A stretch of 63,999 nt of DNA, counting the filler, from Gonapodya sp. JEL0774 (Eukaryota): assembly GCA_027604505.1 (NCBI GenBank). It is 17 parts of 17 records of this genome, joined end to end, with 100 filler letters (N's around TTAATTAATTAA, not from the genome) between each part and the next. Parts side by side here need not be neighbours in the genome. Positions count along the whole stretch, not along the records: positions 22,761 to 26,438 come from JADIIX010001186.1; 16 more parts are not named here. One strand, given 5' to 3'. Both the position numbers and the translations under genes were made by a program. This document shows, piece by piece, positions 1 through 63,999 of the stretch (position 1 is its first letter; each line of letters starts with the position of its first letter). A model generated the notes under the pieces. The model was not told where the DNA came from. It saw only the letters and a list, made by a program, of their open reading frames with translations, and did not search any database.

Positions 1-445
1 CATTCACGTGACCGGGAGTGATGTCTCTTCGGAGGTCTGGCTTACCGGAAGAATTTGAGAATTCTTTAATGGCGTGCTTTGAATGAAATTCGTTTCATCT
101 ACGGAGAGAAGCTGGGGCGTCACGCTCCGTCGGAATCAAAACTCCGCGGAATGTGGAGCTTCACTAAGTTTCTGGTTTACTGAGCCAGAACACGCTGGAG
201 AGCGTCCTGGTGGCGAGTTTTTCCTTCGTATACTCTATGTGTGATTGAGAAGGAGACGTATGTGGGTGGTGATTCAATCACTTCGTCCACCTCGGAATCT
301 CTGGGAGGTATTAAATTCATTCTCAACACGGGATTCGCACTATATCATTTCTTACGGATATATGCCACAGAGTCCACTTTAGAGTCACAGAGTGTATACA
401 ACTAACAGAGTCTCGCGGTGGTCCGCTTTCATTCTGCCTCCCCAG

Positions 446-1395
446 ATGCTTCAAAACCCAATGGTTCTTCAGTCTATGTCGCAGATGATGCAGAACCCTC
501 AAGTGCGTACTTGAGCTTACGTGGCTTTCTCCCATTTCGTCTTCACTCACCTCCATCTTGCCTTCACCTGATCCTTTCCCTTTATATATTGTGGCCCCCA
601 TGCCCCAGTTCATGGACATGATGCTCGCCCAATCCCCCTACGCCTCTATGATGACCCCCGAAATGCGCGAACAAATGCGCACCATGATGTCCAACCCCGA
701 GTCCCTCCGCACCATGCTCCAAACCGCCGCCCAGCTCGGACCGCTCATGAACCCGGGTGCGGGCGGGCTCGGAATGCCCGCATTGCCTGGTACTGGCTTG
801 CAGCAACCGCCGGGAGGGTTTGTCAATCCGTGGGCCAGTCTGGCGACACCGCCAACCGGCAGCGCGACCACCGGAACGACAGGTGCCACGGCGGGCACGA
901 CCGGTGCGGTGACTGGATCTCCCACTGGCACGTCGAGTCCCGGTTCGACTATGCCCGGTGGCGGTGCGGGGGTTGGGATGCCGAACCCGGCCATGTGGAA
1001 CGCGTTGATGCAGGGAATGGCACAAGGGGGTGGTGGGCTGGGCGGGTTGGGTGGAATCGGTGCGGGACTGGGACAACCTGCTGATGCGAGACCGCCAGAA
1101 GAGAGGTGAGTGGAGTGATTGGATTTTCGCCTCATCTCTATGGTTTTTTCTCGGAACTGACACGGCACCCTCCGTTTGTGGCTCATGTGATCTCTCGGCA
1201 AAATAGGTTCGCATCACAACTCCAACAACTCCGCGACATGGGATTTTTCGACGCACAAGAAAACGTTCGTGCGCTGCTGATGGCCGGTGGGAGCGTAGAA
1301 GGGGCTGTGGAAGTGGTGAGTTCGTTTGGGAGACTCTGCCCAAGTTCTTCCACTGACAACATTCAAATTTCCAGTTGCTCAGACGATTTACATGA
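446..1395 (+). CDS. DSK2: Ubiquilin/Dsk2 C-terminal part (STI1-like Met/Gln/Asn-Pro repeats + UBA); multi-exon, 5' UBL exon not identified
   Basis: Exons [29 protein letters not shown]...[62 protein letters not shown] introns join in frame. Confidence 0.9.
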
Positions 1396-2006
1396 TCTCA
1401 AACACGATTGATTCGAGAGGTTTGGCGCAACTTGGAGCTCCGGTAAACTGGAACACGTAGTCAGAAGAGAACTTTTGCTTCTGAAGTCAGTTGAAACGAG
1501 AGCGTACACTACATTTGTACTGAGAAAACCGTCATAAAACACGTTAGCCTCTTTATTGGGTTTTCGACCAATAGGAATCTCTGGTTTCTGGGCGACGTGG
1601 CTGGCAAGGTTTGTGTTTACATACGTGGAAGTTCGGCCTGAGTTCATTCTCCGGCAGCAAACACTTCATCCCACACTTCGCTGCCCAGTGGCACGGCTCT
1701 AAGCAGCCACTGCCAGCCACTACGCATTGCTATCACACACAGAGGCACTCTTAGTCGGGTCTCTTGCTGTACAGATGACTCGGGACAACGAGAAGTCGGA
1801 TGCGATGGCCTGTTGCGGTGCAACCGAAGGCGCACGTGAGTTTTGGTTTGAAATCGGACCTCAAAGGCGCCGACGACACCGAAAATGCGATAAACAATTG
1901 GAAAACAGGAGAAAATGCTGGCGTTTGGTGAGGGACCAATATTTGGGCGAGGGTGATGGTCTGTCTTCGCGAGGCGGTCAGGGTCTCGGTTGGTTGAGGT
2001 TTCGTA

Positions 2007-3023
2007 TTGCTCGAGGCTCAACACCGTTGCACCCACACACTAACAGGCGCCTGTATGATGAAAATGACGCAAGAGCCGCTCTCAGAATCTCCAGAGTCGC
2101 CACACATTTTCTCCATGATGGTGGTTCCGGTGACTGGCAAGCGCCCGAGAGAGGATTCTGAACTCAGCAACCAAACGACTGCGGATGCAAACGAGAACGC
2201 AGAAAGGATCGATAACCGCAAGAGGAGAAGAATGGAAAGCGATTTTGCAGTGTTGCCACCGCTGCCCGAAGGCATCAAGACTGCAGACAGACCGAAATCA
2301 AAGTTGTGCTGCGCACTGCATCCAGATGAGGAACCACCAACCGTGGATTCTGCATCCTATCGCGACGGGGACCACAAAGGTCCCGAAACTTCAAAAGCCA
2401 CCCACATGTTATCGACACTGCGAGACTCCAATTCGCCCTCGTCTTTTTCCCGACACCACCCCCGACCCTCATCGCCACCACAACGCCGCCGATCGTCACG
2501 AACCGACTTTTCATCCCCAAACCTACCTAGGCCTATTCCCGCCCGTCTTTTGTCCGATGCAGCAGCTGAGCGGGAACTGGCCTCGCAAAGATCGCGGGAA
2601 CGCATCCGAAACGATCAAGGATCTGGAATGCAAAACGTCTTCACCCCGACTGATCAAGCATCCGACGGGGCCAGCCGTCTACGCAGCTACCGAAACCGAC
2701 TAGTGGAGAAAGCTGAACGGACATTGAAGGCGTATAAGAAAATGGCGAAGCTCGCGCGTCAGAAAATGAGTAACGCGTCCTTTGACACGTCAATGGACAC
2801 GGCAACGGTGATCGTGGCCAGCGTGGGACCTGGGAGCTCCAATCACCTCCAATTTTGCGGTAACGAGGATGCGAGCAACACCGCTTTGAGAGCCGCCAGC
2901 CAAGCAATCTCGTCGCAAATTGCACAGCCGACGACGGCCTTGCTGGAAGCACTTCAGGAAGAGGCTCAGAATTTGAGAACGATGCTCAAAAGGCTCAGAA
3001 GCGTTCCATCCGAGCGGGGCTAA
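2007..3023 (+). CDS. Hypothetical protein (disordered, NLS-like KRRR, C-terminal coiled coil); true start uncertain
   Basis: 338-codon open frame, no recognisable domain. Confidence 0.5.
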   Translation: MLEAQHRCTHTLTGACMMKMTQEPLSESPESPHIFSMMVVPVTGKRPREDSELSNQTTADANENAERIDNRKRRRMESDFAVLPPLPEGIKTADRPKSKLCCALHPDEEPPTVDSASYRDGDHKGPETSKATHMLSTLRDSNSPSSFSRHHPRPSSPPQRRRSSRTDFSSPNLPRPIPARLLSDAAAERELASQRSRERIRNDQGSGMQNVFTPTDQASDGASRLRSYRNRLVEKAERTLKAYKKMAKLARQKMSNASFDTSMDTATVIVASVGPGSSNHLQFCGNEDASNTALRAASQAISSQIAQPTTALLEALQEEAQNLRTMLKRLRSVPSERG

Positions 3024-3267
3024 GCATCTGGGAGTCGATGGTATTGTTTGGACTCTCTCGAGGACTGTGACAATCATTTGGGTCTCTGACTAATTCGTCA
3101 CACCAACAGTGGCATGAGTTGTGATAAGTTTTGAATATTGCCGGTCCCCACATTATCTGCATCATTGGTTACATGCATCGAATTGAGGTATTGAAAACTT
3201 CGTTCTGCTTAGGTAGTTTCATACAAATCTCAGCAATAGCATCTCGAAAAATATGTCAACGATTGGG

Positions 3268-3663
3268 TCAAATCACTCGAAAAAGATTATCCTTCACCGC
3301 TTTCTTCAGCCCATCTGCCACACCGTGCTCAAACTCTACTCCCGCAATACCACCGTCCCTCTCCTTCATCGCCTCGATGAGCAATCTGTCACGCTCAAGC
3401 AAGCCTGGAGGAATACCCTCGCCGGATAACCGAGTCCATTCGGATTGAGGCTTCAGCTCCATGTCAGTGCTCGTTTCTGCGGGGGGATGAGGCTTATTGG
3501 GACTCGAGGGCTCGGTAAACTGTGGTAGATCGGATGAGCTGACTGTGCGCGGAGTCCGGTCTGTCTCATGGATGACGACTGAATGGGTTTTGGGAGGGGA
3601 CGATGGACGATTATTATAGAAAGAACGGAAGATGGTTCGTTTCTGGATTCTTATAGGGTTCAT
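3268..3663 (-). CDS. Small uncharacterised fungal-type protein, possibly mitochondrial
   Basis: 131-aa ORF with an Arg/Lys-rich, acid-free N-terminus. The C-terminal GVEFEHGVADGLKKAVKDNLFRVI resembles a conserved fungal C-terminal motif (recognition from memory). Confidence 0.6.
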   Translation of the reverse strand: MNPIRIQKRTIFRSFYNNRPSSPPKTHSVVIHETDRTPRTVSSSDLPQFTEPSSPNKPHPPAETSTDMELKPQSEWTRLSGEGIPPGLLERDRLLIEAMKERDGGIAGVEFEHGVADGLKKAVKDNLFRVI

Positions 3664-3701
3664 GTGTGGGATCAGTGAATGTTGGGCAACATGTGTTCTA
3701 T

Positions 3702-3801
3702 NNNNNNNNNNNNNNNNNNNNNNNNNNNNNNNNNNNNNNNNNNNNTTAATTAATTAANNNNNNNNNNNNNNNNNNNNNNNNNNNNNNNNNNNNNNNNNNN
3801 N
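3702..3801. other. Artificial contig-joining linker (44 N + TTAATTAATTAA + 44 N); repeated at 7503, 11300, 15094, 18882, 22661, 26439, 30215, 33991, 37766, 41540, 45314, 49084, 52853, 56622, 60388
   Basis: Identical 100-nt spacer with stop codons in all six frames. The complete contigs between linkers never increase in length (3701 down to 3666 nt). Confidence 0.98.
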
Positions 3802-3950
3802 CGGCACACTTCCCACAGTGGTCGACGCATCTCCCACCATCGTCCCGGACGATTGTCCATAACTTGTCCTACTCCCGGTGGACAAGGAGAGTAGAGTCGG
3901 TCGTGACCCAGGCACGTGCGAGACAGGAGCGTATGAGGGAACAGAGGGGA

Positions 3951-5851
3951 TCAGCGCGTAGTTGGTGCCATCTTTCGGAAATTCAGATTGAGGAGGGTAG
4001 TAGGATACAGAAGCTGGCGCGGCAGGGCCGCGTACGTCGAAGTCGAAGGGGACGGAGAGCGGTGGGGTAAGGGTGGACTATGAATACAGGAGCAAGTGCG
4101 GGTTAGGGCATAAGCAGTTCGATACGTAACGTCAAATGTGCAAGTCCTGATCTTCTGATTTACCTGACTTTGAGCATTGTAATCCCAGCCTCTGCTCTCC
4201 CACCTCGCACCAACCGCAAAACCGCCCGGTCTGTTCCCTGCACTCCGGACCCGAAGTGCCGCCGACCCATTCTGATCGCCAAACTGTCCCACATCCAGAC
4301 ACTCTAGAGGCACCACACCCTCCTCGCGCACAGACTGGTTCGACACATGGGGTACGCGGAGTCGCACCAAACCCCAGCCGTCGCGGAAGACCCGAATCAG
4401 GGTGACTGCAGTGGAAGGCTGGAGAGAAAGCTCGTCCACATTTGAAGAGATGTACTGTGTGGTCATTGGAGCGCAACGTGAAGTATATAATGTACATGGG
4501 TACTCTGCAGCGAACAAAGACAGACAACTAGCCAAGCGTACCTCTGTGACCGCCACTGCTTCAACGTTGCAATCAACGTAAGACGCATCGAGGAGTCCCA
4601 GTGGTGCAGCAAGATTGGCGAAAAACCACTGGCCGGGGATTTGTGGCGAGCGATATCATAAGTCGGGGAAACAATACGAGAAGCTGAATTTCGGGAGTAT
4701 CGAAGAAAGACACAGTACGAAAAATTCTCACATGCGGTTCCTAGTGAGGCATCCGATTCAAAAGTAGGAGAGAAAAGCAGGCATTTTGTTTCTTGCGATT
4801 TGTACACAGTTTCAGCCCGTTGGTGGGTATAGCACACCTTATTTCTGACCCCTTCGCTTCTGAATTCCGAGCTCAATGGAGGTGCCTCGTAAGTTCCTCG
4901 CCTGTCAGCATCCTTGCTCTGTTTCCGCTTTCGAATGAAGCAAAGTATCGCAAGGGGCAAAATGATAACCGTTGCAACACCACCCGCAGTGGCGCCTGCT
5001 ATAAGACCAGTGTTGGAAGGGGCGTCAGCAGGTGGAGAACCTGTCACCGTAGTGATAGGAGTAGTTGCAGATGAAGATGTAGCGGATGTTGTAGGGGGGA
5101 CCGTAGTGACGCTGGTCGTAGTGGTCGTAGTGGTAGACACGCATGTTGTCCCTAGACTTGGTGCTCCAGAAAGCGAACACGCCCTCGGCAAGCTATTTTG
5201 CGTGCAAAAGTAGAGCGAGGGGTTGCCACCCAACGTGCAGTTTTGGACGCTCGAAGGTATCTTGCCATCAACGCTTCCTGTAAGTAAATTGTCATTGAGT
5301 GATATTGCGACGAGGTTCTTAAGTCCGGACAGATCCGGTACTGAGCCGGTGAGCCGATTTTGGGCGAGCAGGAGCCCCTGAAGTGGCGTTTGATTTGCAA
5401 GGGCAGCGGGTATGGATCCGGTGAACGCATTTCCCTCGAGAATCAAGTCATATACAACAGGCAGGTCTGGGAGATCGGGTATTGGACCTGTCAAATTGTT
5501 ACTGGAAAGCAAGATAGCGTGTAGGGACGTCTGGTTCGCGAGCGAAGGGACCTGGCCCGTAAGCCCTGCAGAGGGAAGTGTGACAGAGAACGTCCGATTG
5601 TTTGGGTCGCAGGTGATGCTGCGTATGAAGCTCGCATCGAGGAATCCGCAACATTGTCCGACCGGCCAAGGGATCGCGAGCCCGCTCTGGGTGTATAAGG
5701 ATTCCCAGACGGCGCAATCATCTCGCTGAGATTGTGCGGTTGAGCTCGGGAGCGATACTGCAATAGCGAGAAATGCGAACAGACAGATAGGATCGAGCAC
5801 CGGGGTTCCGCCGGCAACTGCACGATCCCGGCACCAAGACAGTCTTCGCAT
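3951..5851 (-). CDS. LRR receptor-like protein: signal peptide, plant-type LRRs, Thr/Ser stalk, TM helix, cytoplasmic SH3; multi-exon, 3' end uncertain
   Basis: LxLxxNxLTGxIP repeats; TM GLIAGATAGGVATVIILPLAILCFI followed by RKRK; downstream exon YISSNVDELSLQPSTAVTLIRVFRDGWG...EEGVVPLECL (~4290-4455) fits the SH3 consensus. Confidence 0.8.
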
Positions 5852-6323
5852 GAGGACTTCTTCGGGGTGTTCTGATAGCGAGTTTCAGCTTCGAAAGAGA
5901 TAGAAAATCCAGAAATCTTATTTGCATTTCATCTTAGTCCGAGTGCAGCCACCCTCGGCATATCACAAGACACAGCCATATCCCTGAGATCCCCAAAGAT
6001 CGGCAACACAGACGAAGGTGAAACCCAGATCCGCAAAGCCTGTTTACGACCGAACTGGCTGGAATAATATAAGGAGAGCTCATGTATTGCTACTACATAA
6101 ATTCAAACCGTTATTGTTGACCGGTCATCTCCAATCAAAATTGACAGTCCCTATGGAATGGAGCAATGTGAACGAACAACATGACAATATCTACGTGAAA
6201 GTGGGGAATTTGGGAGAACGATTCGCTGGTTTGGTTCGTGCCCCGGTAAAACGTTTAACCGTCTACTTACTTTCTGACGTCGTTCAAGTGGAGAGAACAC
6301 CGACAGAAAAAGCGCAGGATCTC

Positions 6324-7502
6324 ATGAGTGCGGATCGGAGGCTCTCGCGTTGTATCGCGTTCGTCTTATGTAGTTCGCTCGCTGAATAAGCGATTATCGT
6401 TGCGACTTCATGGTGACCCAATTTGATCTTCCCCCAGGTGGCGCGATTCGCGGAGCTGGTGGTCAAGGAGGTGGCCGGGGATGGTATTACGTGAGTTGAT
6501 TACTGTTTCTCTTTTGATTGGTGTACGACGAGCGATTGAACATCAGCAAGTTCTCAGAAACAGAAATATGGAGGTGGCCGAGGGTCAAGTGTTGCACCTT
6601 CAAATGGGAGCACAGCAGCGCCAGCTTGGAGCGCTCAACAGAGTCCATCGACTCTGGGAATAGGAGGAATCAGTTCATCACGTACCTCCGAAGACCTCGG
6701 CCGCACGCTTCAGCGAATGGACGGCCGACAATACGGATTCTACAAGGATATCAAAGGGATGTGGAGATTTCCCTCACCGAATCAGGCTCACGGCACAGGG
6801 TATGAGTTCGAGCTGTTCGCAGACCACATCCAATCGGATGCTTAGTGAGTGTAGAGGACGAATTCCGCACATCGAACCGTGGAACCTCAATCTGACCAAC
6901 TGACCACTCCTTTGCTTCTTAGTGCGCCGCCTTCTCGATTCCGCGCCCTCATCCCCGCACCTATCGCAGGCTTTCCACCAAACTACTACTCCAACCGCCC
7001 TCTCAAACTCGCACTCGCCGACTATCTCCTTCGCATTCTCTACGACTACGTCTCCACCAAGCGACTTGACAGGCGATCTGACTCTGTAGGTGGTGGATGG
7101 CACGCCGCGAAAGGTGGAGACTTTCGAGTGGATACGCCTGGGGTCCAGGTGCTCGAGCGAAGTGCTGTCAAGGTGCACAAAGACGGGAAGCTCGAAGTAC
7201 GATTCACGGTCGGCCTTCCCGCTCAGGGTATGAACTTGGTGATTTGTTCGAATTGTTTCTGGTGATTAATGCCAATCTTCTTCGGTCCTTCATGAAATCG
7301 TGCCCCTGTTCAGGGCGGCGAATCCTGGCCCACCAAGCATCCACAATCCTTCTCACACATCTTCCGTCCCTCTTGTGCACTGTGTACTACTCCACCATTT
7401 CCCATCCTCAGTTCCGCCCCCCCGCTTCCCTCCCTTCCCTGCCGTCCTACCTCGATTTCATCCTCCACGACAACAGTCTTCGCGAACAGGTACATCAGGC
7501 CG
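6324..7502 (+). CDS. Predicted ABC-class ATPase (COG3044 / MRB1590-like), N-terminal part; truncated by contig end
   Basis: Spliced reading gives GGGRGWYY..QKYGGGRG, LQRMDGRQYGFYKDIKG, LFADHIQSDAYAPPSRFR, LALADYLLR, DTPGVQVLERSAV, EVRFTVGLPAQGRRIL. The start at 6324 is inferred through an intron. Confidence 0.8.
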
Positions 7503-7763
7503 NNNNNNNNNNNNNNNNNNNNNNNNNNNNNNNNNNNNNNNNNNNNTTAATTAATTAANNNNNNNNNNNNNNNNNNNNNNNNNNNNNNNNNNNNNNNNNN
7601 NNGTGCCCTCCCATAGGAAGTGCACCCGCCTGCTGTCACAACACAATTGTGCAAGCTCGGGATAGTCCCCTGTTGCTGTCGCATCACCACAGTCCTTTCC
7701 CGTGAGTTTTAAACCCCCAAGACACCGACGCACAAAGAAAATAGCGCGTCGTTATGGCCCCTG

Positions 7764-8924
7764 CTATCGCTTGCCCTCCTCGCCCTGCTCGTTCCCGTCC
7801 GTTCCCGCCTTCACTTGGTCCCAGAACACCCCTCTTTCTCTCTCCACCTCCTCAGCCCACTGCTTGACCGTCGGGTGGCGGAACTTCCCCCGTGTGGAAG
7901 TGAAGAATTGATCCAGGGGGAGGCGGTGGGCTAGGAGTGAGTGCCAATCGGTCGAAGTCATGCAGAAGACCGATGTGGTGGTGAACAAACTGGCCATGAA
8001 AGAGATAGTGAAAGAGACCCAGATAAACTTACCGCGTTCGTACTCGAGGGCTTGGACAATCATCTGAGCACGTCAAAGAACAGAGAACAACGTCACGCAG
8101 GGTTCAAAGGCAAACAGATAGGCCATTCCAACAGTTCCAGCTCACTAACGATCCCGCCTTTGGATTACTGAACGTACCTCGAACTTGTCCAAATCCTTGA
8201 CCAATTTGGCTTCTTCCGTTGATCCCGATTCGTACTCTTGCCACAAATCCATCATTTCGAGTGATTCGGGGGTATCACCGAGGAGCTCACGGAATTTTGT
8301 AAAAGCTGCCTTCGTGTGTGTGATGATGGATGAGATTTGAAGATGGGTTGATACATGACGGTGGTGAAGAGAGACTGAGCAAGACGACGGACTTCACCTG
8401 TTCCCGTGCGTGTTTGTCTGTATCAGACACTCCATCGTGAGGAGTGATGTCACCCTATATGTGGACATCAGTGTTGACTAGCTCGAGTGGGTTGCGTGCC
8501 ACGGCATTTGGAATGGACTGAGCTCACAACGATTGCTTCTCCCAAATCATGCACTAGGGCCATCTTGATGCATCTAACATGGAGCAAGACCGCTATATGA
8601 GAGTTCCGTTGGAGAAAATGCCATACCCGTTCCCACGCAACTGACCATTCTTCCAACTCACTTGTTCCTGTCCAAGCTCTCGTCACCGACAACCATAGCC
8701 ATGACCGACATTCTGTGCATGTGATCCGAGATGGATTCTGGGTTAGGAACCTTATTATTGACCCATCCTTTAGGCAGGAGGTCAGACGCACCAGGAAATC
8801 CCATAGATTCGAACGACAAAATCGGATTGATGACTTCAGGCTCACCAGTTCGTTTTGTGATTTTCAAATTTTGGAGGACATTCAAGAATTTTACGAGACC
8901 GAAAGGGGACGGCGGTGGTGGCAT
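7764..8924 (-). CDS. HDDC2: HD-domain 5'-deoxynucleotidase (HDDC2/YGK1 family), multi-exon
   Basis: LKITKRTGWV, ESISDHMHRMS, MALVHDLGEAIVGDITP, VKDLDKFEMIVQALEYE, FFTSTRGKFRHP. Confidence 0.93.
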
Positions 8925-9054
8925 CGAATGAGAATATGCTCTTCGGTTTGGTGTGCTGCTGTGTGCAGCGTGATCGATTTTGCAGAATGACGACACCAGA
9001 AGAATTGCCGAATCGTCTGAAAACGCATCTATTTACTTGAGCCATCAACCGGAG

Positions 9055-9658
9055 ATGCCGTACTACGAAGGTCCGTTTTTCTATCTCCTTTCTTGAGCTG
9101 ACTTGCCATCTCGACTGCCCCGCTCAACGAACACCTTGCGATCGCTGGTCTCTTGCATTGCATCAAATAACCGACACTACTCTTGGACCACACGCAATCC
9201 CCAGAATGCTCTCAGGTCTACAAAGAAATGAACGATTGTCTTAAAAGCGTCTACATGGCTAAATTGCTCGACAGGGTATGGCTCTGTGATGTGTTGCAGA
9301 ACCTCATGCGATATCGTGACTCACCTTCCAACTTTCGCAAACACACCCTCGGCATAACGACGATTCTTTGCCATTATGTGACTTAACGGGGCCATTGCAC
9401 TCCCCCTCCACCGTGTCTCGCTCAATCTCCTTCTGCTCGCATTCTCCGCGATCACTTTCCACCACGATCTCCCCGTGCTCATACACCTCGTAGTGTCATG
9501 ACCAAGAACAAGCCCTCCTAAAATGCATGAAAAAAGAGTACATTAAGCGGAAGCGGGAGTCCCGGAGCCAGGCCAAGGCTCGATCGGAGAGATATGGACA
9601 GTTGTTGGACGAGTTGGGGTTGGAAAAAGATGGGAGGCCCAAGACCGGGAAAGAATGA
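9055..9658 (+). CDS. CMC2: Twin Cx9C mitochondrial COX-assembly protein (Cmc2-like), 3 exons
   Basis: Splicing gives MPYYEECSQVYKEMNDCLKSVYMAKLLDRCHDQEQALLKCMKKEYIKRKRESRSQAKARSERYGQ...KE*, with two exact Cx9C motifs. Second intron 9276-9493. Not visible as a single ORF in the track. Confidence 0.8.
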
Positions 9659-10194
9659 TACTTCGGTGGTCTGGAAGAAGAGGCTCGAAAGTTTGAAGGA
9701 GGCGGGCAGTACCACAGAACGCCTGTGGCAGGTTGGCGGGCGGTGGAGCACTGTAGATATTCAACAACCGTAAGGACGAACAATCTGATACGTGTACATG
9801 CACATTCAAAACAAATTAGCGAGTGGTACTCAAGGTATATATGCACTGAGAGAATCGAATTCAGATCTCCTGACATATTTGTGCAACAGAAGAACCTCAG
9901 CTAGTGCAGATGCCGCAATATTCTGGCGGACATATACACTTGGCCTACCTTGGGCAAAGGCCCACGCAACCTGTCGAGCGCCTCCTAAATGCAGAGTGCC
10001 TGCTTTGCGTCCAAAATGGTCACGGTGCAAAATGGGCACGGTGAGTGCTCTGATGTCCCGCACACGACTCACAATAACATGTAATCCCTAACCTTTTTGT
10101 TGCAAAGAGTGCACGCAATCCATATTATTATCAGATACTATTTATCAAATGCAACTACCAAATTGCAAACTGAATATCCTCCCTGCATCTACCT

Positions 10195-11299
10195 TCAACT
10201 GTCCCTCACCTCAAACAACTGCACCTTTGTCCCATTCCATGGCGCGGGCCACCTTTTCCCACCACCCGCTGCCGCAACGGTACCATTCAGTTGGCCAGCG
10301 CGCCCTGTTTGTGTCTTTGTGGGTACAGCTCCTTCACCCCCGGCTTTAGCGTAGATGAGAGCCCAAATATAAGATGCAAACCACACACGGACACCTGGGG
10401 CAAAGATGGTGTGAATGCCAGCTCACGACGTTGAAGGCGATATGCTTGGACTCACCTGCTCCGAAAACGAACGGCCGTTTCACAGGCGGGTTCTGTAAAG
10501 TCGCACGGCGCCATTTAACGAACTTCACCACACACTTCATTTTCCATATTCAATAAGTGTTTTTTCAACTCACCCCCGGCGGTAATACCCCTTCCAGATC
10601 CACGCCTCTCAACACGTTCATCACTTCCGGCCAGTGCTGTGCACCATCCTGGGTTACTTGGTCTATCAGGGGTTGCAAGTGACTATGGAGGACGACTAGA
10701 GTCGACGTAGGAAGCGAGTGATGCCAGGAGTGCCACTAAAGACGGCAAATGAAGATCTCTTTTCGGATTTCGGAACAAGAAAATTCAGTTTTACTCACCC
10801 ATGGCTCGGTCGGTCGCCATCCATCTTCCCTCCCTTCCCACGGATCGACATCCACTGCCTGCCGTTGCTCACCGGCGGCTGTGTGGTCGATCGTCCCATT
10901 TGCCGCCTTGGCGCGCACTATATGCGCTCTCTTGACTACCGCGTCCATTGCAGCTTCAAATGTAAGCGAGCGGATATTTTCAATTATACGGTGGTTGTGG
11001 AAAAGGGCGTAGACAAGGTTGGGATTCGCTGAGATGTGGCAAGCACACCCAAAAGGAACAGCGATGAGATCGCACAAGTATGGGTCCACCAGATTAGCCC
11101 ACCTGCGCCCCCCACCCTCACTACATTCTCCAAAGCTTCCAACATCCATGCACAGGCTCTCCAATTCATCGCACCACCCAGCAATACTGCAGGTTCCGAA
11201 AGCCGAGCTATTGATTGCAAGAGTTTCTCGGAGGAGATAATGGATACGTTGCTGAGGTGAGGTGAGAAGTTCACGAGAGTCAGGATGAGGTGTTCGCTG
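10195..11299 (-). CDS. HID1: HID1/Ecm30 family protein, C-terminal exons; 5' truncated
   Basis: SIISSEKLLQSIARLS...MLEALENVV, ANPNLVYALF, WRPTEPW, WFASYIWALIY...WNGTKVQLFEV match the HID1 C-terminal motifs. Confidence 0.8.
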
Positions 11300-11399
11300 N
11301 NNNNNNNNNNNNNNNNNNNNNNNNNNNNNNNNNNNNNNNNNNNTTAATTAATTAANNNNNNNNNNNNNNNNNNNNNNNNNNNNNNNNNNNNNNNNNNNN

Positions 11400-12231
11400 C
11401 ACGTCGAAGGCAACCTGTTGTTGCATTTCAGAAACACTGCCGGTTTTTATATGATCCACTATAAAATATGCCTTTCAACCGAGTTCTCTCCTCGCCTCTT
11501 CCTTGCAGGCCATATTCAATGCAGCATATACGCGTTTGCAACATTTGTGGCGTAGGAGTATTGAAAAATGGATCGCGGTCCACCAAGTACATAAAGCACA
11601 GGCCTATCACCCTGATTATTGAGGAAGCGTAGGTTGGATATGATAGCATGGGGCTCGTACTCTCCGAACATCCCAGGGGGTCTGAGAGCGACAGTTCACA
11701 GCTTGGAGCTTTTCCCACCAGATCCACCAAGAGATATAGGAGTTCCATCCGCTTCCAAGACGAGCTCCTCCGCAGCGGCCTTGGTCTTGCTGTAGTCGTT
11801 GACGAAGTTGGGTGGATAGGGCTCAGATTCGTCAACGTTCGAAAGTCCATTGCGGGGGGTTTCAAAAAGGACCCCCAAGGAGCTCGTGTAGACAAGATTC
11901 TGTATTCCAGCAGATAAGCAAGCCGAGAGTACATTCTGAGTTCCTTGGAAATTGATGGCTTCGACTGTTCCGCGAGGATGCGTTCCGAGATGGATCCACC
12001 AATCTCGCCGAATGAATGACAACGCTCACATCCTGGCGCGCCTGGCGAAGAGCCTGTTGATCCAAAATACTTCCCCGTATGTTGTGCGCCCGAGGGTTGG
12101 GCAATGTCAAAGAAGCGCAGTTTGACAGCGGGGGCACCAACTAATAAATCGTCCCGAAGCTCTCGAGCGATGTGCTTCCCAAGGAATCCTGACGATCCGA
12201 TGAGGAGAATGCGCAAAGGAGCAAGAGTCAT
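11400..12231 (-). pseudogene. 3-beta-hydroxysteroid dehydrogenase/NSDHL(ERG26)-like extended SDR pseudogene
   Basis: LLIGSSGFLG, VVIHSA, INFQGTQNVL, LVYTSS, YSKTKAAAEELV are spread over three frames with no intron signals between them. In-frame TGA in L*TVALRPPGMFGE at 11696-11698. Confidence 0.8.
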
Positions 12232-12546
12232 CGTTCGAAAGCGGATCGTGGCAATGAAAAGTCTGAGCAAAAGAGCAGGCCTGTACCAGTATCTGATCTC
12301 GACGATACCAATCAACCCGCAGGGCAGTCAGTACAAAACACGGGCAGAGTCGGTATTGTCCCGCTTTTCCACGTGCATGTATCCACATTGGATCCAAAAC
12401 CGAAATGTGGTAGGAATTGACGGCCGCAGCAATAATATATTCGGACGACCTCGTAATATATATCCTTGCTATGACCAATATCCACACAGCATGGAGGGAG
12501 CTACATAAAAATCGCGACCATTCGCAATTCTCCTGACTGCGTCAGA

Positions 12547-14557
12547 ATGTCTGCTGAGATGCATACAACGGTGGACGTGGCGAGTCTTTATCCACCGAAC
12601 TTGAAGCTTCGAAATGTCCAGATTGTTTTTCGTCACGGTTGGTGCAGGATAAATATCCTTGAAACCTCCCCTTCTTTCATCTAAATGTTTGCGCCTTCCC
12701 TCTACGCATCCCAGGCGCTCGAACCCCAACTCGCGAGATTCCTTACCGATGGCTCCCCTCGGACACCTTCTCACGCTCATGTACTCTTGCTCCGGCCCTC
12801 CACAGTCGACTTTTGGCCCAGGAGCTAGCAAATGCAGCGAGGGAAGGTACTGCAGAGGAGAACCCGATCGACAAAGGGACCGGGACCGAGTCGAAGCTGG
12901 TTGACGCAGGAAGCGGCGGTGACGGATCAGAAGGGATCAGGACCAAAACCAAACCGTTGATTGCAACAAGGATCACTGGTCCTTATCACCCTTTCCACGA
13001 GGGACCTCTGCCCATCCATTCTTTCTTTGAGGAACGGGGAGGTCATCCCATTGGCGAGCATTCTCCATCGTTCTACAAATCCTCTTGGGCGTACAGAAAT
13101 ATCGTTCAAGCTCTGGATCGCCTTGCTACTGGTGCAGTAACGTGCGACATGGGTCAACTTACCGACAAGGGCAAATTGCACGTGCAGAGTATTGGCTCTC
13201 TCCTCCGTGACCGATACATTTCGAAATTGGGGTTTCTTCCAGGGCGCCTTGATATTCCCGACCTGCTCCACGTCCAATCCTCTGACTCAGCGCGGGTTAT
13301 GGAATCTGCTCAATTCCTCCTCTCTGGCTTGTACCCTTCTGCACATCGTCCACCTGATCTCCGACTGGCAGTTCACGTCCGCCCGACCAACACTGAATTT
13401 TTGTATAATCACCCCGCTGGATGCCTCCGACTGGCGTACATGTACGCATCCTTTCGCAGCCAGCTCACTGCCCTAGCTCGCCCGCAGCTCACTCAACTCG
13501 CATCCGCGTACCCACAGTACCTCCCACCGCAAGCAGCCATCATGCCTGGGTTTCCAGAGAAGCCGGAGGCTTTCGAGAATCAGGGAACAATCCATGACGT
13601 TTATGATACCAGCTCATGTTTGCTGGGAGAGGTGGAACAGCCATTGCCTGGGTTGACAAAAGCTGGGGTAGAGGAGATGGGGAGAGCAGTTGCTCGCGTG
13701 CATTACGGTGTAAGTGGTCGTGTACAGTGAATGTCCTTCTCATCATCACGCTACATGATTTCTGCAATCAGAGTTTCGGTCACACTCTTGAATTCGTCCG
13801 GATGACGATGGGACGTTTGGTGAATCGGATTGCTCAACGGCTTGAGATCGCTGCAGGACGACTTCCAGGAATCCCGGTTGATGAGAGAGAGCCTGATGTA
13901 GATGTTCAGAGGATAGCGAAAGAGAAGTTCGCTGTGTGGAGTGGGCATGATGAGTGAGTTTTCCAATTGGCAACAAAATATTTTGTCCTGCTCATTTCTG
14001 ATGAACGACTAAAATTTTGCTTCATTTGCACACTTTCTGCATCATTCGACGTGTACGGGCACTAATAGCACTATTGCACCATTACTGATCGCACTCAAAG
14101 CTTGGGACGGTAGCTTTCCGGAGTTTGGATCAAATGTGAGTTCCTGTCAAAGAGCGGTGGGTTAGTAGCATGGATCCGATCAACTCAGTAAGAAACTTTG
14201 TCGTGCAAAAAGGTGATATTTGAGCTCCTCGAGGATACGTCTACGCGCGCCGATCAAGCCAGCGATAAGACTCCACTCCCTTATAGCTCTCGTCACTCCA
14301 TTCTCAACTGGCGTGCACAGGCTTCACCGCTATCACCAGTCACCCCGCCAGCTCTCGGCACTGCGGCAGCCACCTCCCCTTCAACTCACTATGTTCGCGT
14401 CCTCCACAACTTCCAGCCGCTGATCCTGTCCTCCTGTACCGTGCGACACTCTGGGGACGGATCACTGTGTGAGCTGAATAGCTTCTTGAAGGATGTGGTT
14501 GGGGACGTGAGAGTTGGGGATGCGGAGCGGGAGCGATGGTGCAGCGAAGGTAAATGA
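12547..14557 (+). CDS. Histidine acid phosphatase (branch 2, ACP6-like), multi-exon
   Basis: VQIVFRHG|ARTP catalytic motif split by an intron; GQLTDKG, RVMESAQFLLSGLYP, VWSGHD. Confidence 0.9.
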
Positions 14558-15741
14558 GTTGTCGGTTTACTGTAGGAAATGGGAAAGGAGCTAGTAGTAT
14601 ATGGTATGTATTGCTAAGACACCTGGGAGAAGAGCTGTTTGTTTGTGATCAATTTGCTTTCATTCGTACCGATATACACTCTGTTCAAGGACGCTCGGTT
14701 GAGTAACACACATAGTGACTATGTAGCTGTGAAGGAGACCAGTGAATCAAGAACTGCAAATATTGAGTTGCATGAAGGTTTATCTGATAGATCTCTTGCT
14801 TGAGGAACTCGAAAGAATCTTGTGCTAGTCAGTCCTTTTGCGGTTTGACACATACTCGTCAGTGATGGCTGCCCACTAGGAAAAAACACCCGTCACTTGC
14901 TCAACCGCCATGAGCTGTCGCCGTCTCAGGAGCTCAAACGGAAACCACATTGAATATGAAACTGAAATGGCTGATGAGTGTCAACTGTGCAAATCTGACT
15001 GAGCGTTAAATTGAAAGCACACTGCACCTGGTCCCCATGGTCACTCAAGCTCTTCAAAAATGTCAATACCGACACCCACGTTCACTCCTGGGTNNNNNNN
15101 NNNNNNNNNNNNNNNNNNNNNNNNNNNNNNNNNNNNNTTAATTAATTAANNNNNNNNNNNNNNNNNNNNNNNNNNNNNNNNNNNNNNNNNNNNCAGGCGC
15201 GGGGACAGCACCTGGAACACACAGAGAGACCAACACCATGACGAAACACCACATTTATGGTATTAATTCGTGACTGCAACCGAGAAATCTTTTACAAATG
15301 CGCTCTCACCGTGCAAATCCGGGTCATCAGAATTGCTGCTGCTCTCCATGAGATTTCTGCTAAGATTTGCAACACGCAGCACCTCTTCGATAGCGTAATT
15401 GGTAGATTGATATGTTGCAAAGCTTATGGAGGATTTTGAAGAATTATTTGCGATGTACGGGAAGGGTGAACATGGTGTGCGGCAGGCGAAAAACCAGGGT
15501 TGCGTTGCAAGTGACTCAATTGTATTTGTCACAAATTGACTCATGAAATATATTCAGCATTATTGTACTACAGGAATGTGAAAATATCAGGCCAATCGCA
15601 GTCGATTTTACGAGTCAAACAAGCAGAGTTTTGTGCTCCCAATTCGCGCGCCTGAATTGGGAGGGCTCCCAATATTTTCCCTCATGCCACATACCTTGTG
15701 TGCACCAAAGTCGTGATAACTAAATTCTGCGCAACCTCTCT

Positions 15742-15960
15742 ATTGATGTGAAGTATCATTTTATTAGGGAACAGCTGCAGAAACGGTTGCTGAAATTGTC
15801 ATATTGTCCCACAAAGAGCAACACTGCAGATGTCATGACCAAACCGTTGTCAACGCCTGATTTTGAGCGACACTGCGCAGGGATGGGATTGGGAGCAGTT
15901 GGATAGTTGGCGTTGATTGGAAACAACACACTGGAGTGTTTTGTTTCAGGGGGAGTGTGA
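15742..15960 (+). mobile_element. Ty1/copia remnant: RNase H C-terminus plus polypurine tract
   Basis: IDVKYHFIREQLQKRLLKLSYCPTKSNTADVMTKPL...GMGLGAVG* (stop ends 15906), then AGGGGGAG-TGT at 15948-15958. Confidence 0.85.
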
Positions 15961-16170
15961 AGTCTTGGATGATACCATTGGTGACACAATAATTTGTATA
16001 CACTGGATTTGGACTCCGGAGATGATTTGGGGAAGTGGTTGGATGAGTCATCACTGTGGCCTGTGTGGCACAGCAGGTCAAAGTACATATAAACAGCCCA
16101 TTTTCCCATGTAGTGTGTGTTGTGTGAGAAAAGACAAGTTTGGAGTTCCAACATATAAGGGGACTCTGAC

Positions 16171-16413
16171 ATGCAAGTGCCCATAACTACTGCAGCCTAC
16201 GTCATCCACCAGCTTACCCAAATGGAAGAACTCATCATTGACCTCGGTTGTGGAGCAGCAGGATTTCGAGTTGCTGCCCTTTTGACCAATCGCAAGTACA
16301 TTGGGATTAAATTTGTCACTGATGTAGCTGGATCTGCTTTGAAGCACCTTAAACATTTGTTGAAGAGAAGGGGGCTCTTGCTGCTAAGTAGGCTTATAAC
16401 GGTTTCATCCTAG
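16171..16413 (+). pseudogene. Degenerate fragment resembling the C-terminus of an N6A/N4C DNA methyltransferase
   Basis: QVPITTAAYVIHQLTQMEELIIDLGCGAAGFRVAALLTNRKYIGI resembles the beta-class pattern KP..L...I...T..G..VLD.F.GSG....A....R..IGIE. An in-frame stop lies just upstream. Confidence 0.5.
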
Positions 16414-17017
16414 GCACTGTTTGTACACCTTGCCATTTAATTTGCACTTTATAGGTACATTGAATACACTACCTTGAAGTCTGTAGATGTGTTGACAGGT
16501 AAAGAGAACGTTCTCCCTCCACGCCTCAAGTGGAGACTGCCCACACTTTGTCAGTCAGCAACTCCACTCAAGACTGGTGTCATCGAGACTCGTTCTGCAA
16601 AGTGTCCACAAGACAAGGGTGACACTGAGGAGAATGTAGATGTGGGAGCTTCAGACCGCAAGGGAAAGAGAGTAGCACGTAGGCCTTCCTGCCTAACCCC
16701 TAGAGCTCAATGCTTCATTGAGAAATACTGCGTTGATGTACAGGCAAAGGATGGGTGAAGCAAATGTAGATGTAGGATTATCAATACATATTCAAACACC
16801 ATCTTTCACAAACCATTGAGGGCAAAAGATAAGAGGGAGAAGTTCATGTTGGATCTATAATGTACGTACAGATATGTAAGGAAACATGAAATAAGAGGGC
16901 TGTCCAGAGAAGTAATACTTAAGGGGCAAACAAAAATAAGTCAAGACAGAATATTCTCGGGCAGGGTTAAAACAGGATATGGAGGAGGGGTGGAGAAATT
17001 TTTGTGAAACAGGTTTT

Positions 17018-17098
17018 GCCACCATAGCTCAACAGGTTATGAGCCCGTACTGCTGACAGAGAGGTCACATGTTCGAACCCCAGTGGGAGGAAATTTTT
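17018..17098 (+). pseudogene. tRNA-like element (tRNA pseudogene or SINE head)
   Basis: A-box TAGCTCAACAGG, D-stem GCTC/GAGC, B-box GTTCGAACC and a T-run terminator; anticodon and T stems do not pair well. Confidence 0.55.
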
Positions 17099-17121
17099 CA
17101 AAGTGGTGGCATGCCAAACTA

Positions 17122-17395
17122 TGTTGAGATATGGGTGTTTTGACATTTCGGATGGCTCTAGCGCAACAGGGAGTGGGAATTCTGGGATATTAATGGAGCA
17201 ACATTACTCGCCGTAAAACTCTCTACAAGTTTGTCTTTTTCAGTTTTGTTGTAGTGTTGTTGGTTAGTGAGCTACACTAGGGAACATGGATAACTTGGTG
17301 CACACACTTCAGGATGGTGCTATGGTTGTCGGATAAACCAGATTAAGCTTTTTCTGTACGACGCGTTCGAATAAGTGAATCATGACCACTTAACA
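17122..17395. mobile_element. Solo LTR, copy 1, with 5-bp TSD AACTA
   Basis: Begins TGTTGAG, ends CTTAACA; AACTA on both sides; aligns along its length with 20822-21099. Confidence 0.9.
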
Positions 17396-18131
17396 AACTA
17401 TGAGTGTTCGACCATTAGAAAGGGAGATTTGTCTGGGTCAGGCAACCCTGAAGCAGAGATGCTGTCTTCAGGGGGCGTGTTAAGGATAAAGAGAGAATCC
17501 AGCACTCTGCCCCTGTACAGGTTTTGTCACCATAGCTTAACACAGTTGGTGTTCACCTGTCCTGTCAAATGTTCTTTCAACCCGAACATTTTCACCGCTC
17601 TCCATCCTCAGCTTCCACACCAGTACTCTGAATGTCCATTCTGCTCAGTTAGCTTTTTGTCCACAACCCTTGAGAAGCTCCATTGGCTTGAATTCCCCAG
17701 TCATAACGTCAAATTGGTTGCAGTGGTGAAGGTAGGAGTTTACAAAGGTCCTCCAGGCAGCAAATTGTCAACTCATTCCGGTTTTGAGACAATGGTGATT
17801 ATCCTGGGCTCATTACCTGTTGCAATTGTGGCTCTCTCTCTTATGTGGAACACGGTACAGTATAACCTGCTATCTCCAGCCGCAGTAAGTGCATACCATA
17901 CCCTCATTAGCTGCACGTCAAAACTGTCGTCCAGTACTGTTTGTGGGGCAGGGGGCAGTAGTGACATCACTCAATCAATACATGACACCAGGCACCAATT
18001 GCTTGACTATCTCTCCAATGGCATCAGCGTACTCTCTTCAGCAGTCCAAGCCCCTCCTCCATCTCCACCAGGAAATTTGAGGGTGGAGAAACACCCCCAA
18101 GAACGCGTTTAATCAGCATCAATGGAATCAT

Positions 18132-18497
18132 GTGATCCCAAAGATGAAATCAAAGTACCTGGTTCTGAAGGAACTCCCCCAATTGTCGTTTGTAAACCTT
18201 GTGGCCCGAATCAAGAAGATATACAAAACTGTCACCTATGCTTGGGACAAGAGTGGATTTGGATGGAATAGCACCAAATTTTTCATCACTGCAGCAGAAG
18301 GGGTCTGGGATCGTTTGAAGACTGAGGTGGGTGAGAACCGAGACTTGCAAGTGTCTGTGTGCAAAAGTTTCAATCTATGGATCTTCGGCTTCATGCACCA
18401 TTCAAATCAGCAGAACAAGAAGCGGGACAGCTACCATCCCGTCCAACCACCCTGGCCACTGTATCTGAAGGCAGCGGCAGTCTACTCTGGTCAGTAG
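18132..18497 (+). mobile_element. Myb/SANT-like domain fragment of the type carried by PIF/Harbinger transposons
   Basis: RIKKIYKTV...KSGFGWNS...ITAAEGVWDRL...PWPLY motif, in CpG-poor decayed context. Confidence 0.65.
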
Positions 18498-18659
18498 GTT
18501 GCACGTGGTAGGATGTCAAACCCAGTGAGCATCTGGATGATTCTGGCCGTGATGACACAGATCTAGAAGATGATGATCTGGAAAGAGTTATCAGTTACTC
18601 ATTTGGAGGTTTCAGCAGATTCTTGGGGGATCTTGAATCAACTCCATCTCACGCCCTGA

Positions 18660-18815
18660 CGAATCGAATACGAACCGAATATCAACGTAATCATAATCGC
18701 CCTTTTCGAACAAGCGAACATGATTCTGGAGTTTGTATCGAATATCGAATAATAAAATTGCTATTCGACTCGAATAGTGGCAACTTCTACGAATAACTGC
18801 GAATAATTCGAATAC
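18660..18815. repeat. Cluster of CGAAT(A)/TATTCG motifs, possible DNA-transposon subterminal region
   Basis: Many CGAAT(A) copies, some in inverted orientation, in ~155 bp. Confidence 0.5.
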
Positions 18816-18981
18816 TTTAGCAAAACATTAGCTAAACTACTCCTCATCATTTTCCACTTCCTCCACTTCCATATCTGAGTCNNNNNNNNNNNNNNNNNNN
18901 NNNNNNNNNNNNNNNNNNNNNNNNNTTAATTAATTAANNNNNNNNNNNNNNNNNNNNNNNNNNNNNNNNNNNNNNNNNNNN

Positions 18982-19160
18982 CGGTCGGTGCAGGCTCGAC
19001 CAATTCAAAAGGCATACAGAGTGGTGCTCTTGGAACCCAAGTTGTGTTAAGAAATCAACGGTGAGAAGGCAGCATATTGGATGGGTCGATAGGTTGAAGT
19101 AGTCCATAGGGTTTGTGACGTCCTGTGCGCGCCATTTGGCAAGAGACGCAAGAGCGGTGA
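18982..19160 (-). mobile_element. Ty3/gypsy integrase fragment; inverted copy of 21813-21990
   Basis: SCVSCQMARTGRHKPYGLLQPI (end of the integrase zinc-binding region); near-identical reverse complement at 21813-21990. Confidence 0.75.
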
Positions 19161-19173
19161 GAAGGCAGCATAT

Positions 19174-21301
19174 GATAAATGACTTGCCTCAAGCTTTCGT
19201 CATTGTCTTTGTCAACCTTATCTCCGGATACTTTTGACTTCGATACGGAGGAGGCGTTTTTCTTGCGGGATTTGGTAGGCCCATCCATGTCCATATCCAC
19301 ACCGGCATCATCGTCGTCATCATCCAATTTCACCACCTGTGTGCCATCATCCGTGTCATCTACAATTTCTGGAGCACCTCCAAGCGCCATCTCATCACAA
19401 ACCGTTGTTGCCTCGGGTTGGACACAAAAATCAGGGCGGGCTGGAGGGGAGACATCTTCGTCGAGGTCCGTGATCTCCTGCACAGGAGGTCCCTTTGATG
19501 TTGATGGATTTTTTGCTGCTTCTATGGTGGCTCTGAGTTAATCAGCATTGTTGTCATACATCCCTATGAAGTGAAAAGTGTACGTTAGGTTTACGTAGGA
19601 AAACTTAATGAAAGGTACACACCATTCTCAATTTCCCCAAAAAGCGGGTCGAATTGCATCTGCTGAAGGCGGTGTGCAAGGACCAACTTGCTGTTCTCCA
19701 ACGTCTCACGAAGGGCTTTCCTGCGCGCAAAGCTTTCCAACCATGCTCTGGCTTGGGCTTCTGTCACATGGGAAGGTTGGCTGAGGGGTAGTCTAGGTAT
19801 TTGTGCTGGCAGCAAACAACTTACTTCCTGGTGTGAGCTCTCATAAACAATTGGATTTTTCACGTACCTGATCTTCCTCAGTCTTCAGCTCCCTTGTGGC
19901 AAAGTTGACGTGCATATTAATGAAACTGAGGAGACCAGTATGGCGATGGTCGTAGATCCTGTTTTTGACCTAATCGGATGATGATCTAGAATCAGTACTT
20001 GAGCGGAACAAATCATCAATTGCATAACTTACTGAATCAAAGAAATTCACAATCACCATGAGTTTTTGAAGTGTGGTGACCTCCGTCCATTTCTCTCCTA
20101 CAGCTCCTGTGTTTGGGAGGAGCTTCGCGGTTGTGACAGACTGAACGCTGTGCCGTTTGGTCCCAGGATTCCTCGCAATGTATGCATTGATCTCGTCTGA
20201 CACATACTTCACCTGGTCAAACACATCCATAGCAATAGAGTGGCCATCCAAGTCGCTTGAGAGGAAGGCGAGTTTGCAAAGGACGTCTGCTGGAGTGTCC
20301 CACTAAGGTAGAGATGTGAACGTAAGGTTTGTGGTGTATGTGAGTTGAACAGTATACATACCCGGAGGGCTATAATCCATTGGTTGTGGCACTTTGAAGT
20401 GTCACCATCCTCTTAGTTTATCTCAACAGCCCCTTCCTGGCTGCACGTGCAAAACTTGACATTGACATCAAAACTAATCGCAAAATGTGACAAGTGCATA
20501 CAGATGGAAACCATCAAAGAGATCCGTTAACTTGGTCTTTGCTTTCCAGTATAGCTCGCCAAGATTGGTGAACGCAGTACGTCCATAGTTCTCTTTCCAC
20601 TTTGCCAGAAGAGAACGATTCTTCTAGGGACCATTGGTCCTCATGCGGTGCCTGATCCACAGTAGTATCTTAATCGTTTGTTCCCAATAATTGTGAACAC
20701 TAATACTCACACCAACTCTTTGTAAACAGGGTGCTTCTTCGACAACACGAGGATTTTTTTGAACTGCAATGTGTCCATCAACCGTGTTGGGATTTGAATA
20801 CCTCGGTGAGCAGGTTCGGACTGTTGAGATATGGGAGGTTTTGACATTTCGGACGGCTCTAGCGTCACGGAAAGTTGGAATTTGGGAATATTTAATGGAG
20901 CAAACTTACTTGCCGTAAAATTCTCTACAAGTTTGTCCTTTGCAGTTTTGTTGTAGCGTTATTGGTTAGTGAGCTACACTAGGGAACGTGGGTAACTTGG
21001 TGCACACACATTGGAGGACGGTGCTATGGTCGTCGGATAAAGTAGATTAAGCTTTCTCTGTACGGTGTGTTTGAATAAGTGAATTGTAACCGCTCAACAC
21101 GGACCACGTCTCAATGAGCATAGAAAGCCACTCGGCTACAAACAAAAACATTAGAATATATTCTGTTTTATGTAACGATCACTCACGATTCAATTCGACC
21201 ACTTCCATGTCGGCGGTTTCACCAGTGTCTGTAACGTCTTTGGGTCCTTGAAGCTTCTGGCGCATAGGTCCGTCTTGTCCAGGTTTGCGTTTAGGTGGCA
21301 T
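19174..21301 (-). pseudogene. Disrupted multi-exon gene of unknown function, interrupted by a solo LTR
   Basis: Starts MPPKRKPGQDGPMRQKLQGP|gtgag-type exon; several exon-sized ORFs, in-frame stop at 19970, LTR insertion at 20822. Confidence 0.5.
20822..21099. mobile_element. Solo LTR, copy 2, with 5-bp TSD CGGAC
   Basis: TGTTGAG...CTCAACA perfect 7-bp terminal inverted repeat; CGGAC at 20817-20821 and 21100-21104. Confidence 0.92.
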
Positions 21302-21536
21302 CGGCGTTTCTGCAGGGTGTAGAAAGGTTAGATTTTGGAACAAGACACACGTAGCTCATTCAATGCCGCATCCTTTTGCCTTAGCGCTCCGGCAAATGTG
21401 CCATTGCATGTTCCGTACACTCCCTTGGGGATGTGACTTTGTCCGCCAGACGAATTGATGCTTGAGAACGAGGAGCAAGAGTCGTCAAGGTGTCCAGCCG
21501 CCAACTTCACGCTTGTACAAGAAAAAGAGCAAGCAA

Positions 21537-21819
21537 GGTGTAATTTTGTCTGGTGGACGACTTCAAACAAGAAAAAGAGAGTCAAGAGTAGTCAAGTTGT
21601 CTGTCAGACGACTTTTTCCACGAGCGGAGAAAGTCGTCTGCCACACAACCTGATGCAAGAACCACAAAATCACTGATCCCGGTGTAATTTTGTCCGCCGG
21701 ACGACTTCAAACAAGAAAAAGAGAGTCGAAAGTAGTCAAGTCGTCTGTCGGACGACTTTTTCACAAGGGGAGAAAGGCATCTGCCTGACGACCTGACACA
21801 AGAACCACAAAATCACCGC
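21537..21819 (+). repeat. Two tandem ~144-bp units rich in GACGAC/GTCGTC
   Basis: GGTGTAATTTTGTC...CAAGAACCACAAAATCAC starting at 21537 and again at 21681. Confidence 0.9.
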
Positions 21820-22660
21820 TCTTGCGTCTCTTGCCAAATGGCGCGCACTGGATGTCACAAACCCATGGACTACTTCAACCTATCGACCCACCCAATATGC
21901 TGCCTTCTCACCTTTGATTTCTTAACACAACTTGGGTTCCAAGAGCACCACTCTGTATGCCTTTTGAATTGGTCGAGCCTGCACCGACCGTCATTCTTCG
22001 CGCCCCAATACATTCGGCTGGTGACAACGGCAAACCTCTACATGCCCACCTCAATAGTGCCTCCATGGTTGTGGTTGATCTGGATTGATTGGGGTCTGAG
22101 GTGAAGCCAACCTTGGACCTTGCAGGAAAACTTGCAGTTGGCACAGGATGGATTGTTCTGGTGAGTCTCATGTTTACAAACAGCTTATACAATCATGAAA
22201 TGTGGTGGGTACCCTTCCAGCACACTTCCAAGTGGATCACGTTATCGGAAGCACGGAAAGTTTTCGTCTCCGAGTTGGAGTATGAGAACCGCAAAATCTT
22301 CTTCGCAGATGGATGACATTGCAACATGGATGGATCACAAGAAGAAAAAGCTCCATTACTTCCTGGTTGCGCAATGCTTTCTGCAAAACACAACTAGCTT
22401 TAAAGTGGATGCACCCTTTGTGGGTCAGCTGCTGTCAAGTTTGGATGTTCTCAGGAATCTAAGGAGTGTTGGGAAAAGGCTTGTATGTCAATCTGGGTGT
22501 GGTGAAGGGCATAATTTGTAATCTCAGTTGTGTGCACAGAGAAAATATAGATAAGCAACCCAACATCCATCTCAACAGCTGCCTCCCTCCAAAGGAATGG
22601 ATGATGCTTTGAGATTGGCGGTGGGTTTTGTGTTTCATCATTCATCATAGAACTTACTCC
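21813..22660 (+). mobile_element. Degenerate Ty3/gypsy pol (integrase region)
   Basis: CVSCQ motif, LTFDFLTQL and a KVDAPFVG (GPY/F-like) remnant, with many frameshifts and stops. Confidence 0.6.
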
Positions 22661-22760
22661 NNNNNNNNNNNNNNNNNNNNNNNNNNNNNNNNNNNNNNNN
22701 NNNNTTAATTAATTAANNNNNNNNNNNNNNNNNNNNNNNNNNNNNNNNNNNNNNNNNNNN

Positions 22761-22792
22761 CCCATCCCATCCCATCCCATAATCCCCATCCC
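22761..22792 (+). repeat. (CCCAT)n tract at contig start
   Basis: cccatcccatcccatcccat...ccccatccc; truncated by the assembly break. Confidence 0.9.
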
Positions 22793-22874
22793 TTCGCCAA
22801 CTCACATAAAACCCATCGAACGCATCGATCAGCTCATACACAAAAACGCGCAACTCGAATCATCCCAATACTCA

Positions 22875-23716
22875 ATGTCCCCAGCCACTGATTACAATGT
22901 GTTTTTCGGGCGGATGCCCTATCCAAACCGGCTGCCCTCAATCGTAGAACAAACTCGTGGCCAAGGTACAGGAGCGATAGTGCAGAAGTTCGAGCAAGTC
23001 ATCGCCAGCACATTGCTGACTATGGGACAGAAGTTATCGAGCAGTCAAGTCAAATCCGAAAGAGAGGTCAGCGTCATTATCAGGCTCAGGAAATATTGTT
23101 CATCATCTTACATACTCTCTACGTCTGTAGATCACATCCAGGCTCAGCGAGCTAGAAAAAAGGCTTGATAAAGGCTTGCAAGCCATTGCGTCTCTCAAAG
23201 CGTCCGTAGATGCCTTGGTAGGAACGTTTGTGATGCGAATCTCCCTCATACACATCTCATCTCGTTTTGTTATCAGCGTGACGCATCCCTTCGTAACGAC
23301 GAATCACCTGTCTTGAGGAGAATCGACGAAATAGAACAGAAACTTGAACGGCGCTTAGAGGTTTCGGTAAGCTACCAACTGTCTCCTCACTCGGAGAGAG
23401 ACCATCACTCACTGAAAGAACAAACTCCCTTTTCAGCATGATTCTAATGCGCTTTCGCAGATTCTGTCCAGAATGGACGAGTTTGAACGTAAACACAAAC
23501 CTGCGGTGAGAGTGAACCGTTTTGGACTCAAAACTTGTATCATCAAATAGCTCACTGTTGCTTTGAAAACAGAAGACCTCGCGCAAGGAAGTCGACACTA
23601 TCAGCACTCGCTCAAGTAGAGCCCGGATAGATTTGGAGCCTAATCACACTACTCGAGAGCGTATAAGTAACAGGCGAAGTGCTCGATTACAACAGATAGG
23701 GCGGCGGAGTATTTAG
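22875..23716 (+). CDS. 5-exon coiled-coil protein of unknown function
   Basis: Exons 22875-23066, 23131-23217, 23277-23366, 23437-23505, 23573-23716. Four phase-0 GT..AG introns of 64, 59, 70 and 67 nt give one open frame; exons 2-4 each contain an R[LIM]xExE[KQR][KR]-type motif. Confidence 0.75.
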
Positions 23717-23723
23717 GAGTATT

Positions 23724-24158
23724 TTATCGTAGTTGTGTGACTTGCATAAACGATTGTGTCTTTGATGTATTGTCAATAGCTGGTACTGAATTAGGAGGTG
23801 TTTCCAACTTGAGTGACACAACATCGTTGGTTTGAAGAGGAATAACGTCTGAGCATTCAACAGCAACTCGTCCAGCGCGACCGTCTGTCAGAAGAGGCCA
23901 TGATGAATATGGCTCGCCATTCAGTAGGACGACGAGGCTGATATTACCAGTAAAGAGAGACGATGTACCGCATAGGACGAGGCGACCACGCACGTCATAG
24001 AGGCCATCGCGCGGTGCTGTATACCGTCCAAAGTTGAAAGTTCCCCCGCCTCGCACATATACGGGAACAAATCCGGTAACTGCACATGAACCAGATTGCA
24101 ATACGTTACCATGAATTGCCATTGCCCGTGCGGATGCCAAGTCAGAGTTGAACGCCAT
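23724..24158 (-). CDS. C1q/TNF-like beta-sandwich protein (putative virion fibre or receptor-binding head)
   Basis: GRYTAPRDGLYDVRG...VVLLNG...SDVIPLQTNDVVSL...SFMQVTQL follows the C1q pattern G.FTAP..GLY.F...L..GD.V; intronless. Confidence 0.7.
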   Translation of the reverse strand: MAFNSDLASARAMAIHGNVLQSGSCAVTGFVPVYVRGGGTFNFGRYTAPRDGLYDVRGRLVLCGTSSLFTGNISLVVLLNGEPYSSWPLLTDGRAGRVAVECSDVIPLQTNDVVSLKLETPPNSVPAIDNTSKTQSFMQVTQLR

Positions 24159-24204
24159 GATACCTTCTTTTTTATGTTTTTGAAGCGTTTACGTCATAGA
24201 GAAA

Positions 24205-24744
24205 ATGAACGCGAATACAACACGACTCCGTGAGGTCATGGTTGGTGTCCACAGTACTGCGAGAGATAGAGTCGCATTTCCATCCCGTGCAGAGTTCAGA
24301 GTCAAACTGCCAACACCTCTTCCCAATGTGGTGTCAGTTGAGCTGTTGGGGATCACGGTCCCCATAGACAACGTATTTGCTGCAACGCCATTTATTGCAC
24401 TCGATATTCGTGAACTGAACTCATTTGTTGTCGGTACTACCCACTTTCCCGTATTTGCTGTTGTACAGACTCACTGTATGCCTCCCTCAACTCCTCCAAA
24501 TATATTTTGGTCAATGGACAAGAGAATGGCTGAACACTGTATAACGGTGTTTGAGTCACCTCGCGATAAATTGGATACGTTTACCGTGCGACTCCTCGAT
24601 CACAACGGCGCTCCACTCGCATTGGGGTCGGATGTTGAAGGAACTCCAATTGATGAGACCAAGCAAGTGCATTTGTTTCTCAAAGCGTGCGTGCAAACAC
24701 CCGATACAAGCTTCATAACTTCACGTTACTCGGGTTACACTTGA
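24205..24744 (+). CDS. Putative Nucleocytoviricota penton/minor capsid-like single jelly-roll protein
   Basis: VHSTARDRVAFPSRAEFRVKL..PLPNVVSVELLGITVP, PFIALDIREL, VFAVV, FESPRDKLDTFTVRLLDHNGAPL match the pattern IDS..RD...YP....F.V.L....NV.SIEL...P / PY..L.I.EL / F..P...L..L.I...D..G, recalled from giant-virus proteins; intronless. Confidence 0.72.
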   Translation: MNANTTRLREVMVGVHSTARDRVAFPSRAEFRVKLPTPLPNVVSVELLGITVPIDNVFAATPFIALDIRELNSFVVGTTHFPVFAVVQTHCMPPSTPPNIFWSMDKRMAEHCITVFESPRDKLDTFTVRLLDHNGAPLALGSDVEGTPIDETKQVHLFLKACVQTPDTSFITSRYSGYT

Positions 24745-24776
24745 GACATTTTTTACCTTTGGTCTTCACACCTGCT

Positions 24777-25499
24777 ATGAAAACATCGACTGTTGCATTC
24801 ATTTTGTCGGGCGTGTTATGCCTGGCACTCATAGCTACAATCGTCACCTTGGTCATACTCTATGTCGTTCGTCGCAAGACACAAGAATCTCCATCCCCAT
24901 CGTCCAACTCACCGTCGCCGTCGCCGTCATCGTCGACGTCCAATACAGGGTCGCCGAGCATGAGTGACTATCCTTCAGGAGGGACTTATGCCCCAAACTC
25001 CCCAGAACTAACAAAATTGTTAAGCGATGCATGTAAAGTAGCTGGTATCGAGCAGTCTTGGGCCACAAATCAAGCTATTCACGACTTGATTCAGAAAGAG
25101 TCTGGTGGCCGCGTAGGCATTCCAAACTATACGATGTCTAATTGGTTACCTTCACCCTTCAACATCAGCGACCTTCAGAATCGGACAGATTTATGGCCAG
25201 CATTGTGGGAAAAAATGAAGTCCGGTGATCCCGCCTATCGAGGGAGTACGGGTACCCAATCCAGGCGTGACTGCATAGGTCTCTTTCAAGTCTGCTTCGA
25301 TTCAGGATCCACATCTCGAATGCTCAAAGACAGTTCCGGAGCACCTGCACTCGGCAACCCACTGGCAGAGGCCGTAGGTGGCCTTCTTGGCGTTAAGGCG
25401 GTGTATGGAACTCCGGAGATATTGCTATACGGTGGAACGAAACCCGACGGATCCTGGTGGGGTGGATATAGCTCCGCATCTGGATGGGACGGATGGTAG
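24777..25499 (+). CDS. Membrane-anchored lytic transglycosylase/lysozyme-like (SLT/GH23-like) protein
   Basis: N-terminal TM helix followed by RRK, Ser/Pro linker, then LIQKESGG (catalytic Glu motif), IGLFQV, NPLAEAVGG...VYG; intronless. Confidence 0.72.
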   Translation: MKTSTVAFILSGVLCLALIATIVTLVILYVVRRKTQESPSPSSNSPSPSPSSSTSNTGSPSMSDYPSGGTYAPNSPELTKLLSDACKVAGIEQSWATNQAIHDLIQKESGGRVGIPNYTMSNWLPSPFNISDLQNRTDLWPALWEKMKSGDPAYRGSTGTQSRRDCIGLFQVCFDSGSTSRMLKDSSGAPALGNPLAEAVGGLLGVKAVYGTPEILLYGGTKPDGSWWGGYSSASGWDGW

Positions 25500-25546
25500 G
25501 TAGTACAGTCTGATGACGATTGCAGAATCATGTTCTGGTGAATCTT

Positions 25547-25648
25547 CATCCCAATCACCCATCCCCATCCCCCATCCCCATCCCCCCATCCCACATCCCA
25601 CATCCCACATCCCATATCCCACATCCCACATCCCACATCCCCATCCTC
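25547..25648 (+). repeat. (CCCAT)/(CCCACAT)n tract upstream of the RING gene
   Basis: Roughly 100 bp of CCCCAT/CCCACAT units ending ~30 bp before the ATG at 25680. Confidence 0.9.
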
Positions 25649-25679
25649 ATACCATTTTCCAGCTAAAAAGTCCACTCTA

Positions 25680-26438
25680 ATGAGCCAGTTCGACGCTTTG
25701 ATATCCAATACTGGAGATCGCGTACCACCTCCTTCTTTCAGCATGAATGCCGATCCAGCGATAGTCGTCGTCGTCCCCCTGGATTTTGCCAGGAAACTCT
25801 TCGTCACTCTATCTCGAGTGATACTCGATAGACCAACGCAGAAGCAACTTGGCCTTTTCACTTTCAGCGACACAATGGTGGACTGGTGTCGAACCTTTGG
25901 CCAAGCAATGCAGTCCACACTCACTCGCAACCTGGTGCGAAAAGTCATCTCGGGTGACCAGGAGTGTGAAAAGGCATTTCAGGGCATCATCAAATGGTTT
26001 TACATCCATAATGCTACTCGACTATCCAAACCAAGCGTTCGACACCCAGAATACCTGCCATCCTTTACCGTTATCGCCCAACAGATGCTATGCGATATCT
26101 GCTTGCAGCCTCTTCTGCGACCACATGTCGTTTGTGGAAATGGCCACTTGCGCTGCGAGTCATGTCTGTTTGATATACAGTCACATAGCCTCAAAGAAGC
26201 CGCGTTGTGCGCGCTTTGTCGAGAACCGTCGTTGCTCGCTTCGATACGGCTGCACAGTCTCGACGCACTTTTCGACGGATTGCCGGTTGCGTGTACGAAG
26301 TGCGAATTGAAGATGTGTAGGCGGAATTGGGAGTCCCACTCGCTCTCATGCGTACGGTGCAATTGGTGTGAAGAATGGACAGGTGGCTACTCGCTCGTTA
26401 CCCATCGACACTCGCATTGCACCGCTGCCCAATCGCGT
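25680..26438 (+). CDS. RING finger + TRAF/SIAH-type zinc-finger protein (putative E3 ligase); 3' truncated
   Basis: CDIC...CGNGHLRCESC...CALCR (C3HC4), then LPVACTKC...WESHSLSC and CNWC...HRHSHC; intronless over 759 nt. Confidence 0.85.
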
Positions 26439-27006
26439 NNNNNNNNNNNNNNNNNNNNNNNNNNNNNNNNNNNNNNNNNNNNTTAATTAATTAANNNNNN
26501 NNNNNNNNNNNNNNNNNNNNNNNNNNNNNNNNNNNNNNTGAACAGGTTCTCGGCCTCCGCCTGGAGCGATTGAAAGCTTGAGACAGGGAGCGCGTCTCCA
26601 TCGTCTGATCCCGAGTCTGCGTCGGGCTTCTTTGACAGGCCTGATGTGTCCATAAGCAGTGTTTGGGGCTATTTGGTGGTCTAGGCACAATTAGACCTTT
26701 GTGGGAAACATAATTGTGGCAACGTAAGGAAAGCCTTCTTTTGAATCTCATATCATTCCAAGCCCAAGCCTCCTTTGCCGAATGAATTAGTTTTTGGTAG
26801 ACAGTCCGGGCCATGACACCAGCTATGAACGGTCAACCAGACTCGGAATGCCTTCAACACAGTATTATTGCCAGAAATTCAAAAGAAATCAGCGTGCTTG
26901 TTTGTGTAGAAGTTGAACAACGGCTTCATGACGAGGATGGACCATACGGCCTGCCACCGGCGCGCAACAATCACGCCAACATATTAATATCGCATCAATC
27001 CTAACG

Positions 27007-27708
27007 ATGAGCATGCCGACAGCGGAGCCATCGGAGCTCATCTACGAGGACAAGTACTGTCAAATTTACCATGATCGCCTGGTGATAAAGGGGTCTGTTG
27101 TCTCCCAGACGTGCAAACCACATGGTGTCCCGCGTCATCACCGCTTGCTGACTCAACTTCCTGCCCACCGGAAGTTACTACTTCCCCATCGCTGGGAGCA
27201 AAACCGTTAACTTCACACAGATTGAGTCGATCCACACGAATGGGGAGTTGGGACTCAGTTCTTTCGAGATGAAGGGGTGGGGTGAGTGAATTTAATTGAA
27301 CCTGGGTGAGAACATGAGACTCATTCCCTTGCGTTTCCATTTGAGGAATGGGTTTCAGTACAATATGGTGCGCATGTGATACGGGCCGATTCGGTGTTGA
27401 ATTGACCGGACTTCGAGCGGGCATGGAGCTCGTTGTTGTGAAGGTGAAGGACGACTGGTGCCGGAAGGTGAGGTCTAAAGTGATGTCTACATCACAAACT
27501 CCGACAATCCTGTATGGTAGTTCTTCTTTGACCCTCGCGTCGCGCTGTCACCCCCCAAAACATCGTGATGTGACTCTGATTTGATATCCAGGGGTTCACA
27601 GCGGAAGTAGGATCCAACACTCTCGCAGTGTTGCGGGACCGTGTTCCATCCGCGTTCGCTGCTAGCACAGCGGAATTGATCAACTTGACTGCTAAGAAGG
27701 GACAGTAA
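27007..27708 (+). CDS. Small conserved hypothetical protein (PH-like fold suspected), 4 exons
   Basis: Spliced: IYEDKYCQIYHDRLVIK|YYFPIAGSKTVNFTQI...KGWG|MGFSTIWCACD...VKVKDDWCRK|GFTAE...KKGQ*. Confidence 0.7.
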
Positions 27709-28060
27709 TTGGGTTGCTGAGACTGTCGGTTTAGGAAGAACGATGCGTTTGCAGTCGCCGCCCGTATTACAATTCAAAATCTTATTGTATGATAGAGTGG
27801 CAGTAACAGTCTGGTTGGGGAAACTGAGGGGGATGGTTCTAGGTTTGATCTCAACGGGCAGTTAAGGCAACGGGTAGGAGACTGGGACTGTATGATGTGG
27901 ACATTCCATTAACTTGTCCACGTACATAAAATAATACGAGCTATATCCAACGTCGCGATACACGGATCTGCTTCGCAATATCAGAAGCTGTCGGAAACCG
28001 TTTGCCACCGGCCAGCGGAGGCCTGAGTGAATTTTTCATTTCCGCCTCACATTGAGGGAC

Positions 28061-28998
28061 CTATTGCAATACGGACCGGCTTGGTTGAGATGCTGTGAGG
28101 TAGTGATAGGGGCAAAGCGTGGTCAGCGGAGGTACAGGAAGTTGTGAGGGCGGGTGCGATCGGGGAGTTGAGCGGCGTGAACACGAGAGATGATCAGACA
28201 AGCATAAAGGTTCCGAATGGCCAAAACAGCGCCATAATATCCATTTGAGTGTGTCGGGGATACTTGTAGCGATATGTCCACCAACGTGGTCCCTTCTCGA
28301 GAAAGACCCCACTTACCTCTGTGAACTGACTGCTGGTTGAGTAGAACTCTCTCGGCATCTCGTGGATAGAAGGTCGAAGCGCGCCGTACGATGAGGAGGT
28401 GGTAGCGTAGAGGGGATGGGATGGAGTGACCTGCGTTGTGGGGGTGATGTGACAAGGAAAGGTCATGCCTCGTTCGGTGGCAAGATATTATCAAACAGTT
28501 GTTCAGGTGGTTCCACGTTTGTTTTGATCCGACTCTATCACGAAGAAGTGTGTGCTTCGAGTCCCAATCCAAAACCAATCAATCTCCATCTGATTGGAAC
28601 GCAATGCAAAACAGCACACCAAAGCATGGAAGTGATCCACCCATTCCCATCTCCTGAAAGCATCAACCTCTCCATGTGGAGAGCGGCTAACAACTCACTT
28701 TGTAGGTCCACAGCGAGGGGTCGTCAAACCGCTCGGGTAACGGCCTTTCGGATTTGTAAACGTCCGACGTCCTTGGCGGTAAGCGGTCGCCGGTTGGAGA
28801 GCTCAAGGTGGATGCTTTCGAGGCAGCGACGGACTCAGACGGTCGCTCTCTTGCCGTTACAGTGCCAGCATCAGGATCATGATTCAATGATGATTTCATT
28901 TGCGATTCTGAGTTCATTTCGATTGATTCGAGAATGGCTGGTTCGAGCGGTGATGGGTGTTGAAGTGTTGGAGCTCGAGTTGCTGTAGAGGAGGGCAT
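28061..28998 (-). CDS. Hypothetical multi-exon protein; boundaries uncertain
   Basis: Exon-like ORF MPSSTATRAP...WTYK ending at a gtgag donor, plus downstream ORF pieces; no recognisable domain. Confidence 0.3.
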
Positions 28999-29458
28999 TG
29001 AAAGGATGAAGAGAGCTTGGGAAGATGTAAATGTGGGATTGCTTTGTGTGGTGGTTCGCGACTGCGGTCGATCATGTGCACATGCCAAGCCCACTTTCCC
29101 GTCCAAAGAAAATAAGCATCCACGGTCCCCTCCACCAACAACGACTGTCACATATAGTGGTTTATTGGTGAGAAGGGATGACTGTCTACTGGGGGGAGCG
29201 TCCGTGTGCAGCAATTCGTGGAAATCATCTGCAACATGTAACCGAACATAAAATCCCCCAAAGCGCCCAAGGCACTTGAACACGGCCTGCGATATCCCAT
29301 TAGCCACATTTGCGCTCAGGAAATGGCCGTACTAGTGTGTCGGTATCTGCGCCTTTGAAATACAGCAGATGCAGATATTCAGGTTGCCTACGGAATCTTA
29401 CACTTAGAACTTGGAAAAGCGTGTTCTTTGTTACGAGCATCTACGATTAAAATCACGG

Positions 29459-30214
29459 CTACGCAGCAAACTTATCAATGTCCACAATTGGGCACTCTGG
29501 CATCACCCCAACCGGACTCGGAGTGTTATGTTTCGAATACCACACATCTATTGGTCCCGCCACCAAGCGCACAAACTGCCTGTACACAGTACCAGATCCA
29601 TCGTCCAGCTCAGAGTCAAGAGGAAGGGACTCATGCGGGGTCTTGTCCGTCATCCAATAAATTCTCTGGGGTTCCAAAGTGGTGGGTGTCCCCAGTATGT
29701 GATGTATGTCACCCAACTGGCCATCTTTACCGACGATGGATGCGTTGAGGATGACGTTGGGGTAGACTCGGGAGGAGTTGGGAACGGTGGACGCGAAGTA
29801 GATACCACCAAGGCGGGTGTGAGACCCGGTGTCAACCATGCCGCGTCCCCATCTGACGAAAAATGGTGTGAATGGCCTTCCTGTATCATTGGATCCCAAG
29901 CGAGCCAAGGGATCACCCTCGCGAACGACCGGACTGTCGATGTGTAGTCCTGGTCTGCGATGTGACTTGCCCACAGGTACACGCCGTTCATCGATGGTGA
30001 GGTAAGCGATCCCGTTTCGCTGGCCGATGAGTGTTGCGAGCATGTCTGCGTAGCCAGCGCATTCCCTTGGCATCGTCCCACGGAGATCCTCGCAGCGGAC
30101 GGGCATCATATTGATGTAAATGTCTTGGGGAGCAGGGAAAGACGTAGTCCAGAGGGCCTTGAATGATTTTTCGACAAAGGGGACGTTGCGGGATCGCCAT
30201 TCGTGTTCTCGCTT
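29459..30214 (-). CDS. Uncharacterised 2OG-Fe(II) oxygenase-like protein; 5' truncated, intronless
   Basis: Frame is open to the contig edge: FPAPQDIYINMMP, AYLTIDE, HRRPGLHID, GGIYFAS, IYWMTDKTPHESLPL, YRQFVRLV give an HxD...H...R arrangement. Confidence 0.65.
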   Translation of the reverse strand, partial: KREHEWRSRNVPFVEKSFKALWTTSFPAPQDIYINMMPVRCEDLRGTMPRECAGYADMLATLIGQRNGIAYLTIDERRVPVGKSHRRPGLHIDSPVVREGDPLARLGSNDTGRPFTPFFVRWGRGMVDTGSHTRLGGIYFASTVPNSSRVYPNVILNASIVGKDGQLGDIHHILGTPTTLEPQRIYWMTDKTPHESLPLDSELDDGSGTVYRQFVRLVAGPIDVWYSKHNTPSPVGVMPECPIVDIDKFAA

Positions 30215-30379
30215 NNNNNNNNNNNNNNNNNNNNNNNNNNNNNNNNNNNNNNNNNNNNTTAATTAATTAANNNNNNNNNNNNNNNNNNNNNNNNNNNNNN
30301 NNNNNNNNNNNNNNTAAAAACCCACTTGAGCAGTGGAGTTCCAACCTCTCAAACTTGTTTCACCACATTCCGAACTTCT

Positions 30380-30427
30380 TTGACAAACGCAATCAAACTT
30401 AAATTGACAAACGCAATCAAACTTAAA
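30380..30427 (+). repeat. Perfect 24-bp tandem duplication in the retroelement leader
   Basis: TTGACAAACGCAATCAAACTTAAA x2. Confidence 0.95.
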
Positions 30428-30505
30428 AAAACACATCAAACTCAGAATTCACTATACCACGTACAATCTACCGAGCCTAAGTGATTACATAGACATCAGA
30501 ACTGA

Positions 30506-32059
30506 ATGCCTCGCGCCCCGCGTGTCGCTCTTCCTCCTGTGCCCAACCCAAACGCTGCCCTCAACATCGAGCAGCTCCGCGTCACGTACACAAGGCAAGA
30601 AATCGTTGAAGGAAACTATAAGTTCCTTATAAATATTTGTCGGCGTTACAATCGTTCCGATCCTGTTCCCAAATTGGTGGTGACAGGCACGGCGGATACA
30701 CTCCGAGCCCGACTCCTCGGACTTTTTCCCGAAGTCCCTCAATCTGAATCATTCGATCTCACGCAGCTTCGCGCACAAATCAATTTAGAATCCGTAGATA
30801 CAACAGATAAAGCACAATTACTCAGCCTTGCTCGCAAATATAACACATCTAACCCCGAAACAAAGCTCCCACTAACAGGAACACTGGTTTCCATCCGCAA
30901 AGCATTTAAAAATCTTCTACAGATAGAAGCAATCCCCGAAGCTGTACCTGCCCCAGCAGTCAGATTTGCAGACGACGTACCTCCCCCTCAGGACACGGAA
31001 ATCCCCGTGCTTGAGCAACCAAAACTCAAAGCAATTACATTAGCTCCAGCTAGACCCGACAACCCTATAAAGAACGCAGTTGCTGTCGATTCTGATCCTA
31101 ACAATAACGCTGCGAGACGCCAGCGGGAATTACTTGACAACGTTCTCCTTTCTCAAGCATTATTAGACTCAGGTCCACACGACCCAAACGAGCTCGGTTT
31201 CCAACAAAATACTACATTCAATTACTTTCGGTCCAGTAACGAGATAATCGGCGCTCAGATCAAGAACCCAGTTCTTCGTATCATTGAGAACCGCCGAAGG
31301 GTCCATCGCGAAAATTTTGCCGAGACATATCGCGAAATCCTTGCTGGTCCACACGAACCTCTTCCCCAAGCTGTTTGGAAAGAGATCGCATTTGGATCCT
31401 ACGTTTCCTTAGAAAAGTGCTTAGACGATAACGTTCAAATCGCTCTATCGGACCCGGAGGTCCAATATATTTCAGGCACTAACGCCGCGATAGTCCTTGG
31501 TGACCCGCGACCAAAAATCCGAATCAACAACTTCACGACTTGGTTCAGCGCCTGGCAGACGTACTCCTCTGCATCATCATTTCTATTCCCCGAACTCCGA
31601 ACGTGGAGTATCCTTGACAATTATGCAAAACATATATCCCAACTTGTACGAATGTACGGGGAACACAACTGGTCCCGTATTTACCAATATGACGTTGCGC
31701 GCCGCCAAAGAGTTGCCGCTGACCCAACGTTATCTCTACTCGACCAAAATGTCCTCAGCCCGTCCCTGTACCTCTCGGCACTCACAGCTGCCCTACCGAA
31801 GACCGGACAAACAAACGTCCGCACGAAAGGGACCCCCTACAAATCACACGGTGGTCCCAAACGTACGAATGACATCTGTAACAACTGGAATGAAGGCCGA
31901 TGCGCTGATGCCGGACCATGCATTAATGGACGGCAGCACATCTGCAAGCGCTGCAGCGGTCGCCACCGTGAACTCCAATGTCCACAAAAGAACAACGCCG
32001 GTAACAACTTTAGACCAGCTCAACCAGGGCGTCCCGGCCCCGCTGCCGCGGGCGCTTGA
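30506..32059 (+). CDS. Gag-like ORF1 with Cys/His zinc fingers
   Basis: INNFTTWFSAWQTY...WSRIYQYDVARR and CNNWNEGRC...C..GRQHICKRCSGRH...C, typical of DIRS/Ngaro ORF1. Confidence 0.85.
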   Translation: MPRAPRVALPPVPNPNAALNIEQLRVTYTRQEIVEGNYKFLINICRRYNRSDPVPKLVVTGTADTLRARLLGLFPEVPQSESFDLTQLRAQINLESVDTTDKAQLLSLARKYNTSNPETKLPLTGTLVSIRKAFKNLLQIEAIPEAVPAPAVRFADDVPPPQDTEIPVLEQPKLKAITLAPARPDNPIKNAVAVDSDPNNNAARRQRELLDNVLLSQALLDSGPHDPNELGFQQNTTFNYFRSSNEIIGAQIKNPVLRIIENRRRVHRENFAETYREILAGPHEPLPQAVWKEIAFGSYVSLEKCLDDNVQIALSDPEVQYISGTNAAIVLGDPRPKIRINNFTTWFSAWQTYSSASSFLFPELRTWSILDNYAKHISQLVRMYGEHNWSRIYQYDVARRQRVAADPTLSLLDQNVLSPSLYLSALTAALPKTGQTNVRTKGTPYKSHGGPKRTNDICNNWNEGRCADAGPCINGRQHICKRCSGRHRELQCPQKNNAGNNFRPAQPGRPGPAAAGA

Positions 32060-33851
32060 GCTTGCGTACTTTCGACCGCAACGCTCACTTTTTGAGCAAA
32101 GCATACCAGAAGATACCAATATACCCATCCTGTTATCCGGTCCTTCAACTATTGATACTGTATTAAAACCATATACGTACACACCTGACGAACTGGCAAT
32201 TATTGCCACCCTCCCAACAGACGTGTTCAAGGTGGGGCCGTCACCCATCAACGTGAAATCTCTCCTCTCCCTTACCACCGACCACCCAAACAAAGATTAT
32301 ATTGCTTACATTACACAAGGCCTACAACATGGCTTTTCTTGGGGCCTGAACGGTCTCCACACACCTTTCGTCCTGGACAATCTCAAATCTAGTAACTTAG
32401 CACCAGACAAAATCGATGAAAACATTGCGGAAGAACTTTCCCTTGGTCGTATGACAGCCACAGAAAACATACCACATCTTCGTGCTCGCGTTTCCCCAAT
32501 TGGGCAGGTGCCTAAACGTGACTCAGACAAAGTTCGGAATATATTTCATCTCTCTGCCGCCCCCCCGGGGATCAACTCGGTAAACGATGACATTAACCCT
32601 GAAGAATTTCGAACACAATATGAAGGCATCAGCACAATTATCTCCTGGATCCGTTATCTCGGACCCAATTGTTGGGCCTGGAAGGTGGATGTCAAATCCG
32701 CCTTTCGACTGCTCCCGCTACGGGTTCTCGACCAACTCTCCCACATTTTTCAGTGGTATAACAAATATTATGTCGATCACAATCTATCATTTGGGGGACG
32801 ACCCTCGCCGGCGCTTTGGAATCGCCTCGCCGACCTCATATGTTGGATTGCGAATCGCCGGATCATCATACCTGGCGCGATCGGCCACTATATGGATGAC
32901 TTCTGGGGGCTGTTCCGCGGCTCATTTGCTGAAGCATACGAATCATTTTGTGGCTTTCTTGCCTTACTATCACTGCTAGGCATACCAGTAGCTCCTGAGA
33001 AGCTGGTTTCTCCGACACACCACATCACCTTGATCGGTTTTGCACTGAACACCGAAACCCTGTGCATCACTATTCCTGACGAGAAAATAAAATCTTTGCT
33101 CAACGAATTTGCCCGATGGCAAAATCTACAAAAATGTACTCTCAGTGACTTACAATCCCTAGCTGGGTCACTCATCTGGTACGGACAAATCCTACCACAT
33201 GCTCGCACATTCACACAAGAATGCCTCCTCCGAACCAGACCTACCGCTCGGGGAGGTCGCACACGACATGTTTCCGTCTCAATGAAAAACGAACTGACCT
33301 GGTGGGCCCAAGCCCTCCGCGTCTGGCCGGGTCTGGACCTGACTTCCGATAGAGAATGGATCCAACCGGCCCACTCCTTCTTTTACACAGACTCCACACC
33401 GCTGGCTGGTGGTGCTACCATACACTCCAAATTTACACGCATCTCCTGGCCTGTTTCTGTGACCACAAACTCATTTGTCACGATTCAAGTCCTTGAACTA
33501 GCCATGGTATGGGTGGCAATCTCTACATTTGCGAGCTACATTGTCCACCGCCGCTTCATATGCTACACTGATAATGAGTCCAACGTAAAAGCTTTCGATA
33601 AAGGGGCCAGCGAAAATCCCCTTGTCCACTCCATCATTCGGGAGCTCTACTGGGCGCAGCTTCGACTGGAAGTCGAACTCCGCCTGGTGTTCATCCCTGG
33701 CCTCACAAACAAAGTTGCGGATCTAATCTCCCGCACCCCATCTGACGAATTCGCCATAAAAGCGCTACCCCACCTCCAATTTGAGTCCGCACTGATTCCA
33801 CCATTCACAGACCCTTCACTACGGATATTGTTTACCCGCGGCGCACCTTAG
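31497..33851 (+). CDS. Reverse transcriptase + RNase H (DIRS/Ngaro pol); start uncertain
   Basis: VSPIGQVPKR, RNIFHLS, KVDVKSAFRLLP, LSFGGRPSP, YMDDF, LQSLAGSL, YTDST, IQVLELAMV, YTDNES, NKVADLISR; uninterrupted. Confidence 0.95.
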   Translation: MVTRDQKSESTTSRLGSAPGRRTPLHHHFYSPNSERGVSLTIMQNIYPNLYECTGNTTGPVFTNMTLRAAKELPLTQRYLYSTKMSSARPCTSRHSQLPYRRPDKQTSARKGPPTNHTVVPNVRMTSVTTGMKADALMPDHALMDGSTSASAAAVATVNSNVHKRTTPVTTLDQLNQGVPAPLPRALELAYFRPQRSLFEQSIPEDTNIPILLSGPSTIDTVLKPYTYTPDELAIIATLPTDVFKVGPSPINVKSLLSLTTDHPNKDYIAYITQGLQHGFSWGLNGLHTPFVLDNLKSSNLAPDKIDENIAEELSLGRMTATENIPHLRARVSPIGQVPKRDSDKVRNIFHLSAAPPGINSVNDDINPEEFRTQYEGISTIISWIRYLGPNCWAWKVDVKSAFRLLPLRVLDQLSHIFQWYNKYYVDHNLSFGGRPSPALWNRLADLICWIANRRIIIPGAIGHYMDDFWGLFRGSFAEAYESFCGFLALLSLLGIPVAPEKLVSPTHHITLIGFALNTETLCITIPDEKIKSLLNEFARWQNLQKCTLSDLQSLAGSLIWYGQILPHARTFTQECLLRTRPTARGGRTRHVSVSMKNELTWWAQALRVWPGLDLTSDREWIQPAHSFFYTDSTPLAGGATIHSKFTRISWPVSVTTNSFVTIQVLELAMVWVAISTFASYIVHRRFICYTDNESNVKAFDKGASENPLVHSIIRELYWAQLRLEVELRLVFIPGLTNKVADLISRTPSDEFAIKALPHLQFESALIPPFTDPSLRILFTRGAP

Positions 33852-34090
33852 GAGTTAGGACCGCACCCCCCATTCCTCCCCCTCTCGCTTTGGCCAACTC
33901 CCCGCTTCTGCCGATGCCTTCCATACCAACAATCCCTGAGCTCCTTCAGCTTCCCGACATACCAAACTTCCTCGCGTCCCGTCGCCTTGANNNNNNNNNN
34001 NNNNNNNNNNNNNNNNNNNNNNNNNNNNNNNNNNTTAATTAATTAANNNNNNNNNNNNNNNNNNNNNNNNNNNNNNNNNNNNNNNNNNNN

Positions 34091-35391
34091 CTCACCTCCA
34101 ACGGATACGTCATGTCGCTATCGAACGCGCTCAAATCCCCCGCGGCCACGAAGGGCACCACGGCGGCCGCGAAGCCCGTGGACAGAGGATGGGACGGCGG
34201 CGGGGGATCAGTGCCGCCACCGCCGGCAACCCCGTCCCCCGCGCCGGTGCCGGTGCCGACGGATTCTTCGACGCAAGAGTATGGAAGGTCCAGCATGGGG
34301 TTGGCCATGGTGGGGACGAAGCCCGGTGGAGGCTGGAAGTGCTGGCAGACAACGAAAGACTCTGGGGTGGAGCACGGGACGAGGGGAGGCGGGTGGAACA
34401 TGGAGGGTGGGAGCAGTCGGAACCGCGGACGAGTCTCCGTTTCCACCTCCTCCTCGTGCGCCATGTTCCTCACACCCTCCTCCCAACTCACCGATACTCG
34501 AATTCCTCGAACTCCTGGGCTTACTGCAGACAACGCTTCCAAAGTACATGCGCAGCTGGGCGTACAGGATGGTCACGTCCCGCCCGCGAAAGATTTTGGC
34601 CACAAAGGTGCCGCCGGGTTTGAGAACGTGGGTCGTGATGTTGAGGGCCTGGGGGAGGGGGCGGAGAGAGGTCGGAGTGGTGGGGGTAGGGATATATGTA
34701 CGGCGTGTACTCACGGCCAAGAGGAGTTGGGCTTGAACGTATTCGTCCATGTCGTGTAAGCCGGTGACTGAAGTGCGGTGCGGTGTGAGTTTCACGGACT
34801 GTTCTGACACCTCCACGAGCCACGCTGTCGCTTCGCAACGTTTTCCTCACCGTCCGGCGCCCCATCGCACACGACCAAGTCCGCCTTGCCGCCGTCGAAA
34901 TGGCGGACGATGGATTCGGCGGTCTCGTGGAGGGTGATGTCACCGCGGATGCAGATGACGCCGGGGAGAGGGGCCTGAGCAATGTGGATATTGAAGTGAA
35001 CGTCACCCAACCCGACCACTGATACGAGCGATGCAAGACAGGGAAACCAAGCTCGTTATGGACGCACCATCGGCTGCAAATCTACCGCGACGATCTTCAC
35101 GTCCTCGTCCGTCCTCTCACCCTCCAACCCTTCACCCCCCACCTCCCCCCCGCCCATCCCCCTCCCTTTCCCTTTCTCCCACACCTCCCTACTCAGGACC
35201 TGACTCCAACTCCCTGGCGCCGCACACAGATCCACCACCCGACGGACCGGGTGGCCCTCGCCCTCGCGGGGTCGGAAGAGGGAAAACTCTTCGTCCAGTT
35301 GGAGGAGCTTGAACGCCGATCGGGCGCGCCAGCCTTGTTCTTTGGCCAGACGGTAGTAGCGGTCACGTTTGTCTTTGGATTTTTTGCCCAT
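34091..35391 (-). CDS. TRM7: tRNA (C32/G34-2'-O)-methyltransferase Trm7/FTSJ1; multi-exon, 3' truncated
   Basis: [99 protein letters not shown]. Confidence 0.95.
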
Positions 35392-36433
35392 GGTCGGGGT
35401 GGGGTGAGATGGAGATGGGGTGGGCACGGGCGTCGAACCGAGACGTGTGTGGAACAAAGGTGCTCCAATGATTGAAGGGATAGAGCGCCGACGCTGCCAT
35501 TGTATTACATACATATGCGCCCAACACCCACGTAAAGTTCCAAAAAAAAAGCTCGCTCGAGGCAAGACTTTCAGTTCCCGTTCTTAGATTGTATCGAGAG
35601 GAAACTCCCGCTGGCAGCCCTGCAAGATGATGGTCATGACGCCGCCGACCAGCAGTTGAAATTGATTGCGACTCCAATGTCATATAACGAAGAGGCAAAG
35701 GTTTAGTATGATACATATGGGGGCTGCGCACCTTCCGTCACCACCGCACCCCCCCTCCCACTTTCTGGTTCGCAAACGGAACAAAAGTTTCTGCCAGGCA
35801 ACGATGACAATGCACCGCCAGTCAATCCAGAAGGCGAGGGAGTCGCCCGAGCACCCAAATGCCGAAACGAGCAAGTAAGGTTGATCAAGCCCACCTGCTC
35901 GATATAATTTGGGCGTGCCAGGTATATGAGGGGGGTCCGTTTCTAGTGTACACATCACAAGGTCCGCAGTCGTTTGCGCCACACTTCTTGGCGCGCAGCT
36001 CAATTACAATACCCCATCTCCCGCCCGCACGAAGATAACGACACAGATATTCAATCTTAGGTTTTCAGGTGCTCTCGGTGTGTCGGTTGGTTCACGGCGG
36101 GAGTACAGGGACAGAGGTTCCCTCCTAATCTAGATGTAATGATGCACGCTTCCAAATGCAAAGTAGCTTCTCTTTTTATACAGTGCTCCCGCACTCATCG
36201 AACTGCAGTACACCGTTGAGCGCGCAGCGCGCCGCTGGACATCCCATAGGATGCAAGTGGATCGGGCACCGACCACAGCACATTTGCCTAAGCAGCAAGC
36301 GAGCTGCTGCACTGTAATTTGTATCCAATATCCAATTTCTAGTCAGACGTTTCTGATAAAGGTTTATCCACTTCCGCTAAACAACATGAATCTTTTGGTC
36401 CATAAGTACATATAGGTGTACACCCCCGTAAAA

Positions 36434-37765
36434 CTAAACCTTGACGAGCTTGATGAATACTCCATTGCCTGCCTTGATCGTGCCTTGGGAAGCGACGACA
36501 AACTGCAGCACAAAGATGGAGCTAATAATATGAGGGTAGGGAATTGAACATGTTTGGATACATTCAAGTCCTCACCTTGTGATTTTGGCAATACACCATA
36601 TCCCACTTCTCCAACGTGGACGCAAGAACAATACGAAGTTGTGCTAGAGAGGAGGAAAACAGGAGGAACGATGGTTAATTATGCTCATGCAAGGTCTCCA
36701 GTCTGGTTTTACACAACCAAATGGATGAACTATTGACAACGTGGCTCACAGAACGTACCGAGAGCCAGTCTTTCTCCCAAGCACTTTCGGGCACCGTTAC
36801 CAAATGGAGCGTACGCGTACGGACTCAGGGCACCACCGTTGCCTGTGGCATCATCGAGCCTGTCAAAGCCAAAGGGAGTGATCTGGTGTCGGTTCCGGTT
36901 TCCACATCGCTTGATGTTAAAAGCGTATTCCAGTTCACCAGCGCTGTGGATCCCAGATTTCTGCCCGCAGGTAGTTTTCCGGAGAACGACCCGCACCCAT
37001 CACAAACGGCGCAATCTAGATCAGTGAATCACAAACCAGTACTTCAGTAGGAAACATGATACAGCCGTACCAGACACCACAGGTTCTCACCATATCATTC
37101 TTTCGGAGCTCCACTGACTTCTGTTCTCCTGTAAGAGTGTCGATGTACGGCACAACAAAATCCTCGTGAACAACTCGACCAGCACCGTTCGGTGCCGCGG
37201 GGTACATCCTTCGCATGTTCGGAAAGAGAAAGAAGCAATTCCGCAGTGATTAGCTGACGTTGGCCACAAGTATGTTTGCCTGCACTCAGAACTCACCTCA
37301 GCGTTTCTTTGATGGCAGCGTTCAGCGCTTTCAAACCTTCCAGAAATTCTAGTGGCAGTAGCTTGTCTTCAGAAAGTCCCTGCGATTTCCTCAGCTCCTT
37401 GATCTCACTGCGAATGGCGTGCTGCCACGTCGGCTGTCGAGATAGCTCATAAACCGCAAAAGTCAGAGTACCAGCTGTCGTGTCGTGCTATATCAATCAA
37501 TAACCGAATGAACTATCTCGTGAATCAGGATATGATGTAGTGGAACTGTGACCCACCCCTGCAAACATAAGTGCGACCTTCGGAGTCGCCACCAATACGG
37601 TCCACGCATCAGTTTCGGAAGCGACTCTCAAAATCTCACGTAAGGACCACCTACCACTTGCTTTTTCAAATCCGCTGCCCCCATCCAGTCAGGGAGTTTC
37701 TCGCTGCGCAGAGTGTCATCCAGAATTGACCGCGTTCCCTCATCTTTCCCAGACTGTGCCCGCGA
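36434..37765 (-). CDS. Cytochrome P450, C-terminal exons; 5' truncated
   Basis: HDTTAGTLTF (I helix), IKETL|RMYP (ExxR), PFGNGARKCLG (haem-binding Cys). Confidence 0.92.
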
Positions 37766-37865
37766 NNNNNNNNNNNNNNNNNNNNNNNNNNNNNNNNNNN
37801 NNNNNNNNNTTAATTAATTAANNNNNNNNNNNNNNNNNNNNNNNNNNNNNNNNNNNNNNNNNNNN

Positions 37866-38295
37866 GTATCCCCTCCAACAGGAACAGAAGTCTTACCTTG
37901 GTCAAACGTCAGAAGCAAAGAAGTTCAGATCTACCATGGATGCTCTTCCAGCACCTGAGATGAATTTATTGAAGTCGACTGTGTTCTCAAAATCCCAGCC
38001 GGCGCTTCCTGCCATGGGCAATGTCGAGAGCTTCTCCACGCTTTCACCAAGCGACGCACTTCGTCCACACTCTGCTCACGTACGGCGACCACTTACTCCA
38101 GCAGGAGCTGTGCGACCCAACTGGGTTCTACCATCGTGGTTAGCGGGTTTGATATTGGGAAGGAAGAAGGATCATGAGAGGCTTATCTGCATAGAATATG
38201 ATAGTGCATCGGACATGGGTTGGTCAGACCACAAACCTGTGTTTGCGGCGTTTGAGGTTCACGGATGGAATTGGAGCAACGATGTGGGTTTTTGA
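37866..38295 (+). CDS. Inositol polyphosphate 5-phosphatase-like C-terminus; 5' truncated
   Basis: EYDS....WSDHKPVFAAFEV terminal motif of the EEP/5-phosphatase family. Confidence 0.75.
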
Positions 38296-38469
38296 TGTGC
38301 CGCTGGTTCGCAGGGTGGACACGGCAGGAGAGGAGGGATTTGGTTTGATTTTCAGCTCAACGGTACAGTACGGGACATCGTTACTATATATTTAGATATG
38401 TATGCTCAGGGATATTCAGATTGTATGTATTATGGTATCACGAGAGTTGCCACTCGCCAAACAGAGCAA

Positions 38470-41400
38470 TCACGCGGACCTTGCTGCTGTCACAGCATTA
38501 ACCACGTTGAATGCAATGACTAAAACCAGTGAAGATGAAAGTACCACCAAGCATGCGATGGCGACTGTGAGAGGAGGCCATGGGACCCAGTCTGGCACAG
38601 ATTTGAACGACGAAGATGCAAACGTCTCGTGAGGCACCACTGTGGCCTCAATAGTCCGAACACTTGTCCGTTTTTGTCGAAAACCCTCCATGGGGACATC
38701 CTCATTGCCCATAACGGATCTCTGTAGGGAAGGGAACGACCCGCGATCGCCAATGGAAACGGGCGGGCGATCGAACGCAATGGTCTCAGATGCAGCAAAG
38801 CTGTTTATGGAAGATGTGGGAGAGGCGGGGTGATCACAGAGCTCCGGTGTAAGTGATCGGTTCAGATTTGCCATCGTCGTATCACTGGATAAATCCTGGA
38901 TTTGTAGACGAGGGATATTTAATCCACTTCGAAAGCTTTTGCCCGGTGGTGGGGAGCCTGGATACACAACAACAGACGGTATAGAAGAAGTCAGGAGAGG
39001 ATGCTCTGCTGTAGTTGGTGTGCGAAGGAGGGTGCCATCTGAAAATGTTGGAGACATGGGATCTTCGAATCTTCTGTCAGGCTCTTCCTCCAGCAGGCCG
39101 ATAGTGGACTTCCTGGCATCACGTTTAGGAGAGCCTAGGATACTTCCCATTCGATTTTGAATGGTACGAATTGGTTTTCGGTTCTGATGAGAATGTTGTA
39201 TTGAAAACTGCTCCCTTCCGGCATCTGATAACATGAGAGACGTTTGGCTCATTGCGAGTCCCTCCTCCAGCTCATTCATATCCGAGTGGGATGGATCGGG
39301 AGTCTCACGTCTGTGAGTATCAGATGTCGTATCTCCCCCATATGAACCCCTCCGATGTGAAGTCCGGTTCAGACCAAAAAGCGAGCCACCAGTTGCTGAG
39401 AAGACTCGCGCTCCATCGAGTTCGAGTTGAATATTGCGAGAGATCGATCGAGTAATGGCGATTGGATTCGGCATCTCCACTTTAGATAATCGAGTTAGAG
39501 TTGCATTTGTGCCATGATCTTCCTCGAGAATAGTCGGTGCTATCCGCAATGGGTTATCGGGGATGGCAACACCGAAAGTGTCACTTGGACTGCGATACAC
39601 GGTGTGTCTTGCCGAATCCTCAATTCGTACAGCATCGGCCGGCTTTCCAGGATTTACTGCAGGGGTAGACGATTGCGATTTAGGAAACACCCCATCCAAC
39701 CTTAGTGATGCAAACGAAAGTCCCGATGGCTTGCGCGAAAGCTCTGATGAGTTTTGCGATAATCCAAGCATCGGTATACGAGCACCGCCCGATGCCTGTA
39801 CGAGATGAGATCCAGATTCATTCTGTTCTTCCTCAAACACGCTATCGGCAAATTCTTCGTCATCCGTAAGAGGGTCATTGACCTCCACCTCCACCCCGTC
39901 AAGTGTCAACGTTGCGGTAGCTCCTGGCACTTGCAATACACTTGTGTCCACGCTGACTCTCGACAGCGACATTCCAGACGAGGGGTGCACCGACAGCACG
40001 GTGCTCGAAGTTCGAGATTTGTGGGGTTGACGATTCGAATCACCTGAGACGGAACGAGTTGAAGGCTGTCGCAGCAACCGTTCATCCGGAGACAAATGAC
40101 TGCCGTACTTGATAGGTCGGATTTGCGGGGTTGGCGGCGCAAGGGCGACTGAATCATTTCGGTCCATCGTTTCGGGTTTGTCCCCCTCTCCTGTCACAAC
40201 AAAAGTTGGGATCGAAGTGCCCTTTTCGTCCCCGAGTGCATTTTCAGGGCTGGATTTCGTGATGTAATGATTCCTTTGTGTGTTGTCAACTGATCCCAAA
40301 ACATTACTCGGTGCGTACTGTGCATTTCGGGACGACATCTGTCGTGAACTGTGAAATTCGATTTCACTATCCAGAATCTTTGGTGTCATCACGTCACTCA
40401 ATCCGACTCTAGTCGCAAAGGAGTTGAATGCTGAGGCCAAAATGGCTACTGCACTGGCAGTATGGCCCGGGGGAAGTGAATCGGGGATCCGAGACTCCCC
40501 GCCAAAGTGGGACTTCACTACAGTCCCCTTTTGTCGCGCCTTTTTCTCCAAATGCTTTTTCACCGCATCCGATTCTGGGTGAATTTGAGTCAAAAGTTCC
40601 TTTTGGTGGTCAGTGAGGCAACTTTGTTTCCTATGTCGCCATTCCTCACGGAACTTTCGAGCACGCAGGTAGATGACGATCGGGAGAACAAAATTCGCGA
40701 GTGATGTCGTGAACAGAGACGACCATGACACGAAACTGCTGATATAAGGACCCGTCTGGAAAGGAATAGCCACAAGGAATGGCATAATTGTTGAGAGGAC
40801 AGTCGCTAGTCCTGGGAACGTTATATATCTGATCAGACGAAGAACAAAAATGCTGACCGATCGCTGTATGCTGCCCACCTTTCCCACACACATCGTTTTG
40901 AACGAGATTTTCGTGCACAATGATAATGAAAATTGGGATCGAAGTGACCAATGAAACGAGGGGGAACGCGTAAACAGTGGCTTGTGCAACACGTAGCCAG
41001 TGCGCAAAGCTGGCGGATGTACCAAGAGGAGCGACAATAGCGTTAAGCGCTGAAAGAAGATTTCCGTCAAGTGAAAGGGAAAGCGTTGCTGCCCCTGTCA
41101 TTGCGGCGTTCACAGAAGCGTCTTCCATAACTCGTTATTCAGAGCTTTGAGTCTCGCGCGCTCTCACCAAACGTCCCGATGGCAATATATAGTCCAGTTG
41201 AATACGCTCCGCTCCACCATAGTGTGCTGGAAATGTCAACTCGCGGGGTCCTAACATTGACCCAGGACGGGACAGTCGTGACGAAAGCTAGATTAAATAG
41301 AACTGTGCCGACAACCATCGTCAGAGCTCCGTTCTCGCTGATAACAGGTGCAAGTGGCGATGGTACAGTTGCGGACGCAAGGAGGAACGCAGGTCGGTTT

Positions 41401-41539
41401 GCCAGCACTAATCCAAAGGTAAGAAGCCAGATCACGAATATCAAGAGGGTAAGAAAGGTCGATATGACTTGAACGAAAATATTGTCTGCAAGTTTGACCA
41501 TTCCGAGCGGAATTATCATCAGAGTGGTGATCTTCAGGG
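38470..41539 (-). CDS. Amino-acid transporter-like (Aa_trans/APC) protein with a very long disordered insert; 5' truncated
   Basis: Multiple TM helices (IIPLGMVKLADNIFVQ, VGTVLFNLAFVTTVPSWVN, SIPIFIIIVHENL, SSLFTTSLANFVLP), then a long Ser-rich loop and a final TM helix. Confidence 0.75.
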
Positions 41540-41639
41540 NNNNNNNNNNNNNNNNNNNNNNNNNNNNNNNNNNNNNNNNNNNNTTAATTAATTAANNNNN
41601 NNNNNNNNNNNNNNNNNNNNNNNNNNNNNNNNNNNNNNN

Positions 41640-44600
41640 TATGTGTTTTTGACAGTAGGTAATTGTGTCAATAATTTCAAAACATCCATCATACAGGTCT
41701 GGGGTGTGAATTTCATGGCATGTGTTGTAGGAGAACCAGATATGGATGGAAATAATCACCAATAATATCTGCTTTAAAGATTCTGTGTATCATAGGAATG
41801 AGAATGACTTCCAACTGGCCTAAAATCTGATATGATTTGTTGAATGTCTGATGGCGAAGTCTGTACTTTTATTGGGGAGCGGGAGCTCTTTACCTCTTTT
41901 GATGATTCCACAGAGACAAGGAGGGTGCTAATAGTCTCTAATAATCCAGTTGCAGCCACTAAGCGACTGTCAACATCCTCCTCATCCTTGACAAGGTCAA
42001 GAATGCGAATCACAGAATCTCTCTGATAATACTACAGCTTCAGAAATTGAAATAATCTTGGAGAAGGTGAAAAACTTGTTCTCACAAGTTGGCTCCCCAG
42101 CTGCACTGCAAAAGGGATGAGCTCATCCCCAAACAATTCCACAACAGAATCCATAACTATCAAACATAAAGTTTTTCCTGTTAAGCTATAAGATTCTGGG
42201 GAAAAAAAAGAAGCATTGCCTCACCAGATGCAAGTGCATCATGATCAGCATCTGCCATTAGATTTAACAAAGCATTCATGAGTGCTGCATAAACAGAATA
42301 TGATTGTGTTTGCAATTTAATATCAGAATTGATTTGAATTGCCTACAAGCAGCATGTGGTTTGATCTGACTTTGAATGCGCTCATCTTGAAGCAGGGCTT
42401 GCAGGGCCAGGCAAGATGACACTCTCACAGGGAGCTCAACATCTCTCATGCAATATTGCACTCCCTAAGAGACATCCAAAATAAGTATTGTTGCATGCCA
42501 ATAGGTTCCAGATCAAAAAAACAACCTCCAGGATCAGGTGCAGCTGAGAATCAGAAGAATGGATTCTCAATTCAGGAACAGAGTTCTCAAATGCAACAAT
42601 GACCCATTTCTTACTGAGCTGTCAGTCCATGATATGTCAGTGAATCTTTCCACCAGATCACAAGCCTCAAAATAAGCTTTGTCAATACTCTCACAACTTC
42701 ATCAAAGTTGATTGAGCTCACTTGCATTCTAAGCCAAGGATACTGACTTCTGAAGTTGTGGAATGCATTTACCAGAAGAACTTGCTCTATTTCAGATTCC
42801 TTAACTGGAGATTTCTGAAGAAAACCATGAATTTCACTATATTGGCAGCCTGGAACAGAAAAAACAACTGCACACCTCTGAAAGCAAGAAGTCTGAAAGC
42901 TATGGCAAGGAAAAATGAACATCTTGAGCTTCGATTGTTCAAGTCACAAGTAAAATGTACCCAAAGAACTCACACATCCCATCATGCTCAACAAGCCAAA
43001 TTTTGACCTTGATTGTTCTCTTGTAAGCTCTCCAGTCTGAAACTCTGGCAACCTGGTGTTGAGAAATGCAAGAGCTGCAGTGAAGCTCACTTTCCTCCGC
43101 TCCTTCACAAGAACTGTAAGAAGTTGCAATGCAGCAGTTGTGTTTGAATTGATATCCCTGTCTGGATCAAGGTGATCAGCAAGGTATTCCCTGGGGCTTA
43201 AATGATTAGATAAAAATATTTGAGTCCAAAGAGTTAATTTTTAAGATCATCTGCATCAACACACTCTTCCTGCCATTGCTGTATGTCCCTGTCTTGAATG
43301 GATGTCAGTGGGAAGATCAAGTGCTTTGAAACAACACTTTCAAAAAGGAAGGCAAAGATCCAACTACATTGACTCTGTGTACTCACAGCAATCAAGTTAT
43401 TCAAATGAGATTTCAGTAATGCCCATGTTTGCTTATATTTGACACTGGATGAATTTAATGAATATAGGAATTAGAGAAAGGGTTGTCTTCCAAATTGGCA
43501 GCAATCTTAAACAGTCACCACTCAGTAAGGAACATCAAGATAAAATTCATTCCACGGGGCATAATCCAGAGATTTTGAGATACCCAAGAATCTATTTGTG
43601 CCATATAAATTTTCATGATTGATGGAGCAAACTCTGTGAGGAGCAGTGTGGCAAATACTTCATGATGTAATGCCCTTTTTGATTGGAAAGCTGGGTTTGC
43701 GTATCTATGGGAATGAAACACAATGTGTACACCCCACATGTGCACAACATTCCCAAAACACAAAATACCTGACAATCAGTTTGTGCACAATAAACTGTGC
43801 CCACTTTTTGGCTTTGCACCATGGTTCTTTGACCCTGTCATCCTCACATATTCTCAGCACATCTGTGGGAAGATCACGCTTGATCACTTGACCAACTAAG
43901 GATCCCCATGCAACAAACGATTGGGGCTGTTGAAGCGCTGTTGGCATCTCCATCTTAGATTTTTCCGGAGCATACTATTAGAATGACGTTCCCAGAAAGC
44001 ACTTAATTGCCTTACCTGAATAATTCTAGCATAGATCTTCAGAACAATTCTCAAGACATCTCCTGCATCTGTCGTGTCACTTCCAATCATCTGTGGACCA
44101 ATCTTCAACAGTTCTGGTATCGCAACATTCAACAGTGTCTCAAAACCTTCATCTCGGTTTTCAGCTGCCCTCCACCTGCATGCATAAATGATAACTGCTT
44201 CCGCTGAGGAAAACTGGACTCTCTCTCACCTGTAAATCTTTGCGACAGCAAGTAAGCAGTTAAGTCCCGCCCTCACACTCTCTATCTCTTGTATACTCAG
44301 AAGTAGCATAGACTTCTGCAAATAGTCAGGCCACTGAGAAGGGTAATCAATGTCCAAAACGCGGCTAAGTGCAGCAAGGATGCTCGCTCTGATGGCAACG
44401 TGAAAATTGTAATTTAGAAGAGAAAGGATAGAGTAAATGCAAAGGAAAATGAACCTCGCTTGTCGTGGAGATTTCACGAGGGCCTGTCAAAAGATTCTCA
44501 TTATTGGTGTGTGGTCGAATCGCGTTGCTTGCGAAAAGTCACCTCATGGAAACGTCCGCGTAAGTGATCTTTTTCAGCACTCTCAATGGGGTGCTCAGAA

Positions 44601-44953
44601 TGAGCAGGATCCCAACATTGTTGAATGGTGTTCTTCAGATATACGGAAGCTACCAATTGTGGATTGAGTTCCACACCGCGAACAAACTTTCGCAGGTCCG
44701 TCACACACCAGCAACACGCGCATCGTGGTTCACCGAATCCGAAGCTACACACTCAAGAAGGAGAGAGCAGAACCCTGTTTGAACTGAAAGCTGATATCGT
44801 GCAAAGAAAGGTGACGGGAGATCGACAAGGATGAGTAGCCATCCTGCAACAACTAACCAGTTTCAATTGCTCCTCCGCCTGTTTCCGAACATCATCATCC
44901 GAGCTAAACGTTCCCAGGAGAGCGCTATACAGAATCTTAGCCGAATCAGACAT
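41640..44953 (-). CDS. NMD5: Importin-7/8 (Nmd5/Sxm1) karyopherin; many exons, 3' truncated
   Basis: RKQAEEQLK, ASVYLKNTI, DYPSQWP, PWCKAKKWA, YPWLR, DVELPVRVSSCLALQ. Confidence 0.88.
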
Positions 44954-45456
44954 TGGGGAGCTCAGGAATGAGAAAATGGGGGAAACACAGCATGGGACCA
45001 CAGCAGGGACGAGGGATCCCAAGCGACATTCATCGTATATTTTTCACCACGGAGACAAAGATACATGCACTTAGTTCTCGACTAACGTGAGTGTGAAAAT
45101 CGGAATAACGATCCCGCGCGAACTGACTCAGAACAAGCTAAGAATGACGAAAAGCTGGAAAATGGCACTCACGAGTGATCGAGAGTCCGAGCCTGTGCGC
45201 GTTCTCGTTGAGTTTAGTTGTGTCAAAGCTACCAGCAAGAGTGAGCTTGACGCCTGGGCGGAGACTGGATCGCGCACATTGAGTAACACGTGCGAGTCGG
45301 AATTAGCATTTCANNNNNNNNNNNNNNNNNNNNNNNNNNNNNNNNNNNNNNNNNNNNTTAATTAATTAANNNNNNNNNNNNNNNNNNNNNNNNNNNNNNN
45401 NNNNNNNNNNNNNCCAACATACCCACTGCGGGGGTGATCATCGACCTAGTATACCA

Positions 45457-46803
45457 ATGAATCTAAAGAAAAAACAGGTCTTGCGAGTTGTACAGCAAGA
45501 ATCCTCAACATCCCGAGCCGCTGCGCTGCACGTCCCCCCCGAGACCTCGATTCTATCGATGCCGCAGTTTAACTCACTGTCGCCACTCGCATCGAACACA
45601 TCCCTCTCCTCTTCTTTTACACTGCCGCCCACTCTTTTCCCCATTGATGCTGTTCTTGAAGCAGTGTTCTTGTCCTGTGAGGTTTCCCTGAAGTATGAGA
45701 GAAGTCCTACACTGAATGCACAGAGTACCAGGGAGCATGATCGATTGCGTCTGGCAACAAATCGACAAAGCAGCCATCGCAATACCGATGTGATCGCTGA
45801 CGTGCAATCTCAAGTCCAGGAGTCACCACCACTAGTGACCTCTTCTGGGTCAGACGTTACTGGCCACCTACTGCAATGCGCAGATGTTGTCTTGAACACA
45901 CCTATCACCGCCAAATGTTGTGCTTCTTGCGGTGTTGAAAAATCACCAATGGTGAGTCAGAAACGTTGGTTCCACATCCGAGATAAATCGCGTGCCCTTC
46001 CTCTCACCATCCCGATCGTCTCTGCTTGTAATTTCTATCCAACTATTGTTGATCAGTGGCGTCAAGGCCCTCAACCCAAATACCACACTCTTTGCAACTC
46101 GTGCGGAATAAAGTGGAGTCGTGGAAAGATTCACAAAGACTTCCCGTTCAAAATATACTCGCAATTCCTCTCAAGCAATGGTAACGGACAGGGTAAGCGG
46201 GTCAGTGTGGAACAAGGAGCAGGGTCTGGTGGGGTAGGGAAGAGTGCCGCAGATGTGAGCGACACCGCCGAAACCCACGCTGCATCAAGGTAAGCTGTTG
46301 TTCTGCACCGTCTTCCTAGCATCCTCTGATATTTCTTACTCGTGCCGTGGATTTAATCCGTTTCTGAACCTTACGCGTCAAGGAGCGAACCGGATTCCGT
46401 GCCACCCACCACATATAGGGCTCGGGCGCTGTCATCACAACCGACTACACCACTCCCTCCTTTCGTCACCTCTGTTTCCTTCCAATACCACCCTAGCTCT
46501 CCAACTTCACTCACCCTCTCCTTCCCTGAAGTCTCGCACCATAACACTCAACCCGGACATGGGACTCGGCATCCCGCTTCACACGTTCAAGCTGCCATCG
46601 AACTTTCTGTACCTGGGCAACCAGTCTCGTGGGACTCTTCTCTTGCCTCGTGGACGATGCGGTTGCCCTTTTCTTTGGACGAAAGGAAAGTAGTTTCAGG
46701 TGTCGTGGAGGTGCGTGATATGTGGGGGGGAGCGTACAGCGTTAACACCAGGGGTGGGGAGCTGGAAGTTGGTCGATGGGTGGGGAGACCTGGACGACCT
46801 TGA
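45457..46803 (+). CDS. GATA zinc-finger protein, copy 1 (3 exons)
   Basis: CASCGVEKSPM|WRQGPQPKYHTLCNSCGIKW across an intron; C-terminal beta-rich domain shared with copy 2. Confidence 0.8.
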
Positions 46804-47321
46804 GATAGGAGGTGGTGTGAGATATTAAGTCCGTCTTAAGCCAATTGGGAGATGTGGCCCAGGTGATTGGAAGTATGCGCTGCCGTAGCTCCATGTATTT
46901 GTATCATATTTCTGTCATCGGGTTCAACTGTAATTGTAATGGGGAAATGAGAGATTTATTCAGTTGGGGGTTGAGAACAGTCGTGGGCGGACCAAAGCAC
47001 TGTGGACGGCAGCTGGACTCTCCTCGTATGTGTGAGTTTGATGCCGGCGGACAGCCATATATCGAAGTTCATCTTCCGATGCTTGCATTGCTGGCCTCAA
47101 ACACCTGCTATCGACAAGAGGCATTGCTCCAAATGCATCAAGTTGGTGTGAGTGGCCTCGCAATCACCACCTTGCGGGGAGAGTTGACAATCAAATCATT
47201 TATGTGAATCGAGCTTACCTTACCTGTTTCTTCCTCTCTATAACCACTTTTCCCGGCCAGGTGTCGAACATGCTCCGAAGTTTTCTCCGATGGAGGGTCC
47301 TTCTACCTCAGACATGATCAT

Positions 47322-48559
47322 TTGCATGGCACCCCGACAGAATCGACGAAGGATACTCTCGTGCAATTGGATCTACCGAAGACCACGTCGCTCGGAGTCT
47401 CTGCATCCAGCTCAGGTGGCTTGGCACGTTTGCATTTGGCAACTTCTGTGTCAACGCGGGAACCCGACGTGTTCGGTTCGTCTTGCGTCGAACCGTCACT
47501 TATACTCTTTCCCATCGATGCCGTTCTCGAAGCGGTGCTTTTGTCGTGTGGAGTCTCGAGTCAGGAACTGTGATCTGAAGGCTCTCCAGACCTTGCGACA
47601 ACGGCCAATACCTCCCTCGCTAAGTTTTCACTTGCCCCAGACATCACTGCTGATAACATCCACCCACGCCAATTTGATGCTGGAGGCGTCCATGTTAAAT
47701 CCATCAAATGCTGCACATACTGTGGCACTGAGGAAACCCGGCACGTGAGTTTCAGGAATGCATCCAGCCCGAAAATAGTGCTCCTCCCACCTCTCACTTC
47801 GTCATCTTTGCCACCCTTCGATCCGACACTGCACTGCCTAATAGTGGTCAAACGGACCTCTGCCCAAGTACCACACTCTCTGTCACAACTGCCGACTTAA
47901 ATGGCGCCGAGGAACTGTGCTGAAGACTTCCCGTACGAAAAATACTTCCGACCCCTCAAAAAGAGGGGCAATGGACTGAGCAACCGTGGAAAAATCAAGA
48001 AGCACGGGGTGGTGTCAGGATCAGAAGTAGCAAAGAGTGGTGGACACGCGGGCGACTACCCATTGCTACATCAAAGTAAGCCGTTGTTCTGCACCGCCTT
48101 TCCAGAGTCCTCTGATATTTCATATTTGCGGTGGGGATTTTATCCCTTTCTGAACCGTGCGCTGTAGGCGACGTACGGGATTCGCTTCGACCCGCCACAG
48201 AGAAGACGCACCTCCGTCAATCGCTACCGACTTCACCGCTCCCTCCTTCTGGCACCCTACCCTCACTCATCCCCTCCTTCCCTCCAGGTCGGTACCATCG
48301 CCTTGAAACCGGCTTGCCTCTGGGTCCACCTTTATTTAACGCCGCCATTGAACTTTCTGTCCCTGGGGAACCAGTCTCGTGGGACACATCTGTTTCCTCG
48401 TGGACGATGTGCTTGCCGTTCTCCTTGCGGAATGTAGTGTCGGGTGTTGTGGAGGTGTGTGACACGTTCGGGGGAGCGTACAGCGTCAAAACTGGTAGTG
48501 GGGACTTGGAGGTTGGTCGATGGGTTGGGAGACCAGGACGACCTTTAGATCGGAGGTGA
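47322..48559 (+). pseudogene. GATA zinc-finger paralogue, copy 2, disrupted
   Basis: Shares LFPIDAVLEAV and AAIELSVPG.PVSWD with copy 1. Finger CTYCGTEETRH|WSNGPLPKYHTLCHNC; in-frame TGA at 47571-47573 and a frameshift after KWRRG. Confidence 0.8.
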
Positions 48560-49183
48560 CATTGGATAAGATCGTGATCATTCGTTTCGAGGCAATAAGT
48601 GCGAGGTATCTCAATTCATGGTGTAGTCCTGCAAATTCTTCTCGATATTGTTGTGCTATAAACATGAATGTTCCGCTTCCGTTGTGAAGTAGCTGTATTG
48701 TTTCATAATCTGCAGTAATTTTACGTTCGCTCTGACTCCGCAATGTTTACATACGTTGAATACCGATAAAGAAATCGCACCGAGCATCACTTAAACTTAA
48801 AAGATGAAATACATGTCACGACGTTCGGACACTCAAGCAATTGTCGAGACGCTATTTCTATCCGGTGTACTCGACGTTCAAATCCTTGCATACTCTCTTA
48901 ACCCACGCCAATGTCGCCGGATATTTGCCAAGATCAAACCCGCCTTCGTGTGCGAATCTTGTGTATGCCTGGAGAGGGGAAGTGGTCATGGTGTGATGAA
49001 AACTTGAGGTTGAAGAACGTGTCACTCACCACCAGAGCGATATCAGCAACCGACAATTGGGATCCGACAAAATATCCCCCGCGNNNNNNNNNNNNNNNNN
49101 NNNNNNNNNNNNNNNNNNNNNNNNNNNTTAATTAATTAANNNNNNNNNNNNNNNNNNNNNNNNNNNNNNNNNNNNNNNNNNNN

Positions 49184-49885
49184 GTAACAATTGAAGGAGT
49201 CCCAGTCAAGGGAACAACGGATCTTCTCATCACTTATAACGCATCCTATCCTGCGGGGATGGCTTCTGTGGCACTATGTGCTTTGGAGGTGAAGAAAGTT
49301 GGGGAGACCGCTTCCAACATTAATCAAGCTTGTGGTGAGCTTTTGGCACTGGCTGTCCTTCAAGATCCTTCAAAGGGCAGGCCATTTATTGTGCTCACGG
49401 ACTTGGTTGACTGGTGGATGTTTTTGTGGTTGTCCTGTCAGAGTGTGATATCTGGGGATATACTACCGAAACCCGTCATCGTCACTAAAAAGATCCACCG
49501 CAACACTGCCATCAGTGTGCTGCGCAGCGAAGTGGATGAGTACCGAAAGGTCTTTGATGCATCTTCCGATGCCCAGCCTTTCAAGAGGTTGCGCCGATCA
49601 GATGAGGATGAAGATGGGAGCGGCAAGCGAGGTAGTGGATCTGGTGGAGCTCAAGATCTCTGGCGGAAGAGCTTTACTGGGCGGGTTTCCATCTTCTCTT
49701 CAAAGGCTGAAGCTGGTGGCTCCAGAGAGGGTGGACAAGGTCTATTTGATTCAGATATTGGTTTCTTCAGGGATGATCCTGATGAGATTGTGTCGTCGTA
49801 TGAGAATGCGAAGAAGTGGGCTATGGAGTTTATCCGCATGGGGGGAATAGTTGGGTTGACACCGGAAAATTCTGTGCTACTGTAG
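49184..49885 (+). CDS. Crinkler-type restriction-endonuclease-fold C-terminal domain; 5' truncated
   Basis: KGTTDLLI...LEVKK...QACGELL...IVLTDL..WWMFLW, a D..ExK..Q arrangement. Confidence 0.7.
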   Translation, partial: VTIEGVPVKGTTDLLITYNASYPAGMASVALCALEVKKVGETASNINQACGELLALAVLQDPSKGRPFIVLTDLVDWWMFLWLSCQSVISGDILPKPVIVTKKIHRNTAISVLRSEVDEYRKVFDASSDAQPFKRLRRSDEDEDGSGKRGSGSGGAQDLWRKSFTGRVSIFSSKAEAGGSREGGQGLFDSDIGFFRDDPDEIVSSYENAKKWAMEFIRMGGIVGLTPENSVLL

Positions 49886-50427
49886 TTGGTACTTGATAGA
49901 TTTCAAGCACTGGGAGTTTTCAAACTCATGTGTGGTCTTACATCAGTCAATATAGCGCTTGTGCATCGCTTTACTCCAGAAACTTTCAACACAGCAGTTC
50001 TGATTTAAGTACCAACTGACTCGACGATCTTTCTAGACTGGGTTCTGTTACCGATGATGTGATTTCATTTTGAAAGTGGCACGATGTTCTTCCTAGAGTG
50101 AAATCTTCCTATACCGAATCAGATAATGTCGCTGGGGCTTGCTGATATGCCGCACTGGCGAGGCGGAGTGAAGTAGTTGTACTTCGTGGATGAATGATGG
50201 ATATATCAGACCTCAGAATCTTCTCTTCCCTTCGTCCGCTTTCTTACAGCTCAATCGATTGCTGAGAAGCGCAATTGCCACTCTGTCCTCTGTCCTCTGT
50301 CGGATCTGCCTGGAAAAACGGAGGTAACTTGAATGCTCTTTACAACCCCCAATCAGAAACATGTCAACGACACATCTTCATCAAAAGTCTGCCTCATACC
50401 AACGACCAATTACTTCCATTGCTAACC

Positions 50428-51894
50428 ATGCGTCCAGCGTATTCCGTCGTGTCTGGCTCGCATGCCACAACTATTCTACTTCTCCTCGCCATTCTCGCGA
50501 TCCTTCTCCCCGGATCTTCCATGATCGCAGCGAAAAGCCAATACGGACAGTACTGCTCTAGCGATAGATCATGTGATACTGGATTAGTATGTGAGTTCGG
50601 TGCTCTGTACATCGATCAATGAACGCTGCCCACCAACTTGAAACTGAACATTTTCAAGTTATTCGTCTTCTTAGGTGATACCTACAGTGATTACGTCTGC
50701 AAAGTTCCGTGCCGTGGAATCAACGGAGCTTGTGCTGGTGGTCTCAAATGTGAGTCAGCATCATTTCAACTTCTGTTCGGGCAAAAAGTATTTGTGTAGA
50801 CACAGCGACTCCTTCTCCCATGCATTTCTCATCTACCGTTGGCCCGTTGTCATTCGGACCATTGCGGCACTAGGTCAAGTCCGTAATTGGAAAGGCGCTG
50901 GATACTGCCCCATTACCCTTGGGGGAGGTCCCACGCCCGCGCCCCCTCCTCCCCCGAACACGCCCGTGCCCCCTCCTCCTCCGAACACGCCCGTCCCCGC
51001 TCCTCCCCCGAACACGCCCGTGCCCCCTCCTCCTCCGAACACGCCGCCCGTCCCCGCTCCTCCCCCGAACACGCCCGTCCCCCCTCCTCCCCCGAACACG
51101 CCCGTGCTCGCTACTCCAGCCCCTGATACGACAGGTTTAGGAGTGGGACGAATTTGCAGTACAACAGGTCAATGCGCGGCTGGCCTCGCATGTGAGTAAC
51201 TGGAATCCTACGATGCCTGTACGAGTTACATAAATATCTTCCATTTACTCGTTTTGATTGTATAGGTGATACCAGTGAATCACCAAGTTTATGCAAAGTA
51301 CCTTGCCAAGGGGCAAACACTGTTTGTGCCAGTGGTGTAATATGTGGGTGTCCGTCCTCTCGATTGCAAGGTGCAAACCGTGAACCGCCCCTGAACTCAC
51401 AATTGTCAAACTGTGATATTCAGGCCAAGTTCGAAGTAGCAATGGTGACGGATTTTGCCCAGCAACAAAGGCCGTGGTAGGCACACCAGCACGTACAGCG
51501 CCTGTCGACACACCTTCCAATCTCGCCAAACTGGGTGAGGTGTGCACTCCCGGACAATGCGCTACGGGACTTTTTTGTGAGTTTTGATACCCGCGAATCG
51601 TGATCCATCGTTACTTTTACTGTATTTGTATGATGAATGTCTGCGTGCCCGAGATCTGAAAGAGTTCCCTTCTCCTTAAAATCATTTCACATCTGTAGGT
51701 GATAATTCTGGATCCCCAGCTGTGTGCAGGGTTCCATGCGAAATTAACACGATATGCGGCAATGGACAAACATGTACATACATGCGTCACGCGCAGGAGT
51801 TGTCCATTTTTCCGTCGTCGATAGGACTAATTGATAAACATTTCTTTTAGGTCAACTCTTACCTGGCAAATTAGGCGCTGGGTTTTGCGGGTGA
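50428..51894 (+). CDS. Secreted Cys-rich protein: three Cys-rich modules with Pro/Thr-rich linkers; multi-exon
   Basis: Hydrophobic signal region; modules C..C..GL.C|GD...C.VPC...C..G..C|GQ....G.G[YF]C; (PPPPNTPV)n linker. Confidence 0.8.
50930..51122 (+). repeat. Coding minisatellite (~27-30-bp units, PPPPNTPVP)
   Basis: cctcc[ct]ccgaacacgccc-type units repeated six times. Confidence 0.95.
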
Positions 51895-52952
51895 TAACTT
51901 GTCCGCAACGTGACTTGCGCTATGTACTGGTGATGTTACTGGGATCTGGGCCGGTATGAGCGGAGACCACGTTGCTCGGGCCTTACAAAAATCTTCTAAG
52001 CAAATCAAAGAAACTATGTCGGGGGAGGGAAATATGTATAATGTTTAGTTGTACGGGTGTAATGGATGACTAGTGATCTCGGATTTTCATTTTCAGTATC
52101 AAGAGCCACGTCCTCTCACGACAGTGAAAGGTGCAATCGCAGCTTTTTGCATGAAACGACAAAGATTAAGAGAGAGGACGTACATACCGAGATTGCCGAG
52201 TGTGCTATAACGTTCGTGTGACGTCACCACACCGAAGCCGCCCCTGAACCTTTTCTCTTATCGCTTGTTGCCGTTTTGGCTCCTCATCTCTGGGCGCTTC
52301 GGCGCTGCTCATCTCACTATCTCGTTTTTAACTTCCGTGCCCGAGAACTTTGTCGGGGGGAATCACTCTTACAGAATCGAACTATTGCCAAAACAGGAGG
52401 CGTTTCCCAGCAAAAGACAAAGAAGTAACGAAGGACAACGGGAAAGCAATATACGAGTCCAATAGATACTTTAGGATCTTCAATTGTCCTCCGCGTCGTT
52501 AATGACACCATGGACACTGGTTCAAGACCTGAGGGTGCGCCAGGGAGCGCGAGCATGGAGCATTGAGGCAAACTAGCTCCCGACGTTATCTCAATGTATG
52601 ACAGCTTTGCGGTCGCTCCAACAAGCGAACCTGCTGCTCAATTGTCCCGGTCACTTCTCTGGTATTATGGTGTGATCCTGTGGAGGTATGTCGATCTGCA
52701 GTGATGATGTCCGAGCTCAAGATGGCAACTCGGGTGCATGCCAAGGAAAGCAGTGCACAAGTACTACAGGATCTCCTAGAATGCGGGGCTGTGGGCCAAA
52801 AGTGAACTTCATTGAGTAGGGAGTCGGCTATGAGGTTTGCAAGGCAGGGCACNNNNNNNNNNNNNNNNNNNNNNNNNNNNNNNNNNNNNNNNNNNNTTAA
52901 TTAATTAANNNNNNNNNNNNNNNNNNNNNNNNNNNNNNNNNNNNNNNNNNNN

Positions 52953-53818
52953 GATGGTTGTGACGAGGAGGTGCTTCGGCGGACGAGGGCCGACGACGAG
53001 GGGTTCAGTGTCAATGACGGGCTGAGGCTGGAAGGTGCCGTGGATCCCATATTGAATGGGAACAGCGTCCCTGTAGATGGAGAGCTTGAGTGGAGAGCGG
53101 CCGGGGAGATGGTGGTTGGCGGGACGAAGGCAGGTGCTTCTTGCTGAGGAGCTCCTGCAGCGGAGGCCGCGGCAGAAGTGAAGATGGAGTCAAGGTCCAG
53201 GTCCATACCCATCCCCGAGGTAGAGAGAAGATCGAGTTGGTCTTGTGGGAGAGATGAGGAGTCAAGAAGGAGGGAGGTGAGGTCGGTGTCGGTGCCAAGG
53301 TTGATAGGATCAGGAGACTGGGGCTCGAAAGGCGGGGAGAGAGCTGCTTTTGGTGGAGCGGTGGAAGACGAGTCACCGAGATTTGCAGCAGGTGAGTCAG
53401 CCGAGCTGATGTTGGCGATATCCGGGAGTGCATCAGCCAAGACGGAGGAATTGACCGCGTTGGCATTCAGGGCGAGCGACTTGAGTAAAGCGGTTTGCTG
53501 TGCGGTGAGCGGCCGCCCATGGGAGGCGTTGGATGCTGCAGCAAAGAGATTGGAAAGGGATATGCCGTTCAAGAATGCGGGGACAGTGGATGATTGAGCT
53601 GTCGAAGTTGAGTTTGCACCCGTTGTGGATCCGCTGGGCATCGCAGAAGTCGTCGTTCCTCCGATAATCGGATTAAGGGAGTCATCAAATTGAAAGACAA
53701 ATGGCTCGGACTTTGTGGCAGTCGGCAAGGGTGCGGTTCGGGTTGCCGAGGGACTGGGGGTGCCAACTCGCGCTGGTGCGGGACGTGACCCAGTTCGTTT
53801 CGCTGCGGCGGCAGGCAT
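52953..53818 (-). CDS. Ser/Ala/Pro-rich protein N-terminus (possible transcription-factor activation region); 3' truncated
   Basis: Long open frame with acidic-hydrophobic patches (FVFQFDD, DLDLDSIF); no folded domain visible. Confidence 0.55.
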
Positions 53819-55265
53819 CTGGAGCGAGATTGATTCTGGTGCCTAGGTGATTTTTGGTATGGCGAGGTCGCCTGAAGTGAAGGAATATAACGAGGTGAGT
53901 GAGTCACAACGAGACTTGTATGGTTGTTTCGGAAATCGTCCCAAACGCAGAGATAACCACTTCTATCGACCCAGTCCCGAGTCGTGTCCGCTTGTCCGTG
54001 GCGATTGACGTTCCCTAATGCCAAATGACAGGCCTTCTGCGTGTGTTTATAAGGTGCAGGCCACCATATGCAGCCCGACTTTTTTTCCCGCTTCACAGCA
54101 GGAACCATGAAACTTAGACCACTCAACCGGCTCCCAACATGCTCTAAAAGCTTATATCCATGCTATGTCGTCCTCCGCTATTTCCCACCGGCTCCTGGCG
54201 CCTACACTCACCGGAACGTTTGTCGCGGTTGTCAACAGAAGCCCTCCGACAAAAACCTGCAATTCTCTTGGCCGCGACGCTCGGTATTCGGTGAGCAACT
54301 CTGAGAGAAGACTTTTGGCTTTTGCTTTCCACTGTTGATCCCAGACGTGGGGGCCTGCAGGAAACTGTCCTGGGTATAAAGTTGCTGACGTTAGGAGAGC
54401 CTCCAATCACCCCCAGCCTGTCCGTTTTGTTCCAAATCGATACTAATGTCTCCGAGTCCGCTGGCTTGATTGGTGTCTCCACTGACGATTTTGATGTCTC
54501 CTTGCTGGCTCGTGGGCCTGTATCTGGCGGTTCTGTCGTGTTCCTCGGCCGCCGGGGGCGATCCCTTGTTCCAGAGTTGTGGTAAGGAAAGGATTCCTTC
54601 CAATCGGATTCCGCTGCTGCACGAAACGAACATGTATTGAGCTCACCCAATTGTTAACTTCCGTATAATTTTGTTGACTCGCAACAGCGTCCGCGAGAGT
54701 TCAGTCTCTTTGCAAGTATTGAGGGAGTTCGGCAGTTCGCGATTATAGTATGAAGGATGTCAATCAAACCGGTGTAAAAAAACTATATCACATTCAAGTG
54801 ATCTCGACGTCAGATATTCTAGAACTTTGTGCTGGGAATCAGAGAGGCGAAATTTATCGCGGCAACCACGGTTATCTTCACAAATGCGAAGGGGCAATGC
54901 TCGGCCCTTGTTTCTCAAATATATAAACCAGAAATACCAGGAGAGGAGGTCCCAGTCGCTAATAATCTGTAAGGAATAAGAAGCAGCAGCGAATATGGTC
55001 GTTTACCTTTGCAGCAATGCGCCTGTCCCCTGCGGGTTGAAAGGCAAGGTGAGCGTCATGGTATAATCTTAATCCCCATTAACTGTTTCCACAATAAGTC
55101 AGTTGTCGTCGATTGAAGGGAGGAGGCGGTGTTCATGTCCTTACTAGGCCACGACTAAGCTGTGAGCCAGTGCTACGGCAACGTCGAGCAACAGCGATAC
55201 GGCAGCTCTGAATCTTTTTCACTTTCCGCATCGAAAAGACGCCCCCACTTGAATCTAGAGACATC

Positions 55266-56399
55266 ATGTACCGAGCTCTGCTGGGGATCAGCCCTTCAGG
55301 GAGGGGTTTGCGTCCTTGCAGTGTGGCCGATCGGTTGGCCGTCCTTGTTTCTCTTCTAGCTCTGGCAATATCTTTTCCCCCTCTAAGCGCGCAATCTCAG
55401 CAAGATGATTGCGCTGTTTGGGAAACCGTTTTCACTCAGAGCGGGTTTCCTGTCCCGTGGGCTTCAACTGGACTGTGTTGCGGCTACAGGGATCCAAATC
55501 AACCCAGTCACTACATCCTTTGTGACACGAACAATCGCATTTCAAATGTGGCACTTCAGTCGGCTGGTTTGAAAGGCCAGATTCCGTCTTTGGCAGGCCA
55601 GACTCCCCTCACCTCCTTGATCCTTGCAAACAATAGTTTTAGTGGTCCCTTACCGGAATTCGGAAGTCTCCCATTGCTGTCAATGTTGGATCTCTACCAA
55701 AACTCACTCTCAGGCTCAATTCCCAGTGCCATCGCAAACTTGACGGCACTCGCCGAACTCGCGCTTCACACGTACCGACTTTCTGGTCCAGTTCCAGACC
55801 TGACTGCTCTCACCAACTTGCAAACACTCCTTCTATACGGTAACATGCTTTCGGGAAACGTTGATGGCAAAGTACCCTCCGGAGTTTTGTCCTGCATTCT
55901 CTACAGAGACATTTCGAACACGGAGAGCAACAGTCTCTACACATGCAAAAGCAGCCTGCCGAGAACATGCACCGCGTACGCTGTTCTATACGGTCAACTG
56001 CCTACCAATGGACCGGACTGTCCGTCCACTACGATCAGCACTCCTTCTTCTGGGGTTACAGTGTCTACTTCATCTGTTGTGAATGCAGGGACCTCCTCGT
56101 TGGTTCAAACAACCAATTCCGTGCCGCCACCTCCATCGACAACGAATTTAAATACTCCTTCCAATAACACCGGTGTGATCGCTGGAGCTGCCGTCGGTGG
56201 TGCAACTGTCGTTATCATCGTGCCCATATTGGTGTTTTGGTTTGTCCGCAAAAACCGGGAGAGAAAGTCAGCTTCGGCAAAAGGCTCAAACGGCGGTGAG
56301 GATGACAGCTCTCCATCACATAGCGCGGGTTTGAGAAGTGGCTCGAGGATGAAGGTACGTGTCCCTTTTTGTCAATCCACTGAAATTTCGGGGGAATGA
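55266..56399 (+). CDS. LRR receptor-like protein, paralogue of 3951-5851; cytoplasmic exons missing
   Basis: AQSQQDDCAVWETVFTQSG vs AQSQRDDCAVWESLYTQSG; LxLxxNxLSGxIP repeats; TM GVIAGAAVGGATVVIIVPILVFWFV followed by RKNR. Confidence 0.85.
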   Translation: MYRALLGISPSGRGLRPCSVADRLAVLVSLLALAISFPPLSAQSQQDDCAVWETVFTQSGFPVPWASTGLCCGYRDPNQPSHYILCDTNNRISNVALQSAGLKGQIPSLAGQTPLTSLILANNSFSGPLPEFGSLPLLSMLDLYQNSLSGSIPSAIANLTALAELALHTYRLSGPVPDLTALTNLQTLLLYGNMLSGNVDGKVPSGVLSCILYRDISNTESNSLYTCKSSLPRTCTAYAVLYGQLPTNGPDCPSTTISTPSSGVTVSTSSVVNAGTSSLVQTTNSVPPPPSTTNLNTPSNNTGVIAGAAVGGATVVIIVPILVFWFVRKNRERKSASAKGSNGGEDDSSPSHSAGLRSGSRMKVRVPFCQSTEISGE

Positions 56400-56721
56400 C
56401 TAACGATTCGCATGGGTGCCTCTTTCTATCGGTTTTTGCCTTGGCTCAGGAACCTCACGTATGTACATCTCCATCACGTATTGTCTCTACCCGCAAGAGT
56501 AACCTGGACTGTTTCCTGTCAATTCACCACTCCTTCCATTCTTATAGTGGTTCTTTGTCACACTGGCAACTGCACCGGGGCAGCTTGAGGGACCTTTTGT
56601 TGAGTGTAACTTGGAAGTAGANNNNNNNNNNNNNNNNNNNNNNNNNNNNNNNNNNNNNNNNNNNNTTAATTAATTAANNNNNNNNNNNNNNNNNNNNNNN
56701 NNNNNNNNNNNNNNNNNNNNN

Positions 56722-57794
56722 GGGTACGCGAGAGTGGGCCATGGGGGAAAAGGGTGGGTAGTGGTGAAAAAGGCATCGAATTTGGGAATGGTGAAAAGCG
56801 CGGTGCGGGATATCGGAGGTTGGAAACTGTTCCTCGCGTTGGGGGTCCCCGGAGCAGTGATGGTAGCATCCGAGTAAGTTGTGCATCTGGTCTTGTGTAT
56901 CTCACTTCCCTCTAACATTTTCGCCTTCGTAAATGCTGTAGATGGTGGGCGTACGAGCTCACATCCCTCCTCTCCGGCCACCTCGGACCCCACGCTCTTG
57001 CTGCACACTCAGTCCTCACCACCACCGGCTCGCTCACCTATATGCTCCCGCTCGGAGTCGCTGTGGCAGCGACCAATAGGATCGGTAACGCGCTGGGTAG
57101 GGGAGACCCCAGGGGTGCACGCTTGGCGGCAATCGTTGGTGTTTTGGTGGGAGGGGCGCTCGGCATTTTGAATGGGACTTGGTTGGTGGCAGTTAGGGAG
57201 TGGTGGGGTGGAGTTTTTGTGGGAGATGGTAGTGGTGATGAAGAGCACAATCATAGTGTGACGGAGTCGAAAGTTGACCAGGACAGGAAGCCGATTACAG
57301 CGGAGCAATCGGACGCCACCCTCGTAACTTCGACCGTATCTTCCACCCTTCCCCTCCTTTCGGTGTTTCAACTCTCTGATGGTCTTGCATGCGTTTCGGG
57401 GGGATGCATGAGAGGTGCTGGATACCAGAAAGTTGGTGCAGTATTCAATGCAATCGCTTACTACGGAGTGGGACTACCGACGGCAGTCGGTGCAGCGCTT
57501 TGGAGGAGTAAGTCAGTCGAGATGGAGGAGAGGGAGCGGGAAGAAAGGAACAATGGTGAAATCGATCTTCAGGAGTCACCGGCCACACTCTCTACAAGTT
57601 TGCAACCAGCCGATTCCTATGCCGACCCTCCCAAACCCCTTTCTATCGCTGCCCAACGTGCAGGTCTTCAAGGTATATGGATTGGCATGTGCGCCGGTTT
57701 TTTGATTATGTCAGTGATGCAGGTAAGGTTTGTGCTGAGACTTGATTGGAGGAGGGAGGTTGAAAGGGCGAGGAGGAGGGTTCAAGGTGGTTGA
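56722..57794 (+). CDS. MATE efflux transporter C-terminus; 5' truncated
   Basis: PLGVAVAATNRIGNALG, FQLSDGL, MRGAGYQKVGA..N...YY.VGLP, GLQGIWIG. Confidence 0.92.
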
Positions 57795-57981
57795 GTTGAA
57801 GTACGACAAGAAAAGTTGGCATCTGATATATCTGTAGATTTAGATGTGTACAAAACTGGCCTGTACACTCAGACAACACGATAAATACTGAAGTGCAATG
57901 CAACTACGCGATGACATAGATCGATTTACTCTATGAAAAAGTACATACCACCGCCATACTCGAGCACTGTGTGATGCGGCG

Positions 57982-59270
57982 CTATTGGCGCAAGAGCGTT
58001 TGAATAACATCTAAACTGATATCTGTAAATGACTCGGCGTTTGCGTCTCTTGTGGGATCAGTTTGAAATCTGCTGGACACAGCCTCAAACACAGATCCAG
58101 GATGATCATCAGCATCAAATATTTTCGCACCCATTGCTGCTGTAGCATCTCCCCCAAGTGCATGAGGCACGGCTTTACCCACCCCGTACAGGCCCAAGAT
58201 GATGCCTGTCGATTGACCAGCGACCCAATCGATTAATCGGCCACTCTCTGGGTGTAACGACGGATTTGTAACATTTTCGAACAATCTCTCGATAAGACGC
58301 GCAGCCGCTATGGAATGAGCGGAGCAGAAGACACGTTCTCCTTTCTGCGCGATTGTATTACTAAGCTGGATAGAACGCCCACCTGTTCCTCGATGCGACG
58401 GGGATTGACCCTTTCCTTTTTTCATCACTCGCAATATCTTAGCAGCTGTCTTGATATGCGATCGAGTCTGCGCAATGAAGCTCAGGAGGAACTCAGATGA
58501 TTGCTCAGAGGGGTGATCCGACCTTGCTGGGGTTGAATTTGAGGATCGGCAGTTGCGAAGAGCCTCTTTCACAGAGATGATGAGAGGGATCACGGCCATG
58601 CTCACTGTACCATCAGGATGTCAGAGTCGTCTCAAATCACGTTCAAAATAGGAAGAATTAAGAAATAATTAATTTTTAGACTTACGACTAAATCCCCCTA
58701 CAGGAAGCAAAACTTCTTGAAGTTTATCTTCACCGTGAAGAATGAGGAATTCGTCCAAAGCCGACGTCGCTGTTCGCACGTGGTCGAGACAAAGCACAAA
58801 TGCAGGGCTGGCCACCCAGGCCCTAACGAATGGCGCTGTGTCGCTGTCCTCCAACAATATCTGTGTGAGCAAGATCAAAAGTCAGCAATATTCGGTTGTG
58901 CGGATCATCACATCAGTCAAGTCACTCACATCTTCGATTTCCACCTTGGATATGCCAGGCGAGGGTGCGTGCCACAAACCCCACATACAATGATATTGAA
59001 TGAAAAGAGAGTATGCCCAAGGGGTTGTGGCAATCAGATCGTGACGATAGTCCAACGAGCTGGAACGCTCTAAATTCAGCGAGTCGAGTTGAGGAACTGG
59101 AACTCCCAAAACGGCGTGGAATCGAGCAAGCCATGTTCTTAAAGCAAACTTATTCGATCAATGGGGCTGATATTCGGGTGGATTGTCAGCGAACTCTTTG
59201 TGCGATGCATCCAATTGGATCACTCACCGGAGTACCGACTTGGGAAGGGGAGCGCTCCTCCGCTTCTCTT
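57982..59270 (-). CDS. Hypothetical multi-exon helical protein; possibly a transcription-factor-associated domain
   Basis: Consecutive exon-like ORFs (59109-58882, 58878-58669, 58605-57982); boundaries uncertain. Confidence 0.4.
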
Positions 59271-59496
59271 TGACTCTCCGCCGAGGTCCTGACATGACTT
59301 TTCTTGGAGCAGATGTCTGTCCCCGAGTCAATGCGGTTTTCACCCGAGGTTGCGCTTGAACATATGTGACGTGGAGCTGATGGGTAGGGTCGGTTGCCAC
59401 GGTGACCACAGCCCATCCATTCGGCATACACCAACGTTTCTCGAAATTCGGTCCCGTTCTGTCACTGGGCAGCCATTCCAGTTCACGGCTCCGATA

Positions 59497-60260
59497 ATGC
59501 GCTTCCCATCCCGTACTCCCACCATCGCGTTGCTCTTATGCCTTGTCGGTCTATTCTTCGCTACCGCGGTGATTGCCAGCAAGGAGCCACCCAAAAGTCT
59601 CCAAATCGGCATCAAGCATCGTCCTGAGACATGTCCCGATAAGAGCCGAAATGGGTTAGTAAGGAGACCTCCGCGTCCACGACGGAGAGTGTTCCCGTTG
59701 TGAGATTGGTGAATAAGCACTGTCGCGAAACATGTCACCTTTCTTCAAGCACCCCAAGTGATTTCGAGCGCGAGACCCACTCTAACGCGATTCCAATCAT
59801 TGCAGGGATACTCTTTCGATGCACTATACGGGCACTCTCTTCTCCGATGGTACCAAGTTTGATTCCTCCCGAGATCGAAACAGTCCATTCGAGTTCAAAC
59901 TGGGTATGTCCATTCCTCCATGAGTGCACACGTCCTCAAACAACGGAATCCTCACCGATTCTCTCCTCTGCATGAAGGCGCTGGCCAAGTAATCAAGGGG
60001 TGGGACCAGGGTCTCCTCGACATGTGTGTCGGCGAGAAACGCAAGCTCACAATCCCTCCACAGCTCGGGTACGGCGACCGCGGTGCCGGTGGCGTAATTC
60101 CTCGTGAGTTCTTCTTCTGTGGTGTTTCCTTCTATCTCTCAGTCCCGTCATCTCCTCTGCTGTTCCGCCCCCCTGATTCGCTCGTGCAATGTTAGCTGGA
60201 GCGACCCTTGTCTTTGACGTGGAGCTGTTAGCCATCAAAGGGCGCAAGAAGGAGCTGTGA
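59497..60260 (+). CDS. FPR2: ER FKBP-type peptidyl-prolyl isomerase (FKBP2/Fpr2), 4 exons
   Basis: Signal peptide, [67 protein letters not shown]-terminal KKEL. Confidence 0.95.
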
Positions 60261-60534
60261 GTCTCCGGAAAGCTCTCTAACCACAGTCTCGGATCAGGAG
60301 GTAAAATAACCGTCCACAATCCTAGCTTATGATCCGTAAATATCCTCCACTATGCTATCAGGGCCTGTAATTATATAAAGCGACCTGNNNNNNNNNNNNN
60401 NNNNNNNNNNNNNNNNNNNNNNNNNNNNNNNTTAATTAATTAANNNNNNNNNNNNNNNNNNNNNNNNNNNNNNNNNNNNNNNNNNNNGGACTAGAGTCGA
60501 AATTCATTTCTTAAGTAAGCATAATATTCTCGGG

Positions 60535-62083
60535 ATGGGATACATGTGTGGAGCGCTACGTCGATGGCTGCACCGACTCATCCCTCATCATCACCAACAC
60601 CGACTGATGGCTTCTGCTTCGAAAAACACACGGGTCCTCATCAACAAGGCTGGTGGGCCGGACAATCTCAAAATCGAAACGATCGATGCGCCAGTTCCGG
60701 CGCCCGGACAAGTGCTCGTCAGGCACCTCGTAGCTGGATTGGGAATGACGGGTGAGTCCCTCTCCTCGACACCCAATTCATTCGCCACAATGGCGGTACT
60801 ATCTTGCAGACTTGGCCGTGATGGGAGGCACATACTTCCGAAAATTTCCATTCCCTCTGGTTCCTGGGTGAGTTGCGCATGCCCGAATTCTACAGCATGG
60901 GAGTTGTCATTGTATAATCTTGGTTCCATGCCAATCTACCACCAGCTATGATTTTATTGGCCGGGTCGAAGAGACAAACCCAACGACACCCATGCCCACC
61001 ACGACCGACGGCCAGCAGCTTTCGGTCGGCGACACTGTGGCCTGCATGCCCAGCCATGGTGCCCTTCAATCCTATTCTCTCCGCGCACCCACCGATCTCG
61101 TCAAGCTTCCTAGCCCGATCTCCTCTCTCGACCCCGCCGCGACCGTCTCGCTCATTCTCAACTACACGACGGCATACTACGGCCTCCACCACTCGCGAGC
61201 AGAGTTTGAGCGGCGTATCACCGAGGCTGAGAGTCAGGGGCGGCAGGTCGTGTGTCTGGTGCAGGCGGCGGCTGGAGGGCTGGGCACGGCCCTTCTTGAC
61301 TTGCTCCGGGTGGAGTTCCCCAAAGTCAAAGTCTACGGGACGTGCAGCGCTTCAAAGCGTGCGGTAGTGGAAGGACTTGGAGCCGAGGCGATCGAGTGAG
61401 TGCTCGCAAGACGTACGAGATGTCAGGCGCGCCGCGGATGCACATGTGATGCCGACAATGGATGTGACATTCATATCCTTGCCTTCGGCAGCTACAAGAC
61501 GACCGACTTCGTCTCGGTCATCAAGTCCAAGACCGGCGACCGGGGCGCCGACGTTATTTTCGACAGCAACGGGGGCCAGATCGCCCTCCGGTGCACATAC
61601 GCCCTGGCCCCCAACGGCCGGCTGATCCTCTTTGGCTTCACCAGCGACAAGTCCGTCGCGGGCACCATCGCGATCGCCCGCACGCTCGTGGGCTCCTACC
61701 TGTCCTTTTGGTCGGCAAAGTCGGCCTACTTCATGGGGATCGTGCTGCACCGCGAGGCTGACGTTGCCAAGTGGAACGGGGTGGTGGTGCGGCTCGTGGA
61801 CATGTGTCGCGAGGGAAAGATCGCTCCACAAGTGGAAGGGTACGTGGGGCTGGAGGACGCAGCAGTGGGGCTCGAATACGTGGCAAAAGGCTTGGTGAGG
61901 AGTAAAATTTGCGTGGCGATTGACGACGAGGTGGTTGAGAGGTGGGTTGAATATGCCCGTACCGGGGAACCGTTTGGCAAGGTTGATGAACGTCTTTGCT
62001 GCTTAAATATGTCTCCGCCACTCGCATCGTTCGATGCTCCAGAGCCAAGAAGGAGGGGAAAATGCTCACTGCCACCGAGTTGA
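60535..62083 (+). CDS. Zinc-independent medium-chain reductase (quinone oxidoreductase/VAT-1-like), multi-exon
   Basis: GGPDNL...P.PAPGQVLV, YDFIGRV, LNYTTAY, LVQAAAGGLGTA, GADVIFDSNGG, LAPNGRLILFG. Confidence 0.88.
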
Positions 62084-63312
62084 AGACGAGGATGTGACCC
62101 CGCACAAGTCTGGGGCCTCAATTGCATATCTTTTGGCACGCACGTTGCTTCCATTGTACCCCTTTATTGAATTTTAATGAATTGACATTTTTCTCTTTTT
62201 CGTGGCTCTTTCACTCCAGTTTCCGGGAGGCGGGATGGTTGACCACGCTATCGCAATTCGAGGACTGATTCATTCGTAGTTGCCCTCGACAACCTGGCTA
62301 GCTTTGGAGGCCTCATTACATCACTGTACACTGTTCTTCACGCCACCACGTGGCTGCGTGAAGTCCAAGGCAGCCGAACATTGTTTGCGTGGTTGGAAAC
62401 CGGAACGGCCTGAGGTCGTTCCTTACTCCATCAAGTCGCAATGGATAGCCATGTCAAAGCCCCACGCAGACATTCGTTCTTGGAACTTTTTGCGAGCGCA
62501 ACGCTGCAAAACCAAAACTATCACGCACTCTTTTTGACCTGTCCCGAATCGCTCAAAGCCTGGTCAAGTGGAGCAGAGGTGAGGTCCAGAGCCACACAGA
62601 GCCCCTTTTCTTTGGAAACATCAGCTAAGAAGGACGCTGATGAGCGATCGGGGTACAGGAAGTGTTGGATTGCGAGAAAGAGTCGGTGCCAGAGATCGAT
62701 TATGTCCGGATCGGGATCAAGGGAACGATTGTAAACGCTTGCAGCATCGCTTAAATCTTTGCGAGCAAGTTTTCGATCCACAAGGTCGAGGAGGAAGCTA
62801 TGGGCTGGGTTCTCCGAAAACGTTGGTGGTTTTGATTATGTGCGTCAAATGTACTTACGTGAGTGCAAGGGTCCTCCGTGGACATCCGGGAATTGCTCCA
62901 CCCACAACTCCACGGAAGAATCACGAGACAGCCGGAACTATAGAGTAGAAGGTTCTGGGAGACAAAAGGCGGAATGCAGCGTGGAGGATTTCGAGTGGAA
63001 TGCATTCGATGGGAGTTATGGTCGGTCGCGGTCGACGTCATAGCGCAACACAGACGCTTCTGAGAGGCGGACGTGTGAGAACGGCGCTTTTATATGAATT
63101 CGCGTGCTCGTTTGAGTGTCCCAGGCTCGGCCGGGTGAATTGTGTTTTCTCGGACTGGGGACCGGTACCTGGGCCTGCAGTACTGGCATGGGCTTCCTCT
63201 TTGCGAATTGCTATGGCGTGTAATCCCAAATCATTTCAAAATACATAAAATGGTATATGGTACAAAAGTACATTCACGCACATCACAACCCATACGCCCC
63301 CGTCTCCTTTCA

Positions 63313-63999
63313 TCACGCCGCCGCCCTCGCCTCTGCCCCGCTCCCCTCCGGAGGTGGCCCCTCTGCCTTCTTTCCCGGAGTCGACCCGTTCAAGTTTATC
63401 CCGTTCGTTTGCTTGATAATCTCCTTGACCTTCTTCACATCCTCCGCCGATGTCACTCCCACACCGGCCTGAGCCGCGGCGGTTCCCGGTCCCGCGGCCA
63501 GGGCGACGTCAAGAGGGGGTGGTGGGGGTTGGGCGTTGAGGATGCCCTCCATGAAGTACCCTGTGACTTCTTCGAGCCACTCTTCGTACGCTTGTTCGAT
63601 ATCGTCGTCCCAGTCGATGTCGTGGTCGAGGGAGAATTCTTCGAGGGCGGGAACTGGGGGGTGTAATGGAACGAGCGCGGGTGGCAAGCGGGGGGGCATT
63701 GGTATATCATCGATGGGATGGAAGTGTGTCGTGGATTATCAGGTGGATCAGGCTCAACGTCACACACAAAGACGTAGGGAAGCTCAAAGAAAGAGAAAGA
63801 GCGAGACGTACCAAGAGATTCTGACACGTTGTGCATGAGTTCGGGGGTGAGGTTATATTTGACGTGTCTAGTGGACAGAGTGGACGTAGTGAAATGGGTG
63901 ATCGGGTCATCAACTTTGCAAAAATCGAAGTACGGCGGGTCGAGTTTTGTCTTACCTTGCGCCGATTCGTCGAATCGTCTCCGCGAAACGATCCAGGTT
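63313..63999 (-). CDS. Hypothetical protein C-terminus; 5' part outside window
   Basis: GC3-rich exon-like ORF with an acidic helix (DDDIEQAYEEWLEEV); family not recognised. Confidence 0.45.

What the first reader, a model, noticed from the sequence alone, without database searches (positions are those of the whole stretch)
22761..26438. Giant-virus-like (Nucleocytoviricota) gene cluster in a fungal assembly
Seen: unlike every other contig, this one has four consecutive intronless ORFs and intergenic gaps of only 7, 46 and 32 bp. Recognised by motif: a penton/minor-capsid-like jelly-roll (24205-24744), divergent from a C1q-like protein (23724-24158), followed by an SLT-like hydrolase and a RING-TRAF protein. 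Established: such structural genes and RING E3 ligases are common in NCLDVs, and large DNA viruses occur as endogenous or co-assembled elements in zoosporic fungi. Inference: this is part of an endogenous or infecting large DNA virus, with intact frames implying recent activity.
Basis: partly seen in the sequence, partly recalled or inferred. Interest (0 to 1): 0.88.

Follow-up and report, generated by a model that had tools for sequence, protein, structure and literature searches.

The report
Giant-virus penton gene in water fungus
A 3.7-kb piece of a water-fungus genome assembly carries a gene whose protein matches the capsid-corner (penton) protein of giant algal viruses, so it is likely a scrap of an integrated giant virus of a kind already reported from such fungi, here packed 7 bases from a predicted intron-containing gene.

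Summary
The viral call holds; the "recent activity" inference is unsupported. Window 22761-26438 is one 3,678-bp contig. ORF 24205-24744 is a Nucleocytoviricota-type penton: a family profile hits PBCV-1 P1 at E 3e-19, the AlphaFold model has pLDDT 91, and P1 is the top fold match (Z 17.7, rmsd 2.4 Å over 147 residues). A relative sits on a giant-virus MAG contig beside an mRNA-capping enzyme. The membrane-anchored SLT-like ORF keeps the catalytic-type Glu; its only homologues found are in Gonapodya prolifera. The C1q-like call is weak, and the RING ORF runs off the contig end. Corrections: only two of the three short gaps lie between the four ORFs. The third is 180 bp. The 7-bp gap abuts an unreported five-exon gene model (22875-23716; 0 of 300 shuffles score as well). 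Composition is host-like. Best reading: a fragment of an endogenous, Mycodnaviridae-like element. Family membership, integration and activity could not be tested: no genome was held, and no major capsid or polymerase gene lies on the contig. Giant-virus islands in Gonapodya are published, so this is a new member of a known kind.

The parts
22761..26438 (.). Whole contig, 3,678 bp, GC 0.49, CpG observed/expected 0.99
22761..22792 (+). CCCAT-type short repeat at the contig's left end, upstream of the spliced gene
22875..23716 (+). Predicted five-exon gene, 193 aa (exons 22875-23066, 23131-23217, 23277-23366, 23437-23505, 23573-23716). Four GT..YAG introns of 64, 59, 70 and 67 nt, all phase 0, none a multiple of 3. 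Exons 2-4 each carry a similar coiled-coil-like heptad. No family known; host or viral origin open.
   Evidence: (0 of 300 shuffles reach the score); no RNA evidence
23724..24158 (-). 144-aa ORF, weakly C1q/BclA-like beta-sandwich; candidate fibre-head or decoration protein (inferred)
   Evidence: 10.7 bits against a profile of 8 bacterial C1q-like domains, 0 of 2000 shuffles reach it, hhalign probability only 4%; no Pfam hit at E<=10; AlphaFold failed
24159..24204 (.). 46-bp AT-rich divergent gap; holds a 2-mismatch match (24171-24182, - strand) to the published punuivirus promoter motif, at chance frequency window-wide
24205..24744 (+). 179-aa single jelly-roll penton of the PBCV-1 P1 (A310L) / DUF5901-related family
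24777..25499 (+). 240-aa protein: N-terminal hydrophobic helix (about residues 13-31), Ser/Pro linker, SLT/lysozyme-like domain with Glu108 in the ES motif and a GLxQ motif at 168-171
25547..25646 (+). (CATCCCA)n microsatellite, about 15 copies, in the 180-bp gap before the RING ORF
25680..26438 (+). 253-aa ORF, cut by the contig end; C3HC4 RING from residue 138, followed by a Cys/His-rich stretch resembling a Sina/TRAF zinc finger
   Evidence: Sina_RING E 6.9e-5, under cut-off; TRIM21 RING E 7e-4; no homologue found

Best explanation
The contig encodes a protein matching the giant-virus penton (PBCV-1 P1 family) and is likely a fragment of a Nucleocytoviricota element integrated in the genome of a Gonapodya-like monoblepharid fungus, probably related to the Mycodnaviridae. 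SHOWN: the penton fold and family; an SLT-type domain with its catalytic-type Glu; a RING; tight packing; a statistically strong spliced gene model 7 bp away. INFERRED: the three central intronless genes form a late virion module. The penton would cap the five-fold vertices. The C1q-like protein would be a surface fibre head or decoration. The membrane-anchored SLT-like enzyme would cut a beta-1,4-GlcNAc polymer, most plausibly the chitinous wall, at entry or exit. The RING protein would act as an E3 ligase on host proteins. The spliced gene most likely belongs to the same element and is read by host nuclear machinery, as in punuivirus. Whether the element can still make particles is unknown.
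For: Penton. phmmer finds PBCV-1 P1 at E 0.009. 72 relatives pass E<=1e-3 among 1.84 billion representatives. A profile of the query plus 66 of them hits 6NCL P1 at E 3e-19 and 8H2I P1v1 at 3.7e-15; the next hit is at E 0.44. The AlphaFold model has pLDDT 90.6. In Foldseek PDB, P1 is the only hit with E<=1e-3 (3.5e-9, TM 0.71). VIA gives P1 Z 17.7 (rmsd 2.4, 147 aligned), P1v1 14.8, a Sputnik virophage chain 9.9 and the mavirus penton 9.0. BFVD has 45 hits at E<=1e-3: 27 of the 34 named rows are nucleocytoviruses by name (my classification, recalled), 2 are unplaced, and the 5 others rank 39-44. P1 is A310L, the penton (PMC7019647, passage). Context. A family member (29% identity to the query, E 2e-14 within that locus) lies on a GVMAG contig with mRNA-capping enzyme, FtsJ methyltransferase, thymidylate synthase and RING genes. 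Host. The SLT-like ORF has 2 homologues among 2,094 candidates, both G. prolifera JEL478, at 60-66% identity. That genome is reported to hold NCLDV islands amid eukaryotic genes, including MCP with a chitinase (PMC5294986, passages). MCP was found in 2 Monoblephidomycota (PMC13533422, Results). Integration hints. The adjacent model has introns of 59-70 nt, against 58-96 nt for 5 modelled introns in 2 host genes. Composition is host-like. Precedent for spliced genes inside an endogenous giant virus: 61 of 506 punuivirus genes (bioRxiv 10.64898/2026.10.09.758095, section 5).
Against: The contig carries no MCP, A32 ATPase, PolB or VLTF3, so lineage rests on one small gene. The penton is only 34-35% identical to its best relative and its tree position is unresolved (quick tree, long end branch 1.53, in no well-supported clade). 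None of the 20 relatives looked up carries a name beyond 'hypothetical protein'. Only 1 of 4 relatives scanned against IMG/VR gave a context (P0012). No host-virus junction is seen, and spliced genes also occur inside giant-virus genomes, so introns do not prove integration. The C1q-like, RING and spliced ORFs have no homologues that tie them to viruses. The G. prolifera SLT-like models lack 17 and 26 residues, one losing the GLxQ motif, which may mean decay in this lineage. The SLT substrate is untested.
Confidence: 0.6

Rival explanations
1. A small relic or transferred island: only the C1q-like, penton and SLT-like trio is viral, left between two host genes (the spliced gene and the RING gene) after the provirus decayed.
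For: Host-like GC and tetranucleotide profile. The two outer genes are both preceded by CCCAT repeats, unlike the short AT-rich gaps of the trio. RING hits are to eukaryotic families. Lone capsid genes amid fungal genes are reported in three chytrids (PMC13533422), and G. prolifera viral genes sit in small islands.
Against: A 7-bp stop-to-stop gap leaves no room for separate 3' ends and looks like viral packing (inference). All three central frames are open, and CpG is not depleted (0.99, against 0.47-0.51 in two other contigs). Neither outer gene has a detected fungal homologue (RING; spliced gene: only exon 1 was scanned against Pfam).
Confidence: 0.2
2. A non-integrated virus of the fungus, a virus of another organism in the culture, or a chimeric contig.
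For: A short isolated contig with no visible junction. Active replication with about 50-fold coverage is reported for one Allomyces strain. The 2017 survey could not exclude viruses of algal prey.
Against: SLT-like homologues lie on 183-kb and 7-kb contigs of the G. prolifera assembly. Composition and intron size resemble the host's. Most fungal elements have host-level coverage (PMC13533422 Discussion).
Confidence: 0.1
3. Part of a small NCLDV-like virus (mriyavirus, NCLDV-like polinton-like virus or virophage), which also encode pentons.
For: Polinton-like ATPases are reported in chytrid genomes, and several 15-45-kb groups have NCLDV-related capsid modules (bioRxiv 10.64898/2026.06.19.733378, passages and section 6). 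Polinton-like integrases lie on five fungal MCP contigs. The top three BFVD rows are unnamed.
Against: Virophage chains score Z 9-10 against 17.7 for P1. Tetraselmis viridis virus S1 and adintovirus rows rank 40-42 at E 2e-4 to 5e-4, against 1e-9 for named nucleocytoviruses. The one relative with a context is on a GVMAG contig with a capping enzyme.
Confidence: 0.08
4. An ordinary cellular gene cluster with a chance jelly-roll fold.
For: Jelly-roll folds are common; cellular beta-sandwiches score Z 4-6.
Against: Sequence-level homology to P1 at E 3e-19 and a Z gap of about 12 over the best cellular row.
Confidence: 0.02

Closest known systems
PBCV-1 penton P1 (A310L; PDB 6NCL chain a6) and P1v1 (8H2I; DUF5901)
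   Same: Single jelly-roll of similar length (179 vs 170 aa), profile E 3e-19, Z 17.7, rmsd 2.4 Å over 147 residues.
   Different: Only 17-18% identity in the structural alignments. Found in a fungal assembly, not an algal virus. Assembly into pentamers is untested.
Mycodnaviridae (Myers et al., PLoS Biol 2026, PMC13533422; Results, Discussion, the viral-identification methods and the supplement legends read; 6 of 10 supplement files unreadable, including S1 Table)
   Same: Nucleocytoviricota genes in a zoosporic fungus, a mosaic of viral, bacterial-like and eukaryotic-like genes; MCP reported in 2 Monoblephidomycota.
   Different: That family is defined on MCP and GVOG7 phylogeny, none of which is on this contig. 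The main text does not mention a penton or Gonapodya, and the preprint has no penton or transglycosylase mention. The unreadable supplements may list this host.
NCLDV islands of Gonapodya prolifera JEL478 (Gallot-Lavallée and Blanc 2017, PMC5294986; passages read; authors' names recalled)
   Same: Same fungal genus for the only SLT-like homologues found; viral islands amid eukaryotic genes; a wall-degrading enzyme beside a capsid gene.
   Different: There it is MCP with a chlorovirus-like chitinase; here a penton with a membrane-anchored SLT-like enzyme. I could not check whether the JEL478 homologues lie in those islands.
Punuivirus endogenous giant virus of Chlamydomonas (bioRxiv 10.64898/2026.10.09.758095; section 5 and passages read)
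   Same: Spliced, host-like genes coexist with intronless virion genes in one element.
   Different: There splicing, expression and virions are shown. Here there is one predicted spliced gene, no RNA data and no proof that it belongs to the virus.

Membership tests
Nucleocytoviricota penton (PBCV-1 P1 family) | Single jelly-roll beta-sandwich matching solved pentons | tested here: met
   pLDDT 90.6; Foldseek E 3.5e-9, TM 0.71; Z 17.7
Nucleocytoviricota penton (PBCV-1 P1 family) | Sequence homology to P1 / DUF5901 | tested here: met
   Profile E 3e-19; 45 of 67 alignment members match DUF5901 at E<=0.01, the query itself under the cut-off
Nucleocytoviricota penton (PBCV-1 P1 family) | Forms the pentamer at the capsid vertex | not testable with these tools
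   The complex tool takes at most four copies; no virion data
Mycodnaviridae | Monophyly in GVOG7 / MCP / PolB trees with MY_02 | not testable with these tools
   No such gene on the contig; no genome held
Mycodnaviridae | Zoosporic fungal host | tested here: inconclusive
   SLT-like homologues found only in G. prolifera; spliced eukaryotic genes on other contigs; linkage of this contig to the host not shown
Mycodnaviridae | Gene-dense, intron-poor region of viral, bacterial-like and eukaryotic-like genes | tested here: inconclusive
   Four intronless ORFs with 46- and 32-bp gaps, but one of five genes has four predicted introns, and the contig is only 3.7 kb
Endogenous giant virus (integrated provirus) | Host-virus junctions, terminal inverted repeats, integrase, host-level read depth | not testable with these tools
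   No genome held; no long terminal repeat within the contig
SLT / GH23 lysozyme-like hydrolase | Catalytic Glu in the ES motif and a GLMQ-type motif | tested here: met
   Glu108 and GLFQ 168-171 align with a profile of 13 bacterial PF01464 domains, 12.3 bits, 0 of 2000 shuffles; hhalign probability 67%; Atlas on homologue P0002: SLT clusters at 0.94, TM 0.55
SLT / GH23 lysozyme-like hydrolase | Passes the Pfam SLT cut-off | tested here: not met
   No Pfam hit at E<=10; a roughly 45-residue insert splits the motifs. File as SLT-like, not as PF01464.
C1q / BclA-CTD domain | Profile match and ten-stranded beta-sandwich | tested here: inconclusive
   10.7 bits, above 2000 shuffles and top of 1,412 window segments, but hhalign probability 4%; no Pfam hit; AlphaFold pLDDT 32
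C3HC4 RING E3 ligase (Sina/TRAF type) | C3HC4 ligand pattern | tested here: met
   Pattern match from residue 138; TRIM21 RING E 7e-4; Sina_RING under cut-off
C3HC4 RING E3 ligase (Sina/TRAF type) | zf-TRAF and substrate-binding domain | tested here: inconclusive
   Cys/His-rich tail seen, no Pfam hit, gene cut by the contig end
Polinton-like virus / virophage | Penton closest to PLV or virophage pentons | tested here: not met
   Z 9-10 against 17.7; PLV rows rank 40-42 in BFVD. Small NCLDV-like groups may be poorly represented in these libraries.

The most novel reading that the evidence does not exclude
The whole contig is viral and shows a fungal giant virus with a two-programme genome. A tightly packed, intronless virion module (penton, C1q-like fibre head, membrane-anchored lysozyme-fold wall hydrolase) is flanked by host-style genes with spliceosomal introns or CCCAT-repeat upstream regions, like the latency module of punuivirus. 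It would supply a penton and a candidate wall-entry enzyme for fungal giant viruses, neither of which I found described (paper searches; text look-ups).
Probability: 0.25. Interest if true: 0.6.

Novelty: new member of a known kind. Interest (0 to 1): 0.38.

Why it matters
Fungal giant viruses were only recently established, and the main text of that paper reports no penton. A confidently folded penton adds a vertex protein, and a second marker beside MCP, for finding such elements in fragmented assemblies. A membrane-anchored lysozyme-fold enzyme beside it is a testable candidate for crossing the chitinous wall. If the spliced neighbour proves viral, intron-bearing genes inside endogenous giant viruses would extend from green algae to fungi. 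As it stands, this is a 3.7-kb scrap of a phenomenon already reported for this genus.

Tried and rejected
No whole genome is held, so hallmark genes and coverage could not be searched. The look-up of sequencing runs: none was listed, and no RNA holder was listed; this is no evidence either way. Complex prediction with four penton copies gave no answer (0.56 against a control at 0.37); four copies cannot form a pentamer, and it is not used as evidence. Word-seeded protein searches found nothing for the penton (0 of 45 candidates) or the RING ORF (0 of 189). Seven of 8 IMG/VR scans were blank (penton, SLT alignment, C1q-like, P0003, P0008, P0015, RING); only P0012 gave a locus. Both metagenome scans were blank. 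The one prokaryotic-genome hit for the C1q-like ORF (L002) is antisense to another gene and was rejected. tblastn against phages was blank; plasmid hits were chance level. Single-sequence AlphaFold of the C1q-like ORF failed. The Atlas answered only for P0002, so the penton and C1q-like ORFs have no Atlas result. The penton tree is a quick tree and unresolved. Six of the 72 penton relatives (P0014, P0053, P0057, P0059, P0064, P0069; split matches or long proteins) were left out of alignment A2. A weak tblastn hit of the spliced model to L001 (E 0.19) is on the wrong strand and was rejected. The punuivirus promoter motif occurs at chance level in the window (14 against 14.9 expected) and in L001 (35 against 32.4); its one match in this contig is only a lead. 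The 220-aa ORF 25286-25948 (-) overlaps two other ORFs and the microsatellite and was treated as a shadow frame. Supplement searches of both key papers found no Gonapodya or penton entry, but 6 of 10 files of PMC13533422 were unreadable.
Full report
Setting. The window is a string of 17 contigs of about 3.5-3.7 kb separated by N-spacers, and the finding is exactly one of them, 22761-26438. Other contigs carry eukaryotic genes (FtsJ, GATA, LRR, MatE). No whole genome is held, so nothing beyond this contig could be linked to it.

Observation. The 46- and 32-bp gaps are right. The third gap between them is 180 bp and holds a (CATCCCA)n repeat. The RING ORF runs off the contig end. Density alone is not distinctive: two other contigs have higher ORF cover (0.91 and 0.92 against 0.72).

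The 7-bp gap. Left of the C1q-like ORF lies a five-exon gene model, 22875-23716 (+), of 193 aa. It has four GT..YAG introns of 64, 59, 70 and 67 nt, all phase 0, and its stop lies 7 bp from the C1q-like stop. A dynamic programme with generic splice weights of my own recovered the same four introns, and 0 of 300 dinucleotide shuffles reached its score. The region's bounds were chosen after I had seen the model, so this is not a strict probability. Exons 2-4 each encode a similar coiled-coil-like heptad, which would explain the uniform phase by exon duplication (inference). Five introns modelled the same way in two host genes are 58-96 nt (one further in-frame intron was probably missed). There is no RNA confirmation.

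The penton. A single-sequence search gave only a faint hit to PDB 6NCL chain a6, P1 (E 0.009), which is the PBCV-1 penton A310L (PMC7019647, passage). An exhaustive search found 72 relatives at E<=1e-3, the best 35% identical. The 20 looked up carry no informative name. A profile of the query plus 66 of them hits P1 at E 3e-19 and P1v1 at 3.7e-15, with nothing else under 0.4. With that alignment AlphaFold gave pLDDT 90.6 and a mostly beta model. P1 is the only Foldseek PDB hit at E<=1e-3. It leads the wide search at Z 17.7 (rmsd 2.4 Å, 147 aligned), ahead of P1v1 (14.8), a Sputnik chain (9.9) and the mavirus penton (9.0); the best cellular rows are under 6. In BFVD, 27 of 34 named rows among 45 hits are nucleocytoviruses by my recalled classification, and polinton-like rows rank 40-42. 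One relative lies on a giant-virus MAG contig with a capping enzyme, thymidylate synthase, FtsJ and RING genes. The tree does not place the query.

The neighbours. The 240-aa ORF has an N-terminal hydrophobic helix, a Ser/Pro linker and an SLT-like domain. Glu108 and GLFQ align with the two SLT motifs in a profile of 13 bacterial domains (12.3 bits, 0 of 2000 shuffles), and the Atlas puts a homologue with SLT clusters (0.94). Pfam misses it. Its only homologues found are two G. prolifera JEL478 proteins (2 of 2,094 candidates). Their models lack 17 and 26 residues, one losing GLxQ; this could be decay or mis-annotation. The 144-aa ORF scores weakly against eight bacterial C1q-like domains (10.7 bits, 0 of 2000 shuffles, hhalign 4%), so C1q is a lead. 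The last ORF has a C3HC4 RING and no homologue found.

Composition. GC is 0.49 and CpG observed/expected 0.99. The tetranucleotide correlation to the other contigs is 0.70, fifth lowest of 17 in a range of 0.51-0.89. The contig neither stands apart from the host nor shows CpG loss.

How it most likely works. Shown: a penton of the P1 family, an SLT-type motif set, a RING, tight packing. Inferred: the three central genes are a late virion module (vertex cap, surface fibre head or decoration, and a membrane-anchored glycan hydrolase that would breach the wall), with an E3 ligase beside it. That lysozyme-fold enzymes can act on chitin is recalled, not tested here. The 7-bp tail-to-tail gap makes it somewhat more likely that the spliced gene belongs to the element than to the host. 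Both outer genes are preceded by CCCAT repeats, unlike the trio, which fits either a second, host-style gene class or two host flanks. I put 0.6 on a fragment of an integrated Mycodnaviridae-like virus, 0.2 on a small relic between host genes, 0.1 on a free or foreign virus or a chimera, 0.08 on a small NCLDV-like virus and 0.02 on cellular genes.

What is known. NCLDV islands in G. prolifera, including MCP beside a chitinase, were reported in 2017 (PMC5294986, passages). Mycodnaviridae were described with integrated and active elements, with MCP in 17 of 141 fungi, 2 of them Monoblephidomycota (PMC13533422, Results). Its main text mentions no penton; 6 of its 10 supplement files were unreadable. 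Punuivirus has 61 spliced genes among 506. Polinton-like elements also occur in chytrids. A search for penton, Nucleocytoviricota, endogenous and chytrid together returned only that last preprint, and one for lytic transglycosylase with giant viruses returned one paper, seen as a listing only. An earlier unreviewed note calls this genome Gonapodya, which agrees but is not independent evidence.

Verdict. The viral feature is real and the penton is well established. The architecture is partly misdescribed, and recent activity is not shown. It is a new member of a known kind; interest 0.38. The unreported spliced gene and the SLT-like enzyme are the parts worth following.

Noticed in passing
window 30315-33990: Two long overlapping + strand ORFs (517 and 742 aa), the second with a weak reverse-transcriptase hit (RVT_1, E 3e-5): a LINE-like retroelement contig, also dense and apparently intronless.
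   Followed up: partly
window 37866-41539: An 807-aa - strand ORF with no Pfam hit, on a contig with ORF cover 0.92.
   Followed up: no
window 15194-18881 and 41640-45313: Low GC (0.45, 0.43) and CpG depletion (0.51, 0.47), unlike the other contigs; one has a weak Myb/SANT-like hit. Possibly methylated, decayed transposons.
   Followed up: no
window 4466-5851 and 55266-56396: Two paralogous LRR proteins with a signal-like N-terminus and a shared start of the mature region; probably an expanded receptor-like family.
   Followed up: no
window 22761-22792 and 25547-25646: The same CCCAT-type repeat lies upstream of both the spliced gene and the RING gene; 18 CCCAT words in this contig against 4-11 in each of the other 16. 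Role unexplained.
   Followed up: partly
window 24171-24182 (-): The contig's only 2-mismatch match to the punuivirus promoter motif sits 13 bases upstream of the C1q-like start on the coding strand; window-wide the motif is at chance level.
   Followed up: partly
L001 564-2948 and 7189-7683: Two unannotated proteins (794 and 164 aa) near the GVMAG penton gene end in what look by eye like similar beta-rich domains; no Pfam hit. Possible fibre proteins.
   Followed up: no
P0001 and P0002 (G. prolifera KXS10214, KXS08816): Both annotated models lack internal blocks that the window's intact ORF has; gene callers may have invented introns in viral DNA or skipped lesions.
   Followed up: partly

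What the first reader, a model, noticed from the sequence alone, without database searches (positions are those of the whole stretch)
24777..25499. Membrane-anchored bacterial-type lytic transglycosylase next to the penton-like gene
Seen: TM anchor, Ser/Pro stalk and a lysozyme-fold domain with the ES motif (KESGG) and GLFQ motif, 32 bp downstream of the penton-like gene. Established: SLT/GH23 enzymes cleave beta-1,4 linkages of GlcNAc-containing glycans, and some GH23 members act on chitin. Inference: either a virion-membrane or egress enzyme repurposed to open a chitinous wall, or an antibacterial enzyme of bacterial or phage origin. I do not know of this architecture described for a fungal virus.
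Basis: partly seen in the sequence, partly recalled or inferred. Interest (0 to 1): 0.75.

Follow-up and report, generated by a model that had tools for sequence, protein, structure and literature searches.

The report
Phage-type lysin in fungal virus cassette
An intact gene for a membrane-anchored protein with a predicted lysozyme fold sits beside a capsid-vertex-like gene on a small contig, likely a piece of a large DNA virus of an aquatic fungus; its relatives are likely cell-wall-cutting enzymes of bacteria and their viruses, and its altered active site suggests it would now cut or bind the fungal wall instead.

Summary
In detail: a 240-aa ORF with an N-terminal membrane helix, Ser/Pro stalk, E108 in KESGG and G168LFQ lies 32 bp after a penton-like gene. 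The window is a chain of unlinked 3.7-kb contigs, so only 22761-26438 is real context. A confident model (pLDDT 89) has the lysozyme fold, but no solved structure is close (best Z 6.1-6.4) and Pfam SLT is not matched. The protein belongs to an unnamed family of 211 clusters. Where I could place them, they come from myxobacteria, large myophages and virus-like contigs, and are often fused to peptidoglycan-binding domains. The membrane-plus-stalk layout is common there (36 of 148), so it is inherited, not new. The only eukaryote-labelled relatives are two Gonapodya prolifera proteins. This clade has a very long stem, keeps the catalytic Glu, loses a family-invariant Tyr and gains an Asp and a Cys pair on the cleft hairpin. 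Best reading: a virion-membrane glycosidase of an endogenous fungal DNA virus, retuned to a host GlcNAc glycan (0.4). Rivals: still antibacterial (0.25), or binding/structural only (0.2). Substrate, expression and virion location are untested.

The parts
24777..25499 (+). Target ORF, 240 aa: membrane anchor, stalk, lysozyme-fold domain
24783..24869 (+). Hydrophobic helix, residues 3-31, followed by RRK; predicted N-out/C-cytosolic signal-anchor
   Evidence: topology inferred from the positive-inside rule (established knowledge)
24879..24962 (+). Ser/Pro/Thr-rich stalk, about residues 35-62
   Evidence: sequence
24978..25487 (+). Lysozyme-superfamily domain, residues 68-237
   Evidence: family HMM envelope, E 6.5e-39 (the HMM includes the target itself); model and fold search
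25098..25100 (+). Glu108, candidate catalytic acid at the end of the central helix (ES motif)
   Evidence: invariant in 119 of 119 aligned homologues; helix ends at this residue in the model
25269..25295 (+). Remodelled hairpin D165-C173 around GLFQ: Asp165, Cys166 and Cys173 are clade-specific
   Evidence: Asp 0 of 147, Cys 0 of 147 and Cys 0 of 147 at these three positions in homologues; shared with P0002
25389..25391 (+). Gly205, in place of the family-invariant Tyr
   Evidence: Tyr in 119 of 119 and 143 of 143 motif matches among 148; Thr in both Gonapodya proteins
24205..24744 (+). Penton-like (single jelly-roll vertex protein) gene, 179 aa
   Evidence: PDB 6ncl_a6 P1 E 0.009; DUF5901 E 2.6e-4
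23724..24158 (-). C1q/TNF-like head protein, 144 aa, divergent from the penton gene; possible fibre or spike head
   Evidence: Atlas feature search 0.94, 190 shared features with a C1q cluster; no Pfam match
25680..26438 (+). RING-finger ORF, cut by the contig end
   Evidence: Sina_RING E 1.5e-4, below cut-off; no homologues found
22875..23716 (+). Possible four-intron gene (59-70 nt, all phase 0) for a 195-aa protein; weakly supported
   Evidence: shuffles reach the score in 45 of 200, 49 of 500, 34 of 500 and 16 of 500 by setting
22761..26438 (.). The whole contig, 3678 bp, GC 0.49, CpG o/e 0.99: the only real context

Best explanation
The gene encodes a membrane-anchored protein with a predicted lysozyme fold that is likely a virion-membrane glycosidase of a large DNA virus integrated in a Gonapodya-like fungus, and it would cut a GlcNAc glycan of the host wall rather than peptidoglycan. 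Shown: intact ORF, helix plus stalk, membership of an unnamed lysozyme-fold family, retained Glu108, clade-specific cleft changes, penton-like and C1q-like neighbours. Inferred: an ancestor virus took the gene, anchor included, from a prokaryotic virus; the helix sits in the inner viral membrane with the domain on the cytosolic (capsid) side, held out by the stalk near a vertex; Glu108 protonates a beta-1,4 bond; the gained Asp165 could serve as a second acid, turning a one-Glu transglycosylase into a hydrolase of chitin or chitosan-like wall; the job would be release from walled sporangia or hyphae more than entry.
For: Fold: pLDDT 89, pTM 0.88 from 122 sequences; all 50 listed VIA rows are lysozyme-superfamily, top Z 6.1. 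Family: 211 clusters at E<=1e-3; E108, G111, G114, N117, G168, Q171, E198 kept. Viral context: penton P1 match, C1q-like head, 32- and 46-bp gene spacing, no introns in the three genes. G. prolifera is reported to hold NCLDV gene islands (PMC5294986) and two Monoblepharidomycota genomes have major capsid genes (PMC13533422). Anchor polarity: 3 positive residues after the helix against 1 before, as in 27 of 36 short anchored homologues. Shift: stem of 2.31 changes per site, Tyr205 lost, Asp165/Cys166/Cys173 gained. Precedents: PRD1 P7 is a viral-membrane transglycosylase (PMC5380687); chloroviruses encode chitinases and a chitosanase and carry a wall-degrading virion protein (PMC8145301); DslA shows a lysozyme fold changing substrate through cleft changes (PMC7511926).
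Against: No activity, expression or virion data. Family context points to peptidoglycan: PG_binding_1 in 20 and LysM in 11 of 122, baseplate, amidase, VanY and M23 neighbours. The GH23 chitinase ranks below the transglycosylases (Z 4.9-5.1). Mycodnaviridae are hypothesised to enter wall-less spores, so no entry enzyme is needed; PBCV-1's own chitinases and chitosanase are not packaged. A long stem and loss of an invariant Tyr also fit lost activity. Viral identity rests on one penton-like gene with weak scores; no major capsid, ATPase or polymerase gene is on the 3.7-kb contig, and no related eukaryotic-virus locus was found. The annotated G. prolifera models lack the anchor, and P0003 lacks the GLxQ hairpin. 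The model leans on the family alignment and is weakest (pLDDT 70-83) across the remodelled part.
Confidence: 0.4

Rival explanations
1. It is still a peptidoglycan-cutting enzyme, carried by the virus as cargo or kept by the fungus as an antibacterial or nutritional lysozyme.
For: Every placed relative is prokaryotic or phage and many carry peptidoglycan-binding domains; best structural matches are MltE, Slt and gp144; Glu108 and GLxQ are kept; fungal muramidases appear among solved structures (8b2e, 8b2h).
Against: The charge pattern predicts a cytosol-facing domain, not a secreted one; the cleft differs at positions nearly invariant in the prokaryotic members; the gene sits 32 bp behind a capsid gene.
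Confidence: 0.25
2. It has lost catalysis and serves as a glycan-binding or structural virion membrane protein, for attachment or as a membrane-capsid link.
For: Family-invariant Tyr, the 93% Asn and the SSA motif are replaced; long stem; one paralogue model lacks the hairpin; PBCV-1 has membrane-anchored minor capsid proteins near the vertex (PMC9617893).
Against: Glu108, Ser109 and five other invariant residues survive a 2.3-substitution stem and are shared by the copies at 60-66% identity.
Confidence: 0.2
3. The contig is a prokaryotic virus or a chimeric contaminant, or a functionless relic with no bearing on fungal viruses.
For: Short unplaced contig; anchored homologues lie in prokaryotic virus-like contigs; C1q-like neighbours are mostly phage clusters; the intron gene is only weakly supported.
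Against: Closest relatives, at 60-66% identity, are in the G. prolifera assembly, one on a 183-kb contig, against about 35% for the best prokaryotic ones; RING gene and penton of eukaryotic-virus type; contig GC equals that of the other contigs; ORF intact; none of 120 homologue loci holds a similar penton, C1q or RING gene.
Confidence: 0.15

Closest known systems
Family 1 lytic transglycosylases (GH23): E. coli MltE, Slt70, P. aeruginosa Slt, phiKZ gp144
   Same: Lysozyme fold, ES glutamate at the end of the central helix, GLxQ hairpin; best structural matches (Z 5.7-6.4, rmsd 3.0-4.0, 89-107 aligned).
   Different: No Pfam SLT match; about 60 residues between Glu and GLxQ; 12-24% identity; an Asp is present next to the hairpin; product chemistry unknown.
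Unnamed family found here (myxobacterial PG-binding/LysM fusions, myophage baseplate-region proteins, short anchored proteins of virus-like contigs; e.g. UFOVP114_47, P0016)
   Same: True sequence family, E to 3e-20 by profile, 35% identity over 169 columns with P0016; same anchor-stalk-domain layout in 36 of 148.
   Different: Target clade is eukaryote-associated, long-branched, lacks the invariant Tyr, has Asp165/Cys166/Cys173 and a different C-terminal loop. No member has been characterised as far as my searches show.
PRD1 P7, viral-membrane lytic transglycosylase of Tectiviridae
   Same: Membrane-associated lysozyme-fold wall enzyme in a penton-bearing virus lineage (PMC5380687 passages; PRD1-group genomes share a transglycosylase, PMC5894146 passages).
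   Different: Bacterial host; weak structural rank only (BFVD E 1.3 with the poor model); P7's anchor is C-terminal (recalled).
Chlorovirus wall-degrading enzymes (chitinases, chitosanase, A561L)
   Same: Large eukaryotic DNA virus using glycosidases on a walled host (PMC8145301 passages).
   Different: Different enzyme families; no GH23, lysozyme or transglycosylase word in two giant-virus glycan papers.
Ralstonia ChiC (GH23 chitinase) and Bdellovibrio DslA
   Same: Lysozyme-fold enzymes with shifted substrate; matched at Z 4.9-5.1 and 5.9.
   Different: No sequence match; their second acids were not mapped onto the model here.

Membership tests
Lysozyme superfamily | Two-lobed fold with central helix and beta-hairpin floor | tested here: met
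   Model pLDDT 89; 50 of 50 listed VIA rows are superfamily members, Z up to 6.1-6.4; Foldseek gave no E<=1e-3
Lysozyme superfamily | Catalytic Glu in an ES motif at the C-terminus of the central helix | tested here: met
   E108-S109, helix H39-48 of the model, invariant in 119 of 119; feature as defined in PMC7511926
Family 1 lytic transglycosylase (SLT, GH23) | Match to the SLT profile (PF01464) | tested here: not met
   No match for target; 1 of 122 family members at E 0.11. Atlas features point to SLT clusters at 0.93 with 160 shared, under the 170 mark
Family 1 lytic transglycosylase (SLT, GH23) | GLMQ-type hairpin motif (motif recalled) | tested here: met
   G168-L-F-Q171; G and Q invariant in the family
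Family 1 lytic transglycosylase (SLT, GH23) | Single catalytic acid, no second carboxylate | tested here: inconclusive
   No acid at the two recalled lysozyme positions, but Asp165 is gained one residue away; coordinates could not be measured
Family 1 lytic transglycosylase (SLT, GH23) | Cleaves peptidoglycan to 1,6-anhydro-MurNAc products | not testable with these tools
   needs an assay
GH23 chitinase (ChiC type) | Closest structural and sequence neighbour is ChiC, with its second acid | tested here: inconclusive
   Z 4.9-5.1, about 1 to 1.5 below MltE/Slt; no sequence hit
Unnamed family | Invariant E, G, G, N (ES.G..G.PN), G and Q (GLGQ), E (EA.G) | tested here: met
   all kept
Unnamed family | Invariant Tyr after EA.G and the SSAT lead-in to GLGQ | tested here: not met
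   Gly205; RDCI instead. Hence a variant, not a typical member
Nucleocytoviricota / Mycodnaviridae | Double jelly-roll major capsid, A32 ATPase, PolB and other core genes; placement in the marker tree | not testable with these tools
   3.7-kb contig holds none; no genome held
Nucleocytoviricota / Mycodnaviridae | Single jelly-roll penton of PBCV-1 P1 type | tested here: inconclusive
   E 0.009 to 6ncl P1 and sub-threshold DUF5901; not folded; polinton-like viruses have related pentons (recalled), so the virus class is open

The most novel reading that the evidence does not exclude
A fungal giant virus captured a membrane-anchored lysin from a prokaryotic membrane-containing virus, kept it beside its penton and fibre-head genes as a vertex module like that of PRD1, and rebuilt the cleft (new Asp, new disulfide, lost Tyr) into a chitin or chitosan hydrolase: a phage-style wall-breaching device for leaving or entering walled fungal cells, and a new lysozyme-fold glycosidase subfamily.
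Probability: 0.3. Interest if true: 0.8.

Novelty: new variant of a known kind. Interest (0 to 1): 0.55.

Why it matters
How large DNA viruses get out of walled fungal cells is open: the Mycodnaviridae paper proposes infection of wall-less spores and names no lytic enzyme in the text I searched. This gene gives one small soluble domain, one catalytic residue and a short list of clade-specific changes, so the question can be tested with a single expression and a substrate panel. It also defines an unnamed lysozyme-fold family of at least 211 clusters that Pfam misses, and a case of prokaryote-virus to eukaryote-virus gene flow. If the enzyme proves dead or still antibacterial, it remains a usable marker for viral inserts in monoblepharid fungi but is of modest interest.

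Tried and rejected
Profile scans of the domain gave nothing useful: Pfam (a GH25 hit at E 0.18 on a fragment was dismissed), PHROGs, NCBIfam, PDB by sequence. tblastn against phages and plasmids gave only E>=2 noise; the best-looking Streptomyces hit lay on the opposite strand of the annotated gene. The 3-sequence model (pLDDT 53) was too poor for PDB Foldseek and was used only as a lead. No close relative of the target in IMG/VR or JGI metagenomes, nor of the penton-like, C1q-like, RING (122) or P0092 (93) proteins; these word-based searches see close relatives only. P0092 looked like a possible giant-virus protein by eye but could not be placed and groups with myophage rows. Two candidate capsid genes beside anchored homologues had no informative PDB match, so I cannot say those viruses are membrane-containing. 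The tree does not resolve the donor: FastTree and IQ-TREE give different weak sisters, and its group labels are my own reading of the loci. The four-intron gene failed a loose shuffle control and passed only marginally under settings chosen afterwards. No sequencing run was listed, which is no evidence on expression. Earlier scan notes: none. No complex was predicted, as neighbourhood alone gave no reason. Context from other contigs of the window was rejected as unlinked.

Full report
Observation. Window 24777-25499 (+) translates to an intact 240-aa protein: a hydrophobic stretch at residues 3-31, RRK, a Ser/Pro stalk, KES at 107-109 and GLFQ at 168-171. It starts 32 bp after a 179-aa ORF. 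The window is 17 contigs of about 3.7 kb, sorted by size and joined by linkers, and no genome is held. Only 22761-26438 is context.

The contig. It carries a C1q/TNF-like head gene (23724-24158, minus; Atlas 0.94, 190 shared features; no Pfam match), the penton-like gene (PDB chain 6ncl_a6 'P1', E 0.009 over 130 residues; DUF5901 E 2.6e-4), the target, and a RING ORF cut by the contig end. P1 is the name of the PBCV-1 penton (PMC9617893, passages); that 6NCL is the PBCV-1 capsid and DUF5901 a giant-virus family is recalled, and the code was not found in that paper. A possible four-intron gene at the left end would show a nuclear location, but shuffles matched its score in 45 of 200, and in 49, 34 and 16 of 500 under settings chosen afterwards: suggestive only.

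Relatives. The 5.8-billion search gave 2 hits among 2094 candidates, both Gonapodya prolifera hypothetical proteins at 66% and 60% identity, on 183-kb and 7-kb contigs. Neither model has the anchor and each has an internal gap; mis-annotation is possible, not shown. A profile of the three found 211 clusters at E<=1e-3, 82 at 1e-10 (150 listed, 148 besides the two). The profile also held P0002's unrelated N-terminus, but the listed matches centre on the domain. Pfam has no model for the domain; 20 of 122 aligned members carry PG_binding_1 and 11 LysM (29 of the 148, long or partial, were left out of that alignment). GTDB gave 29 loci, mostly Myxococcota and other deltaproteobacterial MAGs plus a few archaeal and CPR contigs. 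IMG/VR gave 6 and 5 loci, two contigs shared; in L002 the gene lies upstream of baseplate wedge genes. Metagenomes gave 103, of which 80 were kept. An N-terminal hydrophobic segment is present in 46 of 148, and 36 are short proteins laid out like the target. Such forms lie in virus-like gene strings next to amidase, VanY, M23 or SGNH genes (14 loci read, 62 proteins scanned). None of the 120 loci holds a match to the window's penton-like, C1q-like or RING proteins at E<=1. So the family is prokaryotic and peptidoglycan-linked, and the architecture is inherited.

Structure. With 122 sequences the domain folds at pLDDT 89.1, pTM 0.88. Foldseek finds no PDB match at E<=1e-3. VIA-align lists 50 rows, all lysozyme superfamily: P. 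aeruginosa Slt Z 6.1 (rmsd 3.8, 106 aligned), phiKZ gp144 6.1, Bombyx lysozyme 6.0, DslA 5.9, MltE 5.9; the GH23 chitinase ChiC 4.9. The second look puts MltE at 6.4. These Z values are middling and tied, so the superfamily is supported by their unanimity and by the motifs, and no subfamily is singled out.

Active site. E108, G111, G114, N117, G168, Q171 and E198 are invariant in 119 homologues and kept. Changed in the target and in the Gonapodya copies that cover the site: SSAT to RDCI before GLxQ, Asn (93%) to Ser176, and the invariant Tyr to Gly205 or Thr. Among 147 motif matches no homologue has Asp at the 165 position or Cys at 166 or 173. The stem to the Gonapodya pair is 2.31 changes per site, with unresolved placement (85 rows, 138 columns, P0003 left out).

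Mechanism. Three positive residues follow the helix and one precedes it, as in 27 of 36 short anchored homologues. By the positive-inside rule the domain would face the cytosol, which in an internal-membrane virion is the capsid side, and would not be secreted. With the penton and fibre-head neighbours this favours a virion membrane protein. A fungus has no peptidoglycan, the catalytic core is conserved and the cleft is rebuilt, so I commit to a glycosidase retuned to host GlcNAc glycan, used in release (0.4). Antibacterial activity (0.25), binding or structure only (0.2) and contaminant or relic (0.15) remain.

Known work. G. prolifera has NCLDV gene islands (PMC5294986, passages). Mycodnaviridae are described from zoosporic fungi, with capsid genes in two Monoblepharidomycota, and are proposed to infect wall-less stages (PMC13533422: abstract, first part of Results, Discussion). 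Its text has no transglycosylase, lysozyme, chitinase or penton, nor do the 4 of 10 supplement files that could be read. PRD1 P7 and P15 are viral-membrane transglycosylases (PMC5380687, passages; PMC5894146, passages). Chloroviruses degrade host walls, though their chitinases and chitosanase are not packaged (PMC8145301, passages). Motif definitions and substrate shift come from PMC7511926 (passages); GH23 background from PMC12855814 and PMC7150955 (passages). I found no report of a transglycosylase-type enzyme in a eukaryotic virus in searches (listings only) or in word look-ups in PMC10583209, PMC11161782, PMC10120064, PMC11291939, PMC9614988 and bioRxiv 2026.07.15.738767; the library lacks most subscription journals.

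Verdict. A real, intact gene: a divergent eukaryote-associated member of an unnamed prokaryotic lysozyme-fold family, probably in an endogenous large DNA virus of a monoblepharid fungus. It works like a virion-associated lysin; it is not a profile-level SLT member. New variant of a known kind, interest 0.55.

Noticed in passing
whole window: 17 unlinked contigs of 3.5-3.7 kb in descending size, joined by 44 N + TTAATTAATTAA + 44 N; neighbourhood claims across linkers are void.
   Followed up: yes
window 29459-30109 (-): Intronless 216-aa ORF matching PHROG 8970 (unknown function) at E 1.4e-20, on a different contig; possible second viral or horizontally acquired gene.
   Followed up: partly
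window 30506-33851 (+): Overlapping gag-like and reverse-transcriptase ORFs (RVT_1 E 3e-5), resembling a DIRS-type retrotransposon (type recalled).
   Followed up: no
window 25558-25644 and 22761-22790: CCCAT/CCCACAT-type repeats upstream of the RING ORF and of the left-hand gene, flanking the three-gene C1q-penton-lysin cassette; meaning unknown.
   Followed up: partly
window 4463-5851 (-) and 55266-56399 (+): Two similar signal-peptide, leucine-rich-repeat, Ser/Thr stalk, membrane-helix proteins on separate contigs: a receptor-like family.
   Followed up: no
window 15194-18881 and 41640-45313: Contigs with CpG observed/expected near 0.5 and lower GC, against 0.99 for the target contig; possibly methylated repeats.
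   Followed up: no
P0002 residues 123-161: LEM-like stretch (Thymopoietin E 3.8e-4; LAP2 E 0.04) in the N-terminal part of the G. prolifera model, probably a fused neighbouring gene.
   Followed up: no
L049, L056, L112, L048, L033: Short anchored family members repeatedly lie near an SGNH/GDSL hydrolase-like gene in virus-like contigs: a possible deacetylase-plus-lysin module.
   Followed up: partly
L042 (6837 bp): Contig appears terminally repeated, so possibly a complete small circular virus genome carrying the anchored family member P0016.
   Followed up: no
L026, L031, L032, L029: Family members in archaeal- and CPR-labelled MAG contigs among housekeeping genes: a peptidoglycan-type enzyme in small-genome lineages.
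   Followed up: no
P0092: Anchored homologue with two Cys-rich repeats before the domain, on a 6-kb contig of unknown type.
   Followed up: partly
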